From IMG/VR virus record IMGVR_UViG_3300017605_000626, positions 1-64,000 of that record: a stretch of 64,000 nucleotides of DNA; one strand, written 5' to 3'. Shown here piece by piece: positions 1 through 64,000 of the stretch. Under the pieces are notes generated by a model, which made no database searches, was not told the DNA's origin, and worked only from the letters and a program-made list of their open reading frames with translations. Made by a program: the position numbers and the translations under genes. This stretch comes from a virus. Lineage: Duplodnaviria > Heunggongvirae > Uroviricota > Caudoviricetes. Within the stretch, counting starts at the first letter, position 1; each line of letters opens with the position of its first letter.

Positions 1-402
1 AGTCTTGATTAATTCGCTTAACAGACCAAGCGATTTTTGGCGAGTGTCAACCTTTTCGTTAGCCGCACAAACAGCTAAAGCAAAAATCCAAGGATCTTGC
101 TTAAATGCTCTATCCTTTCTACGAACATCAGCAATTAATTCCAAAACTTTATCAGGATTTTCCTTTAAACATGCTTCAATATTTTGTGCATTTTCTTTGG
201 TTAATTTTGCTTCTGTAGTATAGTAAGATCCGCCTTCAGTGCCAAGGATTAGAAATCTTTCTAACCGCTTAAAATTATCTAATGCAAAAACAAAACAACC
301 TTCATTATTCTGCACTTGTGGCGCTGTAGACACTACAGCAGGAACAGGTTCTCTGACTGAAGTATTTTTGTAGTTGAATGACGTATATGCTTTGTGACTC
401 AT
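1..402 (-). CDS. Ro60/TROVE-domain protein (Rsr-like), N-terminal ~134 aa; the C-terminus runs off the window start
   Basis: Not in the ORF track because it has no stop inside the window. The minus frame from ATG (402..400, SD GGAGG 9 nt upstream) is open to position 1. Translation is MSHKAYTSFNYKNTSV..FKRLERFLILGTEGGSYYTTEAKLTKENAQNIEACL..DPWIFALAVCAANEK. This matches the Ro60 TROVE N-terminal signature (human Ro60 RLHRFLCFGSEGGTYY...LFALAIC). Confidence 0.6.
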   Translation of the reverse strand, partial: MSHKAYTSFNYKNTSVREPVPAVVSTAPQVQNNEGCFVFALDNFKRLERFLILGTEGGSYYTTEAKLTKENAQNIEACLKENPDKVLELIADVRRKDRAFKQDPWIFALAVCAANEKVDTRQKSLGLLSELIKT

Positions 403-511
403 TGAGGAAATGCCTCCATTTTATTTATTTTATTTTTTACTAACAACACCATAACTCTTTGACACTATAAGTCTTTGTTTAACAATGCTTTACACAAGGC
501 ATTTGCCTAGT

Positions 512-736
512 TTACCTATTTAAATTTCTTAGAGTTTTCTCCGTTTCGGGATGCATTATGCCAGCAGCTAATTCTCTTTCAGCATAATGCACCTCATTCT
601 CTTCTGCTTTAATCCACCAACCGTCGTTACCTATAGTGCAAGCAGAATTAGGTGGATGACCGTCTAACTTAGCTAACAATGATTCTAAATTTCTACGAGA
701 TAATATAATTGTATGTTGTTCACTTAATACTTTCAT
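512..736 (-). CDS. hypothetical protein (74 aa)
   Basis: Track ORF, co-directional with its neighbours. Confidence 0.35.
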   Translation of the reverse strand: MKVLSEQHTIILSRRNLESLLAKLDGHPPNSACTIGNDGWWIKAEENEVHYAERELAAGIMHPETEKTLRNLNR

Positions 737-831
737 TTATTTTTCCTTTTAATTATCACTGAACAAGTGAGTATGCAGGAGTTTTATCTTTTATGGTTGA
801 TAATCCTACAAGTTCGGCTCAGTAATTCCTT

Positions 832-1593
832 TTAGTTTTTTACATACTGACTGAAATCAAGCACATCATTAAAGATTACCTGTGCTTCAGTCTTTGCGTT
901 ACTATTGATCACGTTCTGAATATTGTCTGGTCCACCGAACATACTAGTCATTCTCTCTACTTGTGGAGTTAGATTTTCCGCAAGCCTAGCCAGCTTGTAC
1001 ACTTGGCGAAGCAGCTTATCAGAGTCACACCAGAAGTTGGATAATACTCGGTATTCTACACCATAAGGCTTTGTACGAAAGCATCCAGCCTTACCATACA
1101 TCTTCTTTCTTTCAGTATCATGATCATTAAGCACAGACCACATACCAAGAGTTAAATCACAAGCTCTGATTGTTTCTGGTGTACCGCCTTCAATGTGCAA
1201 ATGACCTCCAAAGGTTCTTAGTGTAGTCCTTGCATCAGGCGGCTCATTCATATCCAACGTCCAAGCATTAAAGTCCGGCATACAGCCCATTTCCATAGCG
1301 CCTTTTACACTCTTTAAATCTTCTTTAATATAATGAGCACTAGGAACAGCCAGCAATCGACCTCTCCAATACTTCTTTCTTACTTCCTTAATCAATTGTA
1401 GAACATTGTCTACAAACTGATCTTCAGTTTCGGCAGGTGGAGGGGTAATTTCAATAGCCACACCATCCAATTCAACTCCGCCATGAGTCAATTGTTCAGC
1501 ATTTCCTTTAGTTCCAGTGATAGGTAAAATTCCAGCAGGCTTAAAAACTCCATCCATCTGCAACGCATATTCGATATCGTATCCGAGTTTCAC
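832..1593 (-). CDS. hypothetical protein (253 aa)
   Basis: Long ORF. Its ATGA start/stop overlaps the upstream gene at 1590-1593, typical of phage operon packing. Confidence 0.5.
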   Translation of the reverse strand: MKLGYDIEYALQMDGVFKPAGILPITGTKGNAEQLTHGGVELDGVAIEITPPPAETEDQFVDNVLQLIKEVRKKYWRGRLLAVPSAHYIKEDLKSVKGAMEMGCMPDFNAWTLDMNEPPDARTTLRTFGGHLHIEGGTPETIRACDLTLGMWSVLNDHDTERKKMYGKAGCFRTKPYGVEYRVLSNFWCDSDKLLRQVYKLARLAENLTPQVERMTSMFGGPDNIQNVINSNAKTEAQVIFNDVLDFSQYVKN

Positions 1594-2615
1594 CAGTTTC
1601 TCGCTCCTAATTGAGAATGAATATTATATAACCAATCTGTATCCATTGTGGCATAACCAGTGTATTTAGGTACATTGGCTAATTCAACTACTGTTTTTAC
1701 ATACTCATTAAATGAGCATTTATTACCATATTTAAATTGCAATAAGTATAAAACTGGAAATTCTAGTGGATGATACTTTGCTTTTTCCATCCTTTCTTTT
1801 ATTGTGTGCCCATAACTATAATAGTCACTAGGACTTAGATTTAACTGGCAATCTCCAATTAAAGATCCATAACCATAATAATATCCATGTTGTTCTTTTA
1901 GAGATTTTTGTTGTGGTTTTGGTCTCCACGTCCCTTCTTGTAATTCTCTAAAAGTCTTTATAGTTATGTTGTCATCATATATCGGGCCATGACTTATTGG
2001 GTAACGTGTTGTAGTAAGTCCAATAATATCTTTATTTCCACCTGGAGATCCTACCATTACACACGCCACAGCAGCTAAGGTTGGATGAATACCTTTAGCT
2101 GTTAATGCGTGGAATAATTCCATACAATGATTTTCTGTTCTTCCTTCTTGAATAATAGACATACATCTTAAAAATGTTAATACTACATCTGCTGGATAGA
2201 CTTCAATATCAATTTTATAGGTAAATTTCTTTCTGTTAAATAAAGGTTTAATCTGTAATAAGCTCATTAATGCATCGACAAAAGGTTTAAAAGCCTCTAC
2301 ATTTTTCTCTGCTACAGGATAATGTGCATATCCACCATAAATTTTGAGATATTTAGCTTTAGTAAATTCTTTTAAATATGATGATCTAAGCATAGCAAAA
2401 CAACCTTGATTTGGATAATTCTTTACTAATTTTTTGTCTGCGTCTAATAATTTGAATGATTCCATATAGAGAGTTGGTGGAGGCGGTGCGATTCGAACGC
2501 ACATTTCCTTTTGTATAGAAAGATAATCATTAACAAGCGGCTCATGGTATTGGGCATAGCATGAACAAAAGTAGTTAACGGATTTTTTTGTCCTACCGTT
2601 AGACGACGCCCCCAA
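1590..2615 (-). CDS. hypothetical protein (up to 341 aa; the true start may be internal)
   Basis: Long ORF in a co-directional array. No recognisable motif by eye. Confidence 0.5.
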   Translation of the reverse strand: MGASSNGRTKKSVNYFCSCYAQYHEPLVNDYLSIQKEMCVRIAPPPPTLYMESFKLLDADKKLVKNYPNQGCFAMLRSSYLKEFTKAKYLKIYGGYAHYPVAEKNVEAFKPFVDALMSLLQIKPLFNRKKFTYKIDIEVYPADVVLTFLRCMSIIQEGRTENHCMELFHALTAKGIHPTLAAVACVMVGSPGGNKDIIGLTTTRYPISHGPIYDDNITIKTFRELQEGTWRPKPQQKSLKEQHGYYYGYGSLIGDCQLNLSPSDYYSYGHTIKERMEKAKYHPLEFPVLYLLQFKYGNKCSFNEYVKTVVELANVPKYTGYATMDTDWLYNIHSQLGARNW

Positions 2616-2618
2616 AGT

Positions 2619-2981
2619 TTAAGTTACAAGTATGTGGTAAAAAGAAATCAAAAACGCCATATGAAGGAACTGATCAAAGCCTATTACTATAAAGAACTTA
2701 CGAATTTCTTTAGCTTCCCACAAATAATGAGTTACTTTACTACTGAAATAGTCCACAATGAAGTGGATACAACCATTTAAAGAACAATACAACCAAACAT
2801 TTTTAAATTGAGCAAGACTTAGAATAACAACTAATGTACTGAAATATACAAATACATGCCAGCTTAAAGCCCATAAACTTTTCCATTTGTTCATTGACAT
2901 ATATTCAGACTGCAATACAAAGTCCGCAATAAAATGCACTAATAAAACAAATGTCAAAAGAATAGAAAAATTTTCTTCCAT
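2619..2981 (-). CDS. integral membrane protein (approximately 4 TM)
   Basis: Hydrophobic segments LLTFVLLVHFIADFVL and VFVYFSTLVVILSLA. Confidence 0.45.
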   Translation of the reverse strand: MEENFSILLTFVLLVHFIADFVLQSEYMSMNKWKSLWALSWHVFVYFSTLVVILSLAQFKNVWLYCSLNGCIHFIVDYFSSKVTHYLWEAKEIRKFFIVIGFDQFLHMAFLISFYHILVT

Positions 2982-2991
2982 TTCATTATAC

Positions 2992-3231
2992 CTACCTAGA
3001 TACCCACCTAGCAGAAATTATACCTTCACCTAATCCAACCTTTTTAGCAGGAAAATAAGCCAATCTATTACCCATTGTATCTGTATCTACATAGCCTCTA
3101 ATTAGAGTGCCAGCCCGACAATCTTCACTTCTACAGCGAAGTATCAAAGCTTCATGCCCGCCTTTTTCTTCTGTATTATAAATATCAAATGATTCATTTC
3201 CACAATTACTACACATCATTTTTATAGACAT
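2992..3231 (-). CDS. zinc-ribbon protein (79 aa)
   Basis: CSNCGN...C..EDC cysteine pairs. Confidence 0.4.
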   Translation of the reverse strand: MSIKMMCSNCGNESFDIYNTEEKGGHEALILRCRSEDCRAGTLIRGYVDTDTMGNRLAYFPAKKVGLGEGIISARWVSR

Positions 3232-3334
3232 TAAATTACCTAATTAAAGTAGATATACATATACCAATATAAACAAGCAAAGCATAAGCCAATATTATTG
3301 CGGTTTTATTTATTATTTTTTCAATCATAAAATT

Positions 3335-3413
3335 TGGTAGCCCCTATAGGATTTGAACCTATGATCTATCGCTTAAAAGGCGAGTGCATTGAACCAGACT
3401 TTGCTAAGGGGCT
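3335..3413 (-). tRNA. tRNA-Lys (anticodon TTT), CCA encoded
   Basis: Minus-strand cloverleaf: acceptor AGCCCCT/AGGGGCT, T-arm ATAGG-TTCAAAT-CCTAT, anticodon loop CTTTTAA (U33, TTT, A37), discriminator A + CCA. Confidence 0.75.
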
Positions 3414-3694
3414 ATAAATGTATATAAAACAAAGATATTTGAAATCACAGTTAAAATCATTACTGTGTTTAATCCAATTAGTGTTTTGTTATACTTAACC
3501 TGAAAAACAATTAAGCATCCAACAGCACAAAATAATTTTGCAAAAAACAGAGTCTCACCAACTCCGAAATAATTCATTGATTGACGAAGCAATGGATTAC
3601 CTTCTATGTCAATACCTACTCCACTAACTAACAAGTAGGTTAAAGCCCCATCTAGAAACTGCAATATAGCACTGAGATATGGATTTGTCAACAT
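3404..3694 (-). CDS. small membrane protein (96 aa)
   Basis: Hydrophobic ORF filling the gap between two tRNAs. Its 3' end overlaps tRNA-Lys by about 10 nt, so the real stop or start may differ. Confidence 0.35.
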   Translation of the reverse strand: MLTNPYLSAILQFLDGALTYLLVSGVGIDIEGNPLLRQSMNYFGVGETLFFAKLFCAVGCLIVFQVKYNKTLIGLNTVMILTVISNIFVLYTFIAP

Positions 3695-3708
3695 AGGTTT
3701 TAAAGAGT

Positions 3709-3785
3709 TGGAGGCCCCGGTCCGACTTGAACGGACGACCCCAAAATTAGAAGTTTTGTGCTCTATCCAACTGAGCTACGGGGCC
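3709..3785 (-). tRNA. tRNA-Arg (anticodon TCT), CCA encoded
   Basis: Acceptor GGCCCCG/CGGGGCC, D-arm GCTC..GAGC, anticodon stem CAAAA/TTTTG with loop CTTCTAA, T-arm GTCCG-TTCAAGT-CGGAC, discriminator T + CCA. Confidence 0.8.
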
Positions 3786-3790
3786 ATAAA

Positions 3791-5140
3791 TTAAGAGGAC
3801 ATTACATTAGACTGCATTTGATCTAACAACACTCTATGAAAATTTGCTTTATCTACTTTCTCCATAGTGTAAGAACTACAAAGATACCCCTCATTCCTAG
3901 TGTGTCCTATAGATTGATATCTTACTGGAATTCCTATATGCTGGCCGATCAAAGCGCATAGTTCATAACTAAATACAGTTACTATTTTACCATTAACTTT
4001 TACAGGAAAATTTCTATCACTAACCTGGTTTAAACAACTAACTGCAATATTGAATTTAAATCCTTCATCATCATTAATCGTTCTTACAAAACGTTTCACA
4101 GCATCTAAATGAATTAGGCGGCCTAAATTTAAATATTCTTTTATGTCAGTTAAGATAGCTTCTTTCATTAAATCTAAATCCAAAGCACCAAAACGTAGTG
4201 TGCCTTGAAATTCATTTGGTTGATTAGTTAAATCAAGGTAAGACATTTTAGGATCTTCAGTTGGAAATGGACCAGCACCATGACGTGTCATATAAGGTCT
4301 AGTCACATATGTGACAGTAACATTCATTTCCTTGTCTGATTTAATTCTTTGTAAATGAGCTTTCAAGTTTAAAATAGTTTCTTTTACATTGGTTAAACCA
4401 GTTTTACTGTGTGTTACATAGGGGAAAAATCTATGATCTTGGTCTAAAAGTAATCCCTGAGCACCTTCAAATACCAAGTTTTTATAGGTATTTAAATATG
4501 CTTCATCAGTTATTGTAGAACTGCTGTTCATTTGAACAGCCGTATTTACCCAGTTATACATGAGCGCCACTGATTCCCATTTTTCTTTAAACCAATTAGA
4601 TGGGTAATCTACTTTCGCTTCTTGAAGCCTATGACTTACATAGAAATCACGTATATTAGCTAATTTACCTTTAACTACTTGAAAGTTGTTAAGATCACTA
4701 GCATGTATAGTAGTTCTTGGGAATTTTTTGTGCCTTTGAACAGTTTCGTTAATTCCTACACCACAAGTAGTGCCTTTTTTTGACAACTCTGCATTGAGAA
4801 GCATATCATAAGGCGTAGTTACTATCGCATCTCTATGAATCTTTAGAATTATCTTTTTATCATATTTTTTTTCTAGTTCTTTAGCTTCTTTTTTCCAAAG
4901 AAACGGATTAAGAATAAATTCTTTACCGAGAAATGTATCTGCACCACAAAATGTACCGCTGCCAAAATGGTGGAACACATGCTTATTTCCAGCAGGAGTA
5001 GTTACAGTGTGACCAGCTTGTGCCCCGCCATTAAAGCGAATAACACAGACATTGTTCCTGCATTCATTAACGAAATATTCAGTCCAATACCCTTTACCGG
5101 AATCTCCAAAATTAGCATCTATTACAACGTAAATATTCAT
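3791..5140 (-). CDS. adenylosuccinate synthetase homolog (PurA/PurZ family), 449 aa
   Basis: N-terminal P-loop GDSGKGY (PurA GDEGKGK) and GGAQAGHT (PurA GGHNAGHT). Collinear similarity to E. coli PurA through the C-terminal FGALD region. Confidence 0.8.
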   Translation of the reverse strand: MNIYVVIDANFGDSGKGYWTEYFVNECRNNVCVIRFNGGAQAGHTVTTPAGNKHVFHHFGSGTFCGADTFLGKEFILNPFLWKKEAKELEKKYDKKIILKIHRDAIVTTPYDMLLNAELSKKGTTCGVGINETVQRHKKFPRTTIHASDLNNFQVVKGKLANIRDFYVSHRLQEAKVDYPSNWFKEKWESVALMYNWVNTAVQMNSSSTITDEAYLNTYKNLVFEGAQGLLLDQDHRFFPYVTHSKTGLTNVKETILNLKAHLQRIKSDKEMNVTVTYVTRPYMTRHGAGPFPTEDPKMSYLDLTNQPNEFQGTLRFGALDLDLMKEAILTDIKEYLNLGRLIHLDAVKRFVRTINDDEGFKFNIAVSCLNQVSDRNFPVKVNGKIVTVFSYELCALIGQHIGIPVRYQSIGHTRNEGYLCSSYTMEKVDKANFHRVLLDQMQSNVMSS

Positions 5141-5367
5141 TTGCGTCTCAATGTAATTAAAGGAAAATGAAACAGTTCAATTCCTTTTTTAGTAATCATA
5201 GAACAGGCTTTAATAATCAAAATATCTTTCAATGTATCAGGACGTGATAACCAATAAGACTGTATATTCAATTCAATACAAAGATTTTCTACATCTGCCT
5301 GTAAATCAGTAGCTACTACGAATTTATGTAAATCTTCGCCTTTAGGTTGCCAATTAACTTGTATCAT
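5137..5367 (-). CDS. hypothetical protein (76 aa)
   Basis: Track ORF with 4-nt overlaps to both neighbours. Confidence 0.4.
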   Translation of the reverse strand: MIQVNWQPKGEDLHKFVVATDLQADVENLCIELNIQSYWLSRPDTLKDILIIKACSMITKKGIELFHFPLITLRRK

Positions 5368-6140
5368 AGTTTTGTATAGCTAGATATCGCTTTTACCAAT
5401 TTAACAATGTCATGAGCATAGAAACCAGCAGAATTTAGTCCATTAAATTCTACTACATATGATTCACCATTATATAATGCAACGTCCATAACACAGCATT
5501 CATGAGGCAACCACATATCTGCTAAGGCTTGAGCCTCTTTTAACACAGCTTCATCAGTCTCTTCATATTGATATGGTTGATCGGATAGTCTGTAAGAACT
5601 GCCAGTTATAATTTTACCACCAACAATGAAATATCTCCATTCCATATCAATCTTTTTTGGAATAGATAAAGATATTTTAGTATCGCTGTTCATTTCACAT
5701 TCTACTGATTCAAGCCGCTCAACCCAAGAAATAAGATCTTTTCCAGTAATAACGTGTCCTGCAAAACTCTTTGTGTCGTCTAAAGGGCGAATAAACCAAT
5801 TAAATCTCAATCCTGCAAAATGCAAAGCATCATGTAAGGACACTATTAAAGCATCTTTGTTAAGCATAGCAGGATGCTTATAATTATACATATTTACAAA
5901 AAAATTGTCATTATGAAAGACGTATTTCCAATTAAGAGACTTTGCTAACTTGACTAAAGAAGTGGAGCCATGAGGAATAAAATCAGTGCCTTCAAGGTTA
6001 AGAGAAAGTTCATTCTCTTTAATCCAATTAAGAACACGATGCTGTTCTATCATAATAAAGAATTCTTCAGCTTCTTTTAAAGCAGCAAGCATTCTACCTG
6101 TTGTTCTATCTTTGCAGTTTTGAATTACCCATGTAGACAT
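5364..6140 (-). CDS. ATP-grasp-like domain protein (258 aa)
   Basis: C-terminal VALYNGESYVVEFNGLNSAGFY resembles the ATP-grasp (E-x-N) nucleotide-binding segment. Weak call. Confidence 0.4.
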   Translation of the reverse strand: MSTWVIQNCKDRTTGRMLAALKEAEEFFIMIEQHRVLNWIKENELSLNLEGTDFIPHGSTSLVKLAKSLNWKYVFHNDNFFVNMYNYKHPAMLNKDALIVSLHDALHFAGLRFNWFIRPLDDTKSFAGHVITGKDLISWVERLESVECEMNSDTKISLSIPKKIDMEWRYFIVGGKIITGSSYRLSDQPYQYEETDEAVLKEAQALADMWLPHECCVMDVALYNGESYVVEFNGLNSAGFYAHDIVKLVKAISSYTKL

Positions 6141-6222
6141 TGTTATACCTTAATTATTGAGCAAGTTTATGTTAATAGGGTTAATTTTCAATGTTAACCT
6201 ATTAACGTCGGCTCAATTCCCT

Positions 6223-6414
6223 TTACCAACTATGCCAAGAACAATAAACAATTTCCTTATGACAATTAGGGCAGTGATCAAAAGAAGTGTTAGTTAAAAT
6301 ATTACAATTATCACAAGTAATATAACATGTTCCATCCAAAGAATCACTGTCATAAGTTACTGTAGTTTGGTCTGGTTTTAAATCCTCTAATTTGTTTATA
6401 ATTTTTATTGTCAT
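6223..6414 (-). CDS. zinc-ribbon protein (63 aa)
   Basis: CDNCN...CPNCH. Confidence 0.4.
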   Translation of the reverse strand: MTIKIINKLEDLKPDQTTVTYDSDSLDGTCYITCDNCNILTNTSFDHCPNCHKEIVYCSWHSW

Positions 6415-7298
6415 CTGTCTAGGTAAACTCTTACAAAGTTTTTGCTGTTATCAATGACTAAAGAGCTTTTATCCTCATGAACAACCAGCCCCACTTCTTT
6501 ATAGCCAGCACTTCTTTCACAAGCAGCAATAGTATTAACAATACCTTGAGCTAGATAGCTCTCATCTCTCACCGAGATGGCGGCTTCACCTAACAATCTT
6601 TTCCAAGTCTTTTCTACTGGCTGGCTATTAACAGGTTTGATAATCAAATGAAAAACATTCCAATATTCTTGAGTAACAGCTAGAAGTTTTTCAGTATCAA
6701 TATCTTCTTGACATCCCACGCCCATAAAGCTTCTAATATGTTCGGCTTCAATGATAGGCAGAACACACTCATCACCAATGGTAAATAGATAACCTTTCTT
6801 GTTTCTCTTTCTCCAGGCGTCAGTCTTAACCTTGAAAGTAGCAAACCACCAAGGTAAAGAATAAGATTCTCCTCCATTACTACCACCATTTGCTTCCAAA
6901 TAAATAGAAGCAACCTGCTGCGTTATAGCGTCAACAGAAGCCTCAAACTGAGTTACCTGCAACGGCGCTCTATCAGAAAAAGCATCCCCAACTCCCATAC
7001 ACATAATGTGGGGATCTCTTACAGGCTTGGTATCATAAATTTCTTTCATGATAACGCCAAGATCATGCTTGATAATCTGCTCAGCAAGCCGACCCATAGA
7101 ACCTGTTTCATCTACAGCTAAGATAATAGGTGTAGATTCTGGATTAGCGTCTGAGTCTACTGATTCACGAAAATCAATCTTACTAGGATCTAAGGCAGGA
7201 TCAATTTCCCTTTTAGTAAAAATCTCTTTTCTAGATTTATTGCTAACTGTTTTAGTATAGCTTGTCCAATCATTTGCATCCCAACGTGCATTTCCCAT
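6411..7298 (-). CDS. von Willebrand factor A (vWA)-like domain protein
   Basis: ILAVDETGSMG, a MIDAS-like DxTGS motif. Confidence 0.5.
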   Translation of the reverse strand: MGNARWDANDWTSYTKTVSNKSRKEIFTKREIDPALDPSKIDFRESVDSDANPESTPIILAVDETGSMGRLAEQIIKHDLGVIMKEIYDTKPVRDPHIMCMGVGDAFSDRAPLQVTQFEASVDAITQQVASIYLEANGGSNGGESYSLPWWFATFKVKTDAWRKRNKKGYLFTIGDECVLPIIEAEHIRSFMGVGCQEDIDTEKLLAVTQEYWNVFHLIIKPVNSQPVEKTWKRLLGEAAISVRDESYLAQGIVNTIAACERSAGYKEVGLVVHEDKSSLVIDNSKNFVRVYLDR

Positions 7299-7341
7299 TT
7301 TATTTATTCCTTTATTATTTAATTTTTAATTAAAAAAAAGT

Positions 7342-7470
7342 GCCATTCTATTGGATTCGAACCAATGACCCACAGTTCCTGAGTTAACCTTTCTTCTTCG
7401 GCTACGACTACATAGCAAGTAGTTGAAAAAAGATATTTTGACTGTTGCTCTGCCTCTGAGCTAAGAACGG
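7342..7470 (-). ncRNA. tRNA-like gene with all canonical arms but an approximately 65-nt anticodon loop (approximately 58-nt insertion)
   Basis: Minus-strand acceptor CCGTTCT/AGAATGG (7 bp, 1 GU), D-arm GCTC-AGAGGCA-GAGC, perfect 5-bp anticodon stem ACAGT/ACTGT separated by 65 nt. The T-arm ATTGG-TTCGAAT-CCAAT is perfect. Discriminator C, followed by an 8-nt U-tract. Confidence 0.45.
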
Positions 7471-7915
7471 CATAAAATTGTTAGGCTAATGCTGGTGTTC
7501 CTTCATCAATACCATTTTGCAATACTTCTGTTGCTTTGTCAAGATCTTCTTGGGTTAACGGAGCTTCCTCTTCTTTCTTTTCAGGAACTTTTCCACCGTT
7601 ATCTTCCCAAATGTCTGTTGCTGGTCCGCCCATTTTAGTCCTTTATTGTAATCATGAAACTGCAATTAAAAACACTCCGACTGCAATAGTAGTCGATATT
7701 ACCCAAATAAATTTGTTTGATATTCCTGCTCCATAAAAATCTTTGTCTAAATGATTAATAAGGTTAAAACTAACCACACAAAATACAAAAGATAGCACTG
7801 AAACACCAAGAGCGAATGCCATTTTATCTCCAAAAAAAACCACTGAGCAAAGAAAGATTTAGCAGTTTTTATCTTAAAAGGATAATGCTTAATCAACGGC
7901 TCAGTGGTTTATAGG

Positions 7916-9151
7916 TTATTTTTTAGGTACAGATAAATCCAAGGCTAAATCCTTGGCGGTCTTAGCTTGCAAAAGATCAATTAAAGCTTGGGCACCATTA
8001 GCACTTCCACTTTGCCCGCCACCCATAACTACGCTAGGAACCCAAGCACCTTGATACTTAGAAATTGCATCAGCATACTTTTCGTTAACGGCCAAATATG
8101 CTTGTAGCTTTTGAGTTAAAGCACCATCAGCAAACATAACCAGCTTTTTCTTCTCTGACTCACCTTGACCTTCAAGGATTAATTTCTGCTTAGTAAATTC
8201 AGCGGCATCACGCTCTAACTTTGCAACTTCTCTCTGTTGCTCGGCTTGTGTAACTGCTTGAGCCTTAACAACTTCTTGATCCCATTTAGCTTTAGCAGCA
8301 TTGGCTTGGCCTTCCATTTCCACAGTCTGCTTTCTCTGTTCAGCTTGCTTTGCCTGTGCAATAGAAGTTTGAACTTGCATTGCTAGGTCTTGCTGCTTCT
8401 TGATTTGACCTTCAACTGTTTCATCGTAATTAAGCTGTTTAATTGAAAAGTTAAACGGCTTAAGACCAAACTGACTGAGTACACCTTTCTCTTGCCGAGA
8501 AATCTGGCCATTCTTATCTCTAGTAATTTCTACAATCGTAACAGTTTTCTCAATCTGCTCATTAAGAGGGTCTTTTACACGAATATCTTTTTGTGTGGTT
8601 TGATACACACCATTTTCAATCTGATCTTCAATATACTTGATCAAATCGTTACGCATTTCTGCTGATGACTGCTTAGACGACATTAAAGAACCAGTTAAGT
8701 ATGTGGCTTTGTTTACTACAGTTTCAATAAGTTGTTTTTGAATAGCCTCTTGACTACCAAACTTTGTATACAGATTATACAAATTCAGCTTGTCTAGCGG
8801 AACTTCATACTGAATTGAGCCGACTAAAGTGCCATGTCCATTATCATTGAATCTAATGGGAATTTGAAAATCATAACTATCTCTCTTCTTAAAATAAGTG
8901 GCTCTACCACCACCTTGCCACTTAATTCCAGGATTGATATTGTAAGAGATTCCACCCATTGGATATTGAACAATCAGAATATCCTCTGCATTTGTCTTTT
9001 CAAACAAATTCATCAACACAATTGGTCCAATGAAGAACAGAATTAATCCAGCAAAAAGCAATTTACCAAACTTTTTTGCTGCTCCAAAAGTATTTTCTAG
9101 ATTACTAGGTCTACTGCCAGGTCTAAAGTTCATTTTGATCTTCTTCCTCAC
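7916..9151 (-). CDS. SPFH/band-7 (stomatin/HflKC-like) membrane protein with coiled-coil tail
   Basis: N-terminal TM (LLFAGLILFFIGPIVLM), a central domain, and a long A/Q/E/K-rich coiled-coil segment typical of the SPFH family. No single diagnostic motif. Confidence 0.45.
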   Translation of the reverse strand: MRKKIKMNFRPGSRPSNLENTFGAAKKFGKLLFAGLILFFIGPIVLMNLFEKTNAEDILIVQYPMGGISYNINPGIKWQGGGRATYFKKRDSYDFQIPIRFNDNGHGTLVGSIQYEVPLDKLNLYNLYTKFGSQEAIQKQLIETVVNKATYLTGSLMSSKQSSAEMRNDLIKYIEDQIENGVYQTTQKDIRVKDPLNEQIEKTVTIVEITRDKNGQISRQEKGVLSQFGLKPFNFSIKQLNYDETVEGQIKKQQDLAMQVQTSIAQAKQAEQRKQTVEMEGQANAAKAKWDQEVVKAQAVTQAEQQREVAKLERDAAEFTKQKLILEGQGESEKKKLVMFADGALTQKLQAYLAVNEKYADAISKYQGAWVPSVVMGGGQSGSANGAQALIDLLQAKTAKDLALDLSVPKK

Positions 9152-9410
9152 TTATATTAATAGTTGTTGATGGTTTTTCAGAAGGTTTTTGGCCTTGTTC
9201 AAGCTTTTCTTTTAAATCAAGAATTTCTGCTTTTAGTTCTTGATTCTCTAATTCTTGCCTAATAATTCTTTCTAAGGAAGCCAATTCATTTCCTACTTTA
9301 TTACGAAACACTGGAAATAAAGGTGTGTTTGTATAAATAGGAATCATTATTTGAGTTACAGCAAAATAAAAAAACATTACAATTAAAAATAATTCGATTA
9401 CAAATATCAT
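9123..9410 (-). CDS. small membrane/coiled-coil protein
   Basis: TM helix then an E/K/L-rich coiled coil. Confidence 0.35.
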   Translation of the reverse strand: MIFVIELFLIVMFFYFAVTQIMIPIYTNTPLFPVFRNKVGNELASLERIIRQELENQELKAEILDLKEKLEQGQKPSEKPSTTINISEEEDQNEL

Positions 9411-9808
9411 ACACTCTCCTTTATTTTTGGTACATATCCTTCTCTATTGTGCGGTCCACTTGGGGCACAAACTTTTTTCATAATGTCCTTGTCAAATGCT
9501 GGCCTAATAGGAACTGGAATTTCCCAATTCCTAGAATTACAAGTATAGCACCTTAAATATCCCTGATATCGCCATACTACCTTGTTTCCTTCACAGTTAG
9601 CGCAATATACTAACCTCCCTTCCATGTATTCTTTTGGTGCGTCTATACGCACAATTTGAGGCTTTGCCTGATGATCCCACCAATTTTTCCAATTAAGCAA
9701 AAAATTCGCTAACTTTCCTTCTGGATATTTAATGGCCCAAATACCAAAAGAAAAATAGATCAAAAGACCTGCAACAAGAACTAGAAAAATGATTAATAAC
9801 ATCATCAA
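9407..9808 (-). CDS. membrane-anchored zinc-ribbon protein
   Basis: N-terminal TM, C-terminal CANCEG...CYTCNSRNW. Confidence 0.4.
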   Translation of the reverse strand: MMMLLIIFLVLVAGLLIYFSFGIWAIKYPEGKLANFLLNWKNWWDHQAKPQIVRIDAPKEYMEGRLVYCANCEGNKVVWRYQGYLRCYTCNSRNWEIPVPIRPAFDKDIMKKVCAPSGPHNREGYVPKIKESV

Positions 9809-9895
9809 TCCTTTACTTTGACAAGTTTACTATTCTCATTTTGTTTGTCAACAATACTTTATTCCTACAAAGTAACACTGTAACTCGTTGTATTT

Positions 9896-9941
9896 AAACG
9901 CATTATATAGGGCATTTACCTTTTTATTCAAGGCAGTAGAA
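9896..9941 (-). promoter_or_regulatory. sigma70-like promoter (TTGAAT-N16/18-TATATAAT), copy 1 of a 31-bp repeat
   Basis: Minus strand reads TTGAATaaaaaggtaaatgcccTATATAATg. The 31 bp ggcatttacctttttattcaaggcagtagaa (9911..9941) is identical to 17603..17633. Confidence 0.5.
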
Positions 9942-9954
9942 GGGCTAAGTTTTT

Positions 9955-10042
9955 GGTAGCGGCGGAGGGAATTGAACCCTCACGGAATTTAATCCACCAG
10001 ATTTTAAGTCTGTTGCGTATTAGCCAGTTTCGCCACGCCGCC
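9955..10042 (-). tRNA. tRNA-Leu (anticodon TAA), type II with long variable arm, CCA encoded
   Basis: Acceptor GGCGGCG/CGCCGCT, D-arm GCG..CGC, anticodon loop CTTAAAA, long variable arm, T-arm GAGGG-TTCAATT-CCCTC, A73 + CCA. Confidence 0.8.
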
Positions 10043-10195
10043 ACATTTAACACCCACAGAAATGAGCAATTGCAATAATGATTGAAGTTACAAGCATTGA
10101 ACCAATAGCATAAAATATCATTGGTTTATTACTCCTATAAAATCCTCTGATACCTCTCAAACTTTCTCTAGCTTCTGACTTATAGGCACGAACAA

Positions 10196-10504
10196 TCATC
10201 TTATTAAATAATGATTAAATAAATTAAATAGTAAACAATTTGGAATAAGCATTACCCAATATCTCCAACTAAATAGTTTAACATTAGAATCATCACTCAT
10301 AACTCCTACAAATAAAGAAAATACTACCAGCCATAACCAATAATTGATAAAAAATGCTATAAAAATACTGAAAGAACTAATCCACCATTTCCAACTAGGG
10401 AATGGAGAATAAAATCCAGATATGCTGGCACCCAGATAAAACCCAGTAATTAAAGCTATCCAATCAATCAAAGTCATGATAACACCTCTATAAAAAAAGG
10501 GCAA
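10196..10504 (-). CDS. integral membrane protein
   Basis: Multiple hydrophobic helices. Confidence 0.4.
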   Translation of the reverse strand: MPFFYRGVIMTLIDWIALITGFYLGASISGFYSPFPSWKWWISSFSIFIAFFINYWLWLVVFSLFVGVMSDDSNVKLFSWRYWVMLIPNCLLFNLFNHYLIR

Positions 10505-10536
10505 GTAATTTTTTACCTGCCCTTTAACTTGATTAT

Positions 10537-10899
10537 TTACCGAACCTTATGCTCAGTGTTAAACTCTTCAATCTTTCTCTGGAAATTCTGGTGGAAATTT
10601 GAATACCACCTTTTTGCATGTTCTTCATTTTGTCTCTTGAAGAATGCTTTTCTCTTATCTGGATCTTTAGAATCTTGGCGGGCTTGACGCTTCACACCAC
10701 GAAGTAAATCTTCGTAACGTCTTAAGTCCTTATTAAGAGAGAAGAATTCCTTTCTCTCATCTTCGATCTCTTTAGAGGTGTTAATGATTCCATTAACAAA
10801 CACTACCTTGCTTAGATCGAACAACTTACCCTTAATGCTGTTGATGATGGTGCTCAGATTTTCTTGAGTGTAGAACTCTTGATCTTGTGAGGCAGACAT
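10537..10899 (-). CDS. hypothetical protein (120 aa, basic)
   Basis: Track ORF. Confidence 0.45.
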   Translation of the reverse strand: MSASQDQEFYTQENLSTIINSIKGKLFDLSKVVFVNGIINTSKEIEDERKEFFSLNKDLRRYEDLLRGVKRQARQDSKDPDKRKAFFKRQNEEHAKRWYSNFHQNFQRKIEEFNTEHKVR

Positions 10900-10942
10900 G
10901 ATATTCTCCTTTTAGTTGAAAAATAAACTACGGTTCAGAAAA

Positions 10943-11377
10943 CTACTTGCAAAGATTGTTCAATTCTCCAAAATCAGCCTTCTCTAGTGCCTTGGTAAAG
11001 GCTTTGTCAAACTTGTTAAGAGACTCTTGTGCCTTCTTTCTTTGTTCAAATGCAGCCTTGGTGTATACGGGTGGCAGGGCTTTTCCCTCCCCATCAAATG
11101 ATATTTCAGGCTTAATCTTTTCAAGTTCTTTCATTAAGTCTTTACGCTTGTTATACGCCTTAACAAGAGTTGCAACCTTTGCGTCCTGTTCTGCTTCACT
11201 AAGAAGCTTAACTAACTTTTGGCGAAGTACAGGAGCGTCCTTAGCAATTGCAGCAACTTCTTGATAAACGCTAACAATAGCTTTACTGCCAGTTAATTGC
11301 TCTACAGGCTCTGCAACTTCCGCAGGAATTGCATTCTGGTTCTCCAAGTCCACTGAGGTATTCTCGTCTTGCGACAT
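10943..11377 (-). CDS. hypothetical protein (144 aa)
   Basis: Start ATG at 11377 preceded by AAGGAG. Confidence 0.5.
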   Translation of the reverse strand: MSQDENTSVDLENQNAIPAEVAEPVEQLTGSKAIVSVYQEVAAIAKDAPVLRQKLVKLLSEAEQDAKVATLVKAYNKRKDLMKELEKIKPEISFDGEGKALPPVYTKAAFEQRKKAQESLNKFDKAFTKALEKADFGELNNLCK

Positions 11378-11633
11378 AGTATTGTCTCCTTTTTATTTTT
11401 ATTGAATTTTGAAGAAAGAAATAATTTTGTATAGTTAAATCTTTCTTAGCCCTGTGAAACAGTATTTTTGCTTTAACGTAATCAAGCAAAGTCCTTCCCA
11501 TACTTGACTTTAAAGTATACTCGTTCCATTCAACATCATCTTTTAATTTTTCAAGGAATCTTTGCAATACTTCATCAAGATTATTACTACATATACTCTG
11601 TACTTCTTGTTCAATTTCTTCAATTAAGGTCAT
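11283..11633 (-). CDS. hypothetical protein (116 aa) with C-terminal CxxC..CxxC
   Basis: Overlaps the downstream gene by 95 nt in another frame, so its true extent is uncertain. Confidence 0.3.
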   Translation of the reverse strand: MTLIEEIEQEVQSICSNNLDEVLQRFLEKLKDDVEWNEYTLKSSMGRTLLDYVKAKILFHRAKKDLTIQNYFFLQNSIKIKRRQYYVARREYLSGLGEPECNSCGSCRACRAINWQ

Positions 11634-11643
11634 TTAAACCTCT

Positions 11644-12054
11644 TCAATACAGTCTATCGTCAAACTTGAAATTATCTGGTAGAAATGGTTTCCACTTAGG
11701 AGAAAAAATACAATTAGGCGGCGCATCCTTAAACATCGGTGCAATTTGTTCATCTTTATATCTTGCTAAGCCGCATCCAATTCGGGTTACAAGGTATGTG
11801 TTTTCAGGATTAGCTTTAAAAACAATTAAAGACAAATCTACGTATGCTTTAATATCCTCTAAATAAGAAGGCATTAATTTATTGCCTCTCCAATAACAAG
11901 TTGGAATTGCAAATGATTGTCCCTGTATCCCTGCCCCCTTGCCATACTTCGCACCAAACTGTTTATACGCGATTAAAGCAGCACCGCGCCCGTGATGACC
12001 CTGAGAATTACTTCCAAAGACAAAGATTTCATTAGGTTTAAGTTTAGTTATCAT
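11644..12054 (-). CDS. hypothetical protein with glycine-rich Rossmann-like motif
   Basis: IFVFGSNSQGHHGRGAALIAYKQFGAKYGKGAGIQGQ. Family not resolved by eye. Confidence 0.45.
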   Translation of the reverse strand: MITKLKPNEIFVFGSNSQGHHGRGAALIAYKQFGAKYGKGAGIQGQSFAIPTCYWRGNKLMPSYLEDIKAYVDLSLIVFKANPENTYLVTRIGCGLARYKDEQIAPMFKDAPPNCIFSPKWKPFLPDNFKFDDRLY

Positions 12055-12242
12055 AGATCAATGTTTCTTAAAACCGTACAAGTCTGTACTTCTGTGTCAA
12101 CTTCTACGGTTAAGTATTCTCCAAACCATTTATAGACAATTTCTATAATTTTATCTTCTTCTTCCGATTGCGGCTTTATTCCAGCCTCTTCAAGTCCAAA
12201 ATATAAAGCATCAGGATCTTTGAAAGTGCAGCGTATTTTCAT
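12051..12242 (-). CDS. hypothetical protein (63 aa)
   Basis: Overlap-coupled to its neighbours. Confidence 0.35.
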   Translation of the reverse strand: MKIRCTFKDPDALYFGLEEAGIKPQSEEEDKIIEIVYKWFGEYLTVEVDTEVQTCTVLRNIDL

Positions 12243-12245
12243 AAA

Positions 12246-12608
12246 TTATTCCTCTATAGCTCTGTAATATTCTTTAGACCCAATTCGAGCATCAATTACA
12301 TTTTTATACTCAGATAATTTTTGGACCATTCTTGGTCTAGCCACATCATTAAAACTATGGCAAATAATTATTGCATTACTATGATCTATGTGCCCCCTAG
12401 ATACCTGTAAATACCAAATCACAGGCATAAAAGTCTCTGCCAAAGTAATGTTTGGGTCTGGTAAGAACACAATATCATGGTCAATACTAATAATATCCCA
12501 TTTAACTGGTGATCTTAGGGCGGCTATGGCCTCAGTATTTGTGCGGGATACATGCCAAGTTTTATCTGGCGGCTTTCTAACGTCGTCTATAAAGAGTTTG
12601 TTTTTCAT
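12246..12608 (-). CDS. hypothetical protein (120 aa)
   Basis: Track ORF. Confidence 0.4.
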   Translation of the reverse strand: MKNKLFIDDVRKPPDKTWHVSRTNTEAIAALRSPVKWDIISIDHDIVFLPDPNITLAETFMPVIWYLQVSRGHIDHSNAIIICHSFNDVARPRMVQKLSEYKNVIDARIGSKEYYRAIEE

Positions 12609-12798
12609 TTACTTTCCTTTTAAATTCTCTAATTACAGCCAATTCACGTTCTTCTTTTTCAATCTCAGCTAAGATTTCATCTGTTTCTTTTCTTAATTTG
12701 TCCCATTCTTCTTGGCTACATGGAATCTTTTTCTCGGTTAAAGGGGTTTCACTAAGAAAACGATGAAATTGATCAGCTCCTAACATTAATTTCTCCAA
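12577..12798 (-). CDS. hypothetical protein (73 aa)
   Basis: Track ORF. Confidence 0.3.
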   Translation of the reverse strand: MEKLMLGADQFHRFLSETPLTEKKIPCSQEEWDKLRKETDEILAEIEKEERELAVIREFKRKVNEKQTLYRRR

Positions 12799-13077
12799 TA
12801 AGTTGAAGGACTCCTACAATTAAAGAAACAAAAAATCTCCAACTATAGTTCTCTTTAAAGCAGCACCAAATAAAACTCCAGAATGGAGTTAATAAGGTCG
12901 ATAAAATGCAATGAGAATCAAACCACCAAGTTATAAAGTCCATTTATCCTCCACATAGATGTTTAATGAATTTTCAAAATTAAAGAACAAACTCACTAAT
13001 TAAAATACCAACCATAATTCCAGCTAAAATACCCACAAAAAAATATATCCAACACCAACCTTGAATTTCTTCTATAG

Positions 13078-13290
13078 TCATTTTAGTGGCTCTAAGTCTG
13101 GATATTTCTTGTTTAACTCATCAAATACTTTCGCTAAGTATTCGATGCGTTCATTAAAGCCCATCAAGTGAGTATTCTTGTTGATCTGAGTTATATCAAG
13201 GTTCCTTAGCCTAGTTAATTCACTAAGATACAGAAAATTAACTTTTCTTTCCAGTTCATAGAATCTTTCTTCATTCATATTAGTTACCAC
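13078..13290 (-). CDS. hypothetical protein (70 aa)
   Basis: Track ORF. Confidence 0.35.
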   Translation of the reverse strand: MVTNMNEERFYELERKVNFLYLSELTRLRNLDITQINKNTHLMGFNERIEYLAKVFDELNKKYPDLEPLK

Positions 13291-14071
13291 TTGCGTGCAT
13301 TATAAGAACAGTTGCGCCTGCTACTATCGCATATTCTCCAACTCTTTTTATACCAGTTAAAAGCTTAGCACTAAAGGATTTCTTAGCAGCGGCCTTGTAC
13401 GCACCAGTTGCTTCTTTGGAATCTTTAATTGCTTTGTTAGCAAGAGCCAAAGCTAACTCTGTTTTATCTAATCTTTCTTGTAGAATTTGATTCTCTTGTT
13501 CGGTTAAGGCTAACAAATGAGTTTTAGATTCTAAGTCTAGTATCAAAGAATCATAATCCACTTTCATTACAAGCCAGTCTTTCACTTCTACAACTGTAAA
13601 TGCCAAGTTACCAGTCGGAGTAATTTCTGGCTCAATGCCTAGAATTTCCTTTACATCTTTAGCCACTTCAGTAGGCGTGGACTTGGCCTTTATAGAATCT
13701 GTTTTCTTCTTATTAAGAACCTTGCGCTGTTCAATAACCTTTAATTCCTTAGCTTTGAGTTTTTCAAGTTCAGCAATTAACTTAATCTTTTCCTCTCGCT
13801 CACTAGTTAATTGCCCAACAAAATCTTCATAAGTCTTAATACTTTGATTGGCTTGCTTCTCTACACCTTCTGCATAACCGAGCTTTCTTGCATCGTCTAC
13901 CAGGCTTTTGCCTACATAACCAATTATGAAGGCAAAGACAAGGATAGTGCCAAGGATAACAATTCTCTTGAAGGTAAACCAATCCTTAACAGGTTGAGGA
14001 ACTATAGGGCGGGTTAAAGACCCATTTTCTCTCAGCTTAGCATCCAGTTCACTTCGTTCTTTCTCGCTCAT
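13280..14071 (-). CDS. membrane-anchored coiled-coil protein (263 aa)
   Basis: TM helix (IVILGTILVFAFIIGYV), long heptad-rich regions and a C-terminal hydrophobic helix. Confidence 0.45.
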   Translation of the reverse strand: MSEKERSELDAKLRENGSLTRPIVPQPVKDWFTFKRIVILGTILVFAFIIGYVGKSLVDDARKLGYAEGVEKQANQSIKTYEDFVGQLTSEREEKIKLIAELEKLKAKELKVIEQRKVLNKKKTDSIKAKSTPTEVAKDVKEILGIEPEITPTGNLAFTVVEVKDWLVMKVDYDSLILDLESKTHLLALTEQENQILQERLDKTELALALANKAIKDSKEATGAYKAAAKKSFSAKLLTGIKRVGEYAIVAGATVLIMHASGN

Positions 14072-14539
14072 TGATTTTCTCCTTGATCAGATTTAATGCG
14101 GTTAAAGTGCTTCTAATTCAACTTGTTCTAAATCATCACCACATTCAGCACAAATAGGTTGTCCAGAATCTAAAACATTTATTATAAACTGATCTTTAGT
14201 CAGTGTAACAGCATCTTCGCACTTATTTGGGCATCGAAGGGTTATATATTCCATAATTAAATGTTCTTCTCACTTTTACACACGGTACAACGAGCACTCT
14301 TGAAATTGCTTTTTGCACCACGTAAATTATGCAAGCGTCTTTTCTTTCCATATACCTTGTCCTGGTATTCGTGTTCACAGTTACAAGGCAAGACCACTGG
14401 TTTCATTTTATTTTCTCCTAAGAATCAAAATCCATAATAACAAAGCACCACCAAGATAAGCAATTAAGCATATAATTGCAATGTATTGTACTAAAAATTC
14501 CATTTCTTATTTTCTCACTTTTTGTTTTATAAAGGGTAA

Positions 14540-14573
14540 TAAAAGAAAACCCCGCCCAATTAAGAACGGGGTA
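14540..14573 (-). terminator. rho-independent terminator (minus strand)
   Basis: Hairpin ACCCCGCCC..GGGCGGGGT followed on the minus strand by TTTTCTTTT. Confidence 0.45.
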
Positions 14574-14663
14574 GTCTTAGATGTAATGAACTATTTACGA
14601 GTTAGAGAACAAGTGATCTATAGAGTAGTATCTCCTTTCTGTACTGTAGTTTAAAATATACTG

Positions 14664-14867
14664 CTAAACCCCATTTAGGTCAGCAGTTTCTACTATGACC
14701 AAATTACCATCAGCTTTTACTAATGATAGTTCAGTCATAATCTGATGGATTTCAACCATTGTATGAGAAGGCACATATTCTGCCTTTTTGCGGATTGACT
14801 TGGGAAATTGAGATAAGATCCGGTTAATAGTCGGATCAATCTCTTCCATAGTTAAATCGTCTGGCAT
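14664..14867 (-). CDS. hypothetical protein (67 aa)
   Basis: Track ORF. Confidence 0.35.
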   Translation of the reverse strand: MPDDLTMEEIDPTINRILSQFPKSIRKKAEYVPSHTMVEIHQIMTELSLVKADGNLVIVETADLNGV

Positions 14868-14879
14868 TCTATGCCTCCT

Positions 14880-15170
14880 TTATAAATGAATTAATTGCTT
14901 TTTCTTGTTGTGCGTAGCAAGAAAAGCTTCAACTACGGTCTTAACTTCATACTTTAATTCGTCAGGAACTTCACCGCAAGAACCTGATGTGTAACTAATA
15001 ACTCTACTATATTCAAAGTAACCGCCGCCGTTATAACTCTGAATCCCTTTGTGCCAAAGAATGTTACTATGAATTTCATTAGATAACCATACAACAAAAT
15101 TGTCTGAATCCACCACATATTGACCAAACTCTGGATTATGTAATGAGTAATACTTAGCTACATAAAGCAT
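14880..15170 (-). CDS. hypothetical protein (96 aa)
   Basis: Track ORF. Confidence 0.4.
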   Translation of the reverse strand: MLYVAKYYSLHNPEFGQYVVDSDNFVVWLSNEIHSNILWHKGIQSYNGGGYFEYSRVISYTSGSCGEVPDELKYEVKTVVEAFLATHNKKKQLIHL

Positions 15171-15343
15171 CGCAATTTCCTCATAACAAAGAAATTATGT
15201 GATCCACAATGCTAAGAACAAGTTTATTGAAATAGGCTAATTCAACAGTACTCAACGATTTTCTATGGTTAAGCTCCTGTATAATCAAGTCAATTGTATA
15301 AATCCTGTCTTTAATTAGCCCTATTCGATGCACTTGTTCAATC

Positions 15344-15982
15344 TTACTCGTTGTTTGCCGAGTACTTAGATTTATATTCTTCATCTTTTTCAATTGTTTT
15401 CTTAAAAAACATATTTGCAGCGGTATGGTAAATGATAATTCCTTCTGCGGGTTTAAAACCAGGAGAAGCTTTGCTTCCATTGACACTTAAATCTTCTAAG
15501 GTTCCCCAAATAGCGTTTTCATTAAAAATACCTCTATATAGAACAGGTACTACATGGCAACATTTTGGAGCATTTTCAGGCGTCCATCTTGTAGTATTAA
15601 ACAAAGAAAATCTCTTTTCACCTAATCCGTATCCTCTTTGAATACCTCTGCCCCACCATTCACCAAAGTGAGTTCCAGGACCAAGTTTAGCAAGCTCTTC
15701 AGATTCTGCACGAACCCAATTAGCAAAACCTGCATTGTCATTTTTAGGAGTAATCCATTTATTTCTGGAAGCAGCTATAATTGCCAACCCATCCTTCACG
15801 CAAGTAGCCGTCGTTTCAACAAAATGTTCAGATATTAAAGGGTCAATAGAAAAGGCATTTACATAGTTAATTGTGATAGACGCATTAGTTCCGTCTATTT
15901 TTTCAGATATGACAATTTCTCTACTTAATCTTGGTATTTTAGGAAACGGCTGAAAATCCATATTATCCTCATTGTAATCCAA
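15344..15982 (-). CDS. RNA ligase (Rnl2-like nucleotidyltransferase domain)
   Basis: Motif I EKIDGTN (T4 Rnl2 EKIHGTN), the lysine-adenylation KxDG motif. Confidence 0.55.
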   Translation of the reverse strand: MDYNEDNMDFQPFPKIPRLSREIVISEKIDGTNASITINYVNAFSIDPLISEHFVETTATCVKDGLAIIAASRNKWITPKNDNAGFANWVRAESEELAKLGPGTHFGEWWGRGIQRGYGLGEKRFSLFNTTRWTPENAPKCCHVVPVLYRGIFNENAIWGTLEDLSVNGSKASPGFKPAEGIIIYHTAANMFFKKTIEKDEEYKSKYSANNE

Positions 15983-16214
15983 AGTGTGAGTTTATCCTCA
16001 TGATCTCTCTATTTAACTGTACTTCTCTCTCAAACAGGTTATTATCAGGCTGGTTAAACCTTTGCCTATTAATTGCAACCATTTCCGGCCATAAAGAGTT
16101 GGTGGCTAAATCTACAGCGTTAATTCTAGTCCAGATATGCATTCTTTCATATCTAGTATCCATTAAACATTGACTTTGAAAGAACAATTCTTCAAAAAAG
16201 GCGGCTTTATTCAT
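15969..16214 (-). CDS. hypothetical protein (81 aa)
   Basis: TTAACCG motif 18-24 nt upstream of the start. Confidence 0.4.
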   Translation of the reverse strand: MNKAAFFEELFFQSQCLMDTRYERMHIWTRINAVDLATNSLWPEMVAINRQRFNQPDNNLFEREVQLNREIMRINSHFGLQ

Positions 16215-16446
16215 GATTTTTAGGATAAGCGTCGGTTAAAAGGCCAATAAAGTCAAACTTAGCAAATTCAGCCTCTAAGTTCCTATCCTCTTGGCAAACA
16301 AGGGATTTAACATGGTCAACAAACTGCAAAAAAGTAGTTTGACCAGATTCAAGAGCAATTAATAGTTCTTTCACTATTACAATCCTTTGCTTCTCATAAT
16401 CCTCGTTAGGAAACGGGTTAGGAAGGTCTTTTGTGCTTATTGCCAT
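16207..16446 (-). CDS. hypothetical protein (79 aa)
   Basis: SD AAAGGTGG and a TTAACC motif upstream. Confidence 0.4.
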   Translation of the reverse strand: MAISTKDLPNPFPNEDYEKQRIVIVKELLIALESGQTTFLQFVDHVKSLVCQEDRNLEAEFAKFDFIGLLTDAYPKNHE

Positions 16447-16548
16447 AGCAAACCACCTTTCTGGTTAAGAAATGGATTCTAGGTGCCTTTACGTGCGATT
16501 AAATGGCAAATCTCACCACATTATTGCACATCATGCTCATATTCTTCG

Positions 16549-16734
16549 TTACTTGTTAATACAATTGGATTGCACATCAGGGAAAAGAAGGTTAAACAAA
16601 CTGTTCAAACACTTCATACAAAGGGTAATTTTTACGGTGGGATTATCTTTATTAGAGAAAATAGCAAGCTCTTTACGAACATCTTGATTATTGTCACATT
16701 GGAAACAATCGTCTGTAGAAGGTTTAAGAATCAT
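16549..16734 (-). CDS. small Cys-rich protein (61 aa)
   Basis: CFQCDN...CMKC. ATGA-coupled to the upstream gene. Confidence 0.3.
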   Translation of the reverse strand: MILKPSTDDCFQCDNNQDVRKELAIFSNKDNPTVKITLCMKCLNSLFNLLFPDVQSNCINK

Positions 16735-17330
16735 TCTGGTATCTCCAAAGCAAAGATTTCATCAGCTACTCCACCAGCACAAGCCAACATTTGCTGGATA
16801 TATCCTCTTGAATAAAGAGAATAGGCATTAGAATACCAAACGCCTTTTGACCAATGACCACCAGATTCATTTGCTACGGTAATGTCACCAGTGTTATCAA
16901 TAAAGGCGAGTTTATTCCAACCCCCAACCAATTGCTCAAGCAAATCAAGTTTTTCCTTGTAATCAGGAAGGAAATATTTTTTCAAGATTTTTTCGGTAAA
17001 GGTCCAGGTATCTGACTTACCTTCTGGAATTCCTTTAATGTCAATAACTCCGTTATGAAATACCACCACATCTTTAGACATTTCAAACGGATGGCACATT
17101 TCTAGGCCAATAGTGCCATGTGTGCCCGCCCTAAAGTGCGCGACATATGGACGGCCATTAATCTGGTTAAAAAGCGGTCTTATATCGGCATAATACATTG
17201 TTTTATATACTTCTAGCTTTCCATTATTAGCAAAAGCAATGCCAAAACCGTGTGGGTTATGATGATAAGCATTTTCAATCTTATTTTCTGGCATTAACTT
17301 CCCTTCTCTACTACAAAGCAACAAACACAT
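16731..17330 (-). CDS. class-II glutamine amidotransferase-like (Ntn, YafJ-type) protein
   Basis: N-terminal MC(LLLC) putative nucleophile Cys2, HGFGIAF segment. Confidence 0.4.
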   Translation of the reverse strand: MCLLLCSREGKLMPENKIENAYHHNPHGFGIAFANNGKLEVYKTMYYADIRPLFNQINGRPYVAHFRAGTHGTIGLEMCHPFEMSKDVVVFHNGVIDIKGIPEGKSDTWTFTEKILKKYFLPDYKEKLDLLEQLVGGWNKLAFIDNTGDITVANESGGHWSKGVWYSNAYSLYSRGYIQQMLACAGGVADEIFALEIPE

Positions 17331-17342
17331 GAAATTTCCTTT

Positions 17343-17549
17343 CTAATTTTGGCGGGTTAATGGCACTTGAACGGTTAAAACGTTGAATACTGCGGTATTA
17401 ATTTCTTCAATCCTAAGAAGAATATCTTGCGGGTTAACATAGTTATTCAATTCACCGTGGAACTTAGAAGAGGAGAGATAAGAACGGATAAATTCTAATC
17501 CTTCTTTCATGATACGATTCTCTTCTTGCAGCTTGGAAATGTAGTTCAT
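17343..17549 (-). CDS. hypothetical protein (68 aa)
   Basis: Directly downstream of the repeated promoter. Confidence 0.4.
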   Translation of the reverse strand: MNYISKLQEENRIMKEGLEFIRSYLSSSKFHGELNNYVNPQDILLRIEEINTAVFNVLTVQVPLTRQN

Positions 17550-17587
17550 AAATGTGTCTCCATTGATAAGTCTAAATCCTTTCTTAT

Positions 17588-17633
17588 CAGCACGTTATAC
17601 GAGGCATTTACCTTTTTATTCAAGGCAGTAGAA
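17588..17633 (-). promoter_or_regulatory. sigma70-like promoter (TTGAAT-N18-TATAAC), copy 2 of the 31-bp repeat
   Basis: Same 31-bp sequence as 9911..9941. Confidence 0.45.
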
Positions 17634-17821
17634 TCCTTATGCTTCAATAAAGATACGTGAAAAAGTTGGATTAAAAGCCTTTGGATCGTATTCATATTGC
17701 AATTTGTAGTTGTTCCATGAATAAAGCCCAAAACCTTGAAATTCTACTTTTTCAAACAAAGTTTTTCTTTCTCCATGAAACAAAGAAATTTTATAGCCTT
17801 TAGAACACAGAGCTAGTAGTG

Positions 17822-18613
17822 TCATTTTTGTTCGGTTAAGTACAAGAAGGCACTGCCAGGAGTTTTCATTTCAATAAGTATTTGTACTACTTCTTCAGCA
17901 AAGAAAGACAATTCTTTGTCCTTGGCTAATTTTTTAGCAGCATAAGCAGCAGCACCAGCAGCACCAGCAGCACCAGCACCAGCAGCATAAGCAGCATAAG
18001 CACCAGCAGCAGCAGCATAATCACCAGCACCAGCAGCATAAGCAGCAGCAGCATCAGCAGCAGCATAAGCAGCATAAGAAGCATCAGCATAAGAAGCATC
18101 AGCAGCGGCAGCAGCAGCATAAGCAGCATCAGCAGCAGCAGCAGCAGCAGCATAAGCAGCATCAGCAGCATCTTTAGTGCCTTCTATTTCACATCTCTTT
18201 GCTGCATTTAATAAAGAATTTTTATGGGTTTTATTTAATTTTGCAGCAGATCTTAAAGCACGCGGTAAAATACGTCTTATTGTCATTTCTACGACTTTAC
18301 TAAGAAATTCTTTTTCATCCAACGTACCAGAAGTTCCAAGTTGTGCTACAGCAATTCTACGCAACCCAATAGCTCTAGCTCTGTCAGATGACCAATCACA
18401 ATCATTCAAAGAAATTTTCAAGCTCCTTAAAGATGGTGCTACACACTTTGGTTCATCACCGTGCGGCCAGCCAAAAGCATAGCAAACAGCCGCTTCCACA
18501 CACATTTTACCAGGTATAGGCTGGCCTTTGCCCTTACACAACCCTGCATCAACTACTTCTAAAACCTTAACGGCGTTTTGTTCTGTAATCTCCATTTTAT
18601 TTCTTCTTATCAA
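17822..18613 (-). CDS. protein with Ala/Tyr/Asp low-complexity C-terminal half
   Basis: Approximately 110-aa run of AAYAAAAAADAAY encoded by a GCAGCA repeat. Confidence 0.5.
   Translation of the reverse strand: MIRRNKMEITEQNAVKVLEVVDAGLCKGKGQPIPGKMCVEAAVCYAFGWPHGDEPKCVAPSLRSLKISLNDCDWSSDRARAIGLRRIAVAQLGTSGTLDEKEFLSKVVEMTIRRILPRALRSAAKLNKTHKNSLLNAAKRCEIEGTKDAADAAYAAAAAAADAAYAAAAAADASYADASYAAYAAADAAAAYAAGAGDYAAAAGAYAAYAAGAGAAGAAGAAAYAAKKLAKDKELSFFAEEVVQILIEMKTPGSAFLYLTEQK
17926..18171. repeat. (GCAGCA/GCATAA)n trinucleotide microsatellite inside a CDS
   Basis: Approximately 245 bp of GCA/GCT-phase repeats. The opposite-strand poly-Leu ORF is an artefact of it. Confidence 0.8.
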
Positions 18614-18926
18614 TTAAGTCCATGAATTTTTCCCAAGAAATTGTCCCCTCGCTCGCCACATATATATACCAGGCTAGTCTTTGCGGGCTTGGATACATCT
18701 TAAAAAGATTTAGATATTTGTCCACAAAGAACTCTTCAGCAGTCAAACCAAACGGCAATAAAATTTGGTTTGACTCCTCAATTAAGTCTTTAACTGTAGC
18801 TTTCTTTTCCATTATGGGTGCACCGTAGGTGTGCCTAAGAAGGCAAGGATTACTAACGTAAGAAAAAGAATTAAAAGAACCCAACAAAAAACACAGCCCT
18901 TTTGATTTGACATATAGCCCCTCCAA
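18597..18926 (-). CDS. hypothetical protein (109 aa)
   Basis: Track ORF. Confidence 0.4.
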   Translation of the reverse strand: MEGLYVKSKGLCFLLGSFNSFSYVSNPCLLRHTYGAPIMEKKATVKDLIEESNQILLPFGLTAEEFFVDKYLNLFKMYPSPQRLAWYIYVASEGTISWEKFMDLIDKKK

Positions 18927-19026
18927 TTAAATTAGTGGTTATTGATCCGTATAACCCAGATTGCATATACTTTTATGTCGTCACTTCGACAAGTATTATT
19001 AGGGTTATACGGAGTGTAACAACTAA

Positions 19027-19227
19027 TTAAAGCCCTTTATATGGAATCACTCCAGCCATATTTTGATGATGAGATTCTAAGTGTTTCTTTAAATGACTAT
19101 AACTAAAGAAAACAAGTGTAATTTTTGTTTTCGGGTAAACACACGAATCACATCTTTCAAAAACTGAATTAGTTATTTTAAGAACTTGTTTTTTCTTTTT
19201 CATAAATATTATCTTCCTTAAAGACAA
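19027..19227 (-). CDS. hypothetical protein (66 aa)
   Basis: Track ORF. Confidence 0.3.
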   Translation of the reverse strand: MSLRKIIFMKKKKQVLKITNSVFERCDSCVYPKTKITLVFFSYSHLKKHLESHHQNMAGVIPYKGL

Positions 19228-19396
19228 TATGCTTTTTCATCCAGTTATGGTATTTATTTTCACTGGTTACAATCTTACCAATTAACTGCTGAATCTTGCC
19301 AATTAATAACCAGTAGAAGAAATACAAAGCAAACCAAGCAAATCTAATTTTATTCATAAACTCTTCAGTAAATATCATCAATAACCTCATCTTCAA
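19178..19396 (-). CDS. small membrane protein (72 aa)
   Basis: Hydrophobic segment. Confidence 0.3.
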   Translation of the reverse strand: MKMRLLMIFTEEFMNKIRFAWFALYFFYWLLIGKIQQLIGKIVTSENKYHNWMKKHIVFKEDNIYEKEKTSS

Positions 19397-19610
19397 CCAG
19401 ATTTTGCTCGTTAAGATTTGGTAAAAACTCTTCCCAAACTCTGGTTATATGCATGTCAACCCACCAAGAAACTAAAACCAATAATTCATTCATATGGATT
19501 ACCTCCAATTATAGCCTTAATTAGTGAATAAATGGGATTGTTTAGCGTTTAACGACGAAGTAATCGCAGCTAAAGACCTTGGACGTTCCAGATTTATCCA
19601 CTAATTAAGG

Positions 19611-19766
19611 TTATAACTTCTTTTTTCTTTTGTGCCATCTAATTCTATCACATTCACGACAATCCCTAGCACCACTAGGATTTATATAGGTATTTTTCCA
19701 ATTATATTCATGCCCATTAGGGCAATGAGTTTTTGGGGAATTAAGTTTTGCAAAGTAATTAGGCAT
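19611..19766 (-). CDS. small Zn-finger / HNH-like peptide (approximately 51 aa)
   Basis: Hand translation MPNYFAKLNSPKTHCPNGHEYNWKNTYINPSGARDCRECDRIRWHKRKKEVI. TAATG overlap with the upstream gene. Confidence 0.3.
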   Translation of the reverse strand: MPNYFAKLNSPKTHCPNGHEYNWKNTYINPSGARDCRECDRIRWHKRKKKL

Positions 19767-20008
19767 TATAGCTTGTAATAGGAGATGAAATTAAGAACAG
19801 ACTGTGAGGGTGTATAACCAAGTTGTGCGGTTAAATACCGAGTATACATTCTTTCCTTGGCCTTTTCTTCTTCAACAGACAAAAGGGAAAATGCTTTTTC
19901 GTCAATGCATCGTACTGTAAACTCGGCCACAGCATCAGCAGCAGCATAATCTCCGGTTAAAACTAGAGCAGTTCGAGCAGCAGAAGTTACAATCTTTTTG
20001 GCAGTCAT
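19766..20008 (-). CDS. hypothetical protein (80 aa)
   Basis: Track ORF. Confidence 0.4.
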   Translation of the reverse strand: MTAKKIVTSAARTALVLTGDYAAADAVAEFTVRCIDEKAFSLLSVEEEKAKERMYTRYLTAQLGYTPSQSVLNFISYYKL

Positions 20009-20725
20009 AAATCCCCCTAATTAATAAGCGTGTTAGGTAGTGGAATTAAATTGATCAAACGGTTAAACACTAATTCAATCGCCTCATCAATTGATTCCAG
20101 GTTATTAGCAAAACAGATCATTGCTAAATCACCTAAAGAATAATATGGTAATTCAAATATCTTTCTTGCTTTTTCATCATTTGTCATAAATCACCAATTA
20201 AAAAGGTAAATGGGAAGTAGGCGGCAACAGCCTGCCAGGACTTCCCATTAATAGGTCGTTCAGTTTCCCAGATTTAATTTATTTTGTTGTTTAGAATCTC
20301 ATTGTGTAGCCCTCCATATGGTTAAATACGCCTTATGGCGCATATGCTTATTAATGGCGGGTTTGGCTAGGTCCACCATTAACCTCTGCTGAGGCTATAT
20401 CTTATATATTATCTAATTTAATTTAATAAAGCTCTTTTCGTTACGTTCGCGCAAAGCATACAATCCCATACCAAAGCAATTGTAAACCGTTTTACCTTCC
20501 ACGGATAAGGAAAGCGCATAACAAATTGAGCACTAGTTGGAGCAATTTCCACACTAGCTTTGCAAGTCTATCGGCTATCCCCGTGTCACTCTTATCAGTT
20601 AGTATAATTCGCGGTTAAACGCCTTCAATTATACTCCTTGGACAAAGAAAATGACCGCAGTTCAACTAGCCGCACTTAGATTATTTCCAGTATTAGCTTC
20701 AGCCTAAAGCCACAACCAAAAATAC

Positions 20726-21379
20726 CTATGCGTTGGTTAAAAAATTACGGAGATAAACCAAATTATGCTGACTGTTATTTGGATCTTTCTCAGTAATTTG
20801 TAGATTAGTAAGCAGTTTATCTAGAGAAACATTGAACTCGCCTTGAACTGCCCTAATCTCAAACTCCTCTACTACATGGAGACAACGTGCAATCCATCTG
20901 GGGTGGAGACACATGTTAAAGAGCCTAAACTCCACCGTTTTATGCTCTGTTGGAAAGGATATGCAATCATGATGCAATCCAGTTCCTTTAATCCGCTCAT
21001 TTGCAGCCCCATCATTAAACCAAGTACCACTACCGCGACGATATACATTTGGGCGGAAAGACAATTTCTTTTCTTTGTAGAAATTCATAACTTTGCCGCA
21101 ATCAAGCAATAAAAGAGAGTAATTGCCTGAGTTATGGATATGCATTCCACAGGTTTTATTACCTTTAGCGCCGATCATCTTGAGAAAAGCCGCCATCTCA
21201 AACACTTGGGCTTTTTGATCCCAATTAAGAACAGGACTGACAACTTCCACACCAAATGGTTCAATTGTCGGATCTATCTTATCCACCCAACCAGGAAACC
21301 AATCCTTTAAGGCTCTTACTTGGTTCTTATAGGTAGAACCCCTTATACCAGCAACCTCAAACTCAATTCCAAATGGCAT
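20726..21379 (-). CDS. putative amidoligase-family (COOH-NH2 ligase) enzyme
   Basis: GMHIHNSG, a G-x-H-x-H segment characteristic of the phage-associated 'putative amidoligase' family. Weak call. Confidence 0.35.
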   Translation of the reverse strand: MPFGIEFEVAGIRGSTYKNQVRALKDWFPGWVDKIDPTIEPFGVEVVSPVLNWDQKAQVFEMAAFLKMIGAKGNKTCGMHIHNSGNYSLLLLDCGKVMNFYKEKKLSFRPNVYRRGSGTWFNDGAANERIKGTGLHHDCISFPTEHKTVEFRLFNMCLHPRWIARCLHVVEEFEIRAVQGEFNVSLDKLLTNLQITEKDPNNSQHNLVYLRNFLTNA

Positions 21380-21538
21380 ATAAATTCTCCAATTAAGAAT
21401 TAAATCGTTTTATTAAAACAATTAACAAAGTAATTGCCTTAATAAAACGGGCGATATCCCCGGTGATACCGCCCATTCACAAGCTATATCGCTATAGCCA
21501 ACACTAGGGCAAGTTATCCGGCATCCTAGTAAAAACGG

Positions 21539-21928
21539 TTAAGCCTTTGCACGAACGATCTTATTCTTGCTTCCCTTGGGACGACCACGCCCTTTCTTAG
21601 AGTTGCCATTAACAAGAGAATTTGCCAGTTTCAGCAAATCCTTTGGGTTAAGCTTCTCCAAAGCCGCAAGAACGGGATTCTCCATAGTCGCCACAACATT
21701 CTTGGGACGACCGTTAGGGAGCAATCTCACCGCAACCTGAACATCTAGATTATCGTGACCAGGCAAAGCCGAATAACGGGAATTACCTACTCCAGTTCCG
21801 GTTAAGGAATAGATTCGGTTGCCCTGTGCATTCGGCTCAGATAGCCGATCAGCAGGGAGTTTGCTGGTATCAATGGTTAACGTGAAACCAGGCCCACTGA
21901 TCGTGGTTACATTTACAATCTTAGGCAT
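21539..21928 (-). CDS. AT-hook DNA-binding protein
   Basis: C-terminal KKGRGRPKGSKNK. Confidence 0.45.
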   Translation of the reverse strand: MPKIVNVTTISGPGFTLTIDTSKLPADRLSEPNAQGNRIYSLTGTGVGNSRYSALPGHDNLDVQVAVRLLPNGRPKNVVATMENPVLAALEKLNPKDLLKLANSLVNGNSKKGRGRPKGSKNKIVRAKA

Positions 21929-22079
21929 TTGTTTTTCACCTCCTTTTTTGTAGAAATTAAAGAGTTTAGGACTTGTTAGGGCAGATAATATAGCTACTTC
22001 GAAGTGTAGAAGGTATCCCGTGGGATACCCCTACTAGCAATTATCTGCCCTAGCAAAGCCTAAGCTTTGCTTTCTACGA

Positions 22080-22541
22080 TTACTTGCATTCAACCGTAGA
22101 ATTTTCCATTCTTGTGCGGAATTGCTGCGTTTCTGCGTCAAAGGTCGCCCTAAGAACGTAGCGCACAATTAAATCATTGTCTGGACCGCTACCTGACAAC
22201 ACAAACTTTTGTCTGATTCCCTGATCGGTGAGCGTGTTCCTGTCAAACTGAAACTGTGCTTTCTCGTCAATGCGGACTTTATAGACGGCATTGCTCACCA
22301 TTCCGATGCCGACAGTATTATCCCCTTCTTTGACGTGGAATTGTACTAGGCCGATTGAACCATTAAACATCAGGTGAATGTTGGCAATTAACGAACCTGA
22401 AACTGCAACTGGTTCAGTAGTGCATGGCGCACTAAAGACTCCGCTCATTGGGGATTCTTCAGTGTAGTTCTGTTGCTGAGCAGCGGCATTCAAACTCAAA
22501 CAACAAACAATCATCATCAAAACGGTTAACATGCTTTTCAT
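22080..22541 (-). CDS. secreted protein with signal peptide
   Basis: MKSMLTVLMMIVCCLSLNAAAQQ. Confidence 0.5.
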   Translation of the reverse strand: MKSMLTVLMMIVCCLSLNAAAQQQNYTEESPMSGVFSAPCTTEPVAVSGSLIANIHLMFNGSIGLVQFHVKEGDNTVGIGMVSNAVYKVRIDEKAQFQFDRNTLTDQGIRQKFVLSGSGPDNDLIVRYVLRATFDAETQQFRTRMENSTVECK

Positions 22542-22574
22542 GCTACTAATCTCCTTTTTGTTTGGGCTGAGAAA

Positions 22575-22868
22575 TTAATACTGAATCTTGGCTGACAGAT
22601 AGGCAATATCTGTCATTGCTTTTTCCGCCTTATCTTCTGCGGTTACTCCAACTTGAGCCTCATACCGCGCAAGGTCAGCTTGCCGACGGATAAGAGCCTC
22701 TTTTCGCTTTTGATCCTTCGATTTGGGCATTAAAACCTCCATTTGAGATATACTTACTGCTGCACCAGGTACTCGCCTTCTAAAATCTGTTACAGAGTTT
22801 CTACTAGCACGCCGCCAATTCATGAAAAAATCTCCGGTTAAGTAAAGAGAACTAGGCTGTAAAGCCAC
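22575..22868 (-). CDS. hypothetical protein (97 aa)
   Basis: Track ORF. Confidence 0.4.
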   Translation of the reverse strand: MALQPSSLYLTGDFFMNWRRASRNSVTDFRRRVPGAAVSISQMEVLMPKSKDQKRKEALIRRQADLARYEAQVGVTAEDKAEKAMTDIAYLSAKIQY

Positions 22869-23234
22869 ACACAGAAAAGAAAGAAAATCTCAAGCCAATC
22901 ATCTTTCATGGCAATTATCCAATTAAAAATTTTTTAGTGCAATTTTGACAAACTAGAGCAGAGAAATGTTTTACCCAAATTAATGGGTATTTGCAGTTAT
23001 AACAGCGTCTATTAATAATTCTAGACACCATTCTGCTAAAGAAGTATCTAATACTGTCAAACATGAAACCTCCAATTCCTTTTCTAAAAACTAAAACGTA
23101 TTTAGTGTTTAGAAAAAGATTATCCAGTTATTCAAGCGATACTGGTAAACGCTCTCTTGGCTACAGGCGCATATAACCTCCAAGGTTATTTATTCAATTA
23201 AGAGAGAGGCAAATTCTACGTCTCACAGAATGGA

Positions 23235-23510
23235 TTAACTACGCGGTAAAGACTTGATGAGTCTTTCGTAGGCGTTTGGAAATTCTTTTTCGTAGTTAGG
23301 ATCAACTTCTCCTAACTCGTAAAGCTTTCCAGAACGAACGATAATCTTGTTTTCTTCCGAGTTAAACGCCATGATACCAGAAGTATTGATTGATTTACCA
23401 TCTTCAAACTTCGGATGGTTAAAAACCTTTCCATGAAGCCTTGGCGTTCTAGCTTCCGGTGCTTGAAACGGGTTATCACACGTAACGCACCAGTTTTCCA
23501 ATCTAGGCAT
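23235..23510 (-). CDS. hypothetical protein (91 aa)
   Basis: Track ORF. Confidence 0.4.
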   Translation of the reverse strand: MPRLENWCVTCDNPFQAPEARTPRLHGKVFNHPKFEDGKSINTSGIMAFNSEENKIIVRSGKLYELGEVDPNYEKEFPNAYERLIKSLPRS

Positions 23511-23528
23511 TTCTTCTCCTTTTTGCGG

Positions 23529-23804
23529 TTAAAACCCGCTACCTAAAAGATTTGCTAACAAACCAGAAATAAACTCTCTGTGCCTTTCAAGCCGATAAAG
23601 CTCTTGTGGCTCGTTCTGGCTTTTAATCCAACTAATTGCCCTGTTAACATCGTCCATCAATTCCCGCAAACATGGGAAACTTGGATAACGTGGATGTTTT
23701 CTCTTTGACGTGATTTGTCGCACGTTAACGGGATTAGTTAAACCAGGGCAATTAAGACAGCCATTAGAATACACTGGAAAATTGCAGTTATTGCACAGTT
23801 CCAC
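23529..23804 (-). CDS. hypothetical Cys-rich protein (91 aa)
   Basis: CNNCNF...CLNCPG. Confidence 0.4.
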   Translation of the reverse strand: MELCNNCNFPVYSNGCLNCPGLTNPVNVRQITSKRKHPRYPSFPCLRELMDDVNRAISWIKSQNEPQELYRLERHREFISGLLANLLGSGF

Positions 23805-23808
23805 AGGG

Positions 23809-24063
23809 TTAACCTCTCATGGATTTGAGTTTCTTGCTATGCACGCTACCAGTTCTACCAGATTTTGCTTTGTGAACTGGTTTACAACCGTGTTTCAGGG
23901 CTTGGATTGCCTTCGTTTTCTCCGCATTCTGAATTTGCTCACGGTTATCACCCTTTACGTTCCAGTTACAATCAGGAAACCCACAAGAAGGACATTCTGC
24001 CTCTTCTGGGAAACCATCAGGAACCATTATGGTATCGCTGGCACACTGTGGACAATAAAGCAT
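23809..24063 (-). CDS. zinc-ribbon protein (84 aa)
   Basis: CPQC...CPSC..C. Confidence 0.4.
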   Translation of the reverse strand: MLYCPQCASDTIMVPDGFPEEAECPSCGFPDCNWNVKGDNREQIQNAEKTKAIQALKHGCKPVHKAKSGRTGSVHSKKLKSMRG

Positions 24064-24073
24064 GGTTAAAACC

Positions 24074-24340
24074 TCACCCGTAAACTAGGATTTGTCTACC
24101 TTCTGGGCCTTTCACACAAATTCCACGGGATAATGGGCCGGATGAATCCCGCTCACCGTCAAAGAATTCTCCAACGGGAAAGTAATTGCTGGTTAAGAGC
24201 CAATTAAAAGCCTTTCTTTCCCATTCTAGGTACTCATCGCTGCAATACCCTTCATAATCAAAATCGGCTGGAAGGATATCGCACAGATTGCGGTAAAGCT
24301 TTCTGGTAGGACGAAAAACCATTGTTACAGTGTTTTCCAT
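24074..24340 (-). CDS. hypothetical protein (88 aa)
   Basis: Track ORF. Confidence 0.4.
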   Translation of the reverse strand: MENTVTMVFRPTRKLYRNLCDILPADFDYEGYCSDEYLEWERKAFNWLLTSNYFPVGEFFDGERDSSGPLSRGICVKGPEGRQILVYG

Positions 24341-24528
24341 AGCAAAACCTCCAGTTAAGAATTAGGGCTTATTGGAGAGGGCTTCGATTATAAACCCGTT
24401 GTTAAAGGGGTTTACGGGTAGAGTTATATAAGGAACTCCAGTTCCGTATTTCGCTCAATTCGCAATTGAGCACGGTATTTTTATATTCCCCGTTGTGCTC
24501 TGGAGTAACCAGCCCTCTCTAATAAAAC

Positions 24529-24731
24529 CTAATTACCTGTTAACTTAACCAGGTATCCGCGCAAAGTAGAAAGCTCTTCGTGTGGATCGGTTGAGATTAT
24601 GAATCTAGCACCATTGGGATGATTCCCGCTGGTTAACAAGATGCATCCCTTTTCTTCGTAATTCATCATGGCAGGAACGGCTCTTGTCATTATCTCGCTT
24701 TTAACAGCGATTGTGTAATGTAGTGGTTTCA
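24529..24731 (-). CDS. hypothetical protein (approximately 67 aa; track ORF trimmed to the SD-supported internal ATG)
   Basis: ATG MKPLHY with AGGGGAAA upstream. Overlaps the stop of the next gene. Confidence 0.35.
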
Positions 24732-24911
24732 TTTGGTTTCCCCTGAGTGAAGGAACATGATTGAAACGGTTAAACAAATTAGGGTTAATGCGCCTGTAAA
24801 CCAGGTGGCGAAAGTTTCGTTTTGCTTTAACGAAACTCCATAGCAAGCCGCCATTAAGACGGTCATTGCTAGAAACAAAAACGAAAGCGTGTAATTAACG
24901 ATTTTATACAT
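24729..24911 (-). CDS. small membrane protein (60 aa)
   Basis: Two hydrophobic helices. Confidence 0.35.
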   Translation of the reverse strand: MYKIVNYTLSFLFLAMTVLMAACYGVSLKQNETFATWFTGALTLICLTVSIMFLHSGETK

Positions 24912-25039
24912 TTCTCAAAATTCCCCCCAAATTTTACCATTAAAGCCGATTAGAAGCCCTTTTTCATTCAACCAGGCACACTAGAGATTTTCCAAGATTC
25001 ACAAAATTTAATTTGCGCTTATTGGGAAACCACCAGGCC

Positions 25040-25070
25040 AAAAAAATAGGGAAGGCATTATGCCTTCCCT
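25040..25070 (-). terminator. rho-independent terminator of the 386-aa island gene
   Basis: Hairpin AGGGAAGGCAttatGCCTTCCCT followed on the minus strand by TTTTTTT. Confidence 0.6.
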
Positions 25071-25094
25071 TGTACCAAAAAGCCTATTAGCTAT

Positions 25095-26255
25095 TTAGGC
25101 TTTGTGAAGGTTCCTGTTAACGTGCCTCGTTAACTCTTGAACCTGCCTCTTTAGTTCTCTAGCTTGCTTGCGAGCTTGCTTTTCCTTCATTCGTGCCTGC
25201 TTATCTTTCAACCGATCAAAGGCAGAGAATTGACTAGACATTTCTTTTTCTTGTCTAGGTCTACCATAGATTGCTCGGGTGATTGCTCCAACTGTGGGTA
25301 ATTCAATTACCTGACCTGCCTCGCAGTATTGTTTATCTGTCAAGTCAGGTTCAAATGACCTGTTAGGTAAGCTTGGAATACAGATAGGCACTAACACGTC
25401 CCTATACTGGTACTGGCAGACCTGCCTTGATTTGATAACTTGCTTGGCAGACTGCCAAAAGGTTTCTTGAAAAGCTTGCGCTTGCTTTGTTTCTTGCGCT
25501 TGACCATAGAAACGAGTCTCTATCTTTGTGAAAGTCTGGCTTGATTCTCGGAGTATAACGTTCGTCCACATAGGCATATAAACGAAACCTGCCTGCCTGA
25601 CCTGACCTGTGGGAAAGTGTAATCTCTTCTTATGCCAGATCTTGAACCGTTCAAAATGGTTCCTTTCAATCTTCAATCGTCTCCATAGCAGAATTTTTTC
25701 CTGTGGCTTGTCAGGAACTGTTTTGACCTGTGCCTTTCTATCGTCTGGCAGGCCTGGCTTGACCTGCCTTTTCTTGGGATAGATAAGCCTTTCAATTCCT
25801 GCCAGTTCTGCAAGCTTGCGAGTGTCTTTAGGGAAGTGTCTTCTAGCTTTTTCTAACTGGACAATCAAGGTTAGAGGAACATGGGAATCACTTTCCAAAG
25901 GCAGGAACGTGAAACCATGCACATTATCCTGACTGTTGCCTTTGGTCCAACTGTCAAAACTTTCCGTAGCATAGGCAATACTGGCTTGTATTGCCTTGTC
26001 AAGCCTTTCCAAGCTTGCTTTGCGTTCCTGTGCCTGCCTTTTCCAGACAGGCTTAACCTGCTCGAACGTGGAACGTTTTTCGAGCAAACTGGAAAAGTGT
26101 TCAAAGGCAGTCTGCCTCTTTTCCCTTCCAAAGATATCTTGTTTTTCTGCGAGGCAGTTCCAATCTCGAATAGCTTGGCTTTTGTCGATACCTGACAAAG
26201 CAATACAGGTTTCGACAAATGACCAAGCAATAACATGCCAACTAGGACTAGTCAT
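25095..26255 (-). CDS. basic K/R/Q-rich 386-aa protein (possible DNA-binding / replication-initiator-like), hypothetical
   Basis: Long ORF inside the GC-rich island with its own terminator. C-terminal basic coiled coil. Contains the CCTGCCTG repeat motif internally. Confidence 0.5.
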   Translation of the reverse strand: MTSPSWHVIAWSFVETCIALSGIDKSQAIRDWNCLAEKQDIFGREKRQTAFEHFSSLLEKRSTFEQVKPVWKRQAQERKASLERLDKAIQASIAYATESFDSWTKGNSQDNVHGFTFLPLESDSHVPLTLIVQLEKARRHFPKDTRKLAELAGIERLIYPKKRQVKPGLPDDRKAQVKTVPDKPQEKILLWRRLKIERNHFERFKIWHKKRLHFPTGQVRQAGFVYMPMWTNVILRESSQTFTKIETRFYGQAQETKQAQAFQETFWQSAKQVIKSRQVCQYQYRDVLVPICIPSLPNRSFEPDLTDKQYCEAGQVIELPTVGAITRAIYGRPRQEKEMSSQFSAFDRLKDKQARMKEKQARKQARELKRQVQELTRHVNRNLHKA

Positions 26256-26535
26256 TGCCTGCCTGCCTTTCCGATACCGTGCAATAAGTATCGTGCCATC
26301 CGTTCAATCCACCGCAAAACTCGCATTGTGTTTCCATGCCTTCATAAACTGGCAGGTAGGTAGGAACTATTTGAACCTGCCTTGCGTTCTTTCTGTTCTT
26401 TCGATCAAAGCGCTTGCAAGTTTTTTGAAACCTTGAGAATAACAGTCTTTTCCCAAGCTTTGAATCTGCCTGCTCAATAGACTTCAAAGGCAGGTTCAAA
26501 GTTAGTGTAGTTTGGTATCCGTATAACTTGTTCAT
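26248..26535 (-). CDS. hypothetical protein with C-terminal Cys/His cluster
   Basis: CEFCGG..WHDTYC. Confidence 0.35.
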   Translation of the reverse strand: MNKLYGYQTTLTLNLPLKSIEQADSKLGKRLLFSRFQKTCKRFDRKNRKNARQVQIVPTYLPVYEGMETQCEFCGGLNGWHDTYCTVSERQAGND

Positions 26536-26555
26536 TGTTTTACCTCATTGCGGAC

Positions 26556-26594
26556 ATAAAAAAAATGCCTGCTAGCACGATGCTAGCAGGCATT
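26556..26594 (-). terminator. rho-independent terminator
   Basis: 14-bp perfect inverted repeat AATGCCTGCTAGCAcgaTGCTAGCAGGCATT followed on the minus strand by TTTTTTTT. Confidence 0.65.
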
Positions 26595-26620
26595 GGAGAA
26601 AATGACCTGCCTGACCTGAC

Positions 26621-26967
26621 CTACTTTCCTGCCTGCCCCTTGTTCAATCCCTTCAGGTAGGCTTCAAGCAAGGGCTGGAATTGCGCGTCTGTGCGTGCCT
26701 TGCGTGCCAGTTCCTTTTTCTCGTCTGCGTCCGGAAATTCCGTGGAACTGTCTGTAATTCTGATCGAGACTGCGAACGTTCCAAGCTTCAACGTGTCCTG
26801 AAAAACAGTTGTGATGCCTGTCGTTTTCGATGCCTGATTCTGTTTGATGATATCGGCAACGTCGATTGACAGATGCGAACCATCAAGAACAGCACTCGAA
26901 CCCAAGCGCGTCATATCTGTAAAGCGCTTTACTGCCTCTGCCTTTACTGCCTTTGTTGCCTTTGCCA
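26621..26967 (-). CDS. hypothetical protein (115 aa from the SD-supported start MAKATKAVKAEA)
   Basis: AAGGAG 7 nt upstream of ATG at 26967. The track ORF extends further upstream. Confidence 0.5.
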
Positions 26968-27351
26968 TGATAATCTCCTTATAGGTGAAAAGGTTTTTTT
27001 GAGTGTCGATACACTCTATTTGTGCATGGAATAACCCATGCACAAACCATAGTATCGACTAGATTGCTCGCAGGTCAGAACTATCTACAATGAAGGAATA
27101 GCCGTTGTGCCTGACAAGTGAAACCTGCTCGAAACGGATGACCAGTACTACAAAAACCCCGTGATAGCTGAAAAGTTCTCCTTCGCGCTCATACATAGTG
27201 GCTTGCATGGGATTATCCTTTCCGCTCGTTAGCGAGGCAAGTTCAATAGAGGAACGATTGCTAGGCAATGTCCTAGAACATACACAACAAAAGAAGCAAT
27301 GAGTAAAGCTGGAACTGCAAAGAGTAAGCGCATGTTAATCCTTTCCTACTC

Positions 27352-27648
27352 TTACAGGTAGCATTTCGAGATAGCGTCACTAGCAGACCTATACAGGTTA
27401 GTGTATCGTCTATTTAGGTCTTCTGGGTTTTGCTCTACTGGCTTTCCTGACCTGTCTGTGTATAGGCCAATATACATACTGTTTGTCGCACAATCTGGAC
27501 AGGTCAGACTCATGAGCCGTTCAATTCTTTTTTCGCGTGCCTTTCCTCTGCCAAGGTTCCTGCCTGATACCAGATGGCCGCACTTGAGAGTAAAGCATTT
27601 TGGATAATCGTCTATGTGCTCACCATAATTGTCTTCTAGTCTCTTCAT
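27352..27648 (-). CDS. zinc-finger protein (98 aa)
   Basis: CFTLKCGH...CPDC. Confidence 0.4.
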   Translation of the reverse strand: MKRLEDNYGEHIDDYPKCFTLKCGHLVSGRNLGRGKAREKRIERLMSLTCPDCATNSMYIGLYTDRSGKPVEQNPEDLNRRYTNLYRSASDAISKCYL

Positions 27649-28659
27649 TGAATAGCGCCTGCCTTGCGCTCTTGAAAAACAAAGTTTAGTTTACTAGAGT
27701 GCAAACCCAGTACCATAGGCCAACCTATTTTTAGACTAGGAGAATGAATCACTTACATGCCTGCCTGTCAAATGACAGGAACGCAAGTGTAACTTGATTA
27801 CCCTTTTTGTGCAAAACAAGGAAAAAAGTGGAAACCTGCCTGCCTGATACAACAAATGTATTTTTGTAGTCTAGTCGATACACTTTTCCACAAGGCAATC
27901 TAATTGCCAATCTGTGTATCTACTACAATACAAAGTACTTAGTGAAAACCTTGCACATACAATGTGCATATGCCTCAAATTCGCACGTAAATAGGCCTAG
28001 AATCGTTCCTGCCTGCCTGCCAGTACCTCAGCATAGGCGAAAATTGAAGTGTTTAGAATCAACAAGTTAGACTTACTATATTTTACGAATTTGCAGGCAT
28101 GTTCCACTTGAAATAAATACAAATGTATGAACATACTCAACAAACATACATATGTATGTAGCAACAAATGTATGTATGCGCCTGGCAACAATACTACAAT
28201 GCTAGCATTGTAACAATGTAGCAATGTGGCAATGTGCCTGCGTATCATTATATAGTGCATTCTTTCATGCCTGCCTGTGTACCAAGTTCACTATGCAATG
28301 CCTTTGTGTGTAGGGCATAGTGCTTCTTTGCCTGACCTGCCTGCGTAGTGAATAAACCGTCTGCCATGCAAGGCAATGTGGAGGGAAGCATAGGTGAGCT
28401 GACCTGCGAGGTATGTGCGCGGAAGGTTCCTGTATCGCGTGGGGTTTCAGGTTCCTGTATGGCAGACGGTTTCTGTGGCATGGGAAGAGAATACCACGGC
28501 AGCCAAGCTTTTGTTGAATCTAAACGAGTTACGAGCGAAAAGTGGGTGGAAACTGTGGCAGATTCGGTGCCTTTTCGGTGCCTGGCAGACCGAGCCGGCA
28601 TGGGTGGGCGGTGCAGACCTGGATATAGAGCGTAAGGCTACTCTGACAAAAAATGGAAA

Positions 28660-29045
28660 ATAAAGGGTTTGTCAACCTTTTAATGCATATTATAGGTTAA
28701 TGTTTATATAGAGATATACTACAGGCGGGAGAAAATATAGTAAAATATGAGAGAATATATAGGGGAGAAAATAAAATAGGGGCTTGCAAGTGTCAACCTT
28801 TTTGTGGGTGGAAGTCCTATTTCTTACTGATTATATAAGTGTCATGGGCTATAATTAATAAAACAATGAGTATACAGAAGAGTAGAATGTCAGTTATAAT
28901 TGTGGGGTACATTGACTTAACTCCTTATTTCTTAATAACTTTGTATATTTCATAGGCGACAAAACCGCCCAAAATAAAGACTACAAGCCATATAATAACC
29001 AGATAAAAAATAATAATATTACTCATTGAGTGTCAACCTTTTTTA
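28660..29045 (+). repeat. three copies of (T/G)TGTCAACCTTTT(T) each preceded by a short palindrome
   Basis: Copies at 28665-28680, 28786-28800 and 29025-29041. They could be promoters (TTGTCA/GTGTCA -35-like with AT-rich -10 downstream) or protein-binding sites. Confidence 0.4.
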
Positions 29046-29684
29046 TGAAATAATAATATTAATACAAGTGCTTTTATCTATAAAAATAATTTATACCAGA
29101 GAAACGGGGGCAAATCCTTATTGTGTAAGGACTTACCCCGTATTAAGGTAGTTTAGCGTTTCGGAGGGACTAAACTAGGTTTGGGAGAGATTTAATAATA
29201 ACCAGATTTTACAGTCTCTAACAACTCTTTTAATTCGTCTTCTAAACTTTCTAAAGCTAAAAAAGCTGGACCATTTTGATACTTTTTTTTATGTTTATTA
29301 ATGATATTTAAGATGTCTTTTAAAAGACTTTCCTGAGCTATAGAACTAAACATTCCCATATTTTAACCTGTTATCTTTCATTATTTATCGTTTAATAAAT
29401 TCTTTATAGCTGGCGGGCCATTCCACTGCTTGTCCACATGAACTACAAAACCTCCATTCAGGCATAAGTGTAGATTCATTACATTTTGGACATTTAAACC
29501 AAGGCCCATATAATTCATCCCAACTATCAAATTTCTCAACTGGTAATTGTTCCATTACTTCTCCTTTGATTTATAACCATATCTTGTATTTAGCTGGTAT
29601 TTAATGTCTTTCGGTAAATACTTATACCTTTTCTTTATATCTTTTATCAGTTCATTCATCCAGCCGGGTTTATCCAGATCAATC

Positions 29685-30011
29685 TTATCCTTTTTCATTT
29701 AATAAGTTCCTTATATCTGATTTAGTAGGTAAATTTAAACAAACTTCTTTTATTTGAGCTATATGCATTTTAACTAAACATGGGCGGGGAAGCCAATCAG
29801 CTTTACCTGTATCTGGGTGACACCTATCTAATCTATCTTCCTCGTCCCAATCATCTTTTACATCTTCCATAAACTCTTCTACTTTAGCCCTAGCTTCTTC
29901 CATTGTGTCAAATGGATCAGACATTGTATAATCATTTAAAAAAGGAAATAAATCTTTATAATCTTCAGAATCACTATAAAAATATCTAAGAACTACATAC
30001 TTATCTTTCAT
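29685..30011 (-). CDS. hypothetical acidic protein (108 aa)
   Basis: Track ORF. Confidence 0.4.
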   Translation of the reverse strand: MKDKYVVLRYFYSDSEDYKDLFPFLNDYTMSDPFDTMEEARAKVEEFMEDVKDDWDEEDRLDRCHPDTGKADWLPRPCLVKMHIAQIKEVCLNLPTKSDIRNLLNEKG

Positions 30012-30040
30012 TCTTATTTACCTATCGTTTAACAAGTTCT

Positions 30041-30406
30041 TTATAAATTATAATTTTCTTTAATAATCTTATCTTGTTCTAGTATCTTTTTATATACTAG
30101 ATAAGAAAAATTGACTTCTATATATTTATTACACTTACAAGATAATTTAAATGAGTCGGCTTGAGGTTTATAACAGCAACGCCCTTCTTTATATTTGCCA
30201 TTGAGATGATCCTCTAAAAATAAATGATCACTTTTCATATGGCCACACACACAAATAAGATTTTTCTTGTGTATTATAAAATCAGAAAAAGGTTTACCAC
30301 AAGCACAAGGACCACCATTATCTCGTTCATCATCACTTACACACATACAACCATCTTGTTTATGCTCAAAAACTAAATGGCCACATATATCACATACTTC
30401 TTTCAT
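30041..30406 (-). CDS. Cys/His-rich metal-binding protein (121 aa)
   Basis: CDICGH..C.C...CACG..C.CGH. Confidence 0.4.
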   Translation of the reverse strand: MKEVCDICGHLVFEHKQDGCMCVSDDERDNGGPCACGKPFSDFIIHKKNLICVCGHMKSDHLFLEDHLNGKYKEGRCCYKPQADSFKLSCKCNKYIEVNFSYLVYKKILEQDKIIKENYNL

Positions 30407-30541
30407 ATTAGCTCTCTTTCTTATCTACCTTTGGTCGCCAACCAAGCTTTAATAGTTCTTTAGTATGTTTTTTAATTAACTTTTTAAGTATTTCTTGAGC
30501 TTCCTCTTTTGTGGTCGGTTTAAACCCACGTTTTCTTTCCA

Positions 30542-30772
30542 TTATCTATACTCCACTATAACAGGTAATGAACCAGCCACATATTTAGGCTGAGCGCCAT
30601 ACATTTTAATTTGTTTTTCATTAAAACCAAGTTTAACTAATAAAGCGTTAAATTCTACATCATTTAAATTACCATAGTCAGCAATATTACCTGGATATCC
30701 TTTTTCATAAGAAACACTTACAAAATTCCTCAAACACTTCAATTCATTATTAGTTAACTCAACAGTTATCAT
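30542..30772 (-). CDS. hypothetical protein (76 aa)
   Basis: Track ORF. Confidence 0.35.
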   Translation of the reverse strand: MITVELTNNELKCLRNFVSVSYEKGYPGNIADYGNLNDVEFNALLVKLGFNEKQIKMYGAQPKYVAGSLPVIVEYR

Positions 30773-30795
30773 ACAATTTCCTCTAACTTACTTTT

Positions 30796-31026
30796 TTAGT
30801 GCATGTAATAAGAATTAGACAACATTCTTAATAAAGCAATTCTATTATTTCTTATGGTTGGATTTTCATCCATAATAAAAACCTTATCAAAAAAGTTTTC
30901 TACACAACCTTCAAAAAAACTACCACCATTAATAGCATTATACAATATTTTCTCTTCAGGTTGTATAAATAATTCTGGATTAACTGTATCTATCTTTTTT
31001 AATAAGTTATTAATTCTTTCTTTCAT
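30796..31026 (-). CDS. hypothetical protein (76 aa)
   Basis: Track ORF. Confidence 0.35.
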   Translation of the reverse strand: MKERINNLLKKIDTVNPELFIQPEEKILYNAINGGSFFEGCVENFFDKVFIMDENPTIRNNRIALLRMLSNSYYMH

Positions 31027-31220
31027 TGTTCATTCCTGTATAAATTCATCTCTTCAAGCTGCTCTTTAGTCAGGTAAATACCAATCTTCTTTTCACCTTC
31101 ACTTAGAAACCCAGTTCTATGTCCTTCAGTAGCATCAACCCAAAGACAGCCCCCATCATCTATCATGAATCTAATACCATCCTGAATCTTTGTCCAGTTT
31201 CTACTTATTACATTACTCAT
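31023..31220 (-). CDS. hypothetical protein (65 aa)
   Basis: Overlap-coupled. Confidence 0.35.
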   Translation of the reverse strand: MSNVISRNWTKIQDGIRFMIDDGGCLWVDATEGHRTGFLSEGEKKIGIYLTKEQLEEMNLYRNEQ

Positions 31221-32025
31221 GTATCACCTTCCAAAATTTAATATTCTTAGGATCTTCAGCAACCACAGTATTACTCTTAGCATCAAACCCAAACAAATGA
31301 GAACCAAATACCAAAGTACAAGACACCAATACTACAGGTTCATTACGACGATTAGCTGTTTTTTCTACAGTTACATCTAACTCATCCAAATTATAATAAC
31401 ATGCTATTGGCTGGCCTTCAATAATATAGGACTCATATTGTGGGGCAGCTTTACTCTTTAATGTATTCACTGTAACCATGTCTGATACAAAAATTCTTTT
31501 GCTGTCGTTGACAAGTGGCATTAGTTTAGCTAAGTTTTTCGCAAAAATAGCACTATGACACATGAATACAGACTTTTGCTGGACACTAAACAGATCAAAC
31601 CATTCATCTTCTTTAACAACATTCGGGGTATTTCGAGCCGCCCACCCTAAAGTTTTAGAAGTAATAAACTCAGATAACCTTTTAGCAATGTTATTGCTTA
31701 TATCTTGATAACCATTATCAGGCAAAGTTTCCTCTATTGCTGTAGCTAACCCACCACGAAATAATTTGGCATGTTCTCCAGGAGTTTCTATTATTATCTT
31801 TTCTTCTACATTAATTCTTTTCCAAAAAGGAATTTTTATAAATAAATTCCCAGATTCAAAGCTTTGTGTAACAGGGAATTCATCCTGCATTATCATAATT
31901 CTAGAGTTCTCTTTTCTATATTGCTCAAAATTTTCCTTTATAGACTCTTTAATTCTGGCAGCATCGAGCATTGCAATTAAATGAGTATTAGTTGGATAAA
32001 CTCTTTCAAACTTATTTTCACTCAT
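31213..32025 (-). CDS. hypothetical protein (270 aa)
   Basis: Long ORF. Confidence 0.5.
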   Translation of the reverse strand: MSENKFERVYPTNTHLIAMLDAARIKESIKENFEQYRKENSRIMIMQDEFPVTQSFESGNLFIKIPFWKRINVEEKIIIETPGEHAKLFRGGLATAIEETLPDNGYQDISNNIAKRLSEFITSKTLGWAARNTPNVVKEDEWFDLFSVQQKSVFMCHSAIFAKNLAKLMPLVNDSKRIFVSDMVTVNTLKSKAAPQYESYIIEGQPIACYYNLDELDVTVEKTANRRNEPVVLVSCTLVFGSHLFGFDAKSNTVVAEDPKNIKFWKVIHE

Positions 32026-32408
32026 ATAGTAAACCTTTTTATAAATTCCTTTGGTACATTACCATTATACTTACAAAACTCTTCTTCGTCAAGAACATTT
32101 TCACAAGCTAAATAAACCGCATTTAAATAAGTTAAGTAATAAATTCCAAATCTCTTACTCATCTTAGGAAAATCATGTTTAACATTGGTCTGAGCCGCCT
32201 CATCAAACTCTATCAATCCTTCATTAACAAACCTATTCCACCCCGCCACATGCTTCCCATCAGTCATATCAAAATCAAATTTAAGTTTTATACTTATTAA
32301 CCTCAATTCTATTAGGAACCTCCCAACTCTTACCGCCATACCAATGTGATACTTGAGCAGGTTTAAACCCAACTCCGCTAATTTTATATTCAGGATATTC
32401 TCCATCAT
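32022..32408 (-). CDS. hypothetical protein (128 aa)
   Basis: Overlap-coupled. Confidence 0.4.
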   Translation of the reverse strand: MMENILNIKLAELGLNLLKYHIGMAVRVGRFLIELRLISIKLKFDFDMTDGKHVAGWNRFVNEGLIEFDEAAQTNVKHDFPKMSKRFGIYYLTYLNAVYLACENVLDEEEFCKYNGNVPKEFIKRFTI

Positions 32409-32495
32409 CTGCTACGTACATATCCAAATCACCGTGCTCTTCCATTAGTTGCCTTAATTTCCCAATCAGTTCACTAATTTTCATAAACCTAGTCC

Positions 32496-32702
32496 TTAAT
32501 CCATTTTAGCTCGTCTACTAAATACTTCAATCATGCCGCCAAAAACCGCCACAATAAGAAACCATTGCTTATAAGTAAATAGAAATGGAGGAAATTCTAA
32601 AAGATACCTAGCCACAAGTGCATTTATAGCTATAGCAATAATACAACCAACAAGATTACAACAAAATTTCGTTACATGTTCCATTACGTTAAAAACCTCC
32701 AT
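32496..32702 (-). CDS. small membrane protein (68 aa)
   Basis: Two TM helices. Confidence 0.35.
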   Translation of the reverse strand: MEVFNVMEHVTKFCCNLVGCIIAIAINALVARYLLEFPPFLFTYKQWFLIVAVFGGMIEVFSRRAKMD

Positions 32703-33208
32703 TCATCTAAATACTCATCATCCAACTTAAACTCAGGCCAATCCCGCCCTCTGTAATACATTGCCCCTTCCTTATTAGGCCAATCTTTAAATCCAAACCC
32801 AGTATAAAGATGATAAGCCACACTCTTGTATTCTGTTCCAAGCACTAGAAGTTTCCCAGAACGAGAATTGAAATCTTCTAGTAAATGCTTTAATATAGCA
32901 GACGCAACTCCTTTTTTTCTATGTTTTGGCGGAACGTAAACATGAGCTAAATGCCCAACTCCGTACTTCTCCGCTGTCATTATATTACCCATAATTTCAA
33001 AGTGAGTGCAACTTAAACCCAAATAAAACCTTGTTACTGACTCCCCTTTTCCGGCAAACACCTTGTCAATATGCTCTTTATATTGTGAAGGTTTATGCTC
33101 AAGAAAAGGCTTTATATGTTCTTCCCAATTTTCATCTGGTGCTATAACATCTACTAAATGAATTAATTCTCTGGACTTTAACCATGCCTCTATATAACGA
33201 TACGCCAT
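32684..33208 (-). CDS. GNAT-family N-acetyltransferase
   Basis: HRKKGVASAILKHLL (R/Q-x-x-G-x-A acetyl-CoA motif). Confidence 0.5.
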   Translation of the reverse strand: MAYRYIEAWLKSRELIHLVDVIAPDENWEEHIKPFLEHKPSQYKEHIDKVFAGKGESVTRFYLGLSCTHFEIMGNIMTAEKYGVGHLAHVYVPPKHRKKGVASAILKHLLEDFNSRSGKLLVLGTEYKSVAYHLYTGFGFKDWPNKEGAMYYRGRDWPEFKLDDEYLDEWRFLT

Positions 33209-33342
33209 TCTCTTTCTTCTTTACATAAATTTTTAACGTGTTTTTGTGGATGCGTTACCCCACTACAACTGAGGATAATGAATTGGACAAAGACCGCTTG
33301 TTGATCTGCAAGTACAACCCGTCAGAGAGCATCACCTTCCTT

Positions 33343-33603
33343 TTACCTAAGCCCCACGAATGGAGTCATTTGAGTATGTGACTCATCTTTATCTACATAC
33401 TCTATGTTTTCAATACTAAAATACCAGAAGTCATCATCATAACGACATACAGGCATATCACCATATTTATCCAACACTTGGTTTAATTTTTCTATTAATT
33501 GAGTAATTTTCATATTAGCCCCATTGATCTGCAAAGGCGTCTGCAATACCTTGAAATGTGCGATTACGAATCTTTTGTCTTTCTGGTGAAGGGCTTGGCT
33601 CAT
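33343..33603 (-). CDS. hypothetical protein (86 aa)
   Basis: Overlaps the next gene. The start may be internal. Confidence 0.3.
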   Translation of the reverse strand: MSQALHQKDKRFVIAHFKVLQTPLQINGANMKITQLIEKLNQVLDKYGDMPVCRYDDDFWYFSIENIEYVDKDESHTQMTPFVGLR

Positions 33604-34135
33604 AGTACCATTTAGCCAGCTTCTTACCAGACTTACTTATTCTATATTCAGGCTCTACTATTTTGGTCGGCTTTAGTAATGGAAGTCCTTTAAGCCATAA
33701 GCAAGTTTTTTTCGGCTCACTATGTCCAAACTGAAACGGCTGTATAATCTGGTCAGGCTTTCTCCAACGAGTACTCATAATCCCAACGGGGTTCTCTATA
33801 CATATTCTAGGTATATTAGCATTAGCCAGAGACATAAAAAACTCAACCGCCTTTTCTCTATCTTGTTCTCTATTAGGAAATCTATCTTTATATTCAGGTT
33901 TAAACCATTTATTTCCAGTAATAGTAAGATAAGTACATGGTGGATGGGCTATCATCAAGTCCCATCTAGGTCGTCCACCACTAATTTCCCAATGTAGTAT
34001 TTCTAAAACATCTCCTTTTATGTGTTGTCCTTGCATTTCTGTTTGTTCTAAATCACAGGATACAGCATTATGCCCTTTAGCTGTAAAAGCTTCTCTTACT
34101 ATACCAGAAAATTCACAGGCAATCAATATGTTCAT
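33515..34135 (-). CDS. putative short DNA (cytosine-5)-methyltransferase-like protein
   Basis: CEFSGIV (motif I-like F-x-G-x-G), HPPCTYLT (PC motif IV-like), ICIENPVG (ENV motif VI-like). Only 206 aa, so no TRD. Tentative. Confidence 0.4.
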   Translation of the reverse strand: MNILIACEFSGIVREAFTAKGHNAVSCDLEQTEMQGQHIKGDVLEILHWEISGGRPRWDLMIAHPPCTYLTITGNKWFKPEYKDRFPNREQDREKAVEFFMSLANANIPRICIENPVGIMSTRWRKPDQIIQPFQFGHSEPKKTCLWLKGLPLLKPTKIVEPEYRISKSGKKLAKWYYEPSPSPERQKIRNRTFQGIADAFADQWG

Positions 34136-34136
34136 A

Positions 34137-34364
34137 TTAATACTTGTTGGCTAAATAATCTTCTAAGTACTGATCTATAATAGACACTCTAAGTTCTCTT
34201 AATGTTTCGGCTCCAACACCATTCTTTTCCGCTTCATTTAAATATTCATTAGCCTGCCCAAGTAAAGAAAATTTCTCACTTCGTATATCCTTTGTCTTAG
34301 AATATTCTATCAAGTTTTTTGCTGTCATAACAAGATGCATACTCATATCGGCCTTACATACCAT
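34137..34364 (-). CDS. hypothetical protein (75 aa)
   Basis: Track ORF. Confidence 0.35.
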   Translation of the reverse strand: MVCKADMSMHLVMTAKNLIEYSKTKDIRSEKFSLLGQANEYLNEAEKNGVGAETLRELRVSIIDQYLEDYLANKY

Positions 34365-34728
34365 TATTTTTGCCTTCTAATTGTCTTGCTAAAGCCTCAT
34401 TTAATGCTGGTTCATCAGTAATATCCACAAAAGGACCATCATTCATAGCTTTTTTAATATCGCCTTTAAGCTTAACTTCTTCATAACCTAAGTTATAGTC
34501 TAAAACATGATTTGGTTCTTCACTTTTATTTCTTCTTTCAAATGCTTTTGCTATCCATTTCATAAAGTAAATAGCTTTATCTTTGTCTTTAAATGTTGCA
34601 GTTCCAACATCTGACAATGGCACTGCAAAAGTTAATCCGCCCGGAAAATCTACTTTATATATAAAGTTATTGTCTCTGAAATACTGAAATTTAACTGTCC
34701 GACCTTTAATAAAATCTATAAGCGGCAT
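34354..34728 (-). CDS. hypothetical protein (124 aa)
   Basis: Track ORF. Confidence 0.4.
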   Translation of the reverse strand: MPLIDFIKGRTVKFQYFRDNNFIYKVDFPGGLTFAVPLSDVGTATFKDKDKAIYFMKWIAKAFERRNKSEEPNHVLDYNLGYEEVKLKGDIKKAMNDGPFVDITDEPALNEALARQLEGKNNGM

Positions 34729-34736
34729 ATTATCTC

Positions 34737-35198
34737 CTAATCAGGCAAAGGTAATGATGTCTGTAATACTGGAAGAGAAATTAAATTAAAAGGAGTTACA
34801 GTCTGAGGTTTAAATAATGAAGAACCTAATGCAAATCTAAAACCAACTGTAAGAATAGTAGCCAATCTAAAAATTTCTCTTTCCTTTTCTATTCTAAACA
34901 TGGTAGAAGGATGACAATAAAATGAATTAGTTTTATCTGTCATTTTACTTTCTATGTAATCTATCATTTTATGACGTATTTCATTACATAAATAAAAAAT
35001 TTCTTCTGATGATTTCTCTTCTAAAAACTTATCAAATATTTCCATCGCTATGCAACCATGAAAATTATCTAATTTTTCTACACCTTCGCTATCAATAGAT
35101 CCGGCAAAAAAATTATTTTCAATTATTTTTAATTTTGGATGTTTACGTTTTAATTCTCTAAACAACTGATCTATAACTATATCTACATATGTGTTCAT
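34737..35198 (-). CDS. hypothetical protein (153 aa)
   Basis: Track ORF. Confidence 0.4.
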   Translation of the reverse strand: MNTYVDIVIDQLFRELKRKHPKLKIIENNFFAGSIDSEGVEKLDNFHGCIAMEIFDKFLEEKSSEEIFYLCNEIRHKMIDYIESKMTDKTNSFYCHPSTMFRIEKEREIFRLATILTVGFRFALGSSLFKPQTVTPFNLISLPVLQTSLPLPD

Positions 35199-35200
35199 AA

Positions 35201-35788
35201 TTAAACGTACTCTTGATATTTAAATCTACCTTTAATTGGATCAGCTATTAATATCCAGCTTGGATAGGTATGAACTAAGTCGGCACTATGACTGTCCATC
35301 ATGTAGAAATTATAATCTTCATTAACCATTTTAAGTTGTCTTATTATACACTCTTCTGATCCTTCTTTCAACTGATTTCTTAAATCTCCCATTATTTCAT
35401 AGCGGGGCCTGAAGCCATGATTCATATCGTCTACAATGACCACATCTTCTTTTCTTCCAGCACGTAAAATAGCGGCTATTGAACTATGAAACGGCGATCT
35501 TGTTTCTTTAGGATCGCCGTTTGCATCAAGATATATAACACAAGGATCTGCAATTTCATTTAAAATGCCATCTAACAAATCACCACAATCCCCTAAATGC
35601 AAACTTACTTTAGGATCAAAGTTAAACTTATGCTGGCAATACCTATACTTATCAGGATTAATTTCTATAGAATGTATCTTTTTAAAACCAGCCTCAAGTG
35701 CAGCAGTTATACCATCACCATTCGCAGACCCACACTCTACAAAATCTGTAGCAACAAAACTATATAATTCTGTTCTAGAAATAGGCAC
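35201..35788 (-). CDS. FkbM-family SAM-dependent methyltransferase
   Basis: FVECGSANGDG (FkbM V-D-V-G-A-N-x-G-like motif). Confidence 0.5.
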   Translation of the reverse strand: MPISRTELYSFVATDFVECGSANGDGITAALEAGFKKIHSIEINPDKYRYCQHKFNFDPKVSLHLGDCGDLLDGILNEIADPCVIYLDANGDPKETRSPFHSSIAAILRAGRKEDVVIVDDMNHGFRPRYEIMGDLRNQLKEGSEECIIRQLKMVNEDYNFYMMDSHSADLVHTYPSWILIADPIKGRFKYQEYV

Positions 35789-35791
35789 AGT

Positions 35792-35998
35792 TTACTCCCT
35801 TACTAAAACATTATTTGTTAAAATATTTCTATTGCCATTGATAAGAATCACATCTACATTTTTAATAATACAGTTATGAATCATACTATCACCTGTCATT
35901 TCAATTGTGGCTTTTTTTGCTGGCTCCGCTAGTAAAGCACTAGGAACTGCCAACAAGCCTAGCAATGGTAATTTATTTAAAAAAAATCTTCTATTCAT
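35792..35998 (-). CDS. small exported protein with Tat-like signal peptide
   Basis: MNRRFFLNKLPLLGLLAVPSALLA (RRxFL twin-arginine motif, AxA site). Confidence 0.4.
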   Translation of the reverse strand: MNRRFFLNKLPLLGLLAVPSALLAEPAKKATIEMTGDSMIHNCIIKNVDVILINGNRNILTNNVLVRE

Positions 35999-36389
35999 TT
36001 TCTTTTCCTTTTCCAGCAGTTCTACATGTTTTAATAGTTATTTCTAATTCTTCGACAAATCCCATCAATAATTTATATTCCTCTTCAGTTATATTACCAC
36101 CACACATACATGTAGTAGCTCTATCTATTAAACCACAAACTGTTTGAATGTATTTGCTAGTCATATCATCTTATTAATAACAAAATTTAAAAACACCACA
36201 AGAACAGTACATACTATCACCAAATTTATGGCCACCATCAGCTATACAAGCATTTTTCTTTCCTTGGACACATTTTATATTTCTACACTCATAATAATAT
36301 TCCTACTCTCCTGTATGAGCATTGTATTTTTGCCAAAGAAAGGAAAATGTTCTAACTTTTCCAGCAATTGACCACATCTTGTGCAGTAT

Positions 36390-36734
36390 CTATCTTTCAT
36401 ATAACACCCTTATATCTGCAATAACTTGACTCAAAGCTAATCTTTCTGATTTGCGGGGTATAAAGCCTGATCTACGCCTATGCTCTTCCTTAAATACTTC
36501 CATGCAATCTAGTTTACCCCTTGTGTGATTACATTTATAACACGCCATAACCACCTCATTTTTATTTGCATTGTTTCTCAAAGGGTTAAGTTTTGAGTAT
36601 AGGTGGTCTAAGGTGGCGAAATTTGGAGGAGGATGTGGCGTATTCTTCCCCTTCTTAGGCAACATACATTGAACATTACACCAATGACACCGCTTATCTT
36701 GTATTAACCACAAATTATGTAATTTCGACGACAT
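36390..36734 (-). CDS. HNH endonuclease
   Basis: CHWCN...LDH...N...CYKCNHTRG. Confidence 0.6.
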   Translation of the reverse strand: MSSKLHNLWLIQDKRCHWCNVQCMLPKKGKNTPHPPPNFATLDHLYSKLNPLRNNANKNEVVMACYKCNHTRGKLDCMEVFKEEHRRRSGFIPRKSERLALSQVIADIRVLYER

Positions 36735-36737
36735 AAA

Positions 36738-37112
36738 CTATTTCTTCATTCCTCCTACATTTTCTCTAATGATATCATTCTTATTTAATTCTGTCCAGTA
36801 AATTTCATAGGCGATTGTATTATCTTCTAAAACTTCAAACATATGAGGTACTTTTGGTGGCACCGTACAATACTGTGTAGACTCTAACACAGTTTCATCT
36901 ATAAGTCCATAGCTCATCCAAGTATTTATTTTTATCTTCCCAGATTCAACAAAAAACATGTTGAACTTATTCTCATGTGAGTGTAATGAACAATATCCAC
37001 CAAGTTTTCCAACAATTCTATGAATCTCGACATTGTTTTTGTCGAACAACAATGATGTGCTACCCCAAACTTTACCCTGTACCTGCATCTTATATAAACT
37101 CCGTTGAATCAA
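36738..37112 (-). CDS. cupin-fold protein
   Basis: GGYCSLHSHENKFNMFFVESGK. Small beta-barrel size. Confidence 0.4.
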   Translation of the reverse strand: MIQRSLYKMQVQGKVWGSTSLLFDKNNVEIHRIVGKLGGYCSLHSHENKFNMFFVESGKIKINTWMSYGLIDETVLESTQYCTVPPKVPHMFEVLEDNTIAYEIYWTELNKNDIIRENVGGMKK

Positions 37113-38097
37113 AAATTGTTGCTTCTATGTGTTGCTGATCTGCTCTATCTTCAGCCCAATAATATACACAGACTAACTGGTTATCATCACGTTTGAAAAG
37201 CCTTGGATAGCCAATGTCAGAATTATTACCCTGTCTTACTATGTAATTATCCCAAGTTTTACCAAAATCAAATGATTTAGACAAATTTATGGTTCTATAA
37301 GATCTATTTGCATAAACACAAAATAAACAATTTCCTACAGAAATCAATGCTGGAGGATTACCATTATTCCCACCAGTACTAGAAACTCTAGAGGTATACT
37401 TCCATGTCTTACACTCATCTTCTGAAATAAAACAATCAATCCAACAATCACCTCTATATCTTCTACGCAAAGTAACAAATATTTTATTCTCTATTCTGGC
37501 GACTGCTGGCATTACTGCACGAAAGGCGTCACTACAAACTTGAGATATTACATTAAACTTTCCATTTTCAAGTTTAACACAAAAAGTAGAATCACTGCCC
37601 CAATGGTCTTGGTGCCGCGAAGATAAAAACACAAAATCATTTAAAACAGCAGTTCTAGACGTACAAATTAAATTGGGATCTTCAAATATATTAAATCCAT
37701 CTTTTGATTTAAAAAGAAAATATCCTTCCCAATTCTTACCATGATCAGACGAAGAATAAAAACCACCTAAAGGATCACAATCATCACCTCCAGTATCATA
37801 TGCCCCACAAACACGAATAATATTGTCTTTTAAATTGAATGACTTAGGTAGTTCATTATAAACATAGTCAGAAGCACTAAAATCTACATTGGGAACTTCT
37901 ACACTCCATGTTTCTCCCCCATCTAAACTTCTAGCTTGTACTTTCTGGTAAGGCTCTCCTATGTTGTGCATCCCTCCTTTTTCATAAGGCCCTCTCATGA
38001 AACCACAAAGAAACTCATTACCCCATTGCCAATGACCATGATTAGCAGGCCATCCCGCATACATATTTTCTTCAGAATATACAGTTACATGTTTCAT
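37090..38097 (-). CDS. BNR/Asp-box repeat protein (sialidase/glycosyl-hydrolase-like)
   Basis: Four S-x-D-x-G-x-T-W boxes: DGGETW, SDHGKNW, EDECKTW, DFGKTW. Confidence 0.6.
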   Translation of the reverse strand: MKHVTVYSEENMYAGWPANHGHWQWGNEFLCGFMRGPYEKGGMHNIGEPYQKVQARSLDGGETWSVEVPNVDFSASDYVYNELPKSFNLKDNIIRVCGAYDTGGDDCDPLGGFYSSSDHGKNWEGYFLFKSKDGFNIFEDPNLICTSRTAVLNDFVFLSSRHQDHWGSDSTFCVKLENGKFNVISQVCSDAFRAVMPAVARIENKIFVTLRRRYRGDCWIDCFISEDECKTWKYTSRVSSTGGNNGNPPALISVGNCLFCVYANRSYRTINLSKSFDFGKTWDNYIVRQGNNSDIGYPRLFKRDDNQLVCVYYWAEDRADQQHIEATIFDSTEFI

Positions 38098-38098
38098 A

Positions 38099-38587
38099 TT
38101 AATCTGGTATAGGTATTACCTTTGATAATTCAGGAAATTTAAAACCTTCTTCAGTTAATCTTAAAGCTAATGCCATAGAATCTGGTTGACTATAAGGAAT
38201 TCTACGTGTTACTGTACTGCCATACTCTCCTCCTATAATTGGCTGGTTAAATGTAAGTCTTTCAGGGAATCTAGCTGAAATATTACCTGCTAGCGTTTCA
38301 GGATCAACTATATTAGCTATTGTTGTCGGTTCAGAAGGAACTCTAAAAATCCTGTTTGCCAGTATATTAGGATCATTATCATCTGAGTAAGATTGTCTTA
38401 ATACTTGATCCACACCAGTTCTTACTTCTTGAGTAGATCTTGTATCTGGCGCTCTTAAAATATCTCTATCTCTATCGTTGCGAAGTAAAGCTTGACTATA
38501 AGCATAGTCAAAAGTTAAAAAAGGGCTGGCCATTGTGCCATCACCAAAAAAATCACTTCCTCTAGAATTACAATAATATGTTGGCAT
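38099..38587 (-). CDS. hypothetical protein (162 aa)
   Basis: Track ORF. Confidence 0.4.
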   Translation of the reverse strand: MPTYYCNSRGSDFFGDGTMASPFLTFDYAYSQALLRNDRDRDILRAPDTRSTQEVRTGVDQVLRQSYSDDNDPNILANRIFRVPSEPTTIANIVDPETLAGNISARFPERLTFNQPIIGGEYGSTVTRRIPYSQPDSMALALRLTEEGFKFPELSKVIPIPD

Positions 38588-38812
38588 TTACTTAGTCCTC
38601 TTTATCATTGTTACATATATTGGGCTGCCGCCTTTTGCTGCTGTAGCATCACCAGAACCTAGTTCCCACCCAGAGGTTTTTAAAAATTCTACTGTTTTAG
38701 ATAAATTAGGTTCAAATCCAATAATTGTAAGAAATTCTATACCATCTTTTGCGATACCTTCAAAACAAACTTTAACTACTGATGCATCTTTTGATTCTGA
38801 ATACCTTGCCAT
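38588..38812 (-). CDS. hypothetical protein (74 aa)
   Basis: Track ORF. Confidence 0.35.
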   Translation of the reverse strand: MARYSESKDASVVKVCFEGIAKDGIEFLTIIGFEPNLSKTVEFLKTSGWELGSGDATAAKGGSPIYVTMIKRTK

Positions 38813-39237
38813 TACTTCTTCCCCTTCATTTTAACAAATTTCTTTTTATTGTCAAGTACTGTTGTTACTACATGAGAAATCATTCTACTAAAAATTTCTT
38901 CGCTAGCACCATTTAATGCTATACCAATTCTTTCACATACCCCATATACTGCATGAAAAGCTTCATGTGATAAAGTTCCCATTTCTCTAGAGGTTTTTGG
39001 AAAATATGGTAAACAAATAACCGGCCAAGACTCATTATATCTAAAACAAATACCTCTAGTGCCTTCAAAGTCTTTCTCTGATATATCATCTGATAACCAA
39101 GACCTAAGCCAATTGATTATGATTTTTATATCATTGCTTATGATAACATATACCCCATAGTCTTGAACACAGCCGAATTCAATCTTTATAAATGGCGGCG
39201 CTTTTACTTTCTTGCCCTTTTTCTTTGGTTTAATCAT
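38812..39237 (-). CDS. putative HExxH zinc metallopeptidase (141 aa)
   Basis: GTLSHEAFHAVYG. Confidence 0.4.
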   Translation of the reverse strand: MIKPKKKGKKVKAPPFIKIEFGCVQDYGVYVIISNDIKIIINWLRSWLSDDISEKDFEGTRGICFRYNESWPVICLPYFPKTSREMGTLSHEAFHAVYGVCERIGIALNGASEEIFSRMISHVVTTVLDNKKKFVKMKGKK

Positions 39238-39568
39238 TATTTAGGTATTCAACCTTTAAATACTGTTGTTCCATTAATTCATCTACTCGTTTTTCTATAT
39301 CTGGTAACTTTCCTATTATACGTAAAGATTCTTGCTTAAGCCAATTTTGCATCTGAGGGCTTTGGGCCATTTTCTTAAATGCTCTTTGTTTATTAATATG
39401 TTGATGACGTTCTTCTCTACATTCGCCAACAGCTCCAGAAGGTTTGTGAATAATCCGCACACCAGTATTACTAGTATCTTTACCAGACCCGCCCTTTCCA
39501 CCACAAGTAAATGTTTGTATTTCACAGTCTTTAATGCTGACTGATAATATTTTTTGTTTATTCTGCAT
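39230..39568 (-). CDS. RF-1 domain (release-factor / ArfB-like peptidyl-tRNA hydrolase domain) protein with GGS in place of GGQ
   Basis: CGGKGGSGKDTSNTGVRIIHKPSGAVGECREERHQHINKQRAFKKM aligns to the RF-1 domain GPGGQHVNKT.SAVRLTH.PTGIVV.CQ.ERSQ..NK..A. Confidence 0.5.
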   Translation of the reverse strand: MQNKQKILSVSIKDCEIQTFTCGGKGGSGKDTSNTGVRIIHKPSGAVGECREERHQHINKQRAFKKMAQSPQMQNWLKQESLRIIGKLPDIEKRVDELMEQQYLKVEYLNND

Positions 39569-39758
39569 TATAAGCCCATTTATGAATTACTAATAAATGA
39601 TCTTTTTGCTCTAATACTTCTGGATGACAAGGACACTCAGTCGAAGAGTAATCAAGTGTTATATCATGGTATGCATCAATACACGGAAGTATTGTATGAA
39701 CTTCTTTTTCTCTGTCTTTGTACTTTTTCACCACATACTGGTATGACATATTATTCAC
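39558..39758 (-). CDS. hypothetical protein (66 aa)
   Basis: Track ORF. Competes with the overlapping + ORF, which is judged spurious. Confidence 0.3.
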   Translation of the reverse strand: MNNMSYQYVVKKYKDREKEVHTILPCIDAYHDITLDYSSTECPCHPEVLEQKDHLLVIHKWAYNAE

Positions 39759-40083
39759 AGTTCTTTAATAGTATATAAGTATTGTTTTTTAAACTAATTA
39801 AACCTTCTTTTACATCTAATACTTCTTCTGATGGTATAGACAGTATCTCTGCTATTCTAGGAAACAGCTTATTTGAGAATAGAAGAATCTCGCCAGTTTC
39901 GTATACACAGCACTCTTTAGAAGCTTCCAACAATCTTTCTGCGGTTGCTGGTAAAAGTTCTATAAATGATCCAACAACTTTAAAATATTTTTTATCTACG
40001 CAGTCAAAGAAGTGTTCTAATTCTTGCCCATTTTCTTTACCAACAACGTAATAAGCTAGACTACTGTTAAAATCTAGAAACAT
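39751..40083 (-). CDS. hypothetical protein (110 aa)
   Basis: Track ORF. Confidence 0.4.
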   Translation of the reverse strand: MFLDFNSSLAYYVVGKENGQELEHFFDCVDKKYFKVVGSFIELLPATAERLLEASKECCVYETGEILLFSNKLFPRIAEILSIPSEEVLDVKEGLISLKNNTYILLKNCE

Positions 40084-40088
40084 ATATT

Positions 40089-40556
40089 TTACGGAACTAC
40101 GTTGATAGATACCTTTGTAACTCGGCTATTCTTCTCTTCTTTAGGTGCTGGTACAACTACAGATAAAATTCCATTACTCATAAAAGCTTTTACATTTGTT
40201 TTGTCAAAACCTTTAGGTAACAAAATTCTCTTTGAAAATTGATACCTACTAAATCTAGTTGCGATCTTAGGCTCTTCTTTCTTGCCAACTATAACCAGAA
40301 AATCTCCATCAATGGTAATTTCTATATCTTTAATACTATAGCCGGGTGTTTCAAACCTATAAGTATAAGTTTCTTCATCTTTAATTAGTTCATGACGTTG
40401 ATCTTCCAATTTATCAAACTCTCTTCGAATAAAATCATAATTCTTATAACTAGGCTGTCCGTCTAAAATATTGTTTATTACATGTAAAAAATTATCAAAC
40501 TTATCTACACTACGGTTATTAATAACTTTGGTTGGTTTTGTTGCTGTTAGTCTCAT
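40089..40556 (-). CDS. small heat-shock protein (Hsp20/alpha-crystallin domain)
   Basis: FSKRILLPKGFDKTNVKAFMSNGILSVVVPAPKE matches the ACD C-terminal consensus. Confidence 0.55.
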   Translation of the reverse strand: MRLTATKPTKVINNRSVDKFDNFLHVINNILDGQPSYKNYDFIRREFDKLEDQRHELIKDEETYTYRFETPGYSIKDIEITIDGDFLVIVGKKEEPKIATRFSRYQFSKRILLPKGFDKTNVKAFMSNGILSVVVPAPKEEKNSRVTKVSINVVP

Positions 40557-40660
40557 TTGTTTTATCCTTTCAATTTACGTGGTAAGTGAGGCGTCTGGAA
40601 TTTCACCTTGTTAACTCACTTAAGATCAACAACGATTACGTGTAATACACGCTACCACGT

Positions 40661-41197
40661 TTATTCCTTTCTAAATAATGTAGGTGCTTTCACCAGATAT
40701 TGCCCTTTCAAAATTGCTCCGGGCTTCATCTGTTCCATAATAGTACATTCTAACTGCTCTTCAAGACTTTCAGAAGAAAATGGACGATATATGTGCAATA
40801 CATCATAATCTCCATAGTTCTTAAAGTCTAAGGCGTTCATATTAAATATATGCCCACCAGGATCGTCATAAACTGTTTCTAAAATTCTTAATGTGGCAGG
40901 ATCATTTTCAATCCCGAACTCATTAAAACCAAATGCTCTAGCTATTAAGAGAGTAATACCAGTTCCACAGCCAATATCTAAAAATTTAATTGAAGGAGTG
41001 GAATAGAAGTAATCTGTTGTATTAGGTATGCAGTTTAACTTTGCTGCCATCTCTGACATAAAAGTGTAAAATTCTGGAAGGTCACACCCTAAGTACCAGA
41101 ATTGATCTGGCATCTCGGCACTACCGGAAACAATTCTAGAATGCTTCTTTGAGATATTATTTAAAACTGTGAATAAAACCTTGCTATCATCATGCAT
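40661..41197 (-). CDS. class I SAM-dependent methyltransferase
   Basis: LDIGCGTGITLLIA motif I. Confidence 0.55.
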   Translation of the reverse strand: MHDDSKVLFTVLNNISKKHSRIVSGSAEMPDQFWYLGCDLPEFYTFMSEMAAKLNCIPNTTDYFYSTPSIKFLDIGCGTGITLLIARAFGFNEFGIENDPATLRILETVYDDPGGHIFNMNALDFKNYGDYDVLHIYRPFSSESLEEQLECTIMEQMKPGAILKGQYLVKAPTLFRKE

Positions 41198-41200
41198 ATT

Positions 41201-41530
41201 TTAATTGCCTTCAGTTATATTATAACTTTCAATACATAAAAAATCTTTAACTCGATTAATAGACTTTTGCTTTTTTATGCTAGAAGAAAATACCATGTCA
41301 CAAAAAAACTGGGAAGAATTCTCTATAAAATGCTTTTTCCATTCTGGGTATTCCTCGTCCAATATTTGATTAATCGTCTCGTCATCAAGCTCTTCATTAT
41401 ACTCTTCTTTAAAAAAAGCCGCAGCCTCTTCCAAACATCTCTGCTCCATCTTTTGTTCACTAAAATTAATTTGTATTTTCAATTTGGGTATCTGTGTCCT
41501 CAACTTCAGGAAGATACTCAACGTTATCAA
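41201..41530 (-). CDS. hypothetical acidic protein (109 aa)
   Basis: Track ORF. Confidence 0.4.
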   Translation of the reverse strand: MITLSIFLKLRTQIPKLKIQINFSEQKMEQRCLEEAAAFFKEEYNEELDDETINQILDEEYPEWKKHFIENSSQFFCDMVFSSSIKKQKSINRVKDFLCIESYNITEGN

Positions 41531-41825
41531 CGGTAATTAGGTATACTTGTTGAGGTCCATAATGTTTCATACCTATGTGGGTATCAGATGTTGAATAAAC
41601 TCCCTGTCTGGATATTTTCTTCATTTCTGCCTGTATGATTTTCTCAATAATTGGAAAATTTATTTCAGCAGAATTTTCTTCTATAGTGTAAGGGCCTGTT
41701 TTAAGTTTAATCCCATCACCATTTATAAACAGCACTGTGAATAATATATGAAATTTCATTTTATACAATGTAGAATAATTGTGGTTCTTCTTCTCTGGAA
41801 ACAAAAACTTTAACGTTCTTTCCAA
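41466..41825 (-). CDS. hypothetical protein, possibly exported (the start is probably the internal MKFHILFTVLF)
   Basis: Signal-peptide-like segment. Overlaps its neighbours. Confidence 0.35.
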   Translation of the reverse strand: MERTLKFLFPEKKNHNYSTLYKMKFHILFTVLFINGDGIKLKTGPYTIEENSAEINFPIIEKIIQAEMKKISRQGVYSTSDTHIGMKHYGPQQVYLITVDNVEYLPEVEDTDTQIENTN

Positions 41826-42096
41826 AAACGTCCATTAATATGCTAGGATCTAGTATACTAAATCTTTCCTTCAAAAACAAGCAAATTTCTTGTTTATCTA
41901 AAGAAAGTTGATAGCTATCTTCATTAAGTTTAAATGACTCTATATTCTCTGCAACTTCAACAGAATCATCTGACTCATAAAGTATAAAAGAAAAATTATC
42001 AAGGGAAGGGAAGTAATCAAATACTTCCCTTGTAATCTCCTCAAAATACTGTTCAGCAGCCTCTTTTACCTGTTCTTTCAAGAAATCTGAATTCAT
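41761..42096 (-). CDS. hypothetical acidic protein (111 aa)
   Basis: Track ORF. Confidence 0.4.
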   Translation of the reverse strand: MNSDFLKEQVKEAAEQYFEEITREVFDYFPSLDNFSFILYESDDSVEVAENIESFKLNEDSYQLSLDKQEICLFLKERFSILDPSILMDVFGKNVKVFVSREEEPQLFYIV

Positions 42097-42920
42097 TACT
42101 TTTTCTTTCCAAATATATCTTTTAACTTGTATTTCTTACCTGACTCTATCTTCTTGTACTTTTTTGGAGTTGGCACAAATCTTAAAACTTCATCTATACC
42201 AATTTTTACATCTTTCTTTAGAGGTTCAAATTCTGGAATATCTTTTGTAGACTCTAAATTGTTTGCATCAAATCCAGATAAGAAAGTAGATGTACTACCA
42301 ATGTTAGAATTAGCGCCACTAGCATAAGACAATGTTCTCTGTCTAGTGTTCTTATTCACCACCACGCCGCCTCTACCACTATAATTACTTATAGTATTAC
42401 CGTGTGCAATGCCAATACCTTGAGCAGTAGTCCAAGCACTTTGATCAGCACCTAAATAAGTAAAGGTCCAATTACCAAGCTTCTGCTTTTCATCAATTAT
42501 AGTGCGGATTGCCTGCTGAGTATATTCAGTTGAAGCATTCTCCCTACCATCGGTCATGACCATAGCCAATACTTTGTAATCACCGAGTTTCTTAGTTTTA
42601 ATCGCATCTTCAAAAGCCTTTACCGTTATTCCAATAGAATCATACAAAGCAGTCCATCCATTAGGGCTATAATTTTCCTTTGTAAGTTCTGGAATCTCTG
42701 CAATAGGGACTAAGTTATGTAGTACGCTGGCCTTAGTATTAAACTTAGCAAATGACATGTAAATATTCTTAGCCAACTTGCTCTCTTTAATGCCCCGCAC
42801 ATACTCATTAAATCCAGAAATAGTCTCATCAATATTCTGAGCCATTGATCCAGACTCATCAATAATATACAGAACTACAGTTTTTACATCTTTTACTGCT
42901 TTCTTAATTGTCTTTCTCAT
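42096..42920 (-). CDS. vWA-domain protein
   Basis: VVLYIIDESGSMAQ MIDAS motif (DxSGS), downstream T and D. Confidence 0.6.
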   Translation of the reverse strand: MRKTIKKAVKDVKTVVLYIIDESGSMAQNIDETISGFNEYVRGIKESKLAKNIYMSFAKFNTKASVLHNLVPIAEIPELTKENYSPNGWTALYDSIGITVKAFEDAIKTKKLGDYKVLAMVMTDGRENASTEYTQQAIRTIIDEKQKLGNWTFTYLGADQSAWTTAQGIGIAHGNTISNYSGRGGVVVNKNTRQRTLSYASGANSNIGSTSTFLSGFDANNLESTKDIPEFEPLKKDVKIGIDEVLRFVPTPKKYKKIESGKKYKLKDIFGKKK

Positions 42921-42926
42921 TGTTAT

Positions 42927-43205
42927 TTATCCTTTATTTACAAAAGCCAATAAAATTTCTTTTACCTTTTTAACTTCATCAAATACGTCTTGAATTGTTG
43001 TTCCTGTAGGCTTTACATTAACTCCGTCTTTATCTGTTCCCGGAAATACACTACCACCTTTTCCACTTGGTGTAGGAAAATCACTTACTGCTTGCGGATA
43101 AACCCGCTCACCAGAATCATCCACCCAATAATTATATCCAGCTTCTCCAGTCAACTTCGGTGTTCCAACTGCATCACTATTATCTTTAACTCTTTTCCAA
43201 GCCAT
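42927..43205 (-). CDS. hypothetical protein (92 aa)
   Basis: Track ORF. Confidence 0.4.
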   Translation of the reverse strand: MAWKRVKDNSDAVGTPKLTGEAGYNYWVDDSGERVYPQAVSDFPTPSGKGGSVFPGTDKDGVNVKPTGTTIQDVFDEVKKVKEILLAFVNKG

Positions 43206-43326
43206 TTTTATTTCTCCTATAAATTAGTTTATTTCAATTCCTTCTAAATTATCTTCATATGGTGACGGCCACTCTAACGATTCTCTTTGTCTTTCCCAAT
43301 CTGTTTTATCTACTTCGTCTGCCATA

Positions 43327-43785
43327 TTATCTCCCGCTTGAGCCAAATCCCTGTGCTCCTCTTACAGTCTCAGTTAGTTTTTCAACCTCTACAACTTCAT
43401 CATGTGGTATTTCTACCCTTATTAATTGTGCTATTTTATCTCCACGTCTTATTCTATATGGTTTTTCAAACGGCCTATACGCTAGCAAAACAACAATCTC
43501 TCCAGTATATTTAGAATCAATTACTCCTCCAACTACTTGAATGCCTTTCAATGCCATTGAAGATCTAGTTTCCAATTTAGCTCCAGCAGATGGTGTAAAT
43601 TCTATAGCAACTCCAGTTCTTACTTTATGCACCCCCCAACCAAAACCAAACTCAGTGTCTTCTAAGGCAAATAAGTCATAACCAATATCACCGTCATGTG
43701 CTAACTTTGGTAATATAGCTCTATCATCTAATTTCTTTACTAATAATGCCATTAAATCTCCTTTAAATAAAATCTTGTCCGGCAT
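43327..43785 (-). CDS. dut: dUTP diphosphatase (dUTPase)
   Basis: C-terminal motif V RGAQGFGSSGR and overall trimeric-dUTPase length (152 aa). Confidence 0.8.
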   Translation of the reverse strand: MPDKILFKGDLMALLVKKLDDRAILPKLAHDGDIGYDLFALEDTEFGFGWGVHKVRTGVAIEFTPSAGAKLETRSSMALKGIQVVGGVIDSKYTGEIVVLLAYRPFEKPYRIRRGDKIAQLIRVEIPHDEVVEVEKLTETVRGAQGFGSSGR

Positions 43786-43969
43786 CTACTCCAATTGCTT
43801 TAGTTCTTATTTTTGTTGGATGCTGCCAATACCATTGATTTTGAAACTTTGAGTAAACTGCCTCATGATCGCACTGATAACAAGTTCCACACAAAGAGCA
43901 AACATAGTGACTAGGACATTCACATTTCTTATCCTTACTTACAGGTTTTAAGTGACAGAAGCAACTCAT
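43763..43969 (-). CDS. zinc-finger protein (68 aa)
   Basis: C.C..H..CSLCGTCYQCDH. Confidence 0.4.
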   Translation of the reverse strand: MSCFCHLKPVSKDKKCECPSHYVCSLCGTCYQCDHEAVYSKFQNQWYWQHPTKIRTKAIGVDAGQDFI

Positions 43970-44590
43970 TTAAACAAAAACCGTTTTCATGAAAAAACCA
44001 GAATTTACATTACCATCATTATTAAATGCACTATTGGGAGTAAATTCATTTACTGAGCCATTACACTCTAATTCTAAAAATTCTCCGTTTTGTTGGAAAT
44101 TAAATTGTAACGTGCAAGCTGGATTGTATAAATGTATTTCATTTCCTGCAATAGGACTTTGTGACACAAACAATATTTCTTTTTGTATAACATCTTCACT
44201 ACTAATATTATATTCTATTTTTTGTGAACTAATAATGCTAGCATTAAGACCAGAAATAGCTTCAAATTCTAGATCATCAAATTGCTCTAAAATAAATTCA
44301 ACTGTACAAGTTCTTGGATCAATACTACGAAAAGTAGCTGAACCATGCGTCTTTCCAATATAAGACCAACCTTTCTCACAGATATTATTTGTGTTCCCAT
44401 TCATCTTTGTTACAGAAGAATAATTTATATTATTTATGGGCCTTACAAATACGTGTGGTTCTGGCATAAACCACACTCTAGCTCTGTCTGGTGCTCGTCT
44501 AACTTCAGATAAAGTATTTTCACTATTTTCTTTTGGATATACTCTTATTAATCCATGACTCATACTATTAGTATAACACCTCTCGTGCAC
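43970..44590 (-). CDS. hypothetical protein (206 aa)
   Basis: Track ORF. Confidence 0.45.
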   Translation of the reverse strand: MHERCYTNSMSHGLIRVYPKENSENTLSEVRRAPDRARVWFMPEPHVFVRPINNINYSSVTKMNGNTNNICEKGWSYIGKTHGSATFRSIDPRTCTVEFILEQFDDLEFEAISGLNASIISSQKIEYNISSEDVIQKEILFVSQSPIAGNEIHLYNPACTLQFNFQQNGEFLELECNGSVNEFTPNSAFNNDGNVNSGFFMKTVFV

Positions 44591-44599
44591 TTTGTCAAA

Positions 44600-46855
44600 C
44601 TATTCTTTAGTCCAAAAATCCTCAACATGCAGCTCACTTCTAAATGGAATGCTTTTTACATATGCATTACCTGCTCTGACCATACAATCATCAATAACTT
44701 TTAATGCTTTTTCTACATTTTGTTCCGGCACTTCAATTAATAATTCATCATATACATTATTTTCAAGGAACATTCCTAGCTCATCCATGTAATGCCAGAG
44801 AAACGGCTTACCATTTTCATCAAAACCACACCCCATTGCCATCTTAAGCATGTCACAGCCAGTGCCCTGAATCACAGCATTTTTACCCTCACGTTCTGTA
44901 GCTAAACTCATCATGAATAACTTTCTATTAATTTCTCTCTTGTATTTGGCCATGAACATCTTTCTAAATACATCATTCGCTTTGTCTTCTTTCTTAACTT
45001 TATAATCAGTCATTACTAGATTAGTGCATGTTTCAAAAGTCGGTCTAATATAGTGCCTTATCCTTCCAGCTATAGTTCTACTCATTAGAGTTTCTTTGGC
45101 AGATTTACCAGATCTTTCTAGATATTTAATAAGATTAGGAACAGCCTGATAATATGTAGTTAATAATTCTTTAGCTTCTTTTATAGAAATATTTAAATCA
45201 TCTGCTAATTTCTTTTCTGTCATTCCATAAGCAATACCAAAGTTAATAGACTTTACAGCATCCCTTAATTTCTTGTGCTCTGGGCAATCGCATTTTTTAT
45301 GATCATCAAAAAAGTAAGCACAATCATCAAGAGGCTGTCCCTTTTTATCTCCTTTATTATAAAAAAGCTTTACTCCCTCAAAAGTACCATCCTTTGCAAA
45401 ACCATTCTGCCATTTATCCTTAAACATGACTTCTGCTACTACTGAATGTACGTCCCATTCTTTATTAAACGCCTCAACCCAACTAGGTTCCTGACTAAGC
45501 TCTGTCATGATTCTCAGCTCTTGTCCAGAGAAATCAGCAGTAATCATCTTATAACCTGGTCTAGCTATAAAACATCTTCTCCATTTTGAATCTTTAGGAA
45601 TATTATAAAGATTAGGTTCGGCACAACTAGGTCGGCCAGTTCTAGCTCCAATCAATCTGAATTCAGCATGAATCCTGCCAGTTTCTTTCTTAATAGACTT
45701 TATATAAGGTTCATCGTATGTTGTAATAAGTTTATTCAACCTCCTAAATTCTTTAAGTAAAGAAATAACTTTAAACTCACTCGAAAGTAGTAATAAAGTT
45801 CTGTCTTTTGTGTCCTTTAACTTTCTGGCAGGAATTCCTGTTTTTAGCAAAGCCTCTAGTAGTTGTTTGGGGGATTCGTAGTCTAATAGAGCTAAACCCT
45901 CTGATTTACTAGCAAGCCTTGCCTTCTCATTAACTTCTCTTCTTGCTTCTTCAAACTCCTTTCTTTTAAATTTTCTCAGCTCCCTGTCTACTTCATTTCT
46001 CCATGATTCTTCTAAACCTGTTAAATCTTTCTGTACATCATCCTTTCTTCCACAAATTGGAATGAAGAATTCGTCCATTTGTGAAATAACTTTTTTCTTC
46101 TCTTCCTCTACTTCTGCCATTCTGAGCTTCCACTGGTCTTTATCCAGAAGTAACCCGTTTAGGTGCTGGTCACAGAAGGCTGGTAATGCATCACAATCGA
46201 CCTGTACTGCGTTCTTTATTCCCATCGAGGTCAATATACCTTCCTGACCTTTCATAACAGCCAGTGGCAATCTAACGTCTAATGCCGCATATAAGAATTG
46301 TTCATCAGTGAGTGGACTGGTTAAATCAAATGTCTTTTGCTGGCTTTTATCTATAATAAGACCACAATAACGAGCCACACAATCATCTAAAGCCCAGAAA
46401 TCTTTAATTGTAAAGGGAATCTGACCAGTATATATGTTCTGTTCAGCTATATAGCAATCATAAAGATTCCATAATTTAATACCTAAACACCACTTAAGTA
46501 CTGTATAATCAAAGACAGCATTAAACAAAACCTTCTTTGTTTTGTTAGTTTCCAAATACTTCTTAAGCAGGGCAACCAAATCGGCAAACTCAGGCCCGCC
46601 CTTATAATTGCCTTGTGAATTAACTAGATCTTTACTAAAGCCTAACAAGTCAATTACACACTGAGCTTCTTTATTGCCAATTTGGATTGTCCTTATTCTT
46701 CTATCGAAGAAATCTTTAGTAATGTTGCCTTCAGTATCTACAACAAACACTTCCGTTCTGGACAAAAACTCTTCCAAGAGGGGAAGTTTATCATTTGAAT
46801 CTATAAGAATTGGATTTAGCTTTGGATTTAGGTTTTCTACGTTTAATAGTTCCAT
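44600..46855 (-). CDS. family-A DNA polymerase with N-terminal 3'-5' exonuclease
   Basis: Exo I VVDTEGN. Pol A motif A ITADFSGQELRIM, motif B RDAVKSINFGIAYG, motif C VYDELLIEV. SD AAAGGAA. Confidence 0.9.
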   Translation of the reverse strand: MELLNVENLNPKLNPILIDSNDKLPLLEEFLSRTEVFVVDTEGNITKDFFDRRIRTIQIGNKEAQCVIDLLGFSKDLVNSQGNYKGGPEFADLVALLKKYLETNKTKKVLFNAVFDYTVLKWCLGIKLWNLYDCYIAEQNIYTGQIPFTIKDFWALDDCVARYCGLIIDKSQQKTFDLTSPLTDEQFLYAALDVRLPLAVMKGQEGILTSMGIKNAVQVDCDALPAFCDQHLNGLLLDKDQWKLRMAEVEEEKKKVISQMDEFFIPICGRKDDVQKDLTGLEESWRNEVDRELRKFKRKEFEEARREVNEKARLASKSEGLALLDYESPKQLLEALLKTGIPARKLKDTKDRTLLLLSSEFKVISLLKEFRRLNKLITTYDEPYIKSIKKETGRIHAEFRLIGARTGRPSCAEPNLYNIPKDSKWRRCFIARPGYKMITADFSGQELRIMTELSQEPSWVEAFNKEWDVHSVVAEVMFKDKWQNGFAKDGTFEGVKLFYNKGDKKGQPLDDCAYFFDDHKKCDCPEHKKLRDAVKSINFGIAYGMTEKKLADDLNISIKEAKELLTTYYQAVPNLIKYLERSGKSAKETLMSRTIAGRIRHYIRPTFETCTNLVMTDYKVKKEDKANDVFRKMFMAKYKREINRKLFMMSLATEREGKNAVIQGTGCDMLKMAMGCGFDENGKPFLWHYMDELGMFLENNVYDELLIEVPEQNVEKALKVIDDCMVRAGNAYVKSIPFRSELHVEDFWTKE

Positions 46856-46876
46856 AGTTCCTTTCAGTTTAAAATC

Positions 46877-46905
46877 ACTATACTACAATTTAACTTTTTT
46901 GTCAA
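46877..46905 (-). promoter_or_regulatory. sigma70 consensus promoter for the leftward (polymerase) operon
   Basis: Minus strand reads TTGACA-17nt-TATAGT, then AAAGGAA SD, then ATG. Confidence 0.6.
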
Positions 46906-46948
46906 CATGTTTATTTTTAAAAAATGTGCTAAAAAGTGAAAATAGTTC

Positions 46949-46977
46949 TTGACAAATCTTACTTTTCATGGTATAAT
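46949..46977 (+). promoter_or_regulatory. sigma70 consensus promoter (extended -10) for the rightward late block
   Basis: TTGACA-17nt-TGgTATAAT. Confidence 0.65.
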
Positions 46978-47189
46978 ATCCTTCGTTGTTGAACGAGGTC
47001 AATGACTATAGTGAGTTTACAGTGAGAAACCAATGTTATACAAACAACAATGTAAACCCAATGTAATCACATACTTACACATGAATATACTATATATAGT
47101 ATATAGTGTAGTACCTAAAGTATAGATATATAAGAGATTAGAGTATATATTAGAGTATAAGTAATGAATATATAAAGGATTATGACTAT

Positions 47190-47462
47190 ATGAACCTAAC
47201 ATTTAGAGAATGGATAGAACCTATATTAACCAATAGAGAGATTAATGTTGCTGAATTCTGTAGAGGAGTATCAATATCTAGAGAATCTTTCTACAGATAC
47301 TACAATGGCAAGATGATGCCCTCCCCCTTTACTTGGATGGAGATACTAGACTATCTCCAACTCGAATCCACAGAGCTACCACCACAGGTTAAACTCTTTA
47401 AAAAAGAAAGAGGTAGACCTAAAAGAAAATATATTATAGAGAATAATCATAAAATAGAGTAA
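47190..47462 (+). CDS. putative DNA-binding regulator with AT-hook (90 aa)
   Basis: First plus-strand gene. KKERGRPKRK at the C-terminus. Confidence 0.45.
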   Translation: MNLTFREWIEPILTNREINVAEFCRGVSISRESFYRYYNGKMMPSPFTWMEILDYLQLESTELPPQVKLFKKERGRPKRKYIIENNHKIE

Positions 47463-47573
47463 AAGTTGACCAAACTAGGCAAATTTCGATAAAAATGGTA
47501 CGGCCGTGTGGTATAATGATAGTAGGTCAAAGAATACTTACCCTGCGCAGAAAGGTATGGTTCAATATAAAGT

Positions 47574-48071
47574 ATGACATTTATATACTTAAATGGTAGT
47601 GATAGAAAAGAATTTATAAAAAACTATCATGCTGAATGGTTAAAAAGAAATTTAAAGCGTGTTAATAGTAATAGTTCAGAACCTAAAGAAATATTAAAAT
47701 TTTATAAAAAAAATTATTCAAAAGTTAAATTTTACGGTGGTATTACTCGTAAATTAGCAACCAATCTAAGTAAAAATTTAAGAAAGTTTTTAAACAAACA
47801 TCAAGAAAGAGATTTGGCTATATCCAATTTAGGATGTTCCATGAATTTTTTAAGGGGATATATTGAAATCCAATTTAAATCCGGAATGACTTGGGAAAAC
47901 TATGGTAACGGTAGAAATAATTGGAACATAGACCATATAATTCCCTTGTCTAAATTTGATTTAACAGACAAAGAACAACTTGTTAAAGCTTGTAATTTTT
48001 CTAATTTGCAGCCATTATGGGCTATTGAAAATACAAGTAAAGGCAACAAAGTACTTTCACAGACAGCTTAA
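47574..48071 (+). CDS. HNH endonuclease (terminase-associated)
   Basis: NIDHIIPLSKF...NLQPLWAIENTSKGNK. Positioned immediately upstream of TerS/TerL. Confidence 0.65.
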   Translation: MTFIYLNGSDRKEFIKNYHAEWLKRNLKRVNSNSSEPKEILKFYKKNYSKVKFYGGITRKLATNLSKNLRKFLNKHQERDLAISNLGCSMNFLRGYIEIQFKSGMTWENYGNGRNNWNIDHIIPLSKFDLTDKEQLVKACNFSNLQPLWAIENTSKGNKVLSQTA

Positions 48072-48086
48072 CATTTATAGTATAAC

Positions 48087-48743
48087 ATGCCTATTCTAGA
48101 ACCGCAACTACTTTGGCAGGAAGCTCAGGAGAAAGATAGAAAGCTAACTCCTAGTGAGCGCAGACGTGTGGTTATGTGGCTACAACACTCACACCCAGAG
48201 TTATTTAATACAGATATAGCCAGAGTGCTTGGGGTTAGTGATAAGCTTATCAGAAATGATAAAGAGCTTATCCGCAAGAAAGCCGCAGAAGAAATTAAGA
48301 ATGATAGCATAGAATTGATTATATCAGATATCATTCAGGTTTACAATAAGCAAGCTCAAGATTTAGAAAGAAGTAAACGTAAGGCGGTTTTGGGCAAGGG
48401 TGAGTACAGAATGCATTCTCTGGCAGTTGCACAGATTGAGAACATGAAGCTCAAAGCTTTACAGGATGTGGGCTGGATTCCAAAGAATCTTGGAACAGGC
48501 TTCACAGAAAGTTACAGTTATGTGGTAGATGTGGGTGAGAATGGAATGATTAAAACCCAGAAGGTTGAGCAGAAGATGGAAAAGAAAAGTAAAATTCCAA
48601 ATAAATATCTTCCTCAACTTGATTCTGTCACTAAGATAATTAGTTCTGAGCCTACAAAAGAAAATACATCAAAAGATAAAAATGAAGAAAAATTTATTTT
48701 CCAAGCAGTAATAGGTGATGATGGAGCAAAGCAAACTAGTTAA
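48087..48743 (+). CDS. putative terminase small subunit
   Basis: N-terminal HTH-like segment (DIARVLGVSDKLIRN). Position directly before TerL with overlap. Confidence 0.45.
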   Translation: MPILEPQLLWQEAQEKDRKLTPSERRRVVMWLQHSHPELFNTDIARVLGVSDKLIRNDKELIRKKAAEEIKNDSIELIISDIIQVYNKQAQDLERSKRKAVLGKGEYRMHSLAVAQIENMKLKALQDVGWIPKNLGTGFTESYSYVVDVGENGMIKTQKVEQKMEKKSKIPNKYLPQLDSVTKIISSEPTKENTSKDKNEEKFIFQAVIGDDGAKQTS

Positions 48744-50007
48744 ATTACAACTTCCAGAAATGCATCCAAAGCAGGCAGAACTTTTAATGAAGTTCTATAC
48801 TGATCCTAAAGTTAATTTTATAGTGGGGGCTACAGGAACTAAAGTTGGCAAAACTTATGGTGCTGCTATAGTAGCCACTAAATTTGCGCTGGAAAATGAA
48901 GATTCAATAGTTTGGTGGATTGCTCCTGCGTATGCTCAGGCGGAGATTGGATTAGATTATATTATTAGATTCTTGCCTAAAGAATGGAGAACTTACAATG
49001 GAACTGATCATGTTCTTAATGTTCTTAAGCCAAATGGCGAATATCACAGCAGAATTGAATTTAAAACCGCAGAAGATCCTGATAAATTAAGAGGATTTAG
49101 AGTAAATTTAATTATTGCTGATGAAATGGGTCGTATAAGAGACGCATCATATGAGTCTTTTATGACTACCAGAACACAAACAAGAGCCAAAATTATATTT
49201 TTAAGTACTCCATTTGGTCATAATAAGTTTTGGGAGTTATACAAAAAGGGAGATAAATCGAGAATAGCTGAAGGTGAGGAAGATCCTTTCCCAGAATATT
49301 TTAGTTTAAACTTACCAACTAGCTGTAATCCTTGGATATTACCAGAAGTAATTGAAGAACAGAGAAGATCATTAGATTCTGAAACTTTTAGACAAGAGTA
49401 TCTTGCCGAGTTTCTTACAGATTCTTCATCTGTGTTTGGTGATTTTAGAAGTTGTGAAAAAGGATCATTAGAGCCGCCAAAAGCCGGCACTAAATATGTA
49501 ATGGGGCTGGACTTAGCTCAGAGTCATGACTTCACTGTTATTACAGTGATGGATATAGAAAGAAGACATGTTGTATATTTTGAAAGATTTAATCAAGTTA
49601 ATTGGGAATATCAGTATCAAAGAATAATAGATGTCTTTTTGAAATATAACAAAGCAACATGTGTAATGGACGCTACAAGCCAAGGTAGCCCTATAGCAGA
49701 AACACTTATGAGAATGGGTGTTAATGTTATTCCATATAAAACTTATACTAATATTGCCAAGAGAGAATTAATTGAAGCTTTAAAAATATCTATAGATAAT
49801 AAAGCCATTTCATTTCCAAAGATTCCAGAGCTTAGAAGAGAATTAGAAGATTATGAAATGGAAAAGAAAGATTCTGGAGTTATCACTTATCATGCCCCAA
49901 GAGGAAGAAATTCTTGGGATGATTGTGTTATTAGTTTAGCTCTTGCTAACTTTCTTTTGATGGGTGATTCAGAAGGTTACAAATACTACAACATACGGGG
50001 AATTTAA
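48715..50007 (+). CDS. terminase large subunit
   Basis: Walker A GATGTKVGKT, Walker B LIIADEMG, C-terminal nuclease-like acidic residues. Confidence 0.7.
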   Translation: MMMEQSKLVKLQLPEMHPKQAELLMKFYTDPKVNFIVGATGTKVGKTYGAAIVATKFALENEDSIVWWIAPAYAQAEIGLDYIIRFLPKEWRTYNGTDHVLNVLKPNGEYHSRIEFKTAEDPDKLRGFRVNLIIADEMGRIRDASYESFMTTRTQTRAKIIFLSTPFGHNKFWELYKKGDKSRIAEGEEDPFPEYFSLNLPTSCNPWILPEVIEEQRRSLDSETFRQEYLAEFLTDSSSVFGDFRSCEKGSLEPPKAGTKYVMGLDLAQSHDFTVITVMDIERRHVVYFERFNQVNWEYQYQRIIDVFLKYNKATCVMDATSQGSPIAETLMRMGVNVIPYKTYTNIAKRELIEALKISIDNKAISFPKIPELRRELEDYEMEKKDSGVITYHAPRGRNSWDDCVISLALANFLLMGDSEGYKYYNIRGI

Positions 50008-51064
50008 CTTGAAATATATACTGCCAGAAAATCATATAGAGCAGATCAAAGCAATAGATCAATACCGTAATCATCCTGCACGTAGGCAACATCACGTAAC
50101 ACCTATTGCAGCGCCTTTATATGTTGTTACAGCTATATTCAATCCCCCACGATACTACACACGTTATAAGCTGTATCAGCAATTTGAACAGATGGTGGAG
50201 AACGCTGGTGGTATTCTTTATACTATTGAATTAGCATTAAGAGACAGAGCTTTTGAAGTGACAGTACCAGATAATCCACACCACATTCAGTTAAGAACAA
50301 CTTCAGAAATATGGAGTAAAGAACTTTTACTTAATCTTGCTATACAAAGATTACCAGCAGATTGGGAATATGTTGCTACTATTGATGCAGATGTAGAGTT
50401 TGCAAGACCGGATTGGGTTAATGAAACATTACATCAATTACAGGTTTATAAGATTGTTCAGATGTTTAGTCATGCTACAGATTTAAATTTTGAATTTGAG
50501 CCTATAAATACTCAAACAGGATTTGTTTATGATTATTTAAAAGGCCATCCACATCCACATAGAATTAATGCGACTAGAGATAAGAAAGGACATTGGAATT
50601 ACCCTTACCTTCCTGGACATGCTTTTCATAGTGGTTATGCTTGGGCTTATAGGCGTTCTTCTTTGGCTGATCTTGGAGGCTTGGGTGATATTGCAATTCT
50701 TGGTTCTGGAGATCACCACATGGCATGTGCTTATCTTGGAATGGTAAAAGATAGTATTCATGGTGGAATGCATCAGTCATTCAAGGATTATTGGCAAGAA
50801 TGGCAGGCAAGATCAGAACGACACATTAAAAGAAATATAGGGTATGTTTCTGGCTCTATAGATCATTATTTTCATGGTCCAAAAAGAAATAGAAATTACA
50901 ACAACAGATGGAAAATTTTAGTAGATGAACAATTTAATTACCACTTAGATCTTAAGAAAGATGTACAAGGTATGTACATGTTGACTGATAGAAATATTAA
51001 ACTGCGGGATAAAGTTAGAGAGTATTTCAGAAGTCGTCAAGAAGATGATATTCGTAGTGATTAA
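49964..51064 (+). CDS. hypothetical protein, possibly GT-A-fold glycosyltransferase-like (366 aa)
   Basis: YVATIDADVEF DxD-like motif. Where a portal would be expected, but too short and not portal-like. The start overlaps TerL by 44 nt and may be the downstream TTG. Confidence 0.3.
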   Translation: MIQKVTNTTTYGEFNLKYILPENHIEQIKAIDQYRNHPARRQHHVTPIAAPLYVVTAIFNPPRYYTRYKLYQQFEQMVENAGGILYTIELALRDRAFEVTVPDNPHHIQLRTTSEIWSKELLLNLAIQRLPADWEYVATIDADVEFARPDWVNETLHQLQVYKIVQMFSHATDLNFEFEPINTQTGFVYDYLKGHPHPHRINATRDKKGHWNYPYLPGHAFHSGYAWAYRRSSLADLGGLGDIAILGSGDHHMACAYLGMVKDSIHGGMHQSFKDYWQEWQARSERHIKRNIGYVSGSIDHYFHGPKRNRNYNNRWKILVDEQFNYHLDLKKDVQGMYMLTDRNIKLRDKVREYFRSRQEDDIRSD

Positions 51065-51400
51065 ATGGGAGGATTCGTGGCTAAATTAGAAATTACAAAT
51101 TTAAAAAATGGTGATTCAGTAACTTATCTTACTTTAGTTTCTGGCGTTATTAAAGGAAGAGGTAAGAAGAAAGTTGTGCAAGTTTATGTTCAGGCAGATG
51201 ATAGTAAATGGTATTTACAAAGAAAATCATTTGTTTTTGGTAAGAAATTTTATACTCCTTGTGTTTTTGGTCCATTACTTTCTAGTAATAATTCTGGATA
51301 TAATGTTGTAGCGGTTTTATCAAGTGATAGACCACATTCACCAGTTGATGCTTTACCTGCTGATGTAGTTAAATCAGAAGAAGTAAAGGTTTATAGATAA
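51065..51400 (+). CDS. hypothetical protein (111 aa)
   Basis: GGGAGGA SD. An alternative GTG start. Confidence 0.45.
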   Translation: MGGFVAKLEITNLKNGDSVTYLTLVSGVIKGRGKKKVVQVYVQADDSKWYLQRKSFVFGKKFYTPCVFGPLLSSNNSGYNVVAVLSSDRPHSPVDALPADVVKSEEVKVYR

Positions 51401-51417
51401 CTAGGAGAAAATAAATT

Positions 51418-51609
51418 ATGCCTTTAATTAATTTGATTTTGATATTAGGTACTGTAGGATTTTTACTTTGGTTGGTAAATAAATATATACCTATGCAGCC
51501 TACTATTAAGACTATTTTAAATGGAGCTGTTGTAGTTGGAGTTATATTATGGTTACTTAGTGTATTTGGTTTGCTTGCACCACTTAATACTATTCATATA
51601 GGTCATTAG
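51418..51609 (+). CDS. holin-like two-TM small membrane protein
   Basis: AGGAG SD. Two hydrophobic helices in 63 aa. Confidence 0.4.
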   Translation: MPLINLILILGTVGFLLWLVNKYIPMQPTIKTILNGAVVVGVILWLLSVFGLLAPLNTIHIGH

Positions 51610-51615
51610 TTTGTT

Positions 51616-51957
51616 ATGAATTCTTTATTTAAGGTTTTTGCTACTACAGTTCCCGTAGATTTAACAATTATTATAGTAGCTTTTTTTGGTATTATTACTA
51701 CATTTATAACTGTGTATTTTACTTATCTTGGTATTAAGTTGCAAAAATCTGTTAATGACACTAATGATAAAGTAGACCAATATCATGGGTCTGTTAATTC
51801 TAAGATGGACGAGCTTTTAAGATTAACAAAAGTATCGGCTATGGCAGAAGGACATTTAGCTGGAGTAGAAGCTGAAAAAACTAGGCAGATGATGATAGCA
51901 GCAGCAGCAGCAGCAGATCACCCAGAAGATGTGCCTTCTTCCATAGCAAAAGAATAA
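51616..51957 (+). CDS. membrane protein (113 aa)
   Basis: N-terminal TM pair, AAAAAA stretch. Confidence 0.4.
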   Translation: MNSLFKVFATTVPVDLTIIIVAFFGIITTFITVYFTYLGIKLQKSVNDTNDKVDQYHGSVNSKMDELLRLTKVSAMAEGHLAGVEAEKTRQMMIAAAAAADHPEDVPSSIAKE

Positions 51958-52292
51958 ATGGGGGTGTAGGACCATTCCTTTTCACAGCGCCAAACAGAGA
52001 AAATATGGGAAGACCTTTAGGAAGTATAAATAAAAAGCATATTGCTAAGATATCTTTGGTTTGTATAGTTTGTGATAAGGAATTTAAAAGATTTCCTAGT
52101 GAAGTTATTAAACCCAATCAAGGAAGATTTTGTTCTCGACGTGTAGGAATAGGGAAACATGCCATTTAAATCAGATCGTCAAAGAAGATATTTATATGCT
52201 AAACATCCCAGACTTGCAAAACGTTGGGCTAAAAAATATGGGTCTAAAATTCGCAAAAAGAAAAAAAGAATAAAGAGACGATAACTATTATT

Positions 52293-52535
52293 ATGCCTCT
52301 AGCACCGGTACTTAACCAAGCCTCACATAGATGGTACACATTTGAAGCTTTAAAAACAATGTGTATCAATGCTATATCTTTGTTTTTTGGTGTAGTAACA
52401 AATTCTTTATTAATATTTAAAAACGTAGAAACAGAAACTATATCTGTTACTAACAATATGATTATAGATAGCACTGATTTAACAAACTCTTCCACAACTG
52501 ATGGACTACAAAATATTGTTTGTGAGGATGATTAA
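52293..52535 (+). CDS. hypothetical protein (80 aa)
   Basis: Track ORF. ATGA-coupled to the next gene. Confidence 0.35.
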   Translation: MPLAPVLNQASHRWYTFEALKTMCINAISLFFGVVTNSLLIFKNVETETISVTNNMIIDSTDLTNSSTTDGLQNIVCEDD

Positions 52536-52885
52536 TGGCAATTCCGACAGAGCTTACATTTTATCAAGCAAATGATCAAGTTTTACGTATTACAGAATTA
52601 CACAACGGACTTGATGCAGATGATTTTTTTATTTCTGCTGCTGTAACTGCAACATTAAGAGATAGGTCTGGAACTGCTGTTCCTGAAGTTGATGGGCTTG
52701 TATTAGATTATGTTCCAGATCCAGGTGGTGATCCAGACTGGTTGGAAGGAACATATCAAGGAGAAATTCAGGATACTTTCGCTGCCCCTACTGGTGGTGG
52801 GTATGAGTGTCAGATTACTGCTATTCAAGGTTCTACAGTAGGTAATTGGTTCATCAAATCTAAGGTTGCTGTTCGGAGATCATAA
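52535..52885 (+). CDS. hypothetical structural-module protein (116 aa)
   Basis: SD GAGGATGA. Confidence 0.45.
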   Translation: MAIPTELTFYQANDQVLRITELHNGLDADDFFISAAVTATLRDRSGTAVPEVDGLVLDYVPDPGGDPDWLEGTYQGEIQDTFAAPTGGGYECQITAIQGSTVGNWFIKSKVAVRRS

Positions 52886-53518
52886 ATGTCTGATTCATAC
52901 TTACCCTACCAGAATCCAACAATTGTTGATAAAAAATTAGACAGTGAGTCTATAACAGTTGGCGCTAATACAGTTGAAAGAGAACGTATTCAAATGTCTG
53001 GGCGCGGGGCAACAGATATTGCGCCTATTACTGTAGATGATGGTCTTCTTGTTAACTTTTCTAAAAATGCTATTGATACTTATGAAATGTGTTTTTCTGT
53101 TGTGGCGGCAGGATCTGGTGATGCGTTAGAAATTGTTGGTAGTGCAAGTAGAATTGGAAGAATATTAGAAATATATGTTTCTGAGCCGACTGTAGCACGT
53201 ACTTTTCAGTTTTTGAAAAGAAGTAGTGCTGCTTTAGGTGGAACTTTTGTAACTCCAACATCAACACCTTTAGATAGTGCTAATGCTGCTGCAACTGTTG
53301 TTATTAAAAATTACACTGCTGTTCCTACTTCTGGATCTTTAGTTGGTAGTCCTATTTTTAAGAAAATTCTAGCAACTTCACAGCATATAGACAAAACATG
53401 GGTAGATGGTGGAGGACAATCTCCTACATTAAGAGATATAACTGAAACAATTTGTATAAATGTTGATGGTGCAACTAATTTTGATGTTTATTTAAGATGG
53501 ACTGAAGCTAGTTCTTAA
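52886..53518 (+). CDS. hypothetical structural protein (210 aa)
   Basis: Coupled to the tailspike gene. Confidence 0.45.
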   Translation: MSDSYLPYQNPTIVDKKLDSESITVGANTVERERIQMSGRGATDIAPITVDDGLLVNFSKNAIDTYEMCFSVVAAGSGDALEIVGSASRIGRILEIYVSEPTVARTFQFLKRSSAALGGTFVTPTSTPLDSANAAATVVIKNYTAVPTSGSLVGSPIFKKILATSQHIDKTWVDGGGQSPTLRDITETICINVDGATNFDVYLRWTEASS

Positions 53519-53522
53519 TTAT

Positions 53523-55073
53523 ATGACTAAACCTGTGAAACCACCTAAACCTCCCAAGCCACCTAAACCGCCAATAGACCCAATCCCTCCAGTATCACTA
53601 GATCCTGTATTACCACAGGTATTTGTGGATACTGTTTATGCTCCACCTACAGGAAGTATTATTCATGTAGCCGCTGGTGGTAATTTACAAGCTGCTTTAA
53701 ATAATGCTCAACCAGGTTCTCGAATTACGTTGGAGAAAGGGACCACATTCTATGGTAACTTTGTTTTGCCAGCAAAGGCTGGATCTAGCTATATCTATGT
53801 AGAAACTGAAGGTTTTTCTATTCCTATAGGACAGCGTGTAGTTTCTCCTGAAGGCATGGCATCATTGTCTTCATCAAATTTCTCTCCTGTACTTCAAACT
53901 TCTTTTGGAGCGCATCACTTTAGATTCGTTGGAATTGAAATTAAAGCTCCTGGTATTTCAATTGACACTTTGATTCAATTGGGAGATGGAAGTGAAGCAC
54001 TCATTAATCAGCCACACCATATCATTTTTGATCGTTGTCATATACATGGAGATATTTCTCTTGGTGGTAAGCGCGGCGTATCTTTTCAGGGTAGTTATCT
54101 TGCGGTGATTGATTCACGACTTACTAATTGGAAACGTGTTGGTCAAGATACTCAGGCGATTGCGGGATGGAATGGTGCAGGGCCGTTTAAGATAGTTAAT
54201 AATTTTATTGAAGGTGCGGGTGAAAATGTAATGTTCGGTGGTGCGGATACTGTGGTCGCAAATCTAACTCCGAGTGATATAGAAATTAGTAAGAATCACT
54301 TCTTTAAACCATTGTCATGGAAAGTTGACGACCCGAGTTATGGTGGAGTTTTATGGACAATTAAGAATCTGTTAGAACTTAAGCACGCACAGCGAGTATT
54401 AATTTCAAATAATTTGTTAGAGAATAATTGGGGTGGGCAGGGTCAGGTAGGATTTGCAGTTGTGTTTACTGGACGTAATCAAAATGGAGCTAATCCTTGG
54501 GCGTGTGTTAATGATGTTACATTTGAATTCAATGAGCTTCGTAATTCTTCTAATGTCTTTAATCTGTTAGGACAGGATTTTGAATCCGGTGTTCCTAGTG
54601 CTATTTCTAAACGACTTAAGATTGCTAATAATATTATGACTGGAATTGGTCCAGCACCTGGAAGTGGTGTCGGCATAGCTTTCCAAGTTATGTCTGGTTA
54701 TGAGGATGTTAATGTTGATCATAATACTATGCTTCATAGTGGTGATACTATGATGCTGGATGGATTGCCTTCGCCTCGATTACGCTTTACCAATAATATA
54801 GTTCAACATAATAAATACGGAATTAAAGGTAGCGGCTTTAATTCTGGAAATCCTTCTATTGCTGCATTTTTGCCAAATTCTGTTATTACTAAGAATGTGC
54901 TTGCTACTCCAGTTGAGCAGGGTTGGGATCCATACTATCCGCCTGAAAATTATTTTCCTACAACTCTTGAAGAAGTTGGTTTTGTTGATTTGATAGGCGG
55001 GGATTTACGGTTAACTCCAGCTAGTCCTTATCATAATTTAGCTACAGACGGCACTGATATTGGGGCAATATAA
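53523..55073 (+). CDS. right-handed beta-helix (pectate-lyase-like) tailspike/depolymerase with N-terminal (KPP)n
   Basis: PKPPKPPKPPKPP. Repeated N-x-x-x-N/G beta-helix rungs (NNFIEGAGENV, SNNLLENNWGG, TNNIVQHN). Confidence 0.6.
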   Translation: MTKPVKPPKPPKPPKPPIDPIPPVSLDPVLPQVFVDTVYAPPTGSIIHVAAGGNLQAALNNAQPGSRITLEKGTTFYGNFVLPAKAGSSYIYVETEGFSIPIGQRVVSPEGMASLSSSNFSPVLQTSFGAHHFRFVGIEIKAPGISIDTLIQLGDGSEALINQPHHIIFDRCHIHGDISLGGKRGVSFQGSYLAVIDSRLTNWKRVGQDTQAIAGWNGAGPFKIVNNFIEGAGENVMFGGADTVVANLTPSDIEISKNHFFKPLSWKVDDPSYGGVLWTIKNLLELKHAQRVLISNNLLENNWGGQGQVGFAVVFTGRNQNGANPWACVNDVTFEFNELRNSSNVFNLLGQDFESGVPSAISKRLKIANNIMTGIGPAPGSGVGIAFQVMSGYEDVNVDHNTMLHSGDTMMLDGLPSPRLRFTNNIVQHNKYGIKGSGFNSGNPSIAAFLPNSVITKNVLATPVEQGWDPYYPPENYFPTTLEEVGFVDLIGGDLRLTPASPYHNLATDGTDIGAI

Positions 55074-55108
55074 GCCCTAAAAAATTTTAAGAAAGGAGAT
55101 AACACTTA

Positions 55109-58100
55109 ATGGTTAGAGGAACTATTGATATTCCACAACCTACTTCAGCAACATCTAATACGTTGTCGGTTGAAACCGCATCTAGAATATCTGCGGATAT
55201 TACTTTGTCTAATGCCATTAGTGTACTGTCTTCTTTAGTTAGTGCTAATTATTCTGCTTATCTTTCTCTTGTTGATAGAGTTTCTGCTAATAGTGCAGGC
55301 TCTGGAAGTGTAACTTCAACTGAACTTTCTGCTGTTAGTGCGGCTGCCAATACTCACATAAATACAGTTTCTTCTCAAGTAGAAACAAATTCAGCACAAA
55401 TGACTAGTGCTGATTTAGCATTGAGCAACGCAGTTAGTGCATTAAGTGCTCAATTGAGTATACAAGTTTCTGCTTTGTCACAAGTTCACAGTGTTCTTAG
55501 TGCTAATGTGGCCAGTATAAGCACAAATGTTTCTGCAATTAGTACTAGGTTATCAGCCTTATCTTCTCAAGTTTCTAGTAATTCAGCGCAAATGACTTCG
55601 GCTGATGATGCTATTTCAAATGCTTTATCAGTTGAAACAGCTAATCGAGTTTCTGCTGTTAATAGGGTGTCTCAAGCTTTATCGGCATTAGTTCTTGATT
55701 CTATAAAAGATGTTTCAGCTCCTTCCCCCTCAGATCAACAAGTTTTGGCGTGGGATTCAGCCGCTGCTAATTGGCATCCAATGTCAGTGGTAGCAGGGTC
55801 TGGTTCTGTTACTTCTAATGAATTATCAGCAGTTAGTGTAGCTGCACAATCAGCTATAGATACAGTTTCTGTTGCTCTTGCTACCCTTAGTTTAAATGTT
55901 TCTGCTATAAGCTCAAGACTGTCGGCTTTATCGGCTCAGGTTTCGTCTAATTCTGCACAGATGACCAGCGCCGACAATGCAATTTCTAATGCTGTGTCTG
56001 TCGAAACAGCAGCTCGTATTACAGCAGACAATCTGTTATCGAATGCAGTTTCAGCCTTGTCCGTTCAGCTTAGTTTACAGGTTTCAGCACTAAGCCAAGT
56101 GCATTCTGCTTTATCGGCCAATGTTGCTAGTCTCAGTTTAGACGTTTCCGCCATTAGCACACGGCTTTCAGCATTGTCAGCACAAGTCAGCACGAATAGT
56201 GCTCAAATGACCTCTGCCGATAATGCGATATCTAATGCGGTATCAGTACTTTCTGTGCAATTATCCCTTCAAGTTTCTGCATTATCTCAGGTACACAGTG
56301 CTTTATCTGCAAACGTTGCTACTCTATCATTGAATCAGTCGGCGATGAGTACGGCAATTTCAGCTTTGTCTGTTCAGTTGAGTTTGCAAGTTTCGGCTTT
56401 GAGTCAAGTAGTTTCAGCTTTATCTGCAAATGTAGCAGGAATTTCTACTAACGTTTCTGCAATTAGTACAAGATTGTCAGCACTGTCATCACAGGTCAGT
56501 TCTAATTCAGCTCAAATGACCTCTGCCGACAATGCTATTAGTAATGCAGTATCTGTACTTTCTACTCAGTTGTCTTTGCAAGTATCGGCACTTTCTCAAG
56601 TTCACAGCGCCTTGAGTGCAAACGTTGCTACAATTTCTTTGAATGCTTCGGCAATGAGTACAGCAATTTCTGTTTTAAGTAATCAAACTTCAGTTCTTAG
56701 ATTTGCTGGAAAACTCGTTACGCTTCAGAATGTAGATGGATCAGCAGTTTCTGCCGGTGCTCCAGTTTACGCATTTACTTCAGCTAATACATTTAAACGT
56801 GCTGATGCAGATGCTGCATCGCCTGCACCAAATGTATTAGGATTAGTTTACGACGCTAATATTGCAGTATCAGCACTTGGTAATGTTCAAGTAAATGGTG
56901 TTGTAACTTTGACTACGGCGCAGTGGGATAGTATTACAGGTGGTGCTAGTGGATTAACAATAGGCTCTACATACTATGCCGGAACAACGGTAGGAACACT
57001 TACTACTACTGCTGGCCAAGGTAGTGGTCGTCCTGTTGGTATTGCTTTGTCTACAACAGAAATGTTGTTGGTTATTGGTCAAATTGATGACTGGACTTCT
57101 GTTGTATCTTCTATTAGTTCACGTCTTTCTGCATTGTCGTCTCAAGTTTCTAGTAATTCAGCGCAAATGACTTCTGCTGATAATGCCATTAGCAATGCAG
57201 TGAGTGTATTAAGTACACAATTGAGTTTGCAAGTTTCGGCTTTGAGTCAAGTGCATTCGGCTCTATCAGCTAATGTGGCAACTTTGTCGTTAAATCAGTC
57301 GGCGATGAGTACGGCAATTTCAGCTTTATCAGTACAATTGTCATTACAGGTTTCTGCTTTAAGTCAGGTTCATTCTGCATTGTCTGCTAATGTGGCGACA
57401 ATAAGTTTGAATGTCTCTGCTCTTTCTACTTTAGTTTCCGCACTTTCTGTGCAACTGTCTTTGCAGGTCTCGGCACTTTCTCAAGTTCATAGTGCTTTGT
57501 CGGCAAATGTAGCTACAATTTCATTAAACGTTTCGGCAATATCTACTGCTGTTTCAAATGCTAATTCTGCTATAGTAGCCAACTCCGCACAGATGACCTC
57601 TGCCGACAATGCTATTAGTAATGCAGTATCAGTTGAAACGGCTAATAGAATTTCAGCGGTAAATAGAGTGTCTAATGCTTTATCGGCATTAGTCCTAGAT
57701 TCTATTGCAAACGTTTCTGCACCATCTCCGGGGGATCAACAAGTTTTGGCGTGGGATTCGGCTGCGGGTAATTGGCATCCTATGTCAGTCGCTGCTGGAT
57801 CTGGGTCTGTTACATCAAATGAATTGTCTACTGTTGCATCAGCCGTATCTGCTAACTCGGCTCAAATGACTTCGGCGGACAATGCGATTAGTAACGCAGT
57901 TAGTGTTCTGAGCGTTCAGTTGAGTCTGCAAGTTTCGGCTTTAAGCCAAGTTCATTCAGCATTGTCGGCCAACGTAGCGGCCATAAGTTTGAATGTTTCT
58001 GCTCTGTCTACCTTAGTCTCAGCGTTGTCTGTACAACTTAGTTTACAAGTTTCAGCATTATCTCAAGTTCATAGTGCTCTTAGCGCCAATGTTGCGGGAA

Positions 58101-60043
58101 TTTCTCTTAATGTATCAGCAATATCTACAGCGGTTTCAAATGCAAATTCGGCGATTGTGGCTAACTCCGCCCAGATGACTTCTGCTGACAATGTATTAAG
58201 TCAGCAAATATCTGTTCTTAGGTTTGCCGGTCAGTTACTTTCACTACAGAACGTGGATGCTTCGGCTTGCTCAGCCGGAACACCTGTGTATGCGTTTACC
58301 TCTGCCAACACATTTAAAAAGGCCGATGCTGACGCTGCTTCACCTGCCCCCAATGTTTTAGGTCTAGTTTATGATGCAAATATTGCTGTATCGGCTGTAG
58401 GAAATATTCAGATAGATGGTATTGTTACCCTTACTACAGCACAGTGGGACTCAATTACGAGTCAGAGTGGTGGTCTGACTATTGGATCAACTTACTATGC
58501 TGGAAGTACAGCAGGCACTTTAACAGTAACGGCTGGAGTAGGTAGTGGTCGTCCTGTTGGTATTGCTATATCGACGACTCAATTAGTTTTAACTATTAAT
58601 CAGGTTGATGATTGGACTTCTGCTGTTTCATCTATTAGTACAAGATTGTCGGCTCTATCTTCTCAGGTAAGTGCTAATAGTGCTCAAATGACTAGTGCGG
58701 ACAACGCAATTAGTAATGCAGTTAGTGTTTTGTCAGTTCAGTTGAGTTTGCAAGTTTCTGCTCTTTCTCAGGTTCATTCAGCATTGTCTGCTAACGTAGC
58801 TGCTATTAGTTTAAATGCATCGGCTATGTCTACTGCTATTAGTGCTTTATCGGTGCAATTGAGTTTGCAAGTTTCTGCTTTATCACAAGTGCATTCTGCA
58901 TTATCAGCTAATGTTGCTACGATTTCTTTGAACGCATCAGCAATGTCTACGGCAATTTCAGCTTTGTCTGTTCAGTTGAGTTTGCAAGTTTCTGCTTTAT
59001 CACAAGTTCATTCAGCTCTTTCGGCAAATGTGGCTACTATGTCACTGAATGCATCGGCCATGTCCACGGCCATATCAAATGCTAACTCTGCTATTGTTGC
59101 AAATTCTGCTCAGATGACAAGTGCTGACAATGCCATTAGTAACGCGGTTTCGGTTGAGATTGCTAATAGAATCTCTGCCGTAAATCGAGTATCTAATGCA
59201 CTGTCAGCTTTAGTATTGGATTCTGTTAAAGATGTCTCTGCACCAAGCCCTGCCGATGGCAATGTCTTAACGTGGAATTCTGCACAGGCGCAGTGGGTGG
59301 CATCGGCGGTTGCAGCAGGGACAGGGAGCGTCACATCTGCCGAACTTTCAGCCGTCAGTTTAGCAGCACAATCAGCATTATCTACTGCTGTTTCTGCCGG
59401 TGCTGTAACGGCTAATGATTTGTCAAATGCTATTTCTGCCTTGTCAGTCCAACTGTCACTTCAGGTGTCTGCGTTAAGTCAAGTACACTCAGCCCTATCT
59501 GCGAATGTTGTAACTATTAGTAACGATGTTTCTGCGATTAAGGCTGGTTTGGGTTCTCCCATGCAGATGCAGTGTATTAGTGCTGCTGGTGGATTTACAA
59601 TTCTTGCTAGTACGATGACAAACGTGACTGGTTTAACATTGTCGGTTGCGGCAGGTGGGGTTTATGAAATCCACGGTAAGGCAGTTTGGTATGCTTCTAC
59701 GACGGCAGGTGCTGGTTTTGGGATGACATTCCCGGCGACTACTTCTGCTAATGCTGCTTGGAAAATGTGGACAAACGTTTCGGTAGGTCATGCTACTGGC
59801 GCTAGTGTTTGGACTTCAACTTGGCAAGGAACGACATATTATAATGGACTTGCCGCACAATCAGGTTCAGCAATGTTGTCTGTAATTCAGGGTGCTTCAT
59901 CGCAGTCACCGTATTTATTGGAGATAGATGGTATCTTTGCTGCTAGTGCAGGAGGAACTATTCAATTACAAGCAAGAACTAGTGCAGTTAGTGCTTTGAT
60001 TTTCTCTAAGGGGTCTTTCCTAAGAGCTTTTAGAATTGTTTAA
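55109..60043 (+). CDS. giant Ser/Ala-rich tandem-repeat fibre protein (1644 aa) with two copies of an approximately 130-aa globular domain
   Basis: At least 10 repeats of the SALSSQVSSNSAQMTSADNAISNAVSVLSVQLSLQVSALSQVHSALSANVA module. Duplicated AGKLVTLQNVDGSA...GRPVGIA domain. SD AAGGAG. Confidence 0.75.
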   Translation: MVRGTIDIPQPTSATSNTLSVETASRISADITLSNAISVLSSLVSANYSAYLSLVDRVSANSAGSGSVTSTELSAVSAAANTHINTVSSQVETNSAQMTSADLALSNAVSALSAQLSIQVSALSQVHSVLSANVASISTNVSAISTRLSALSSQVSSNSAQMTSADDAISNALSVETANRVSAVNRVSQALSALVLDSIKDVSAPSPSDQQVLAWDSAAANWHPMSVVAGSGSVTSNELSAVSVAAQSAIDTVSVALATLSLNVSAISSRLSALSAQVSSNSAQMTSADNAISNAVSVETAARITADNLLSNAVSALSVQLSLQVSALSQVHSALSANVASLSLDVSAISTRLSALSAQVSTNSAQMTSADNAISNAVSVLSVQLSLQVSALSQVHSALSANVATLSLNQSAMSTAISALSVQLSLQVSALSQVVSALSANVAGISTNVSAISTRLSALSSQVSSNSAQMTSADNAISNAVSVLSTQLSLQVSALSQVHSALSANVATISLNASAMSTAISVLSNQTSVLRFAGKLVTLQNVDGSAVSAGAPVYAFTSANTFKRADADAASPAPNVLGLVYDANIAVSALGNVQVNGVVTLTTAQWDSITGGASGLTIGSTYYAGTTVGTLTTTAGQGSGRPVGIALSTTEMLLVIGQIDDWTSVVSSISSRLSALSSQVSSNSAQMTSADNAISNAVSVLSTQLSLQVSALSQVHSALSANVATLSLNQSAMSTAISALSVQLSLQVSALSQVHSALSANVATISLNVSALSTLVSALSVQLSLQVSALSQVHSALSANVATISLNVSAISTAVSNANSAIVANSAQMTSADNAISNAVSVETANRISAVNRVSNALSALVLDSIANVSAPSPGDQQVLAWDSAAGNWHPMSVAAGSGSVTSNELSTVASAVSANSAQMTSADNAISNAVSVLSVQLSLQVSALSQVHSALSANVAAISLNVSALSTLVSALSVQLSLQVSALSQVHSALSANVAGISLNVSAISTAVSNANSAIVANSAQMTSADNVLSQQISVLRFAGQLLSLQNVDASACSAGTPVYAFTSANTFKKADADAASPAPNVLGLVYDANIAVSAVGNIQIDGIVTLTTAQWDSITSQSGGLTIGSTYYAGSTAGTLTVTAGVGSGRPVGIAISTTQLVLTINQVDDWTSAVSSISTRLSALSSQVSANSAQMTSADNAISNAVSVLSVQLSLQVSALSQVHSALSANVAAISLNASAMSTAISALSVQLSLQVSALSQVHSALSANVATISLNASAMSTAISALSVQLSLQVSALSQVHSALSANVATMSLNASAMSTAISNANSAIVANSAQMTSADNAISNAVSVEIANRISAVNRVSNALSALVLDSVKDVSAPSPADGNVLTWNSAQAQWVASAVAAGTGSVTSAELSAVSLAAQSALSTAVSAGAVTANDLSNAISALSVQLSLQVSALSQVHSALSANVVTISNDVSAIKAGLGSPMQMQCISAAGGFTILASTMTNVTGLTLSVAAGGVYEIHGKAVWYASTTAGAGFGMTFPATTSANAAWKMWTNVSVGHATGASVWTSTWQGTTYYNGLAAQSGSAMLSVIQGASSQSPYLLEIDGIFAASAGGTIQLQARTSAVSALIFSKGSFLRAFRIV

Positions 60044-60062
60044 ATAAGATTGAAAGGAATTT

Positions 60063-62777
60063 TTGAAACAGATGAATGCCAAGGTAGAAAAAGTAAAACC
60101 TACTAAATTAGATATTAACGCTGTACAAAAAGTTCAATATTGTATCCCAATTTGGCTTCGTGACGAGCAGATAAAACACGCTATATCAAGGGTTAAGGGA
60201 AGAATTCAACCACATTATGAAGAAAGAACTGACAGTGTTGCAGTAGTCTGTTTTGGTCCTAGTTTATACGACACTTGGGAACAGCTAAAAGATTTTAAAT
60301 ACATAATTACTTGCTCTGGCTCTCATAAATTTTTAGTTGATCGTGATATAACACCTACTTGGCATATTGAAGTTGATCCTCGCGCACATAAGGTACAGCT
60401 TATAGGTCAGCCTAGAAAGGAAACAGAGTATTTAATTTCTTCTACGTGTCATCCTAAAGTATTTGACCATTTAGAAGGTTATAACGTTAAATTGTGGCAT
60501 GTTTTTGATGGAGAAGAAGATGCTATGAGAACTCTCCCACAGGGCGAATGGGCTTTGTTTGGTGGTTCTTCTGTAGGGTTGCGTGCATTGACGATAGCTA
60601 GGTTTTTGGGATTCAAAGACCTTCATGTTTTTGGTATGGACGGGTGTGAGGGCAAAACTGGTAAACACGCTGATAAACACCCTAATCAGCCAAAAGATTC
60701 TCAAGAATGTGAATATGGTGGGGTTGTATATAAAACAACTGCTTCAATGCTTGAATGTGCAAAACAAACTTGGCATGAATTAGATCAAATGCCAGATGTT
60801 AAAGCAACGTTTTATGGAGAGGGCTTGGTTCAGGCAATGTCTAAGAATTATATACCAAAAACTTTGCCTAAAGGTACACCTACAATTGGCTATCATAAGC
60901 AAGAATTGATTAGTCCAGAAGTTAAAGAACTTAATGCGCGATTACATAGGGAAAATTTATCTTATGGTGTTGGCGGAAAAGAACATGTAGAAATTGTAGT
61001 TAAATTAGCTGAAAGTATTAAAGCTGAAAGTATTGGTGATTATGGTTGTGGAAAAGGTCTTTTAGCTAAACATATTGGGAGACCTATATGGGAGTATGAC
61101 CCTTGTGTACCCGGCAAAGAAGAGCAATTAAGGCCAGTAGATCTTTTGGTATGTACGGATGTTTTGGAGCATGTTGAACCTGACAAACTTGCTTCTGTTT
61201 TAGATGATATGAGGAGATGTGTCAAGAGGGTTGGTTACTTTGTTATTAACACTAAACCCGCCATTAAAACGTATGCTGACGGCAGAAATACACATCTTTT
61301 AGTTAAAGATAAACATTGGTGGGAAACAGTTCTTTCTAAGTTTTTTAAGGTAGGAAAGATAGAAAATGTTGGAGGAAAACTACAAATTATTGTTGGACCA
61401 AAACCAAAAGATAAAATAGCAGAAACTTCTGTTGCAGCAGATTCTATAACTAAAGTTGGCAATGTAAGTTTTTACACTCCTAATCAAGCAACTAAATGGC
61501 GAGCTAATACATTGTTAATAAAAGAACCAATAACTATTCAGTGGATTAACAGTATGAAAGAGGGAGATGTTCTTTATGATGTTGGCGCCAACGTTGGTGG
61601 ATATACTATCTTAGCAGGGGCCAAAGGAGTTAATGTTTTTTCATTTGAGCCAGAGGCTGAAAACTATTCATTGCTTATGCGTAACATTCTTCTTAATAAC
61701 CACAAGTCTACGGCATTTTGCATGGCTATTAGTAAAGCTAGCAAGGTAGGAACTCTCAATTTAAGTCAAATTGGTGCTGGTGGTTCTTGTCATATGTTTG
61801 GTGATCCTCAAGATAAATTTATACATCAAGGTTGTTTAGCTATGTCTTTAGATGAACTATTAGCAGCCGGATTACCTCAGCCCACTCATATTAAAATAGA
61901 TGTAGATGGTTTAGAAGCAGATGTTATTCATGGTGCTACAGAAGTATTAAAAAAAGTAGATAGTATTTTAGTTGAAATTAATACGTCATTACCAAATCAT
62001 GTTGATTTAGTTAAACATTTAAAGGATAACGGTTTTACTTACAGTCAAGAACAGGTAGATGCTGCTATCAGAAAAGAGGGAAACTTTAAAGGTGTTGCGG
62101 AATTTTTATTTACTAAAGAATCTGCTCATGCCCCATCAGTTTATTCTAATGTTAGTGTCGATAGAGTGATTGCGGAAAAGATTAATAAAGCTAAAGTGAT
62201 GAAGTATCCCACACCCTATATCTTTATAGAGAACATTTTTCCTGAAGAGCTGTATCAAGACATTCTTAGCAATTTGCCGGATAACTATGTTTCTATTGAA
62301 ACGGTGCGTCAATTGAAAGGTTATAAAGAGAGGCTTGTTTCTATTCCAGAATCTTTTTTTTGGAAGGATCTAGACAGTAAACTTAGAACAGGTTTTATAA
62401 GAAATGCTCTTTGTACTAAATTTGGTGTTAGTAATGATTTCATAGATGAGACATTGTTAATTAGAGATTTGACTGGATATAAAATTGGGCCTCACACCGA
62501 CAGTTTAGCAAAAGTTATCAGTGCTTTGTTTTATCTCCCTTCAGATGAATCTCAGTTAGAAGCTGGAACTTCGCTATATTTGCCTAAAGATAAAAACTTT
62601 AGGTGTGTTGGTGGCCCACACCACAAGTTTGAATACTTTGATAAGATCACAACAGTACCATTTAAACCAAACAGCTTGTTTGCATTTTTAAAGACTGACA
62701 CATCTTTTCACGGGGTTGAATTGTATACTGGAAGTAAACCAAGAGATGTGCTTTTATACGATATTAGAAAAGGTTAA
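60063..62777 (+). CDS. four-domain fusion enzyme: DUF115/MptE-like N-domain, class-I SAM methyltransferase, FkbM methyltransferase, 2OG-Fe(II)-oxygenase-like C-domain
   Basis: VVCFGPSL..GGSSVGLRA..HVFGMDG. IGDYGCGKGLLAKH and DLLVCTDVLEHVEP. DVGANVGGYTILAG. IGPHTDS...FHGVE (H-x-D...H). Confidence 0.6.
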   Translation: MKQMNAKVEKVKPTKLDINAVQKVQYCIPIWLRDEQIKHAISRVKGRIQPHYEERTDSVAVVCFGPSLYDTWEQLKDFKYIITCSGSHKFLVDRDITPTWHIEVDPRAHKVQLIGQPRKETEYLISSTCHPKVFDHLEGYNVKLWHVFDGEEDAMRTLPQGEWALFGGSSVGLRALTIARFLGFKDLHVFGMDGCEGKTGKHADKHPNQPKDSQECEYGGVVYKTTASMLECAKQTWHELDQMPDVKATFYGEGLVQAMSKNYIPKTLPKGTPTIGYHKQELISPEVKELNARLHRENLSYGVGGKEHVEIVVKLAESIKAESIGDYGCGKGLLAKHIGRPIWEYDPCVPGKEEQLRPVDLLVCTDVLEHVEPDKLASVLDDMRRCVKRVGYFVINTKPAIKTYADGRNTHLLVKDKHWWETVLSKFFKVGKIENVGGKLQIIVGPKPKDKIAETSVAADSITKVGNVSFYTPNQATKWRANTLLIKEPITIQWINSMKEGDVLYDVGANVGGYTILAGAKGVNVFSFEPEAENYSLLMRNILLNNHKSTAFCMAISKASKVGTLNLSQIGAGGSCHMFGDPQDKFIHQGCLAMSLDELLAAGLPQPTHIKIDVDGLEADVIHGATEVLKKVDSILVEINTSLPNHVDLVKHLKDNGFTYSQEQVDAAIRKEGNFKGVAEFLFTKESAHAPSVYSNVSVDRVIAEKINKAKVMKYPTPYIFIENIFPEELYQDILSNLPDNYVSIETVRQLKGYKERLVSIPESFFWKDLDSKLRTGFIRNALCTKFGVSNDFIDETLLIRDLTGYKIGPHTDSLAKVISALFYLPSDESQLEAGTSLYLPKDKNFRCVGGPHHKFEYFDKITTVPFKPNSLFAFLKTDTSFHGVELYTGSKPRDVLLYDIRKG

Positions 62778-62785
62778 TTTATAAA

Positions 62786-63403
62786 ATGGCTTTCATTTCA
62801 ACAGAAGATTTCGACAGCTACTCCATCGCCGATGATCTCAACGGGAAAACCGGCGGAACAAACTGGAGTGACGCTTGGGCTGGAACCGTGGCAACGTGGA
62901 GCATTCAAACAGCTCCGTCCGGAGGACAAGGTGGTCTCGCGGCGAAAAATACTGTCGCTAATGACACCATGCTTAGGAATTTTACAGCTATCACGGTCGG
63001 CACTGTCAGTATCCGAATGCGTTGCAGTATTACCAACCCGAACGATTTTCTCGGGGGAGTGCTGAGAGATTCTGGGGGAACTCCCAGAATGTTTGTCAGG
63101 TTTGGGCCGACGGGGAACGTTGAAATTTACGATTCAGGTATTGCGAGCTACGTGTCGATTGTAGCCTACTCCGCAGACACATGGTACACGGTAGATATTG
63201 ACTTCGATACAGTTGCTCAGCCCAATCTGTATCGAGCGCGTGTCGATGGTGGCACTTACAGCGGCTACAAAACCGTAGATGGCGGTAGTTATGCAAACAT
63301 TCAGTGCATTCGCCTAGATGCGAGCGCAACCGGAACGCGAGACTTTTGGGTTGATGATATAAAACCTCCTAGTGAGAGGAGATGGATATTAGGACCACAT
63401 TAA
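62786..63403 (+). CDS. hypothetical beta-rich protein (205 aa), GC-rich gene
   Basis: Markedly higher GC (about 50%) than its flanks. Gly/Thr-rich. Confidence 0.45.
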   Translation: MAFISTEDFDSYSIADDLNGKTGGTNWSDAWAGTVATWSIQTAPSGGQGGLAAKNTVANDTMLRNFTAITVGTVSIRMRCSITNPNDFLGGVLRDSGGTPRMFVRFGPTGNVEIYDSGIASYVSIVAYSADTWYTVDIDFDTVAQPNLYRARVDGGTYSGYKTVDGGSYANIQCIRLDASATGTRDFWVDDIKPPSERRWILGPH

Positions 63404-63406
63404 TTA

Positions 63407-64000
63407 TGAATAGATACATTTATGTAGGACATGATCCGCGAGAGCAAGAAGCATTTAATGTGACTGAGTGTTCTATATTAAGACACAGTGATAATAATAC
63501 AGTGGTTGTTCCTTTAAAACTAAAAGAATTACGGCAATTTTTATGGCGACCAATTGAACAGAAGGATGGGAGAATGTGGTGCCCTATAAGTCAAGCCCCC
63601 ATGTCCACTGAATTTGCAATATCTCGGTTCACAGTTCCATTACTTCGTACCGGTGGTTGGGCAGTTTTTATGGATTGTGATATGTTATGTAGAGCAGATA
63701 TTAAAGAATTATTTGATATGGCTGATGATAGATATGCTGTTATGGTTGTTAAACATAAACAAGAAAATGGCTCTGTTATTAAAATGGATAACCAAGTACA
63801 GACCTTTTATTCAAGAAAGAATTGGTCTTCGGTAATACTTTGGAATTGTGCACATAAGTCAAATAGAAATCTTACTACGTATGAATTAAATACGTGGCCT
63901 GGAAGAGATTTACATGCGTTTAGATGGTTACAGGATCATGAAATTGGTGAGCTTCCACAAGAGTGGAATCATTTAGTTGGTGTTAGTCCACCTATTGAGA
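63407..64000 (+). CDS. GT8-like (nucleotide-diphospho-sugar) glycosyltransferase, N-terminal part; runs off the window end
   Basis: Not in the track because it has no stop. Hand translation MNRYIYVGHDPREQEAF...GWAVFMDCDMLCRADIKELFDM (DxD motif in GT8 context) is open to position 64000. Confidence 0.5.

Follow-up and report, generated by a model that had tools for sequence, protein, structure and literature searches.

Why does a single block of small genes in this phage carry one short word many times over, and nearly always on the same strand? The question was raised by a sequence-only reading of the window, by which we mean the whole stretch analysed here, 64 kb of a 124-kb contig. The phage is a singleton, and all of its genes between 1 and 47 kb share one orientation. 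A strand-specific excess of CGGTTAA had been claimed, and k-mer counts and shuffles bear it out: the 7-mer occurs 19 times in the window, always on the plus strand, whereas dinucleotide shuffles yield 4.4 +/- 1.8 copies and never more than 10. All but one of these copies (18 of 19) fall within 12107-24773 (binomial p = 4e-12 for the interval). The limits of the cluster need correcting. Said to span 16.2-25.2 kb, it begins at 12.1 kb, and the first 16 kb, credited with about one copy, hold five exact 7-mers (12107-14827). The tally of at least 20 copies in 16.2-25.2 kb is right for the 6-mer GGTTAA (28) and wrong for the exact 7-mer (13). Nor is the region downstream empty, as had been supposed; it contains one exact CGGTTAA, at 55008, and ten copies of GGTTAA at background density. 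Among the individual sites cited, 16233-16239, 17372-17378, 17833-17839 and 24767-24773 are genuine, and 16463 and 20737 turn out to be variants, TTAACCA.

The core of the signal is TTAACC on the minus strand, which is the sense strand. Between 12113 and 24788 there are 36 copies in the sense orientation and 3 in the opposite one; outside the 12.1-24.8 kb block the orientations number 17 and 12. Models of order 0 to order 2 predict 3.3-6.0 copies in the block, so that per-strand statistics do find an enrichment above composition, about nine-fold over 12.7 kb. A Markov order-3 model predicts 12.3, a figure inflated by the motif itself. The clustering (p = 7e-14) and the orientation (p = 2e-8) are both far from random. 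On the sense strand outside the block, 13 copies are observed against about 14-15 expected; with the orientation counts of 17 and 12, this shows neither avoidance nor bias there. The flanks are degenerate: position 7 prefers G, then A, then C, and a pyrimidine, T or C, stands at position -1. TTAACCG, with 18 copies, is the top 7-mer of the block among those outside tandem repeats. The information content of the word is low, about 13 bits over 7-8 nt; it recurs about once per 350 nt, and its territory has a sharp upper boundary. TTAACC(G) is a real selected signal in this block. Its non-random occurrence, its strand specificity and its restriction to a single gene block mean that it must work as some form of cis-signal. 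The territory and its copies are as follows, in the direction of transcription.

12107-24788, minus strand: Y-TTAACC-(G/A/C) territory, 36 sense copies, about 38 small ORFs, mostly ORFans
24782-24788, minus: TTAACCC in ORF 24729-24911, phase 1, 56 nt before next start
24767-24773, minus: TTAACCG in ORF 24729-24911, phase 1, 41 nt before start at 24732
24630-24636, minus: TTAACCA in ORF 24529-24732, phase 1
24190-24196, minus: TTAACCA in ORF 24074-24340, phase 1
24063-24069, minus: TTAACCA, intergenic, between Shine-Dalgarno and ATG at 24063
23806-23812, minus: TTAACCC, TAA is stop of ORF 23809-24063; 8 nt before next start
23526-23532, minus: TTAACCG, TAA is stop of ORF 23529-23804; 22 nt before next start
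23416-23422, minus: TTAACCA in ORF 23235-23510, phase 2
22835-22841, minus: TTAACCG, intergenic, overlaps GGAG ribosome-binding site, 18 nt before ATG at 22823
22523-22529, minus: TTAACCG, codons 5-6 of ORF 22080-22541, phase 1
21874-21880, minus: TTAACCA in ORF 21539-21928, phase 1
21799-21805, minus: TTAACCG in ORF 21539-21928, phase 1
21645-21651, minus: TTAACCC in ORF 21539-21928, phase 2
21536-21542, minus: TTAACCG, TAA is stop of ORF 21539-21928; 163 nt before amidoligase start
20734-20740, minus: TTAACCA close to end of amidoligase ORF 20726-21379, phase 1
20612-20618, minus: TTAACCG in ORF-free gap 20188-20725, tip of 9-bp hairpin
20319-20325, minus: TTAACCA in ORF-free gap 20188-20725
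20060-20066, minus: TTAACCG in ORF 20017-20187, phase 2, 58 nt before next start
19954-19960, minus: TTAACCG in ORF 19766-20008, phase 1
19828-19834, minus: TTAACCG in ORF 19766-20008, phase 1
17833-17839, minus: TTAACCG, final codons of ORF 17822-18613, 14 nt before next start
17431-17437, minus: TTAACCC in ORF 17343-17549, phase 2
17372-17378, minus: TTAACCG in ORF 17343-17549, 48 nt before start at 17330
17354-17360, minus: TTAACCC in ORF 17343-17549, 30 nt before start at 17330
17164-17170, minus: TTAACCA in GATase-like ORF 16731-17330, phase 2
16589-16595, minus: TTAACCT in ORF 16549-16734; sole copy with T at position 7
16462-16468, minus: TTAACCA, intergenic, 22 nt before start at 16446
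16233-16239, minus: TTAACCG in ORF 16207-16446, 25 nt before start at 16214
16051-16057, minus: TTAACCA in ORF 15969-16214, phase 2
15266-15272, minus: TTAACCA in ORF 15181-15333, phase 2
14821-14827, minus: TTAACCG in ORF 14664-14867, phase 2
14099-14105, minus: TTAACCG, TAA is stop of ORF 14102-14254; 34 nt before start at 14071
14011-14017, minus: TTAACCC in ORF 13280-14071, phase 1
13501-13507, minus: TTAACCG in ORF 13280-14071, phase 1
12735-12741, minus: TTAACCG in ORF 12577-12786, phase 1
12107-12113, minus: TTAACCG in ORF 12051-12242, 59 nt before start at 12054; final territory copy

Where does the word stand relative to genes? The copies are spread almost uniformly along the strand: 18 are in phase 1, 9 in phase 2, 4 at stop codons and 5 between genes, and 20 of the 36 lie within ORFs, with the next start over 100 nt away. 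Fourteen copies are found within 60 nt of a start where 5.9 are expected (p about 0.001); for TTAACCG the figures are 9 of 18 against 2.9. This bias is common to all TTAA words, however (TTAA itself, 44 against 27.7; TTAATT, 15 against 6.1). Measured against that baseline, the excess of TTAACC is only about 1.4-fold (estimated p about 0.09), and the positional relation to starts is therefore weak. The earlier observation that many copies lie 17-30 nt upstream of start codons holds to the extent that 7 of the 36 are 14-34 nt upstream.

The word has left its mark on the encoded proteins. TTA-ACC occurs 18 times in the block against 2.9 expected. Leu-Thr dipeptides number 29 rather than 16.6, with 18 of the 29 encoded by TTA-ACC, and ACC accounts for 28% of threonine codons in the block but 11% elsewhere. 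Since the word occurs in all frames, between genes and in stop codons, and distorts codon and dipeptide use, what is under selection is the nucleic acid and the number of copies. Around the 36 copies we found no -35/-10 partner, conserved start-site position, AT-rich tract or melting signature, or accompanying hairpin. In RNA, nothing suggests that the word stays single-stranded: its average probability of being unpaired is 0.58, compared with 0.54 when the flanks are shuffled (t = 1.2).

How, then, is the block transcribed? Ordinary signals are present at two junctions:

25048-25070, minus strand: strong intrinsic terminator, 10-bp stem and T run; ends the preceding unit, immediately ahead of the territory
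24931-24939, minus strand: promoter-like site of extended -10 type, TGGTAAAAT, 28 nt ahead of the opening gene of the block (24911)
14549-14572, minus strand: intrinsic terminator inside the territory, 9-bp G+C-rich stem and T run
14434-14442, minus strand: promoter-like site of extended -10 type, TGTTATTAT, just past the 14572-14549 terminator and 36 nt ahead of the start at 14406

The first TTAACC copy comes 150 nt downstream of the promoter-like site at 24939. Because these pairs of ordinary terminator and extended -10 promoter frame the block, no extra promoters are needed. No TTAACC occurs in the stretches that separate each terminator from the gene after it (25048-24911 and 14549-14406); the extended -10 sites are there instead. 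At the lower border, 12.1 kb, no recognisable terminator or promoter coincides with the end of the territory, and the genes overlap by ATGA.

The adjoining unit at 25.1-28.3 kb has a dense sense-strand word of its own, AGGCAGG (21 copies against 2 in the opposite orientation). The promoters of this unit are at 29036 and 28796, and it ends at the 25048 terminator, 77 nt beyond the last AGGCAGG. At about one copy per 150 nt, AGGCAGG cannot be a promoter. Immediately upstream of the two territories is a non-coding, AT-rich region that holds strong promoters (28.6-29.2 kb). Taken together, the two words point to tags that may be specific to transcription units or modules.

We tentatively favour the view that TTAACC(G/A/C), a selected word whose effect depends on orientation, tags transcripts, or the non-template strand, of this early or accessory block and works by number rather than position. 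Host RNA polymerase would start at the ordinary promoters near 24.93 and 14.44 kb and make long polycistronic RNAs. A sequence-specific factor would read single-stranded UUAACC every 350 nt or so; candidates are a phage- or host-encoded endoribonuclease, an RNA-binding protein or an elongation factor. This reader would set the processing, lifetime or elongation of the block genes independently of all other genes in the genome. The enrichment, strand bias, upper border, frame independence, changed protein composition and lack of promoter-like companions are all observed; we infer the reader, its action on RNA or the non-template strand, and its effect. The regulator or antiterminator site proposed by the sequence-only reading may fit here: a factor that reads the sense strand, either as it is transcribed or afterwards, would best suit a near-uniform, number-dependent distribution. 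The idea is weakened because TTAACC is not avoided in other sense strands, as would be predicted of a destructive word, and because the shared gene orientation makes transcription polarity inseparable from the polarity of replication or DNA entry. Among the annotated ORFs of the window there is no RNase, sigma factor, RNA polymerase or RNA-binding protein, and an RNA tag of 6-7 nt spread through coding sequence at such density has no direct precedent known to us.

Next in our ranking, and doubtful, is a single-element promoter, in which TTAACC(G) would serve as a -10-like hexamer for host RNA polymerase with a phage-specified sigma-like factor, or for a phage polymerase, and give the block a middle-class boost. 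There is precedent: for the middle and late promoters of phiEco32, a 6-nt element centred at -11.5 is enough (PMC12276001), and the window encodes accessory enzymes of the phiEco32 type (COOH-NH2 ligase, amidoligase, ATP-grasp protein). The word is specific to strand and block, its degenerate flanks are compatible with recognition by a protein, 10 of the 18 TTAACCG copies precede a start codon by 14-68 nt, and two more are intergenic, ahead of the amidoligase gene or an ORF-free gap. Yet 36 copies for about 38 genes, 20 of these copies deep in ORFs, are hard to accommodate, and three copies sit on a ribosome-binding site or between it and the start codon, too near to serve the gene. The start-proximal excess mostly vanishes against the TTAA-word baseline, partner elements are missing, the gaps where promoters belong have none of these words, and no sigma or polymerase gene was detected in the window. 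The promoter element first suggested has the short isolated elements of other phages in its favour and suits fewer than half of the copies.

The other explanations rank lower. A dispersed asymmetric operator, bound throughout the block by a monomeric repressor or silencer that blocks elongating polymerase, would account for many copies in one orientation relative to transcription, within genes and at their junctions. A Cro/CI-type HTH gene lies at 47190-47462 (its homologue in Tunturi_4 is annotated as a repressor), and the translation of ORF 21539-21928, within the block, reads as an AT-hook protein. We consider this unlikely: some 13 bits are too few for specificity on a background of bacterial size, the word is limited to the block, and the window showed neither an integrase nor a lysogeny module. 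We give equally little weight to a polar DNA signal for a nuclease, translocase or replication enzyme, which would protect the DNA that enters first in the manner of Chi or act in priming or translocation. Such signals also act by number in strict orientation, independent of frame and at a cost to coding, and the AT-rich region upstream of the two territories could be a physical genome end. But an end near 29 kb is unexpected given the terminase genes at 48 kb, TTAACC is limited to the block and is not G-rich as known Chi sites are, and the change of word falls at a terminator/promoter junction that DNA metabolism need not respect. Least probable of all is a restriction or modification target, or a bias of orientation due to a Type III enzyme, or else a leftover of base composition, now without function, from a module gained by horizontal transfer. 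In being short and asymmetric TTAACC resembles the sites of Type III, Type IIS or BREX systems, but defence pressure predicts depletion or orientation bias genome-wide, whereas enrichment and bias are restricted here to the block; this part of the sequence-only reading finds no support. A foreign origin would fit the tetranucleotide signature of 18.5-28.6 kb, whose correlation with the remaining genome is low (r about 0-0.26; the core regions reach 0.3-0.4 with one another), and the smooth climb in G+C from 0.35 to 0.44 across 12-28 kb. A genomic dialect, however, does not raise one hexamer about nine-fold in a single orientation or bring a surplus of Leu-Thr dipeptides.

How does the word compare with known systems? 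Isolated promoter elements of 6-8 nt are found in T4 (late, TATAAATA, gp55) and phiEco32 (AATGTA, gp36) (PMC12276001). Like TTAACC, these are single elements without a -35 partner, strand-specific and restricted to a gene class. Unlike it, they sit just upstream of genes, about one per one to three genes; the TTAACC block has ordinary promoters already and no sigma gene in sight. At the stoperators of cluster A mycobacteriophages, the L5 repressor gp71 blocks elongating polymerase. Like the copies of TTAACC, these are tens of asymmetric sites oriented with transcription, in genes and at junctions. They are 13-14 bp long and cover the whole genome of temperate phages, whereas TTAACC spans 7-8 nt in one block. 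Chi, KOPS and the EcoP15I sites of T7, which occur in a single orientation (CAGCAG, Type III), are orientation-dependent, frame-independent oligomers that act by number; they are biased over a whole genome or replichore, and TTAACC is confined to 12.7 kb with a border at a terminator/promoter junction.

The core TTAACC is shared with the CtrA half-site TTAACCAT of Alphaproteobacteria and their phages, and five block copies read TTAACCAT. CtrA boxes, though, are located in promoters and are not strand-locked to coding sequence, the block word prefers G to A at position 7, and the full site TTAA-N7-TTAAC is absent (TTAA at -11 in 1 of 36 copies, 1.5 expected). The T4 endoribonuclease RegB targets GGAG in early mRNAs, mostly at ribosome-binding sites. 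GGAG is 4 nt, whereas TTAACC is 6-7 nt and mostly in coding sequence, and no RegB-like gene was found in the window. The likeness lies in the design: a short single-stranded word enriched on the sense strand of one temporal class, through which one factor could treat the mRNAs of that class separately.

The heptamer CGGTTAA occurs 19 times in the window, on the plus strand every time, compared with 4.4 ± 1.8 copies in shuffled sequences. The sequence-only reading, which had described it as over-represented on one strand between 16200 and 25200, thus pointed to a real cluster. It misjudged the limits: 18 of the 19 copies lie at 12107-24773, so the true start is 4 kb further left, and the interval from 16.2 to 25.2 kb, said to contain at least 20 copies, contains 13 exact ones.

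Single-mismatch analysis identifies TTAACC on the minus strand, the sense strand, as the selected unit. Between 12113 and 24788 it is found 36 times in the sense orientation and three times in the opposite one, where models of order 0 to order 2 predict 3.3-6.0 copies. The enrichment in this block of small minus-strand genes is about nine-fold (p = 7e-14 for clustering, 2e-8 for orientation). Outside the block there are 17 sense and 12 antisense copies, and the counts match expectation. The TTAACC signal is real and strongly selected. When the 36 copies are aligned, information is confined to positions -1 to +7 and amounts to about 13 bits. The base after the hexamer is G in 18 copies, A in 11, C in six and T in one; the base before it is T in 18 and C in 10. 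TTAACCG is the strongest 7-mer of the block outside tandem repeats. Codon phase and multiple testing account for an apparent depletion of C at +11 and +12. Gaps between neighbouring copies are irregular, ranging from 15 to 1995 nt. A 263-aa ORF (17822-18613, minus strand) carries a long low-complexity Ala/Tyr/Asp/Gly repeat (AAYAAAAAADAAY...) that accounts for an excess of TGCTGCT-type k-mers, and around it lies the only 2-kb stretch of the block free of TTAACC (17.84-19.83 kb).

At what level is the word selected? On a hand-curated tiling of 38 minus-strand ORFs, 18 of the 36 copies are in codon phase 1 (TTA-ACC) and nine in phase 2, so that 27 lie within ORFs; four more provide a gene's TAA stop codon and five are intergenic. 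The block encodes 29 Leu-Thr dipeptides where composition predicts 16.6, and 18 of these are spelled TTA-ACC (2.9 expected). In 32 other minus-strand genes of the window, taken as a control, Leu-Thr occurs 32 times against 31.6 expected and is spelled TTA-ACC twice. Placement in all frames together with the excess of TTA-ACC indicates that the word is selected as nucleic acid, with enough force to shift the amino-acid composition. This speaks for a role of copy number, beyond a few well-placed copies. Its occurrence in three frames and outside coding DNA is at odds with a Leu-Thr motif acting at the protein level. Descent from paralogous genes fits no better, since the frames differ and the flanks show no conservation.

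The window is a segment of a novel tailed-phage genome. Minus-strand genes occupy the stretch between about 47 kb and 1 kb and include those for PolA, a dUTPase, methyltransferases, the small-ORF stretch, three tRNAs, a PurA-like enzyme, an ATP-grasp protein and a COOH-NH2 ligase; from 47 kb on, plus-strand genes encode an HNH endonuclease, TerS, TerL and fibres. Searches of about 60 window ORFs with Pfam and PHROGs identify an amidoligase, a GATase-like protein, an RNA ligase and a cREC_REC protein in the block, and nearly all its other genes are ORFans. The same searches, which cover the 64-kb window of a 124-kb contig, reveal no sigma factor, RNA polymerase or ribonuclease. The minus-strand run includes the following genes for tRNAs and RNA-related proteins:

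3335-3413, minus strand: tRNA-Lys (UUU), CCA end encoded
3709-3785, minus strand: tRNA-Arg (UCU), CCA end encoded
9954-10042, minus strand: tRNA-Leu (UAA), CCA end encoded
12246-12608, in the block: cyclic-phosphate-processing cREC_REC protein
15344-15961, in the block: RNA ligase

Together, the three tRNAs, the ligase and the cREC_REC protein suggest a kit for tRNA and RNA repair and replacement against anticodon nucleases. The ATP-grasp, COOH-NH2 ligase and tRNA genes adjoin a diverged adenylosuccinate-synthetase homologue (3791-5140, minus strand), which matches its Pfam family with E = 4e-43 and the best solved PurA with only E = 3e-21; it may be an enzyme of the PurZ type, for 2-aminoadenine DNA.

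In a large protein collection, the identical match to a window protein comes from a single 124-kb JGI contig. The closest cultured relative, Tunturiibacter phage Tunturi_4, has only seven genes in common with the window (TerL is 40% and PolA 30% identical). One of the seven is a small RF-1/ArfB-like protein of the GGQ family (39230-39568, minus strand), 45% identical to the Tunturi_4 'RF-1 domain peptide chain release factor'. The whole 88-kb Tunturi_4 genome (PP885687.1) has no TTAA at all where 218 are expected, and is therefore uninformative about TTAACC. AATT and TATA are likewise depleted in it. The missing TTAA probably reflects avoidance of a TTAA-specific restriction enzyme in its own host. 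Neither the block nor 25-29.2 kb has a DNA match among 50,697 phage records (megablast and blastn). No relative emerged from IMG/VR when peptides of the GATase-like protein, the amidoligase, TerL and PolA served as seeds for scanning, and protein searches yielded nothing beyond the window's own proteins or, at 50-60% identity, a ubiquitous family. In the JGI metagenomes scanned, the COOH-NH2 ligase had a single match, 33% identical, in an unrelated locus where TTAACC is at background.

The transcription signals in and around the block are these:

29036 and 28796: consensus-like sigma-70 promoters (TTGACA, 17-18 nt, TATTTT)
26594-26564 and 25070-25048: strong intrinsic terminators
24939-24931: extended -10 site TGGTAAAAT, directly after the 25070-25048 terminator and 28 nt before the block's first gene
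14572-14549: terminator inside the block, followed by the TGTTATTAT site
14442-14434: TGTTATTAT, 36 nt before the next gene

With these promoter/terminator pairs the block already has ordinary transcription signals. The first TTAACC copy lies 150 nt downstream of the 24.93-kb promoter, and the stretches from the terminators at 25070-25048 and 14572-14549 to the following genes contain none. No matching landmark marks the lower limit at 12113, where genes overlap by ATGA. Between 12000 and 28000, going against transcription, G+C climbs smoothly from 0.35 to 0.44; at 28-30 kb it falls sharply to 0.36. The G+C gradient and a deviant tetranucleotide signature at 18.5-28.6 kb suggest a separate evolutionary module.

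The neighbouring unit has a word of its own. AGGCAGG tops the scan statistic over all 6- and 7-mers: all 21 minus-strand copies of the window lie at 25142-28342, with two in the opposite orientation. They spread over all three frames of the local ORFs and non-coding DNA, at one locus per ~150-190 nt, a density that rules out a set of promoters. This territory stops 77 nt before the 25070-25048 terminator. The same region contains GGCAGG 24 times and CAGGTCA 11 times, in part as short (CAGG)n and (TCAGG)n runs; its G+C of 0.43-0.44 exceeds the 0.35 found elsewhere, and its tetranucleotide signature shows no correlation with that of the remaining window. The two sigma-70-like promoters at 29036 and 28796 and the terminators at 26594-26564 and 25070-25048 flank it. 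Much of the unit is taken up by a 386-aa ORF, for which a search of 1.8 billion representative proteins gave no homologue. A third word, TTAATTG, is weaker: 33 of its sense copies fall in 0-24 kb and four in the remaining 40 kb. On the minus strand of 1-24207 it is usually preceded by T or C, with seven copies in the opposite orientation. It is placed in two reading frames and between genes, several copies standing directly before ribosome-binding sites, and it has the frame YTTAA..G in common with TTAACCG.

Does anything accompany the TTAACC copies? Compared with 5000 control positions on the same strand, the 36 copies show no excess of TATAAT-like, TTGACA-like or extended -10 partners at plausible distances, and no AT-rich tract, local hairpin or extra folding energy around them. 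In the sense RNA the word is unpaired with a probability of 0.58, and of 0.54 when its flanks are shuffled, a difference short of significance (t = 1.2). A match to segments of 16S rRNA, complementary or identical, was considered and set aside because the flanking positions disagree. Rfam has no match in 11.5-29.5 kb, and the only candidate for a small RNA with a complementary GGTTAA seed, at 20379-20384 in an ORF-free gap, has the seed sequestered in stems. This 538-nt gap (20188-20725, minus strand) lies amid the tightly packed block and contains two TTAACC, one at a hairpin tip, and the one GGTTAA. Its folding energy of -151.5 kcal/mol (z = -3.0) was reached by none of 100 shuffles; the gap, which has no Rfam match, may be a structured non-coding RNA.

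The positional relation to start codons, upstream of which the earlier reading had placed many copies, is weak. Within 60 nt upstream of a start lie 14 of the 36 copies (5.9 expected, p ~0.001), including nine of the 18 followed by G (2.9 expected). But all TTAA-containing words are enriched there (TTAA, 44 against 27.7; TTAATT, 15 against 6.1), because TAA stops abound at gene junctions, and over this baseline the excess of TTAACC is only about 1.4-fold. The distance to the next start varies from 6 to 739 nt, exceeding 60 nt for 22 copies and 100 nt for 20. Three copies overlap or follow the next gene's ribosome-binding site, too close to serve as its promoter.

These results bear on what reads the word. 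Our tentative choice is that the word works by number and is read either on the RNA or on the non-template strand: a factor would recognise it in single-stranded form, and the effect would be cumulative. Such a reading fits the near-uniform spread without regard to frame, a boundary that coincides with a promoter, and the parallel territory of AGGCAGG, even though it has no known reader, accessibility signal or close precedent. A single-hexamer phage promoter, which we consider possible but doubtful, does have good precedent in phiEco32 AATGTA (PMC12276001) and in T4 late promoters, and it would account for about 12 of the 18 TTAACCG copies. Left unexplained are at least 14 surplus copies deep in ORFs and the Leu-Thr excess, and with the existing promoters there is no need for such an element. 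The main reason for placing the module-specific, copy-number reading slightly above the promoter is that AGGCAGG gives way to TTAACC exactly at the terminator-promoter junction. An extension of the copy-number reading, speculative and rather unlikely, is that each successive module or transcription unit carries its own dense sense-strand 'barcode' (AGGCAGG at 25.1-28.3 kb, TTAACC at 12.1-24.8 kb and the weaker TTAATTG at 0-24 kb), read by class-specific RNA-binding or RNA-cleaving factors that time the fate of each mRNA class.

We give little credence to the remaining candidates. A dispersed operator of the stoperator kind shares the consistent orientation of the copies but fails on information content and on their restriction to the block, and a polar DNA signal like Chi or KOPS, improbable to a similar degree, would not leave the rest of the window without bias. 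A target of restriction or modification had been proposed from the sequence, and Type III enzymes could bring an orientation bias. The genome-wide depletion or single orientation that goes with such a target is absent: the word is enriched about nine-fold in the block and neither depleted nor biased elsewhere, which makes this origin very unlikely. A legacy of unusual composition is favoured by the deviant signature and G+C gradient of 18.5-28.6 kb; it cannot yield a nine-fold enrichment of one hexamer on one strand, and we hold it equally improbable.

Promoters, sigma factors and antiterminators at gene boundaries are the usual explanation for the temporal programmes of phages. In this block, selection for a six-letter word has altered codon choice and even amino-acid composition over about 38 genes and hardly respects gene boundaries, and the neighbouring unit's different word is denser still. 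If TTAACC is a promoter, it would represent a new phage-specific transcription specificity, and one of the ORFans would be a sigma-like factor. Reading on RNA or on the non-template strand would make it a new kind of class-specific control by site density; and if the barcode proposal were true, word density in coding sequence would form a layer of temporal control undescribed for phages. Either way, the word provides a simple sequence handle with which to seek the regulator and, in uncultured phages, to mark the limits of an early or accessory module. Its practical weight is limited because this phage is an uncultured metagenomic singleton.

How does TTAACC compare with known elements? Late promoters of T4 are isolated TATAAATA sites. 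The middle and late promoters of phiEco32 consist of the 6-nt AATGTA centred at -11.5, read by gp36 (PMC12276001). TTAACC resembles both in being short, without a -35 partner, on one strand (36 copies against three) and tied to one gene class, although its letters are similar to neither. T3/T7-type promoters of single-subunit RNA polymerases differ in their ~20 conserved nt around a shared ATTAACCC (T3: AATTAACCCTCACTAAAGGGAGA), since TTAACC has no conservation beyond 8 nt; the best match to T3, T7 or SP6 promoters in the window is 15-16 of 23. The CtrA box (TTAA-N7-TTAAC, or the half-site TTAACCAT) is found in promoter regions in either orientation, unlike TTAACC, which keeps strictly to one and lies in ORFs; five of the 36 copies match the half-site, and one has the TTAA at -11 of a full site (1.5 expected). 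Start-associated and translational-enhancer sequences (cluster K SAS and T7 epsilon UUAACUUUA) occupy a fixed place a few nt before the ribosome-binding site or start, unlike the 6 to 739 nt of TTAACC. Stoperators are asymmetric sites of 13-14 bp, enough for a monomeric repressor, and genome-wide; TTAACC carries only its ~13 bits at -1 to +7 and is confined to 12.1-24.8 kb, other sense strands being at background. Chi and KOPS are skewed over whole genomes or replichores, whereas TTAACC outside the block is near balance (17 sense, 12 antisense) at expected counts. Like a RegB-type cleavage word, it is enriched on the sense strand of one block, but such a word would gather at ribosome-binding sites or between genes and stay single-stranded, whereas 27 of the 36 TTAACC copies lie inside ORFs and their accessibility is not significantly raised. 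TTAACC is best filed as a variant of the class-specific cis-elements of phages.

Follow-up and report, generated by a model that had tools for sequence, protein, structure and literature searches.

Glycosylation of phage virion proteins has been documented mainly in mycobacteriophages, and giant viruses of eukaryotes also glycosylate their virion proteins. In the chlorovirus PBCV-1, the protein A064R is a three-domain fusion of two rhamnosyltransferases and a methyltransferase that builds the glycan of the capsid protein. Phage-encoded glycosyltransferases reportedly glycosylate mycobacteriophage virion proteins; the targets are said to be capsid and tail-tube subunits, and the enzymes to be conventional glycosyltransferases, from phages of actinobacterial hosts, that carry neither a Maf-like domain nor a 2-oxoglutarate (2OG) oxygenase. 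Extensive glycosylation of mycobacteriophage virion proteins is described in a review (PMC12582341, citing Freeman et al. 2023). In bacteria, Maf proteins are O-glycosyltransferases that place nonulosonic acids on flagellin (PF01973 Maf_flag10/DUF115; structure 5MU5, from Magnetospirillum magneticum), and FkbM methyltransferases and TPR-type GT41 enzymes recur in flagellin glycosylation islands of Enterobacteriaceae (PMC4875605) and Geobacillus (PMC5109656). Here we describe a phage gene that joins a Maf-like domain to three further catalytic modules and lies beside a tail-fibre gene. We favour, with modest confidence, the view that this gene belongs to a cassette for O-glycosylation of the phage's own Ser/Ala/Thr-rich tail fibre and for tailoring of the resulting glycan.

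Gene structure

The window is the whole stretch of DNA that was analysed, the first 64,000 nucleotides of IMG/VR virus record IMGVR_UViG_3300017605_000626; the features discussed here are collected in Table 1. Although the ORF listing opens the enzyme gene at a TTG, the true start is probably the ATG at 60072, giving a protein of 901 aa, because a database protein with 100% identity to the enzyme (P0001) has that length, homologues start with MNA, and a Shine-Dalgarno-like AAAGGAA lies at 60053-60059, ahead of this ATG. Four motifs quoted in the original prediction each occur once in the ORF: IGDYGCGKGL (residues 324-333, nt 61032-61061), DVGANVGGYT (residues 506-515, nt 61578-61607), HTD (residues 811-813, nt 62493-62501) and FHGV (residues 882-885, nt 62706-62717). 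With these motifs present in one ORF, and the key ones conserved, the predicted fusion of four catalytic-looking modules in a single polypeptide is confirmed, and for three of the four modules the Pfam and NCBIfam HMM scores place the domain assignments far beyond chance. An assembly or frameshift artefact is ruled out as the source of the fusion, because more than 120 full-length homologues are found in metagenomes.

Intergenic gaps of 19, 8 and 2 nt separate the fibre, enzyme, 205-aa ORF and GT8-like genes, in that order, and a search for terminators between them turned up none that was convincing. The enzyme gene lies in a + strand block with the large terminase and the fibre gene and is therefore probably expressed late, a description that the prediction had given outright and that is consistent with gene position rather than observed.

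Table 1. Features of the fibre and enzyme region of the window.
Feature	Position	Strand	Details or basis
Ser/Ala/Thr-rich repetitive tail-fibre protein, 1644 aa, proposed substrate	55109..60043	+	ORF listing, composition, homology
Four-domain enzyme gene	60063..62777	+	Single ORF at exactly these coordinates, 904 aa, TTG start (ORF listing)
Module 1, Maf-like / MptE-like (PF01973, former DUF115), putative glycosyltransferase	60063..60917	+	Residues 1-285
Module 2 (MT1), class-I SAM-dependent methyltransferase, Methyltransf_23	60918..61412	+	Residues 286-450
Module 3, FkbM-family methyltransferase	61464..62132	+	Residues 468-690
Module 4, 2-oxoglutarate/Fe(II) oxygenase, double-stranded beta-helix	62139..62774	+	Residues 693-904
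205-aa ORF between enzyme and GT8-like gene	62786..63403	+	ORF listing
GT8-like (predicted GT-A, DxD = FMDCDML) glycosyltransferase gene, cut by window end	63406..64000	+	Profile search

Domain composition of the enzyme

The N-terminal module scored 69.2 bits against PF01973 (MptE-like) over residues 54-196, above the cut-off of 34.6, and corresponds to the Maf_flag10/MptE-like catalytic domain, which has a modified GT-A, sialyltransferase-like fold. Its key residues are D105, G167-G168-S169 and a GMDG motif containing D193; D193 was invariant across 60 sequences, and homologues have either D or E at position 105. Mutation of positions 324 and 415 of the M. magneticum Maf kills activity, and these positions align with D105 and D193, respectively, in an HMM sequence alignment, as distinct from a structural superposition. 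The match to 5mu5 spans only residues 265-428 of that structure, and about 285 residues precede MT1 in the phage enzyme. Inteins typically reside in functionally critical motifs, and in homologues of the enzyme they interrupt the Maf-like domain between GG and SSVGLR and, in P0087, MT1 between DYG and CGKG. From its sequence features we regard module 1 as a putative glycosyltransferase. The family to which this N-domain belongs comprises 2813 cluster representatives at E below 1e-3, currently carries the label 'pterin kinase-like' in public databases, and has other members with two GT2 domains or TylF-like methyltransferases as fusion partners.

Both central modules retain SAM-binding motifs. 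Module 2 matched PF13489 (Methyltransf_23) over residues 323-397 with 34.9 bits (cut-off 27) and phrog_24759 at 1.6e-18. Its motif I, DYGCGKG (D326, G328, G330), is invariant in homologues, as are the acidic D346 and a CTDVLEH motif (D366, E369, H370); having a motif I of the D/ExGxGxG type and an acidic residue after strand 2, it is predicted to be a class-I SAM-dependent methyltransferase. Module 3 exceeded the curated cut-offs of both FkbM models, PF05050 (41.5 bits, cut-off 22.7) and TIGR01444 (73.9 bits, cut-off 37.7), and matched phrog_8156 at 5.6e-21. It carries the DVGAxxG SAM motif of the FkbM family within a conserved DVGANVGGY (D506, G508, G512), together with conserved FEPE (E529, P530) and KIDVDGxE (D613, D615, G616, E618) motifs, and D506, G508, G512, E529, D613 and D615 are invariant among homologues. 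Profiles of the two methyltransferase modules matched PDB entries through the generic SAM-binding motif only (Trm5, precorrin methylases, HEN1), and these matches are uninformative about substrate.

Module 4 has the double-stranded beta-helix fold, with a facial triad H811-x-D813...H883 that aligns with the triad of PolD and with R894 positioned for 2OG binding; H811, D813, H883 and R894 are invariant in 60 homologues. The module did not reach the Pfam gathering cut-off (PF13640, 16.3 bits against 27), and Pfam picks up the oxygenase in only a few homologues (P0046, P0119). A single-sequence search of the PDB gave E values that were all above 0.2, and domain profiles were required. Judged by its sequence, module 4 represents a divergent subfamily of 2OG-Fe(II) oxygenases. 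Among its nearest relatives are PolD, a small-molecule enzyme of nucleoside-antibiotic biosynthesis, and the protein hydroxylases OGFOD1, Tpa1 and P4H; since both small-molecule and protein-hydroxylase types are represented, the fold does not reveal the oxidised substrate.

Genomic context and related phages

The phage has no close reference genome and no host assignment, because the window DNA had no similarity match among 50,697 phage records, protein similarity consisted of partial matches only, and no cultured phage has a large terminase that shares more than 40% identity with the one encoded here. The fibre gene directly upstream of the enzyme encodes a protein composed of 20.6% S, 17.5% A, 7.1% T, 1.3% Pro and 0.6% Lys, with two copies of a globular insert of about 130 aa and a conserved C-terminal domain ending in ...GSFLRAFRIV. 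Five other loci, with enzymes 47-56% identical to the window enzyme, likewise have a homologous S/A/T-rich fibre gene directly upstream, its product 25-38% identical to the window fibre. The homologous fibres of L002 and L084 open with a Pfam Mtd_N domain (37.6 and 41.8 bits, cut-off 26.3). A flagellin probe found no match to the phage fibres, and the candidate identification of the fibre as a flagellin homologue is thus unsupported, the likeness being one of composition only.

On the other side of the enzyme, the 205-aa ORF had no PHROG, Pfam or NCBIfam match and no homologue in 85 related viral loci, and the content of this slot differs between related loci. The GT8-like gene that follows was picked up with a profile of its bacterial counterparts at E 8.3e-61; the related locus L002 has a full-length copy at 12203-12937. 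Pfam Glyco_transf_8 matches 10 of 11 members of this GT8-like family, with a best E of 8.7e-7 and one member over the cut-off (28.7 against 24.3 bits); the window copy, incomplete at the window end, scored 19.7 bits (E 6.9e-4), under the cut-off of 24.3. Against the PDB, the family profile gave a weak match to the GT8 domain of WbbM (E 0.0087).

The fusion had been called unusual, a description that does not survive comparison with its relatives: the family is widespread and modular, its architectures including the Maf-like domain by itself, Maf-MT and the full set of four domains, and the parts are separate genes in other phages and in bacteria. Where phages encode a Maf-MT1-FkbM protein, their loci carry the oxygenase as a gene of its own, which in L142 overlaps the 3' end of the enzyme gene, and the cultured Caulobacter phages (CcrPW and relatives) have a reduced version, a GT8-like gene (gp136) and MT1 (gp137), in the tail gene region. 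One related locus, L086, also contains GT2, GT6/GT11/GT7C and Stealth genes.

Through these changes in architecture the association with the fibre is maintained. An IMG/VR scan showed that in 12 of 13 non-redundant loci the four-domain gene immediately follows one encoding the fibre C-terminal domain. For all 13, the upstream product is at least 300 aa long and at least 35% S+A+T in composition, a level reached by 17% of genes of that length in the background. Of the 85 viral loci with a Maf-like domain, 65 contain a member of the fibre family, and 27 of 32 Maf-MT1 loci keep it despite their altered architecture; the GT8-like gene, usually 3' of four-domain genes, occurs in 41 of the 85. This tight linkage to a fibre gene, which played no part in the original prediction, is the strongest signal in the analysis and points to a protein substrate. 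The fibre-linked loci may all derive from one broad phage lineage, in which case common ancestry of the gene order, and not a functional tie, could account for part of the adjacency.

Bacterial homologues

Homologues of the MT1, FkbM and oxygenase parts were found in bacteria, fused or adjacent, and accompanied by a TPR protein and by the GT8-like gene seen in the phages. All three parts form a single protein in loci L005-L008 and FkbM and the oxygenase do so in others; most bacterial loci encode the parts in adjacent or overlapping genes. Split and fused versions of this kind read as a Rosetta-stone pattern, which we count in favour of the proposed cassette. The GT8-like gene is present in 14 and the TPR protein in 33 of 79 bacterial loci. 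The C-terminal domain of the TPR partner (about 290 aa) had no Pfam, NCBIfam or PDB-sequence match and could be placed in no glycosyltransferase family; by its architecture, which resembles that of FlmG- and GT41-type enzymes, the partner is a candidate glycosyltransferase.

Flagellin occurs within 10 kb in only 3 of the 79 bacterial loci. In L044 the cassette lies inside a flagellar cluster, with FliK, FliG, FliF and FliS encoded upstream and two flagellins, FlaG and FliD downstream, and in L009 and L012 it adjoins the gene for a 1618-aa flagellin. A KdsD/KpsF-like SIS+CBS gene also adjoins the cassette in L044, and in that locus only; it would suit a Kdo-type sugar and is a lead rather than evidence.

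Proposed function and alternatives

In the proposed scheme, the cytoplasmic four-module enzyme of about 901 aa and its GT8-like partner two genes downstream would build an O-linked glycan on the fibre before or during virion assembly. In the order of steps that we infer, the Maf-like N-domain would move a sugar onto Ser/Thr residues of the fibre, the GT8-like partner would add a hexose, the two SAM methyltransferase modules would methylate the sugar, and the 2OG/Fe(II) oxygenase would hydroxylate or otherwise oxidise it. Genes for the synthesis of CMP-sugars or nucleotide-sugars were found neither among the conserved partners nor among the ten large early-region ORFs scanned, and we therefore assume that the donor must be made by the host; by analogy with Maf enzymes, the likeliest activated sugar would be an ulosonic or nonulosonic acid linked to CMP, such as CMP-Kdo. 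Relatives that have gained or lost FkbM, oxygenase, GT2 and TylF-like modules would thus make differing glycans, as in flagellin glycosylation islands and O-antigen loci. A wider reading, which we offer only tentatively, is that tailed phages whose hosts are uncultured and probably Gram-negative attach O-glycans to their own receptor-binding fibres by a flagellin-type, Maf-like route. Methylation and oxidation of the sugar would follow, through modules that phages and bacterial flagellar glycosylation islands have exchanged, and each lineage would gain a variable glycan coat that may affect adsorption, stability or recognition.

The original prediction had the modules tailor a nucleotide-sugar. 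A purely soluble pathway of this sort would have them work one after another on a free nucleotide-sugar or another small metabolite, with the MptE-like domain as a kinase or pyrophosphokinase and the product used elsewhere or passed to the GT8-like enzyme. MptE itself is an archaeal 6-hydroxymethyl-7,8-dihydropterin pyrophosphokinase. The sugar context that it presumed is borne out by the GT8-like gene, the GT2 fusions and the glycosyltransferase genes of L086, but the linkage to the fibre points to a protein as the substrate, and we consider such a pathway unlikely. The fibre could also be altered directly, without sugars, if the oxygenase hydroxylated its residues in prolyl-, lysyl- or asparaginyl-type reactions, the methyltransferases methylated side chains, and the Maf-like domain served mainly to bind substrate. 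That chemistry is improbable for a fibre so low in Pro (1.3%) and Lys (0.6%), and it fits poorly with the conservation of a probable glycosyltransferase partner, the GT2 fusions in the family and the catalytic acidic residues kept in the Maf-like domain.

Phage-encoded glycosyltransferases that modify the host surface are well known, the target of Maf enzymes is flagellin, and bacterial homologues of the cassette lie in flagellar clusters or adjoin flagellins, all of which would suit an enzyme that, with its GT8-like partner, acts during infection on flagellin, LPS, capsule or pili, perhaps to block superinfection or release progeny from receptors. We nevertheless find remodelling of the host surface unlikely, as the gene sits within a block of terminase and fibre genes, the fibre gene is tightly coupled to it across many loci, the conserved partners include no membrane-associated flippase or bactoprenol-type components, and neither an integrase nor a lysogeny module came to light among the window ORFs scanned, a subset of the window. 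The combination of enzymes also has a superficial likeness to the established phage pathways from 5mC to 5hmC and glycosyl-5hmC. Hypermodification of phage DNA bases by the methyltransferase, oxygenase and glycosyltransferase, of the TET/JBP type, was rejected as extremely improbable, since neither the subfamilies to which the oxygenase and methyltransferases belong nor the genomic setting fits it.

On the wider, tentative reading given above, the cassette would be the first fibre-glycosylation system of its type in phages and would give the DUF115/Maf fold a new activity context; no earlier description of Maf, DUF115 or MptE with a phage tail fibre was found in the open-access literature searched. 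Decoration of a receptor-binding fibre by the cassette would add a post-translational layer to host range and phage stability. Fibre glycosylation would also account for a widespread family now labelled 'pterin kinase-like', tie phage fibre modules to bacterial flagellar glycosylation islands through the exchange of genes, and supply natural transferase/methyltransferase/oxygenase fusions usable in glyco-engineering.

Comparison with known systems

Like PBCV-1 A064R, the phage enzyme is encoded by a virus and joins transferase and SAM methyltransferase modules, and it is proposed here, as shown there, to modify a structural protein of that virus in the cytoplasm; A064R differs in its eukaryotic host, its other glycosyltransferase folds, the lack of an oxygenase and the N-linkage of its glycan to a capsid protein. 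Mimivirus L230 is a lysyl hydroxylase-glycosyltransferase fusion (PDB 6ax6) whose oxygenase makes hydroxylysine that is then glycosylated, whereas the phage fibre is nearly without Lys or Pro and the glycosyltransferase fold is different. Module 4 shares only 8-18% identity with PolD of the polyoxin pathway (9blq), PasI (9ei7) and the orthosomycin oxygenases, including the methyltransferase-oxygenase fusion EvdMO1 (6ec3), and their substrates are therefore not transferable to it; PolD and the orthosomycin oxygenases act on antibiotic intermediates in actinomycetes, unlike the phage setting.

Closer parallels are found in bacterial flagellin glycosylation. The three-domain layout of Maf, with N- and C-terminal flanks around the catalytic domain, is not seen in the phage enzyme, which has the central catalytic part without the flanking domains and fused to three tailoring enzymes. 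Nor does the locus show the usual Maf setting, with flagellin and CMP-nonulosonic-acid biosynthesis genes alongside; its neighbour is a fibre without detectable flagellin homology, and the conserved partners and ten large early ORFs scanned include no sugar-activation genes. The word 'oxygenase' is absent from both papers on flagellin glycosylation islands (PMC4875605 and PMC5109656). Among our bacterial loci, L044, L009 and L012 resemble such islands, in that homologues of MT1, FkbM, the oxygenase and the GT8-like protein occur with the TPR protein in or beside flagellin loci; the phage, in contrast, has a fused Maf-like domain in place of the TPR protein and carries the cassette next to a tail fibre.

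Domain composition of the enzyme

The enzyme gene lies exactly where the original prediction had placed it, and each of the motifs quoted there occurs once in the protein (see the table of features). The identical database protein P0001 is 901 aa long and starts three codons downstream of the TTG; because of this start, the MNA... beginning of homologues and an AAAGGAA ahead of the gene at 60053-60059, ATG 60072 is the likelier start codon.

Curated HMM matches above cut-off identified an MptE-like domain (PF01973, formerly DUF115), a Methyltransf_23 module (MT1) and an FkbM-family methyltransferase module (FkbM), and for the latter two, the family assignment and the invariant SAM motifs leave little chance that the methyltransferase motifs fall outside a methyltransferase fold. 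The 2OG-FeII_Oxy_3 match at the C-terminus was sub-threshold (16.3 bits; cut-off 27), so the structure of residues 693-904 (the Oxy module) was modelled from an alignment of 32 homologues, with a mean pLDDT of 95.2. The profile of this domain matches the PolD sequence (E 1e-7) with the HxD and distal His aligned, and 60 homologues all keep H811, D813, H883 and R894. The oxygenase motifs thus sit in a DSBH fold, contrary to the refuting outcome named in the original prediction.

The only significant PDB sequence for the N-terminal domain profile was 5mu5 (E 1.3e-6). According to a preprint on Maf enzymes (bioRxiv 10.1101/2020.06.03.131540), PF01973/DUF115 corresponds to the Maf_flag10 domain, whose topology is a modified GT-A related to that of GT42 sialyltransferases. 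The preprint names residues 324 and 415 of the Magnetospirillum Maf as critical and describes flagellin Ser/Thr as able to receive Neu5Ac and Kdo from Maf enzymes. In a profile alignment to 5mu5, Maf position 324 aligns with enzyme D105, where homologues have D or E, and position 415 with D193, which is invariant and lies in GMDG. Unlike Maf, where the catalytic domain is surrounded by flanking domains, the N-terminal module has none. Given the aligned acids and the missing flanks, we consider this a putative Maf-type catalytic module in a protein that is not a canonical Maf.

Features of the window and of the enzyme
Feature	Position	Strand	Details
tRNA Lys-TTT	3335-3413	-	ARAGORN, Rfam
tRNA Arg-TCT	3709-3785	-	ARAGORN, Rfam
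PurA (adenylosuccinate synthetase) homologue	3791-5140	-	Pfam 4.3e-43; best PDB matches bacterial PurA, E 3e-21
ATP-grasp protein, R2K clade	5364-6140	-	Pfam R2K_3, 2.7e-18
tRNA Leu-TAA	9954-10042	-	ARAGORN, Rfam
BNR/Asp-box protein, 335 aa	37090-38097	-	BNR_2 30.5 bits, just below cut-off 31.4
Family-A DNA polymerase	44600-46855	-	
Sigma-70 consensus	46905-46877	-	11/12 match
Sigma-70 consensus	46949-46977	+	perfect TTGACA-17-TATAAT with upstream TG
Large terminase	48715-50007	+	
516-aa protein	53523-55073	+	N-terminal KPVKPPKPPKPPKPP proline-lysine repeat
Tail-fibre protein, 1644 aa	55109-60043	+	
Enzyme ORF	60063-62777	+	904 aa counted from TTG
MptE-like PF01973	enzyme residues 54-196		69.2 bits
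Methyltransf_23	enzyme residues 323-397		34.9 bits
FkbM			PF05050 41.5 bits; TIGR01444 73.9 bits
IGDYGCGKGL	enzyme residues 324-333		
DVGANVGGYT	enzyme residues 506-515		
HTD	enzyme residues 811-813		
FHGV	enzyme residues 882-885		
GT8-like gene	63406-64000	+	runs off window end; bacterial-profile match E 8.3e-61

A modular enzyme family

A search of 5.8 billion proteins, with E limited to 1e-5, returned 473 matches; the 120 top-ranked of these are all long, multi-domain homologues with 45-100% identity, nearly all covering at least 97% of the query. An N-domain scan of IMG/VR yielded 80 loci, which were annotated with domain profiles together with five further loci. The architectures in this set were Maf-MT1 (40 genes), Maf alone (22), Maf-MT1-FkbM-Oxy (15), Maf-MT1-FkbM (12), Maf-MT1-MT1 (3) and Maf-MT1-Oxy (2). 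Twelve of the loci have a separate oxygenase gene of about 237 aa. In locus L142 this gene and a Maf-MT1-FkbM gene overlap at the 3' end of the latter, a pairing that looks like a split form of the four-domain fusion. An exhaustive profile search with the N-domain found 2813 cluster representatives at E < 1e-3, including fusions to TylF-like methyltransferases; the domain is fused to two GT2 glycosyltransferase domains in protein P0124, and to a methyltransferase plus GT2 in P0125. The four-domain fusion is real, as first described, but it is not unusual within its family, which is widespread and modular; it is better read as the most complete form that this modular tailoring enzyme takes.

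Inteins with LAGLIDADG endonucleases, which are unusual in a phage tailoring enzyme, interrupt homologues outside the window. The insertions split GG|SSVGLR of the Maf-like domain in P0044 and DYG|CGKG, SAM motif I of MT1, in P0087, marking both motifs as critical; P0125 and P0160 likewise have intein and LAGLIDADG matches.

Other viral relatives vary in content. The 44-kb podovirus Podoviridae sp. ctDrO704 (MW202512; L001) has an FkbM gene and an oxygenase gene between large terminase and portal, 37% identical to enzyme residues 439-901; it has no Maf-like domain, and the deposited annotation covers only part of the region. A 14-kb contig binned as a Candidatus Saccharibacteria MAG (L004), probably a mis-binned phage contig, encodes a fibre C-terminal domain, with Maf-MT1 and a GT8-like domain in overlapping frames that suggest a fusion or frameshift.

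Association with a tail-fibre gene

The enzyme gene belongs to a plus-strand block that follows the divergent intergenic region at about 46.9 kb and comprises, in order, the large terminase, several unannotated genes, the 516-aa protein, the fibre, the enzyme, a 205-aa ORF and an ORF running off the end. The fibre gene, the enzyme gene and the two that follow are separated by only 19, 8 and 2 nt; a consensus scan found no convincing terminators between them, and these genes are likely co-transcribed.

The fibre is repetitive and rich in Ser (20.6%), Ala (17.5%) and Thr (7.1%). Homologues with the same composition (25-38% identity) and the same C-terminal ending, ...GSF(L/I)RA(Y/F)RI, lie directly upstream of the enzyme in five other loci, where the enzymes are 47-56% identical to that of the window. 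Two of these fibres have an N-terminal Mtd_N, a domain of tail-fibre and receptor-binding proteins, and a tail-collar protein is encoded upstream in one of the five loci. In IMG/VR, after redundancy was removed, the gene immediately upstream encodes the fibre C-terminal domain for 12 of 13 four-domain genes. All 13 follow a protein that is 300 aa or longer and has an S+A+T content of 35% or more, against a background of 17% for such long genes. The fibre is also present in 27 of 32 Maf-MT1 loci.

Amid long Ser/Ala heptad-like repeats, the window's fibre has two globular inserts that are nearly identical to each other and roughly 130 aa long, LRFAG(K/Q)L...VYAFTSANTFK(R/K)ADADAASPAPNVLGLVYD...; the second insert accounts for the fibre's only phage-database matches, which are to Xanthomonas phages BUDD and X1 at 39-44% identity.

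A GT8-like partner

Gene clustering found only three widely shared families in the 85 viral loci: the enzyme in 84 loci, the fibre in 65 and, in 41, a protein of about 240 aa. The last is GT8-like by its sequence: it has a DxD motif, Pfam Glyco_transf_8 matches 10 of 11 members with a best E of 8.7e-7, and its profile weakly matches the WbbM GT8 domain. The window's copy begins MNRYIYVGHDPRE...FMDCDML..., and this protein is the enzyme's most conserved partner in phages and bacteria. One related locus goes on with GT2, GT6/GT11/GT7C and Stealth genes. No nucleotide-sugar synthesis gene was among the conserved partners in the 85 loci.

Bacterial counterparts

Relatives were found in at least 432 places in a scan of one genome per species, mostly in Burkholderiales and other Betaproteobacteria, with some Alphaproteobacteria and one Synechococcus. 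MT1, FkbM and Oxy form one protein in L005-L008, and FkbM-Oxy one protein in loci such as L010, L013, L016, L044 and L062; the majority of bacterial loci have FkbM and Oxy as neighbouring or overlapping genes, often with MT1 next door. The Maf-like domain is absent within 10 kb of the bacterial loci. Neighbour clustering found a TPR protein, often in two copies, in 33 of 79 loci, and the same GT8-like protein as in phages in 14 of 79.

Flagellin glycosylation islands commonly contain FkbM-family methyltransferases and TPR-type GT41 enzymes (PMC4875605, PMC5109656). In L044 the order is FliK, FliG, FliF, FliS, a KdsD/KpsF-like SIS+CBS protein, FkbM-Oxy, MT1, GT8-like, TPR, two flagellins, FlaG and FliD, and in L009 and L012 the cassette adjoins a 1618-aa flagellin. 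Just 3 of the 79 loci have flagellin no more than 10 kb away, and the C-terminal domain of the TPR protein matched no family; a flagellin glycosylation cassette is thus seen in a few loci and extrapolated for the rest.

The L044 SIS+CBS protein (8821-9882, plus strand), directly upstream of FkbM-Oxy, has the architecture of KdsD/KpsF-type arabinose-5-phosphate isomerases and hints at a Kdo-type sugar in that one locus. On the other flank of the L012 cassette is a 2414-aa protein (14367-21608, minus strand) with 76 ALTTAQ repeats and 44% S+A+T, possibly another substrate.

Other features of the window

The intergenic region at 46877-46977, between the DNA polymerase and the terminase/fibre block, contains both sigma-70 matches, and the sign of the GC skew switches there. 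G+C is 0.40-0.44 at about 20000-28000, compared with 0.31-0.37 elsewhere in the window; this region has short minus-strand ORFs throughout and no Rfam match. PurZ, the PurA homologue of some phages, can be a sign of a 2-aminoadenine (Z-base) genome; the window's PurA homologue, which occurs together with a family-A DNA polymerase, may or may not be a PurZ. The 335-aa BNR/Asp-box protein has weak PDB matches to sialidases and could be tied to the sugar chemistry of the sialyltransferase-like domain. The 516-aa protein, which has no PHROG or Pfam match, looks beta-helix-like in sequence and is possibly a depolymerase.

Proposed function

The best-supported reading, which we hold with slightly better than even confidence, is that the cassette O-glycosylates the phage's own fibre and tailors its glycan. 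It draws on four lines of evidence: the N-domain is of the transferase type and keeps its catalytic acids; two SAM methyltransferases and an oxygenase recur as one unit, whether fused, split or shuffled; a probable GT-A glycosyltransferase is a conserved partner; and the cassette consistently adjoins a long Ser/Thr-rich filament protein, the fibre in phages and flagellin in some bacteria. Maf enzymes use CMP-activated ulosonic and nonulosonic acids as donors, and any Gram-negative host can supply CMP-Kdo; the donor here might, at a guess, be CMP-Kdo or a CMP-ulosonic or CMP-nonulosonic acid, as for Maf. Methylation and oxidation may precede or follow transfer. The sugar-tailoring role originally proposed is partly supported, by the GT8-like partner and the sugar setting; in place of a singular enzyme there is one form of a modular, fibre-linked family.

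A purely soluble sugar or nucleotide-sugar pathway, in which the N-domain would be of the kinase type, seems unlikely. Somewhat more doubtful, and equally so, are modification of a host surface structure and direct hydroxylation and methylation of fibre side chains; the recurrent fibre neighbour counts against the former, and the GT8-like partner against the latter. DNA hypermodification is highly improbable.

Relation to known systems

Cultured Caulobacter phages have a reduced cassette. In CcrPW (L167; MH588545, 103607-116104), a possible experimental model, it occurs just after a putative tail protein gene. Here gp136 is GT8-like (E 1.8e-60), gp133 has a weak partial Maf-like match (E 8.6e-6), and gp137, annotated as an FkbM family methyltransferase, matches the MT1 module (E 2.6e-43), not the FkbM module.

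Maf is encoded with flagellin and nonulosonic-acid genes, a context that differs from that of the enzyme. The open-access papers searched contain no account of a Maf/DUF115-type enzyme tied to phage fibres, and viral relatives in UniProt/BFVD bear only automatic names ("MptE-like pterin diphosphokinase" or "uncharacterized"); on these grounds the system would be a variant of known virus-encoded glycosylation of structural proteins. The family is abundant, uncharacterised and probably mis-annotated, and the hypothesis offered for it is specific and testable. The enzyme is not categorically new, as virus-encoded glycosylation of a structural protein is already known as a kind.
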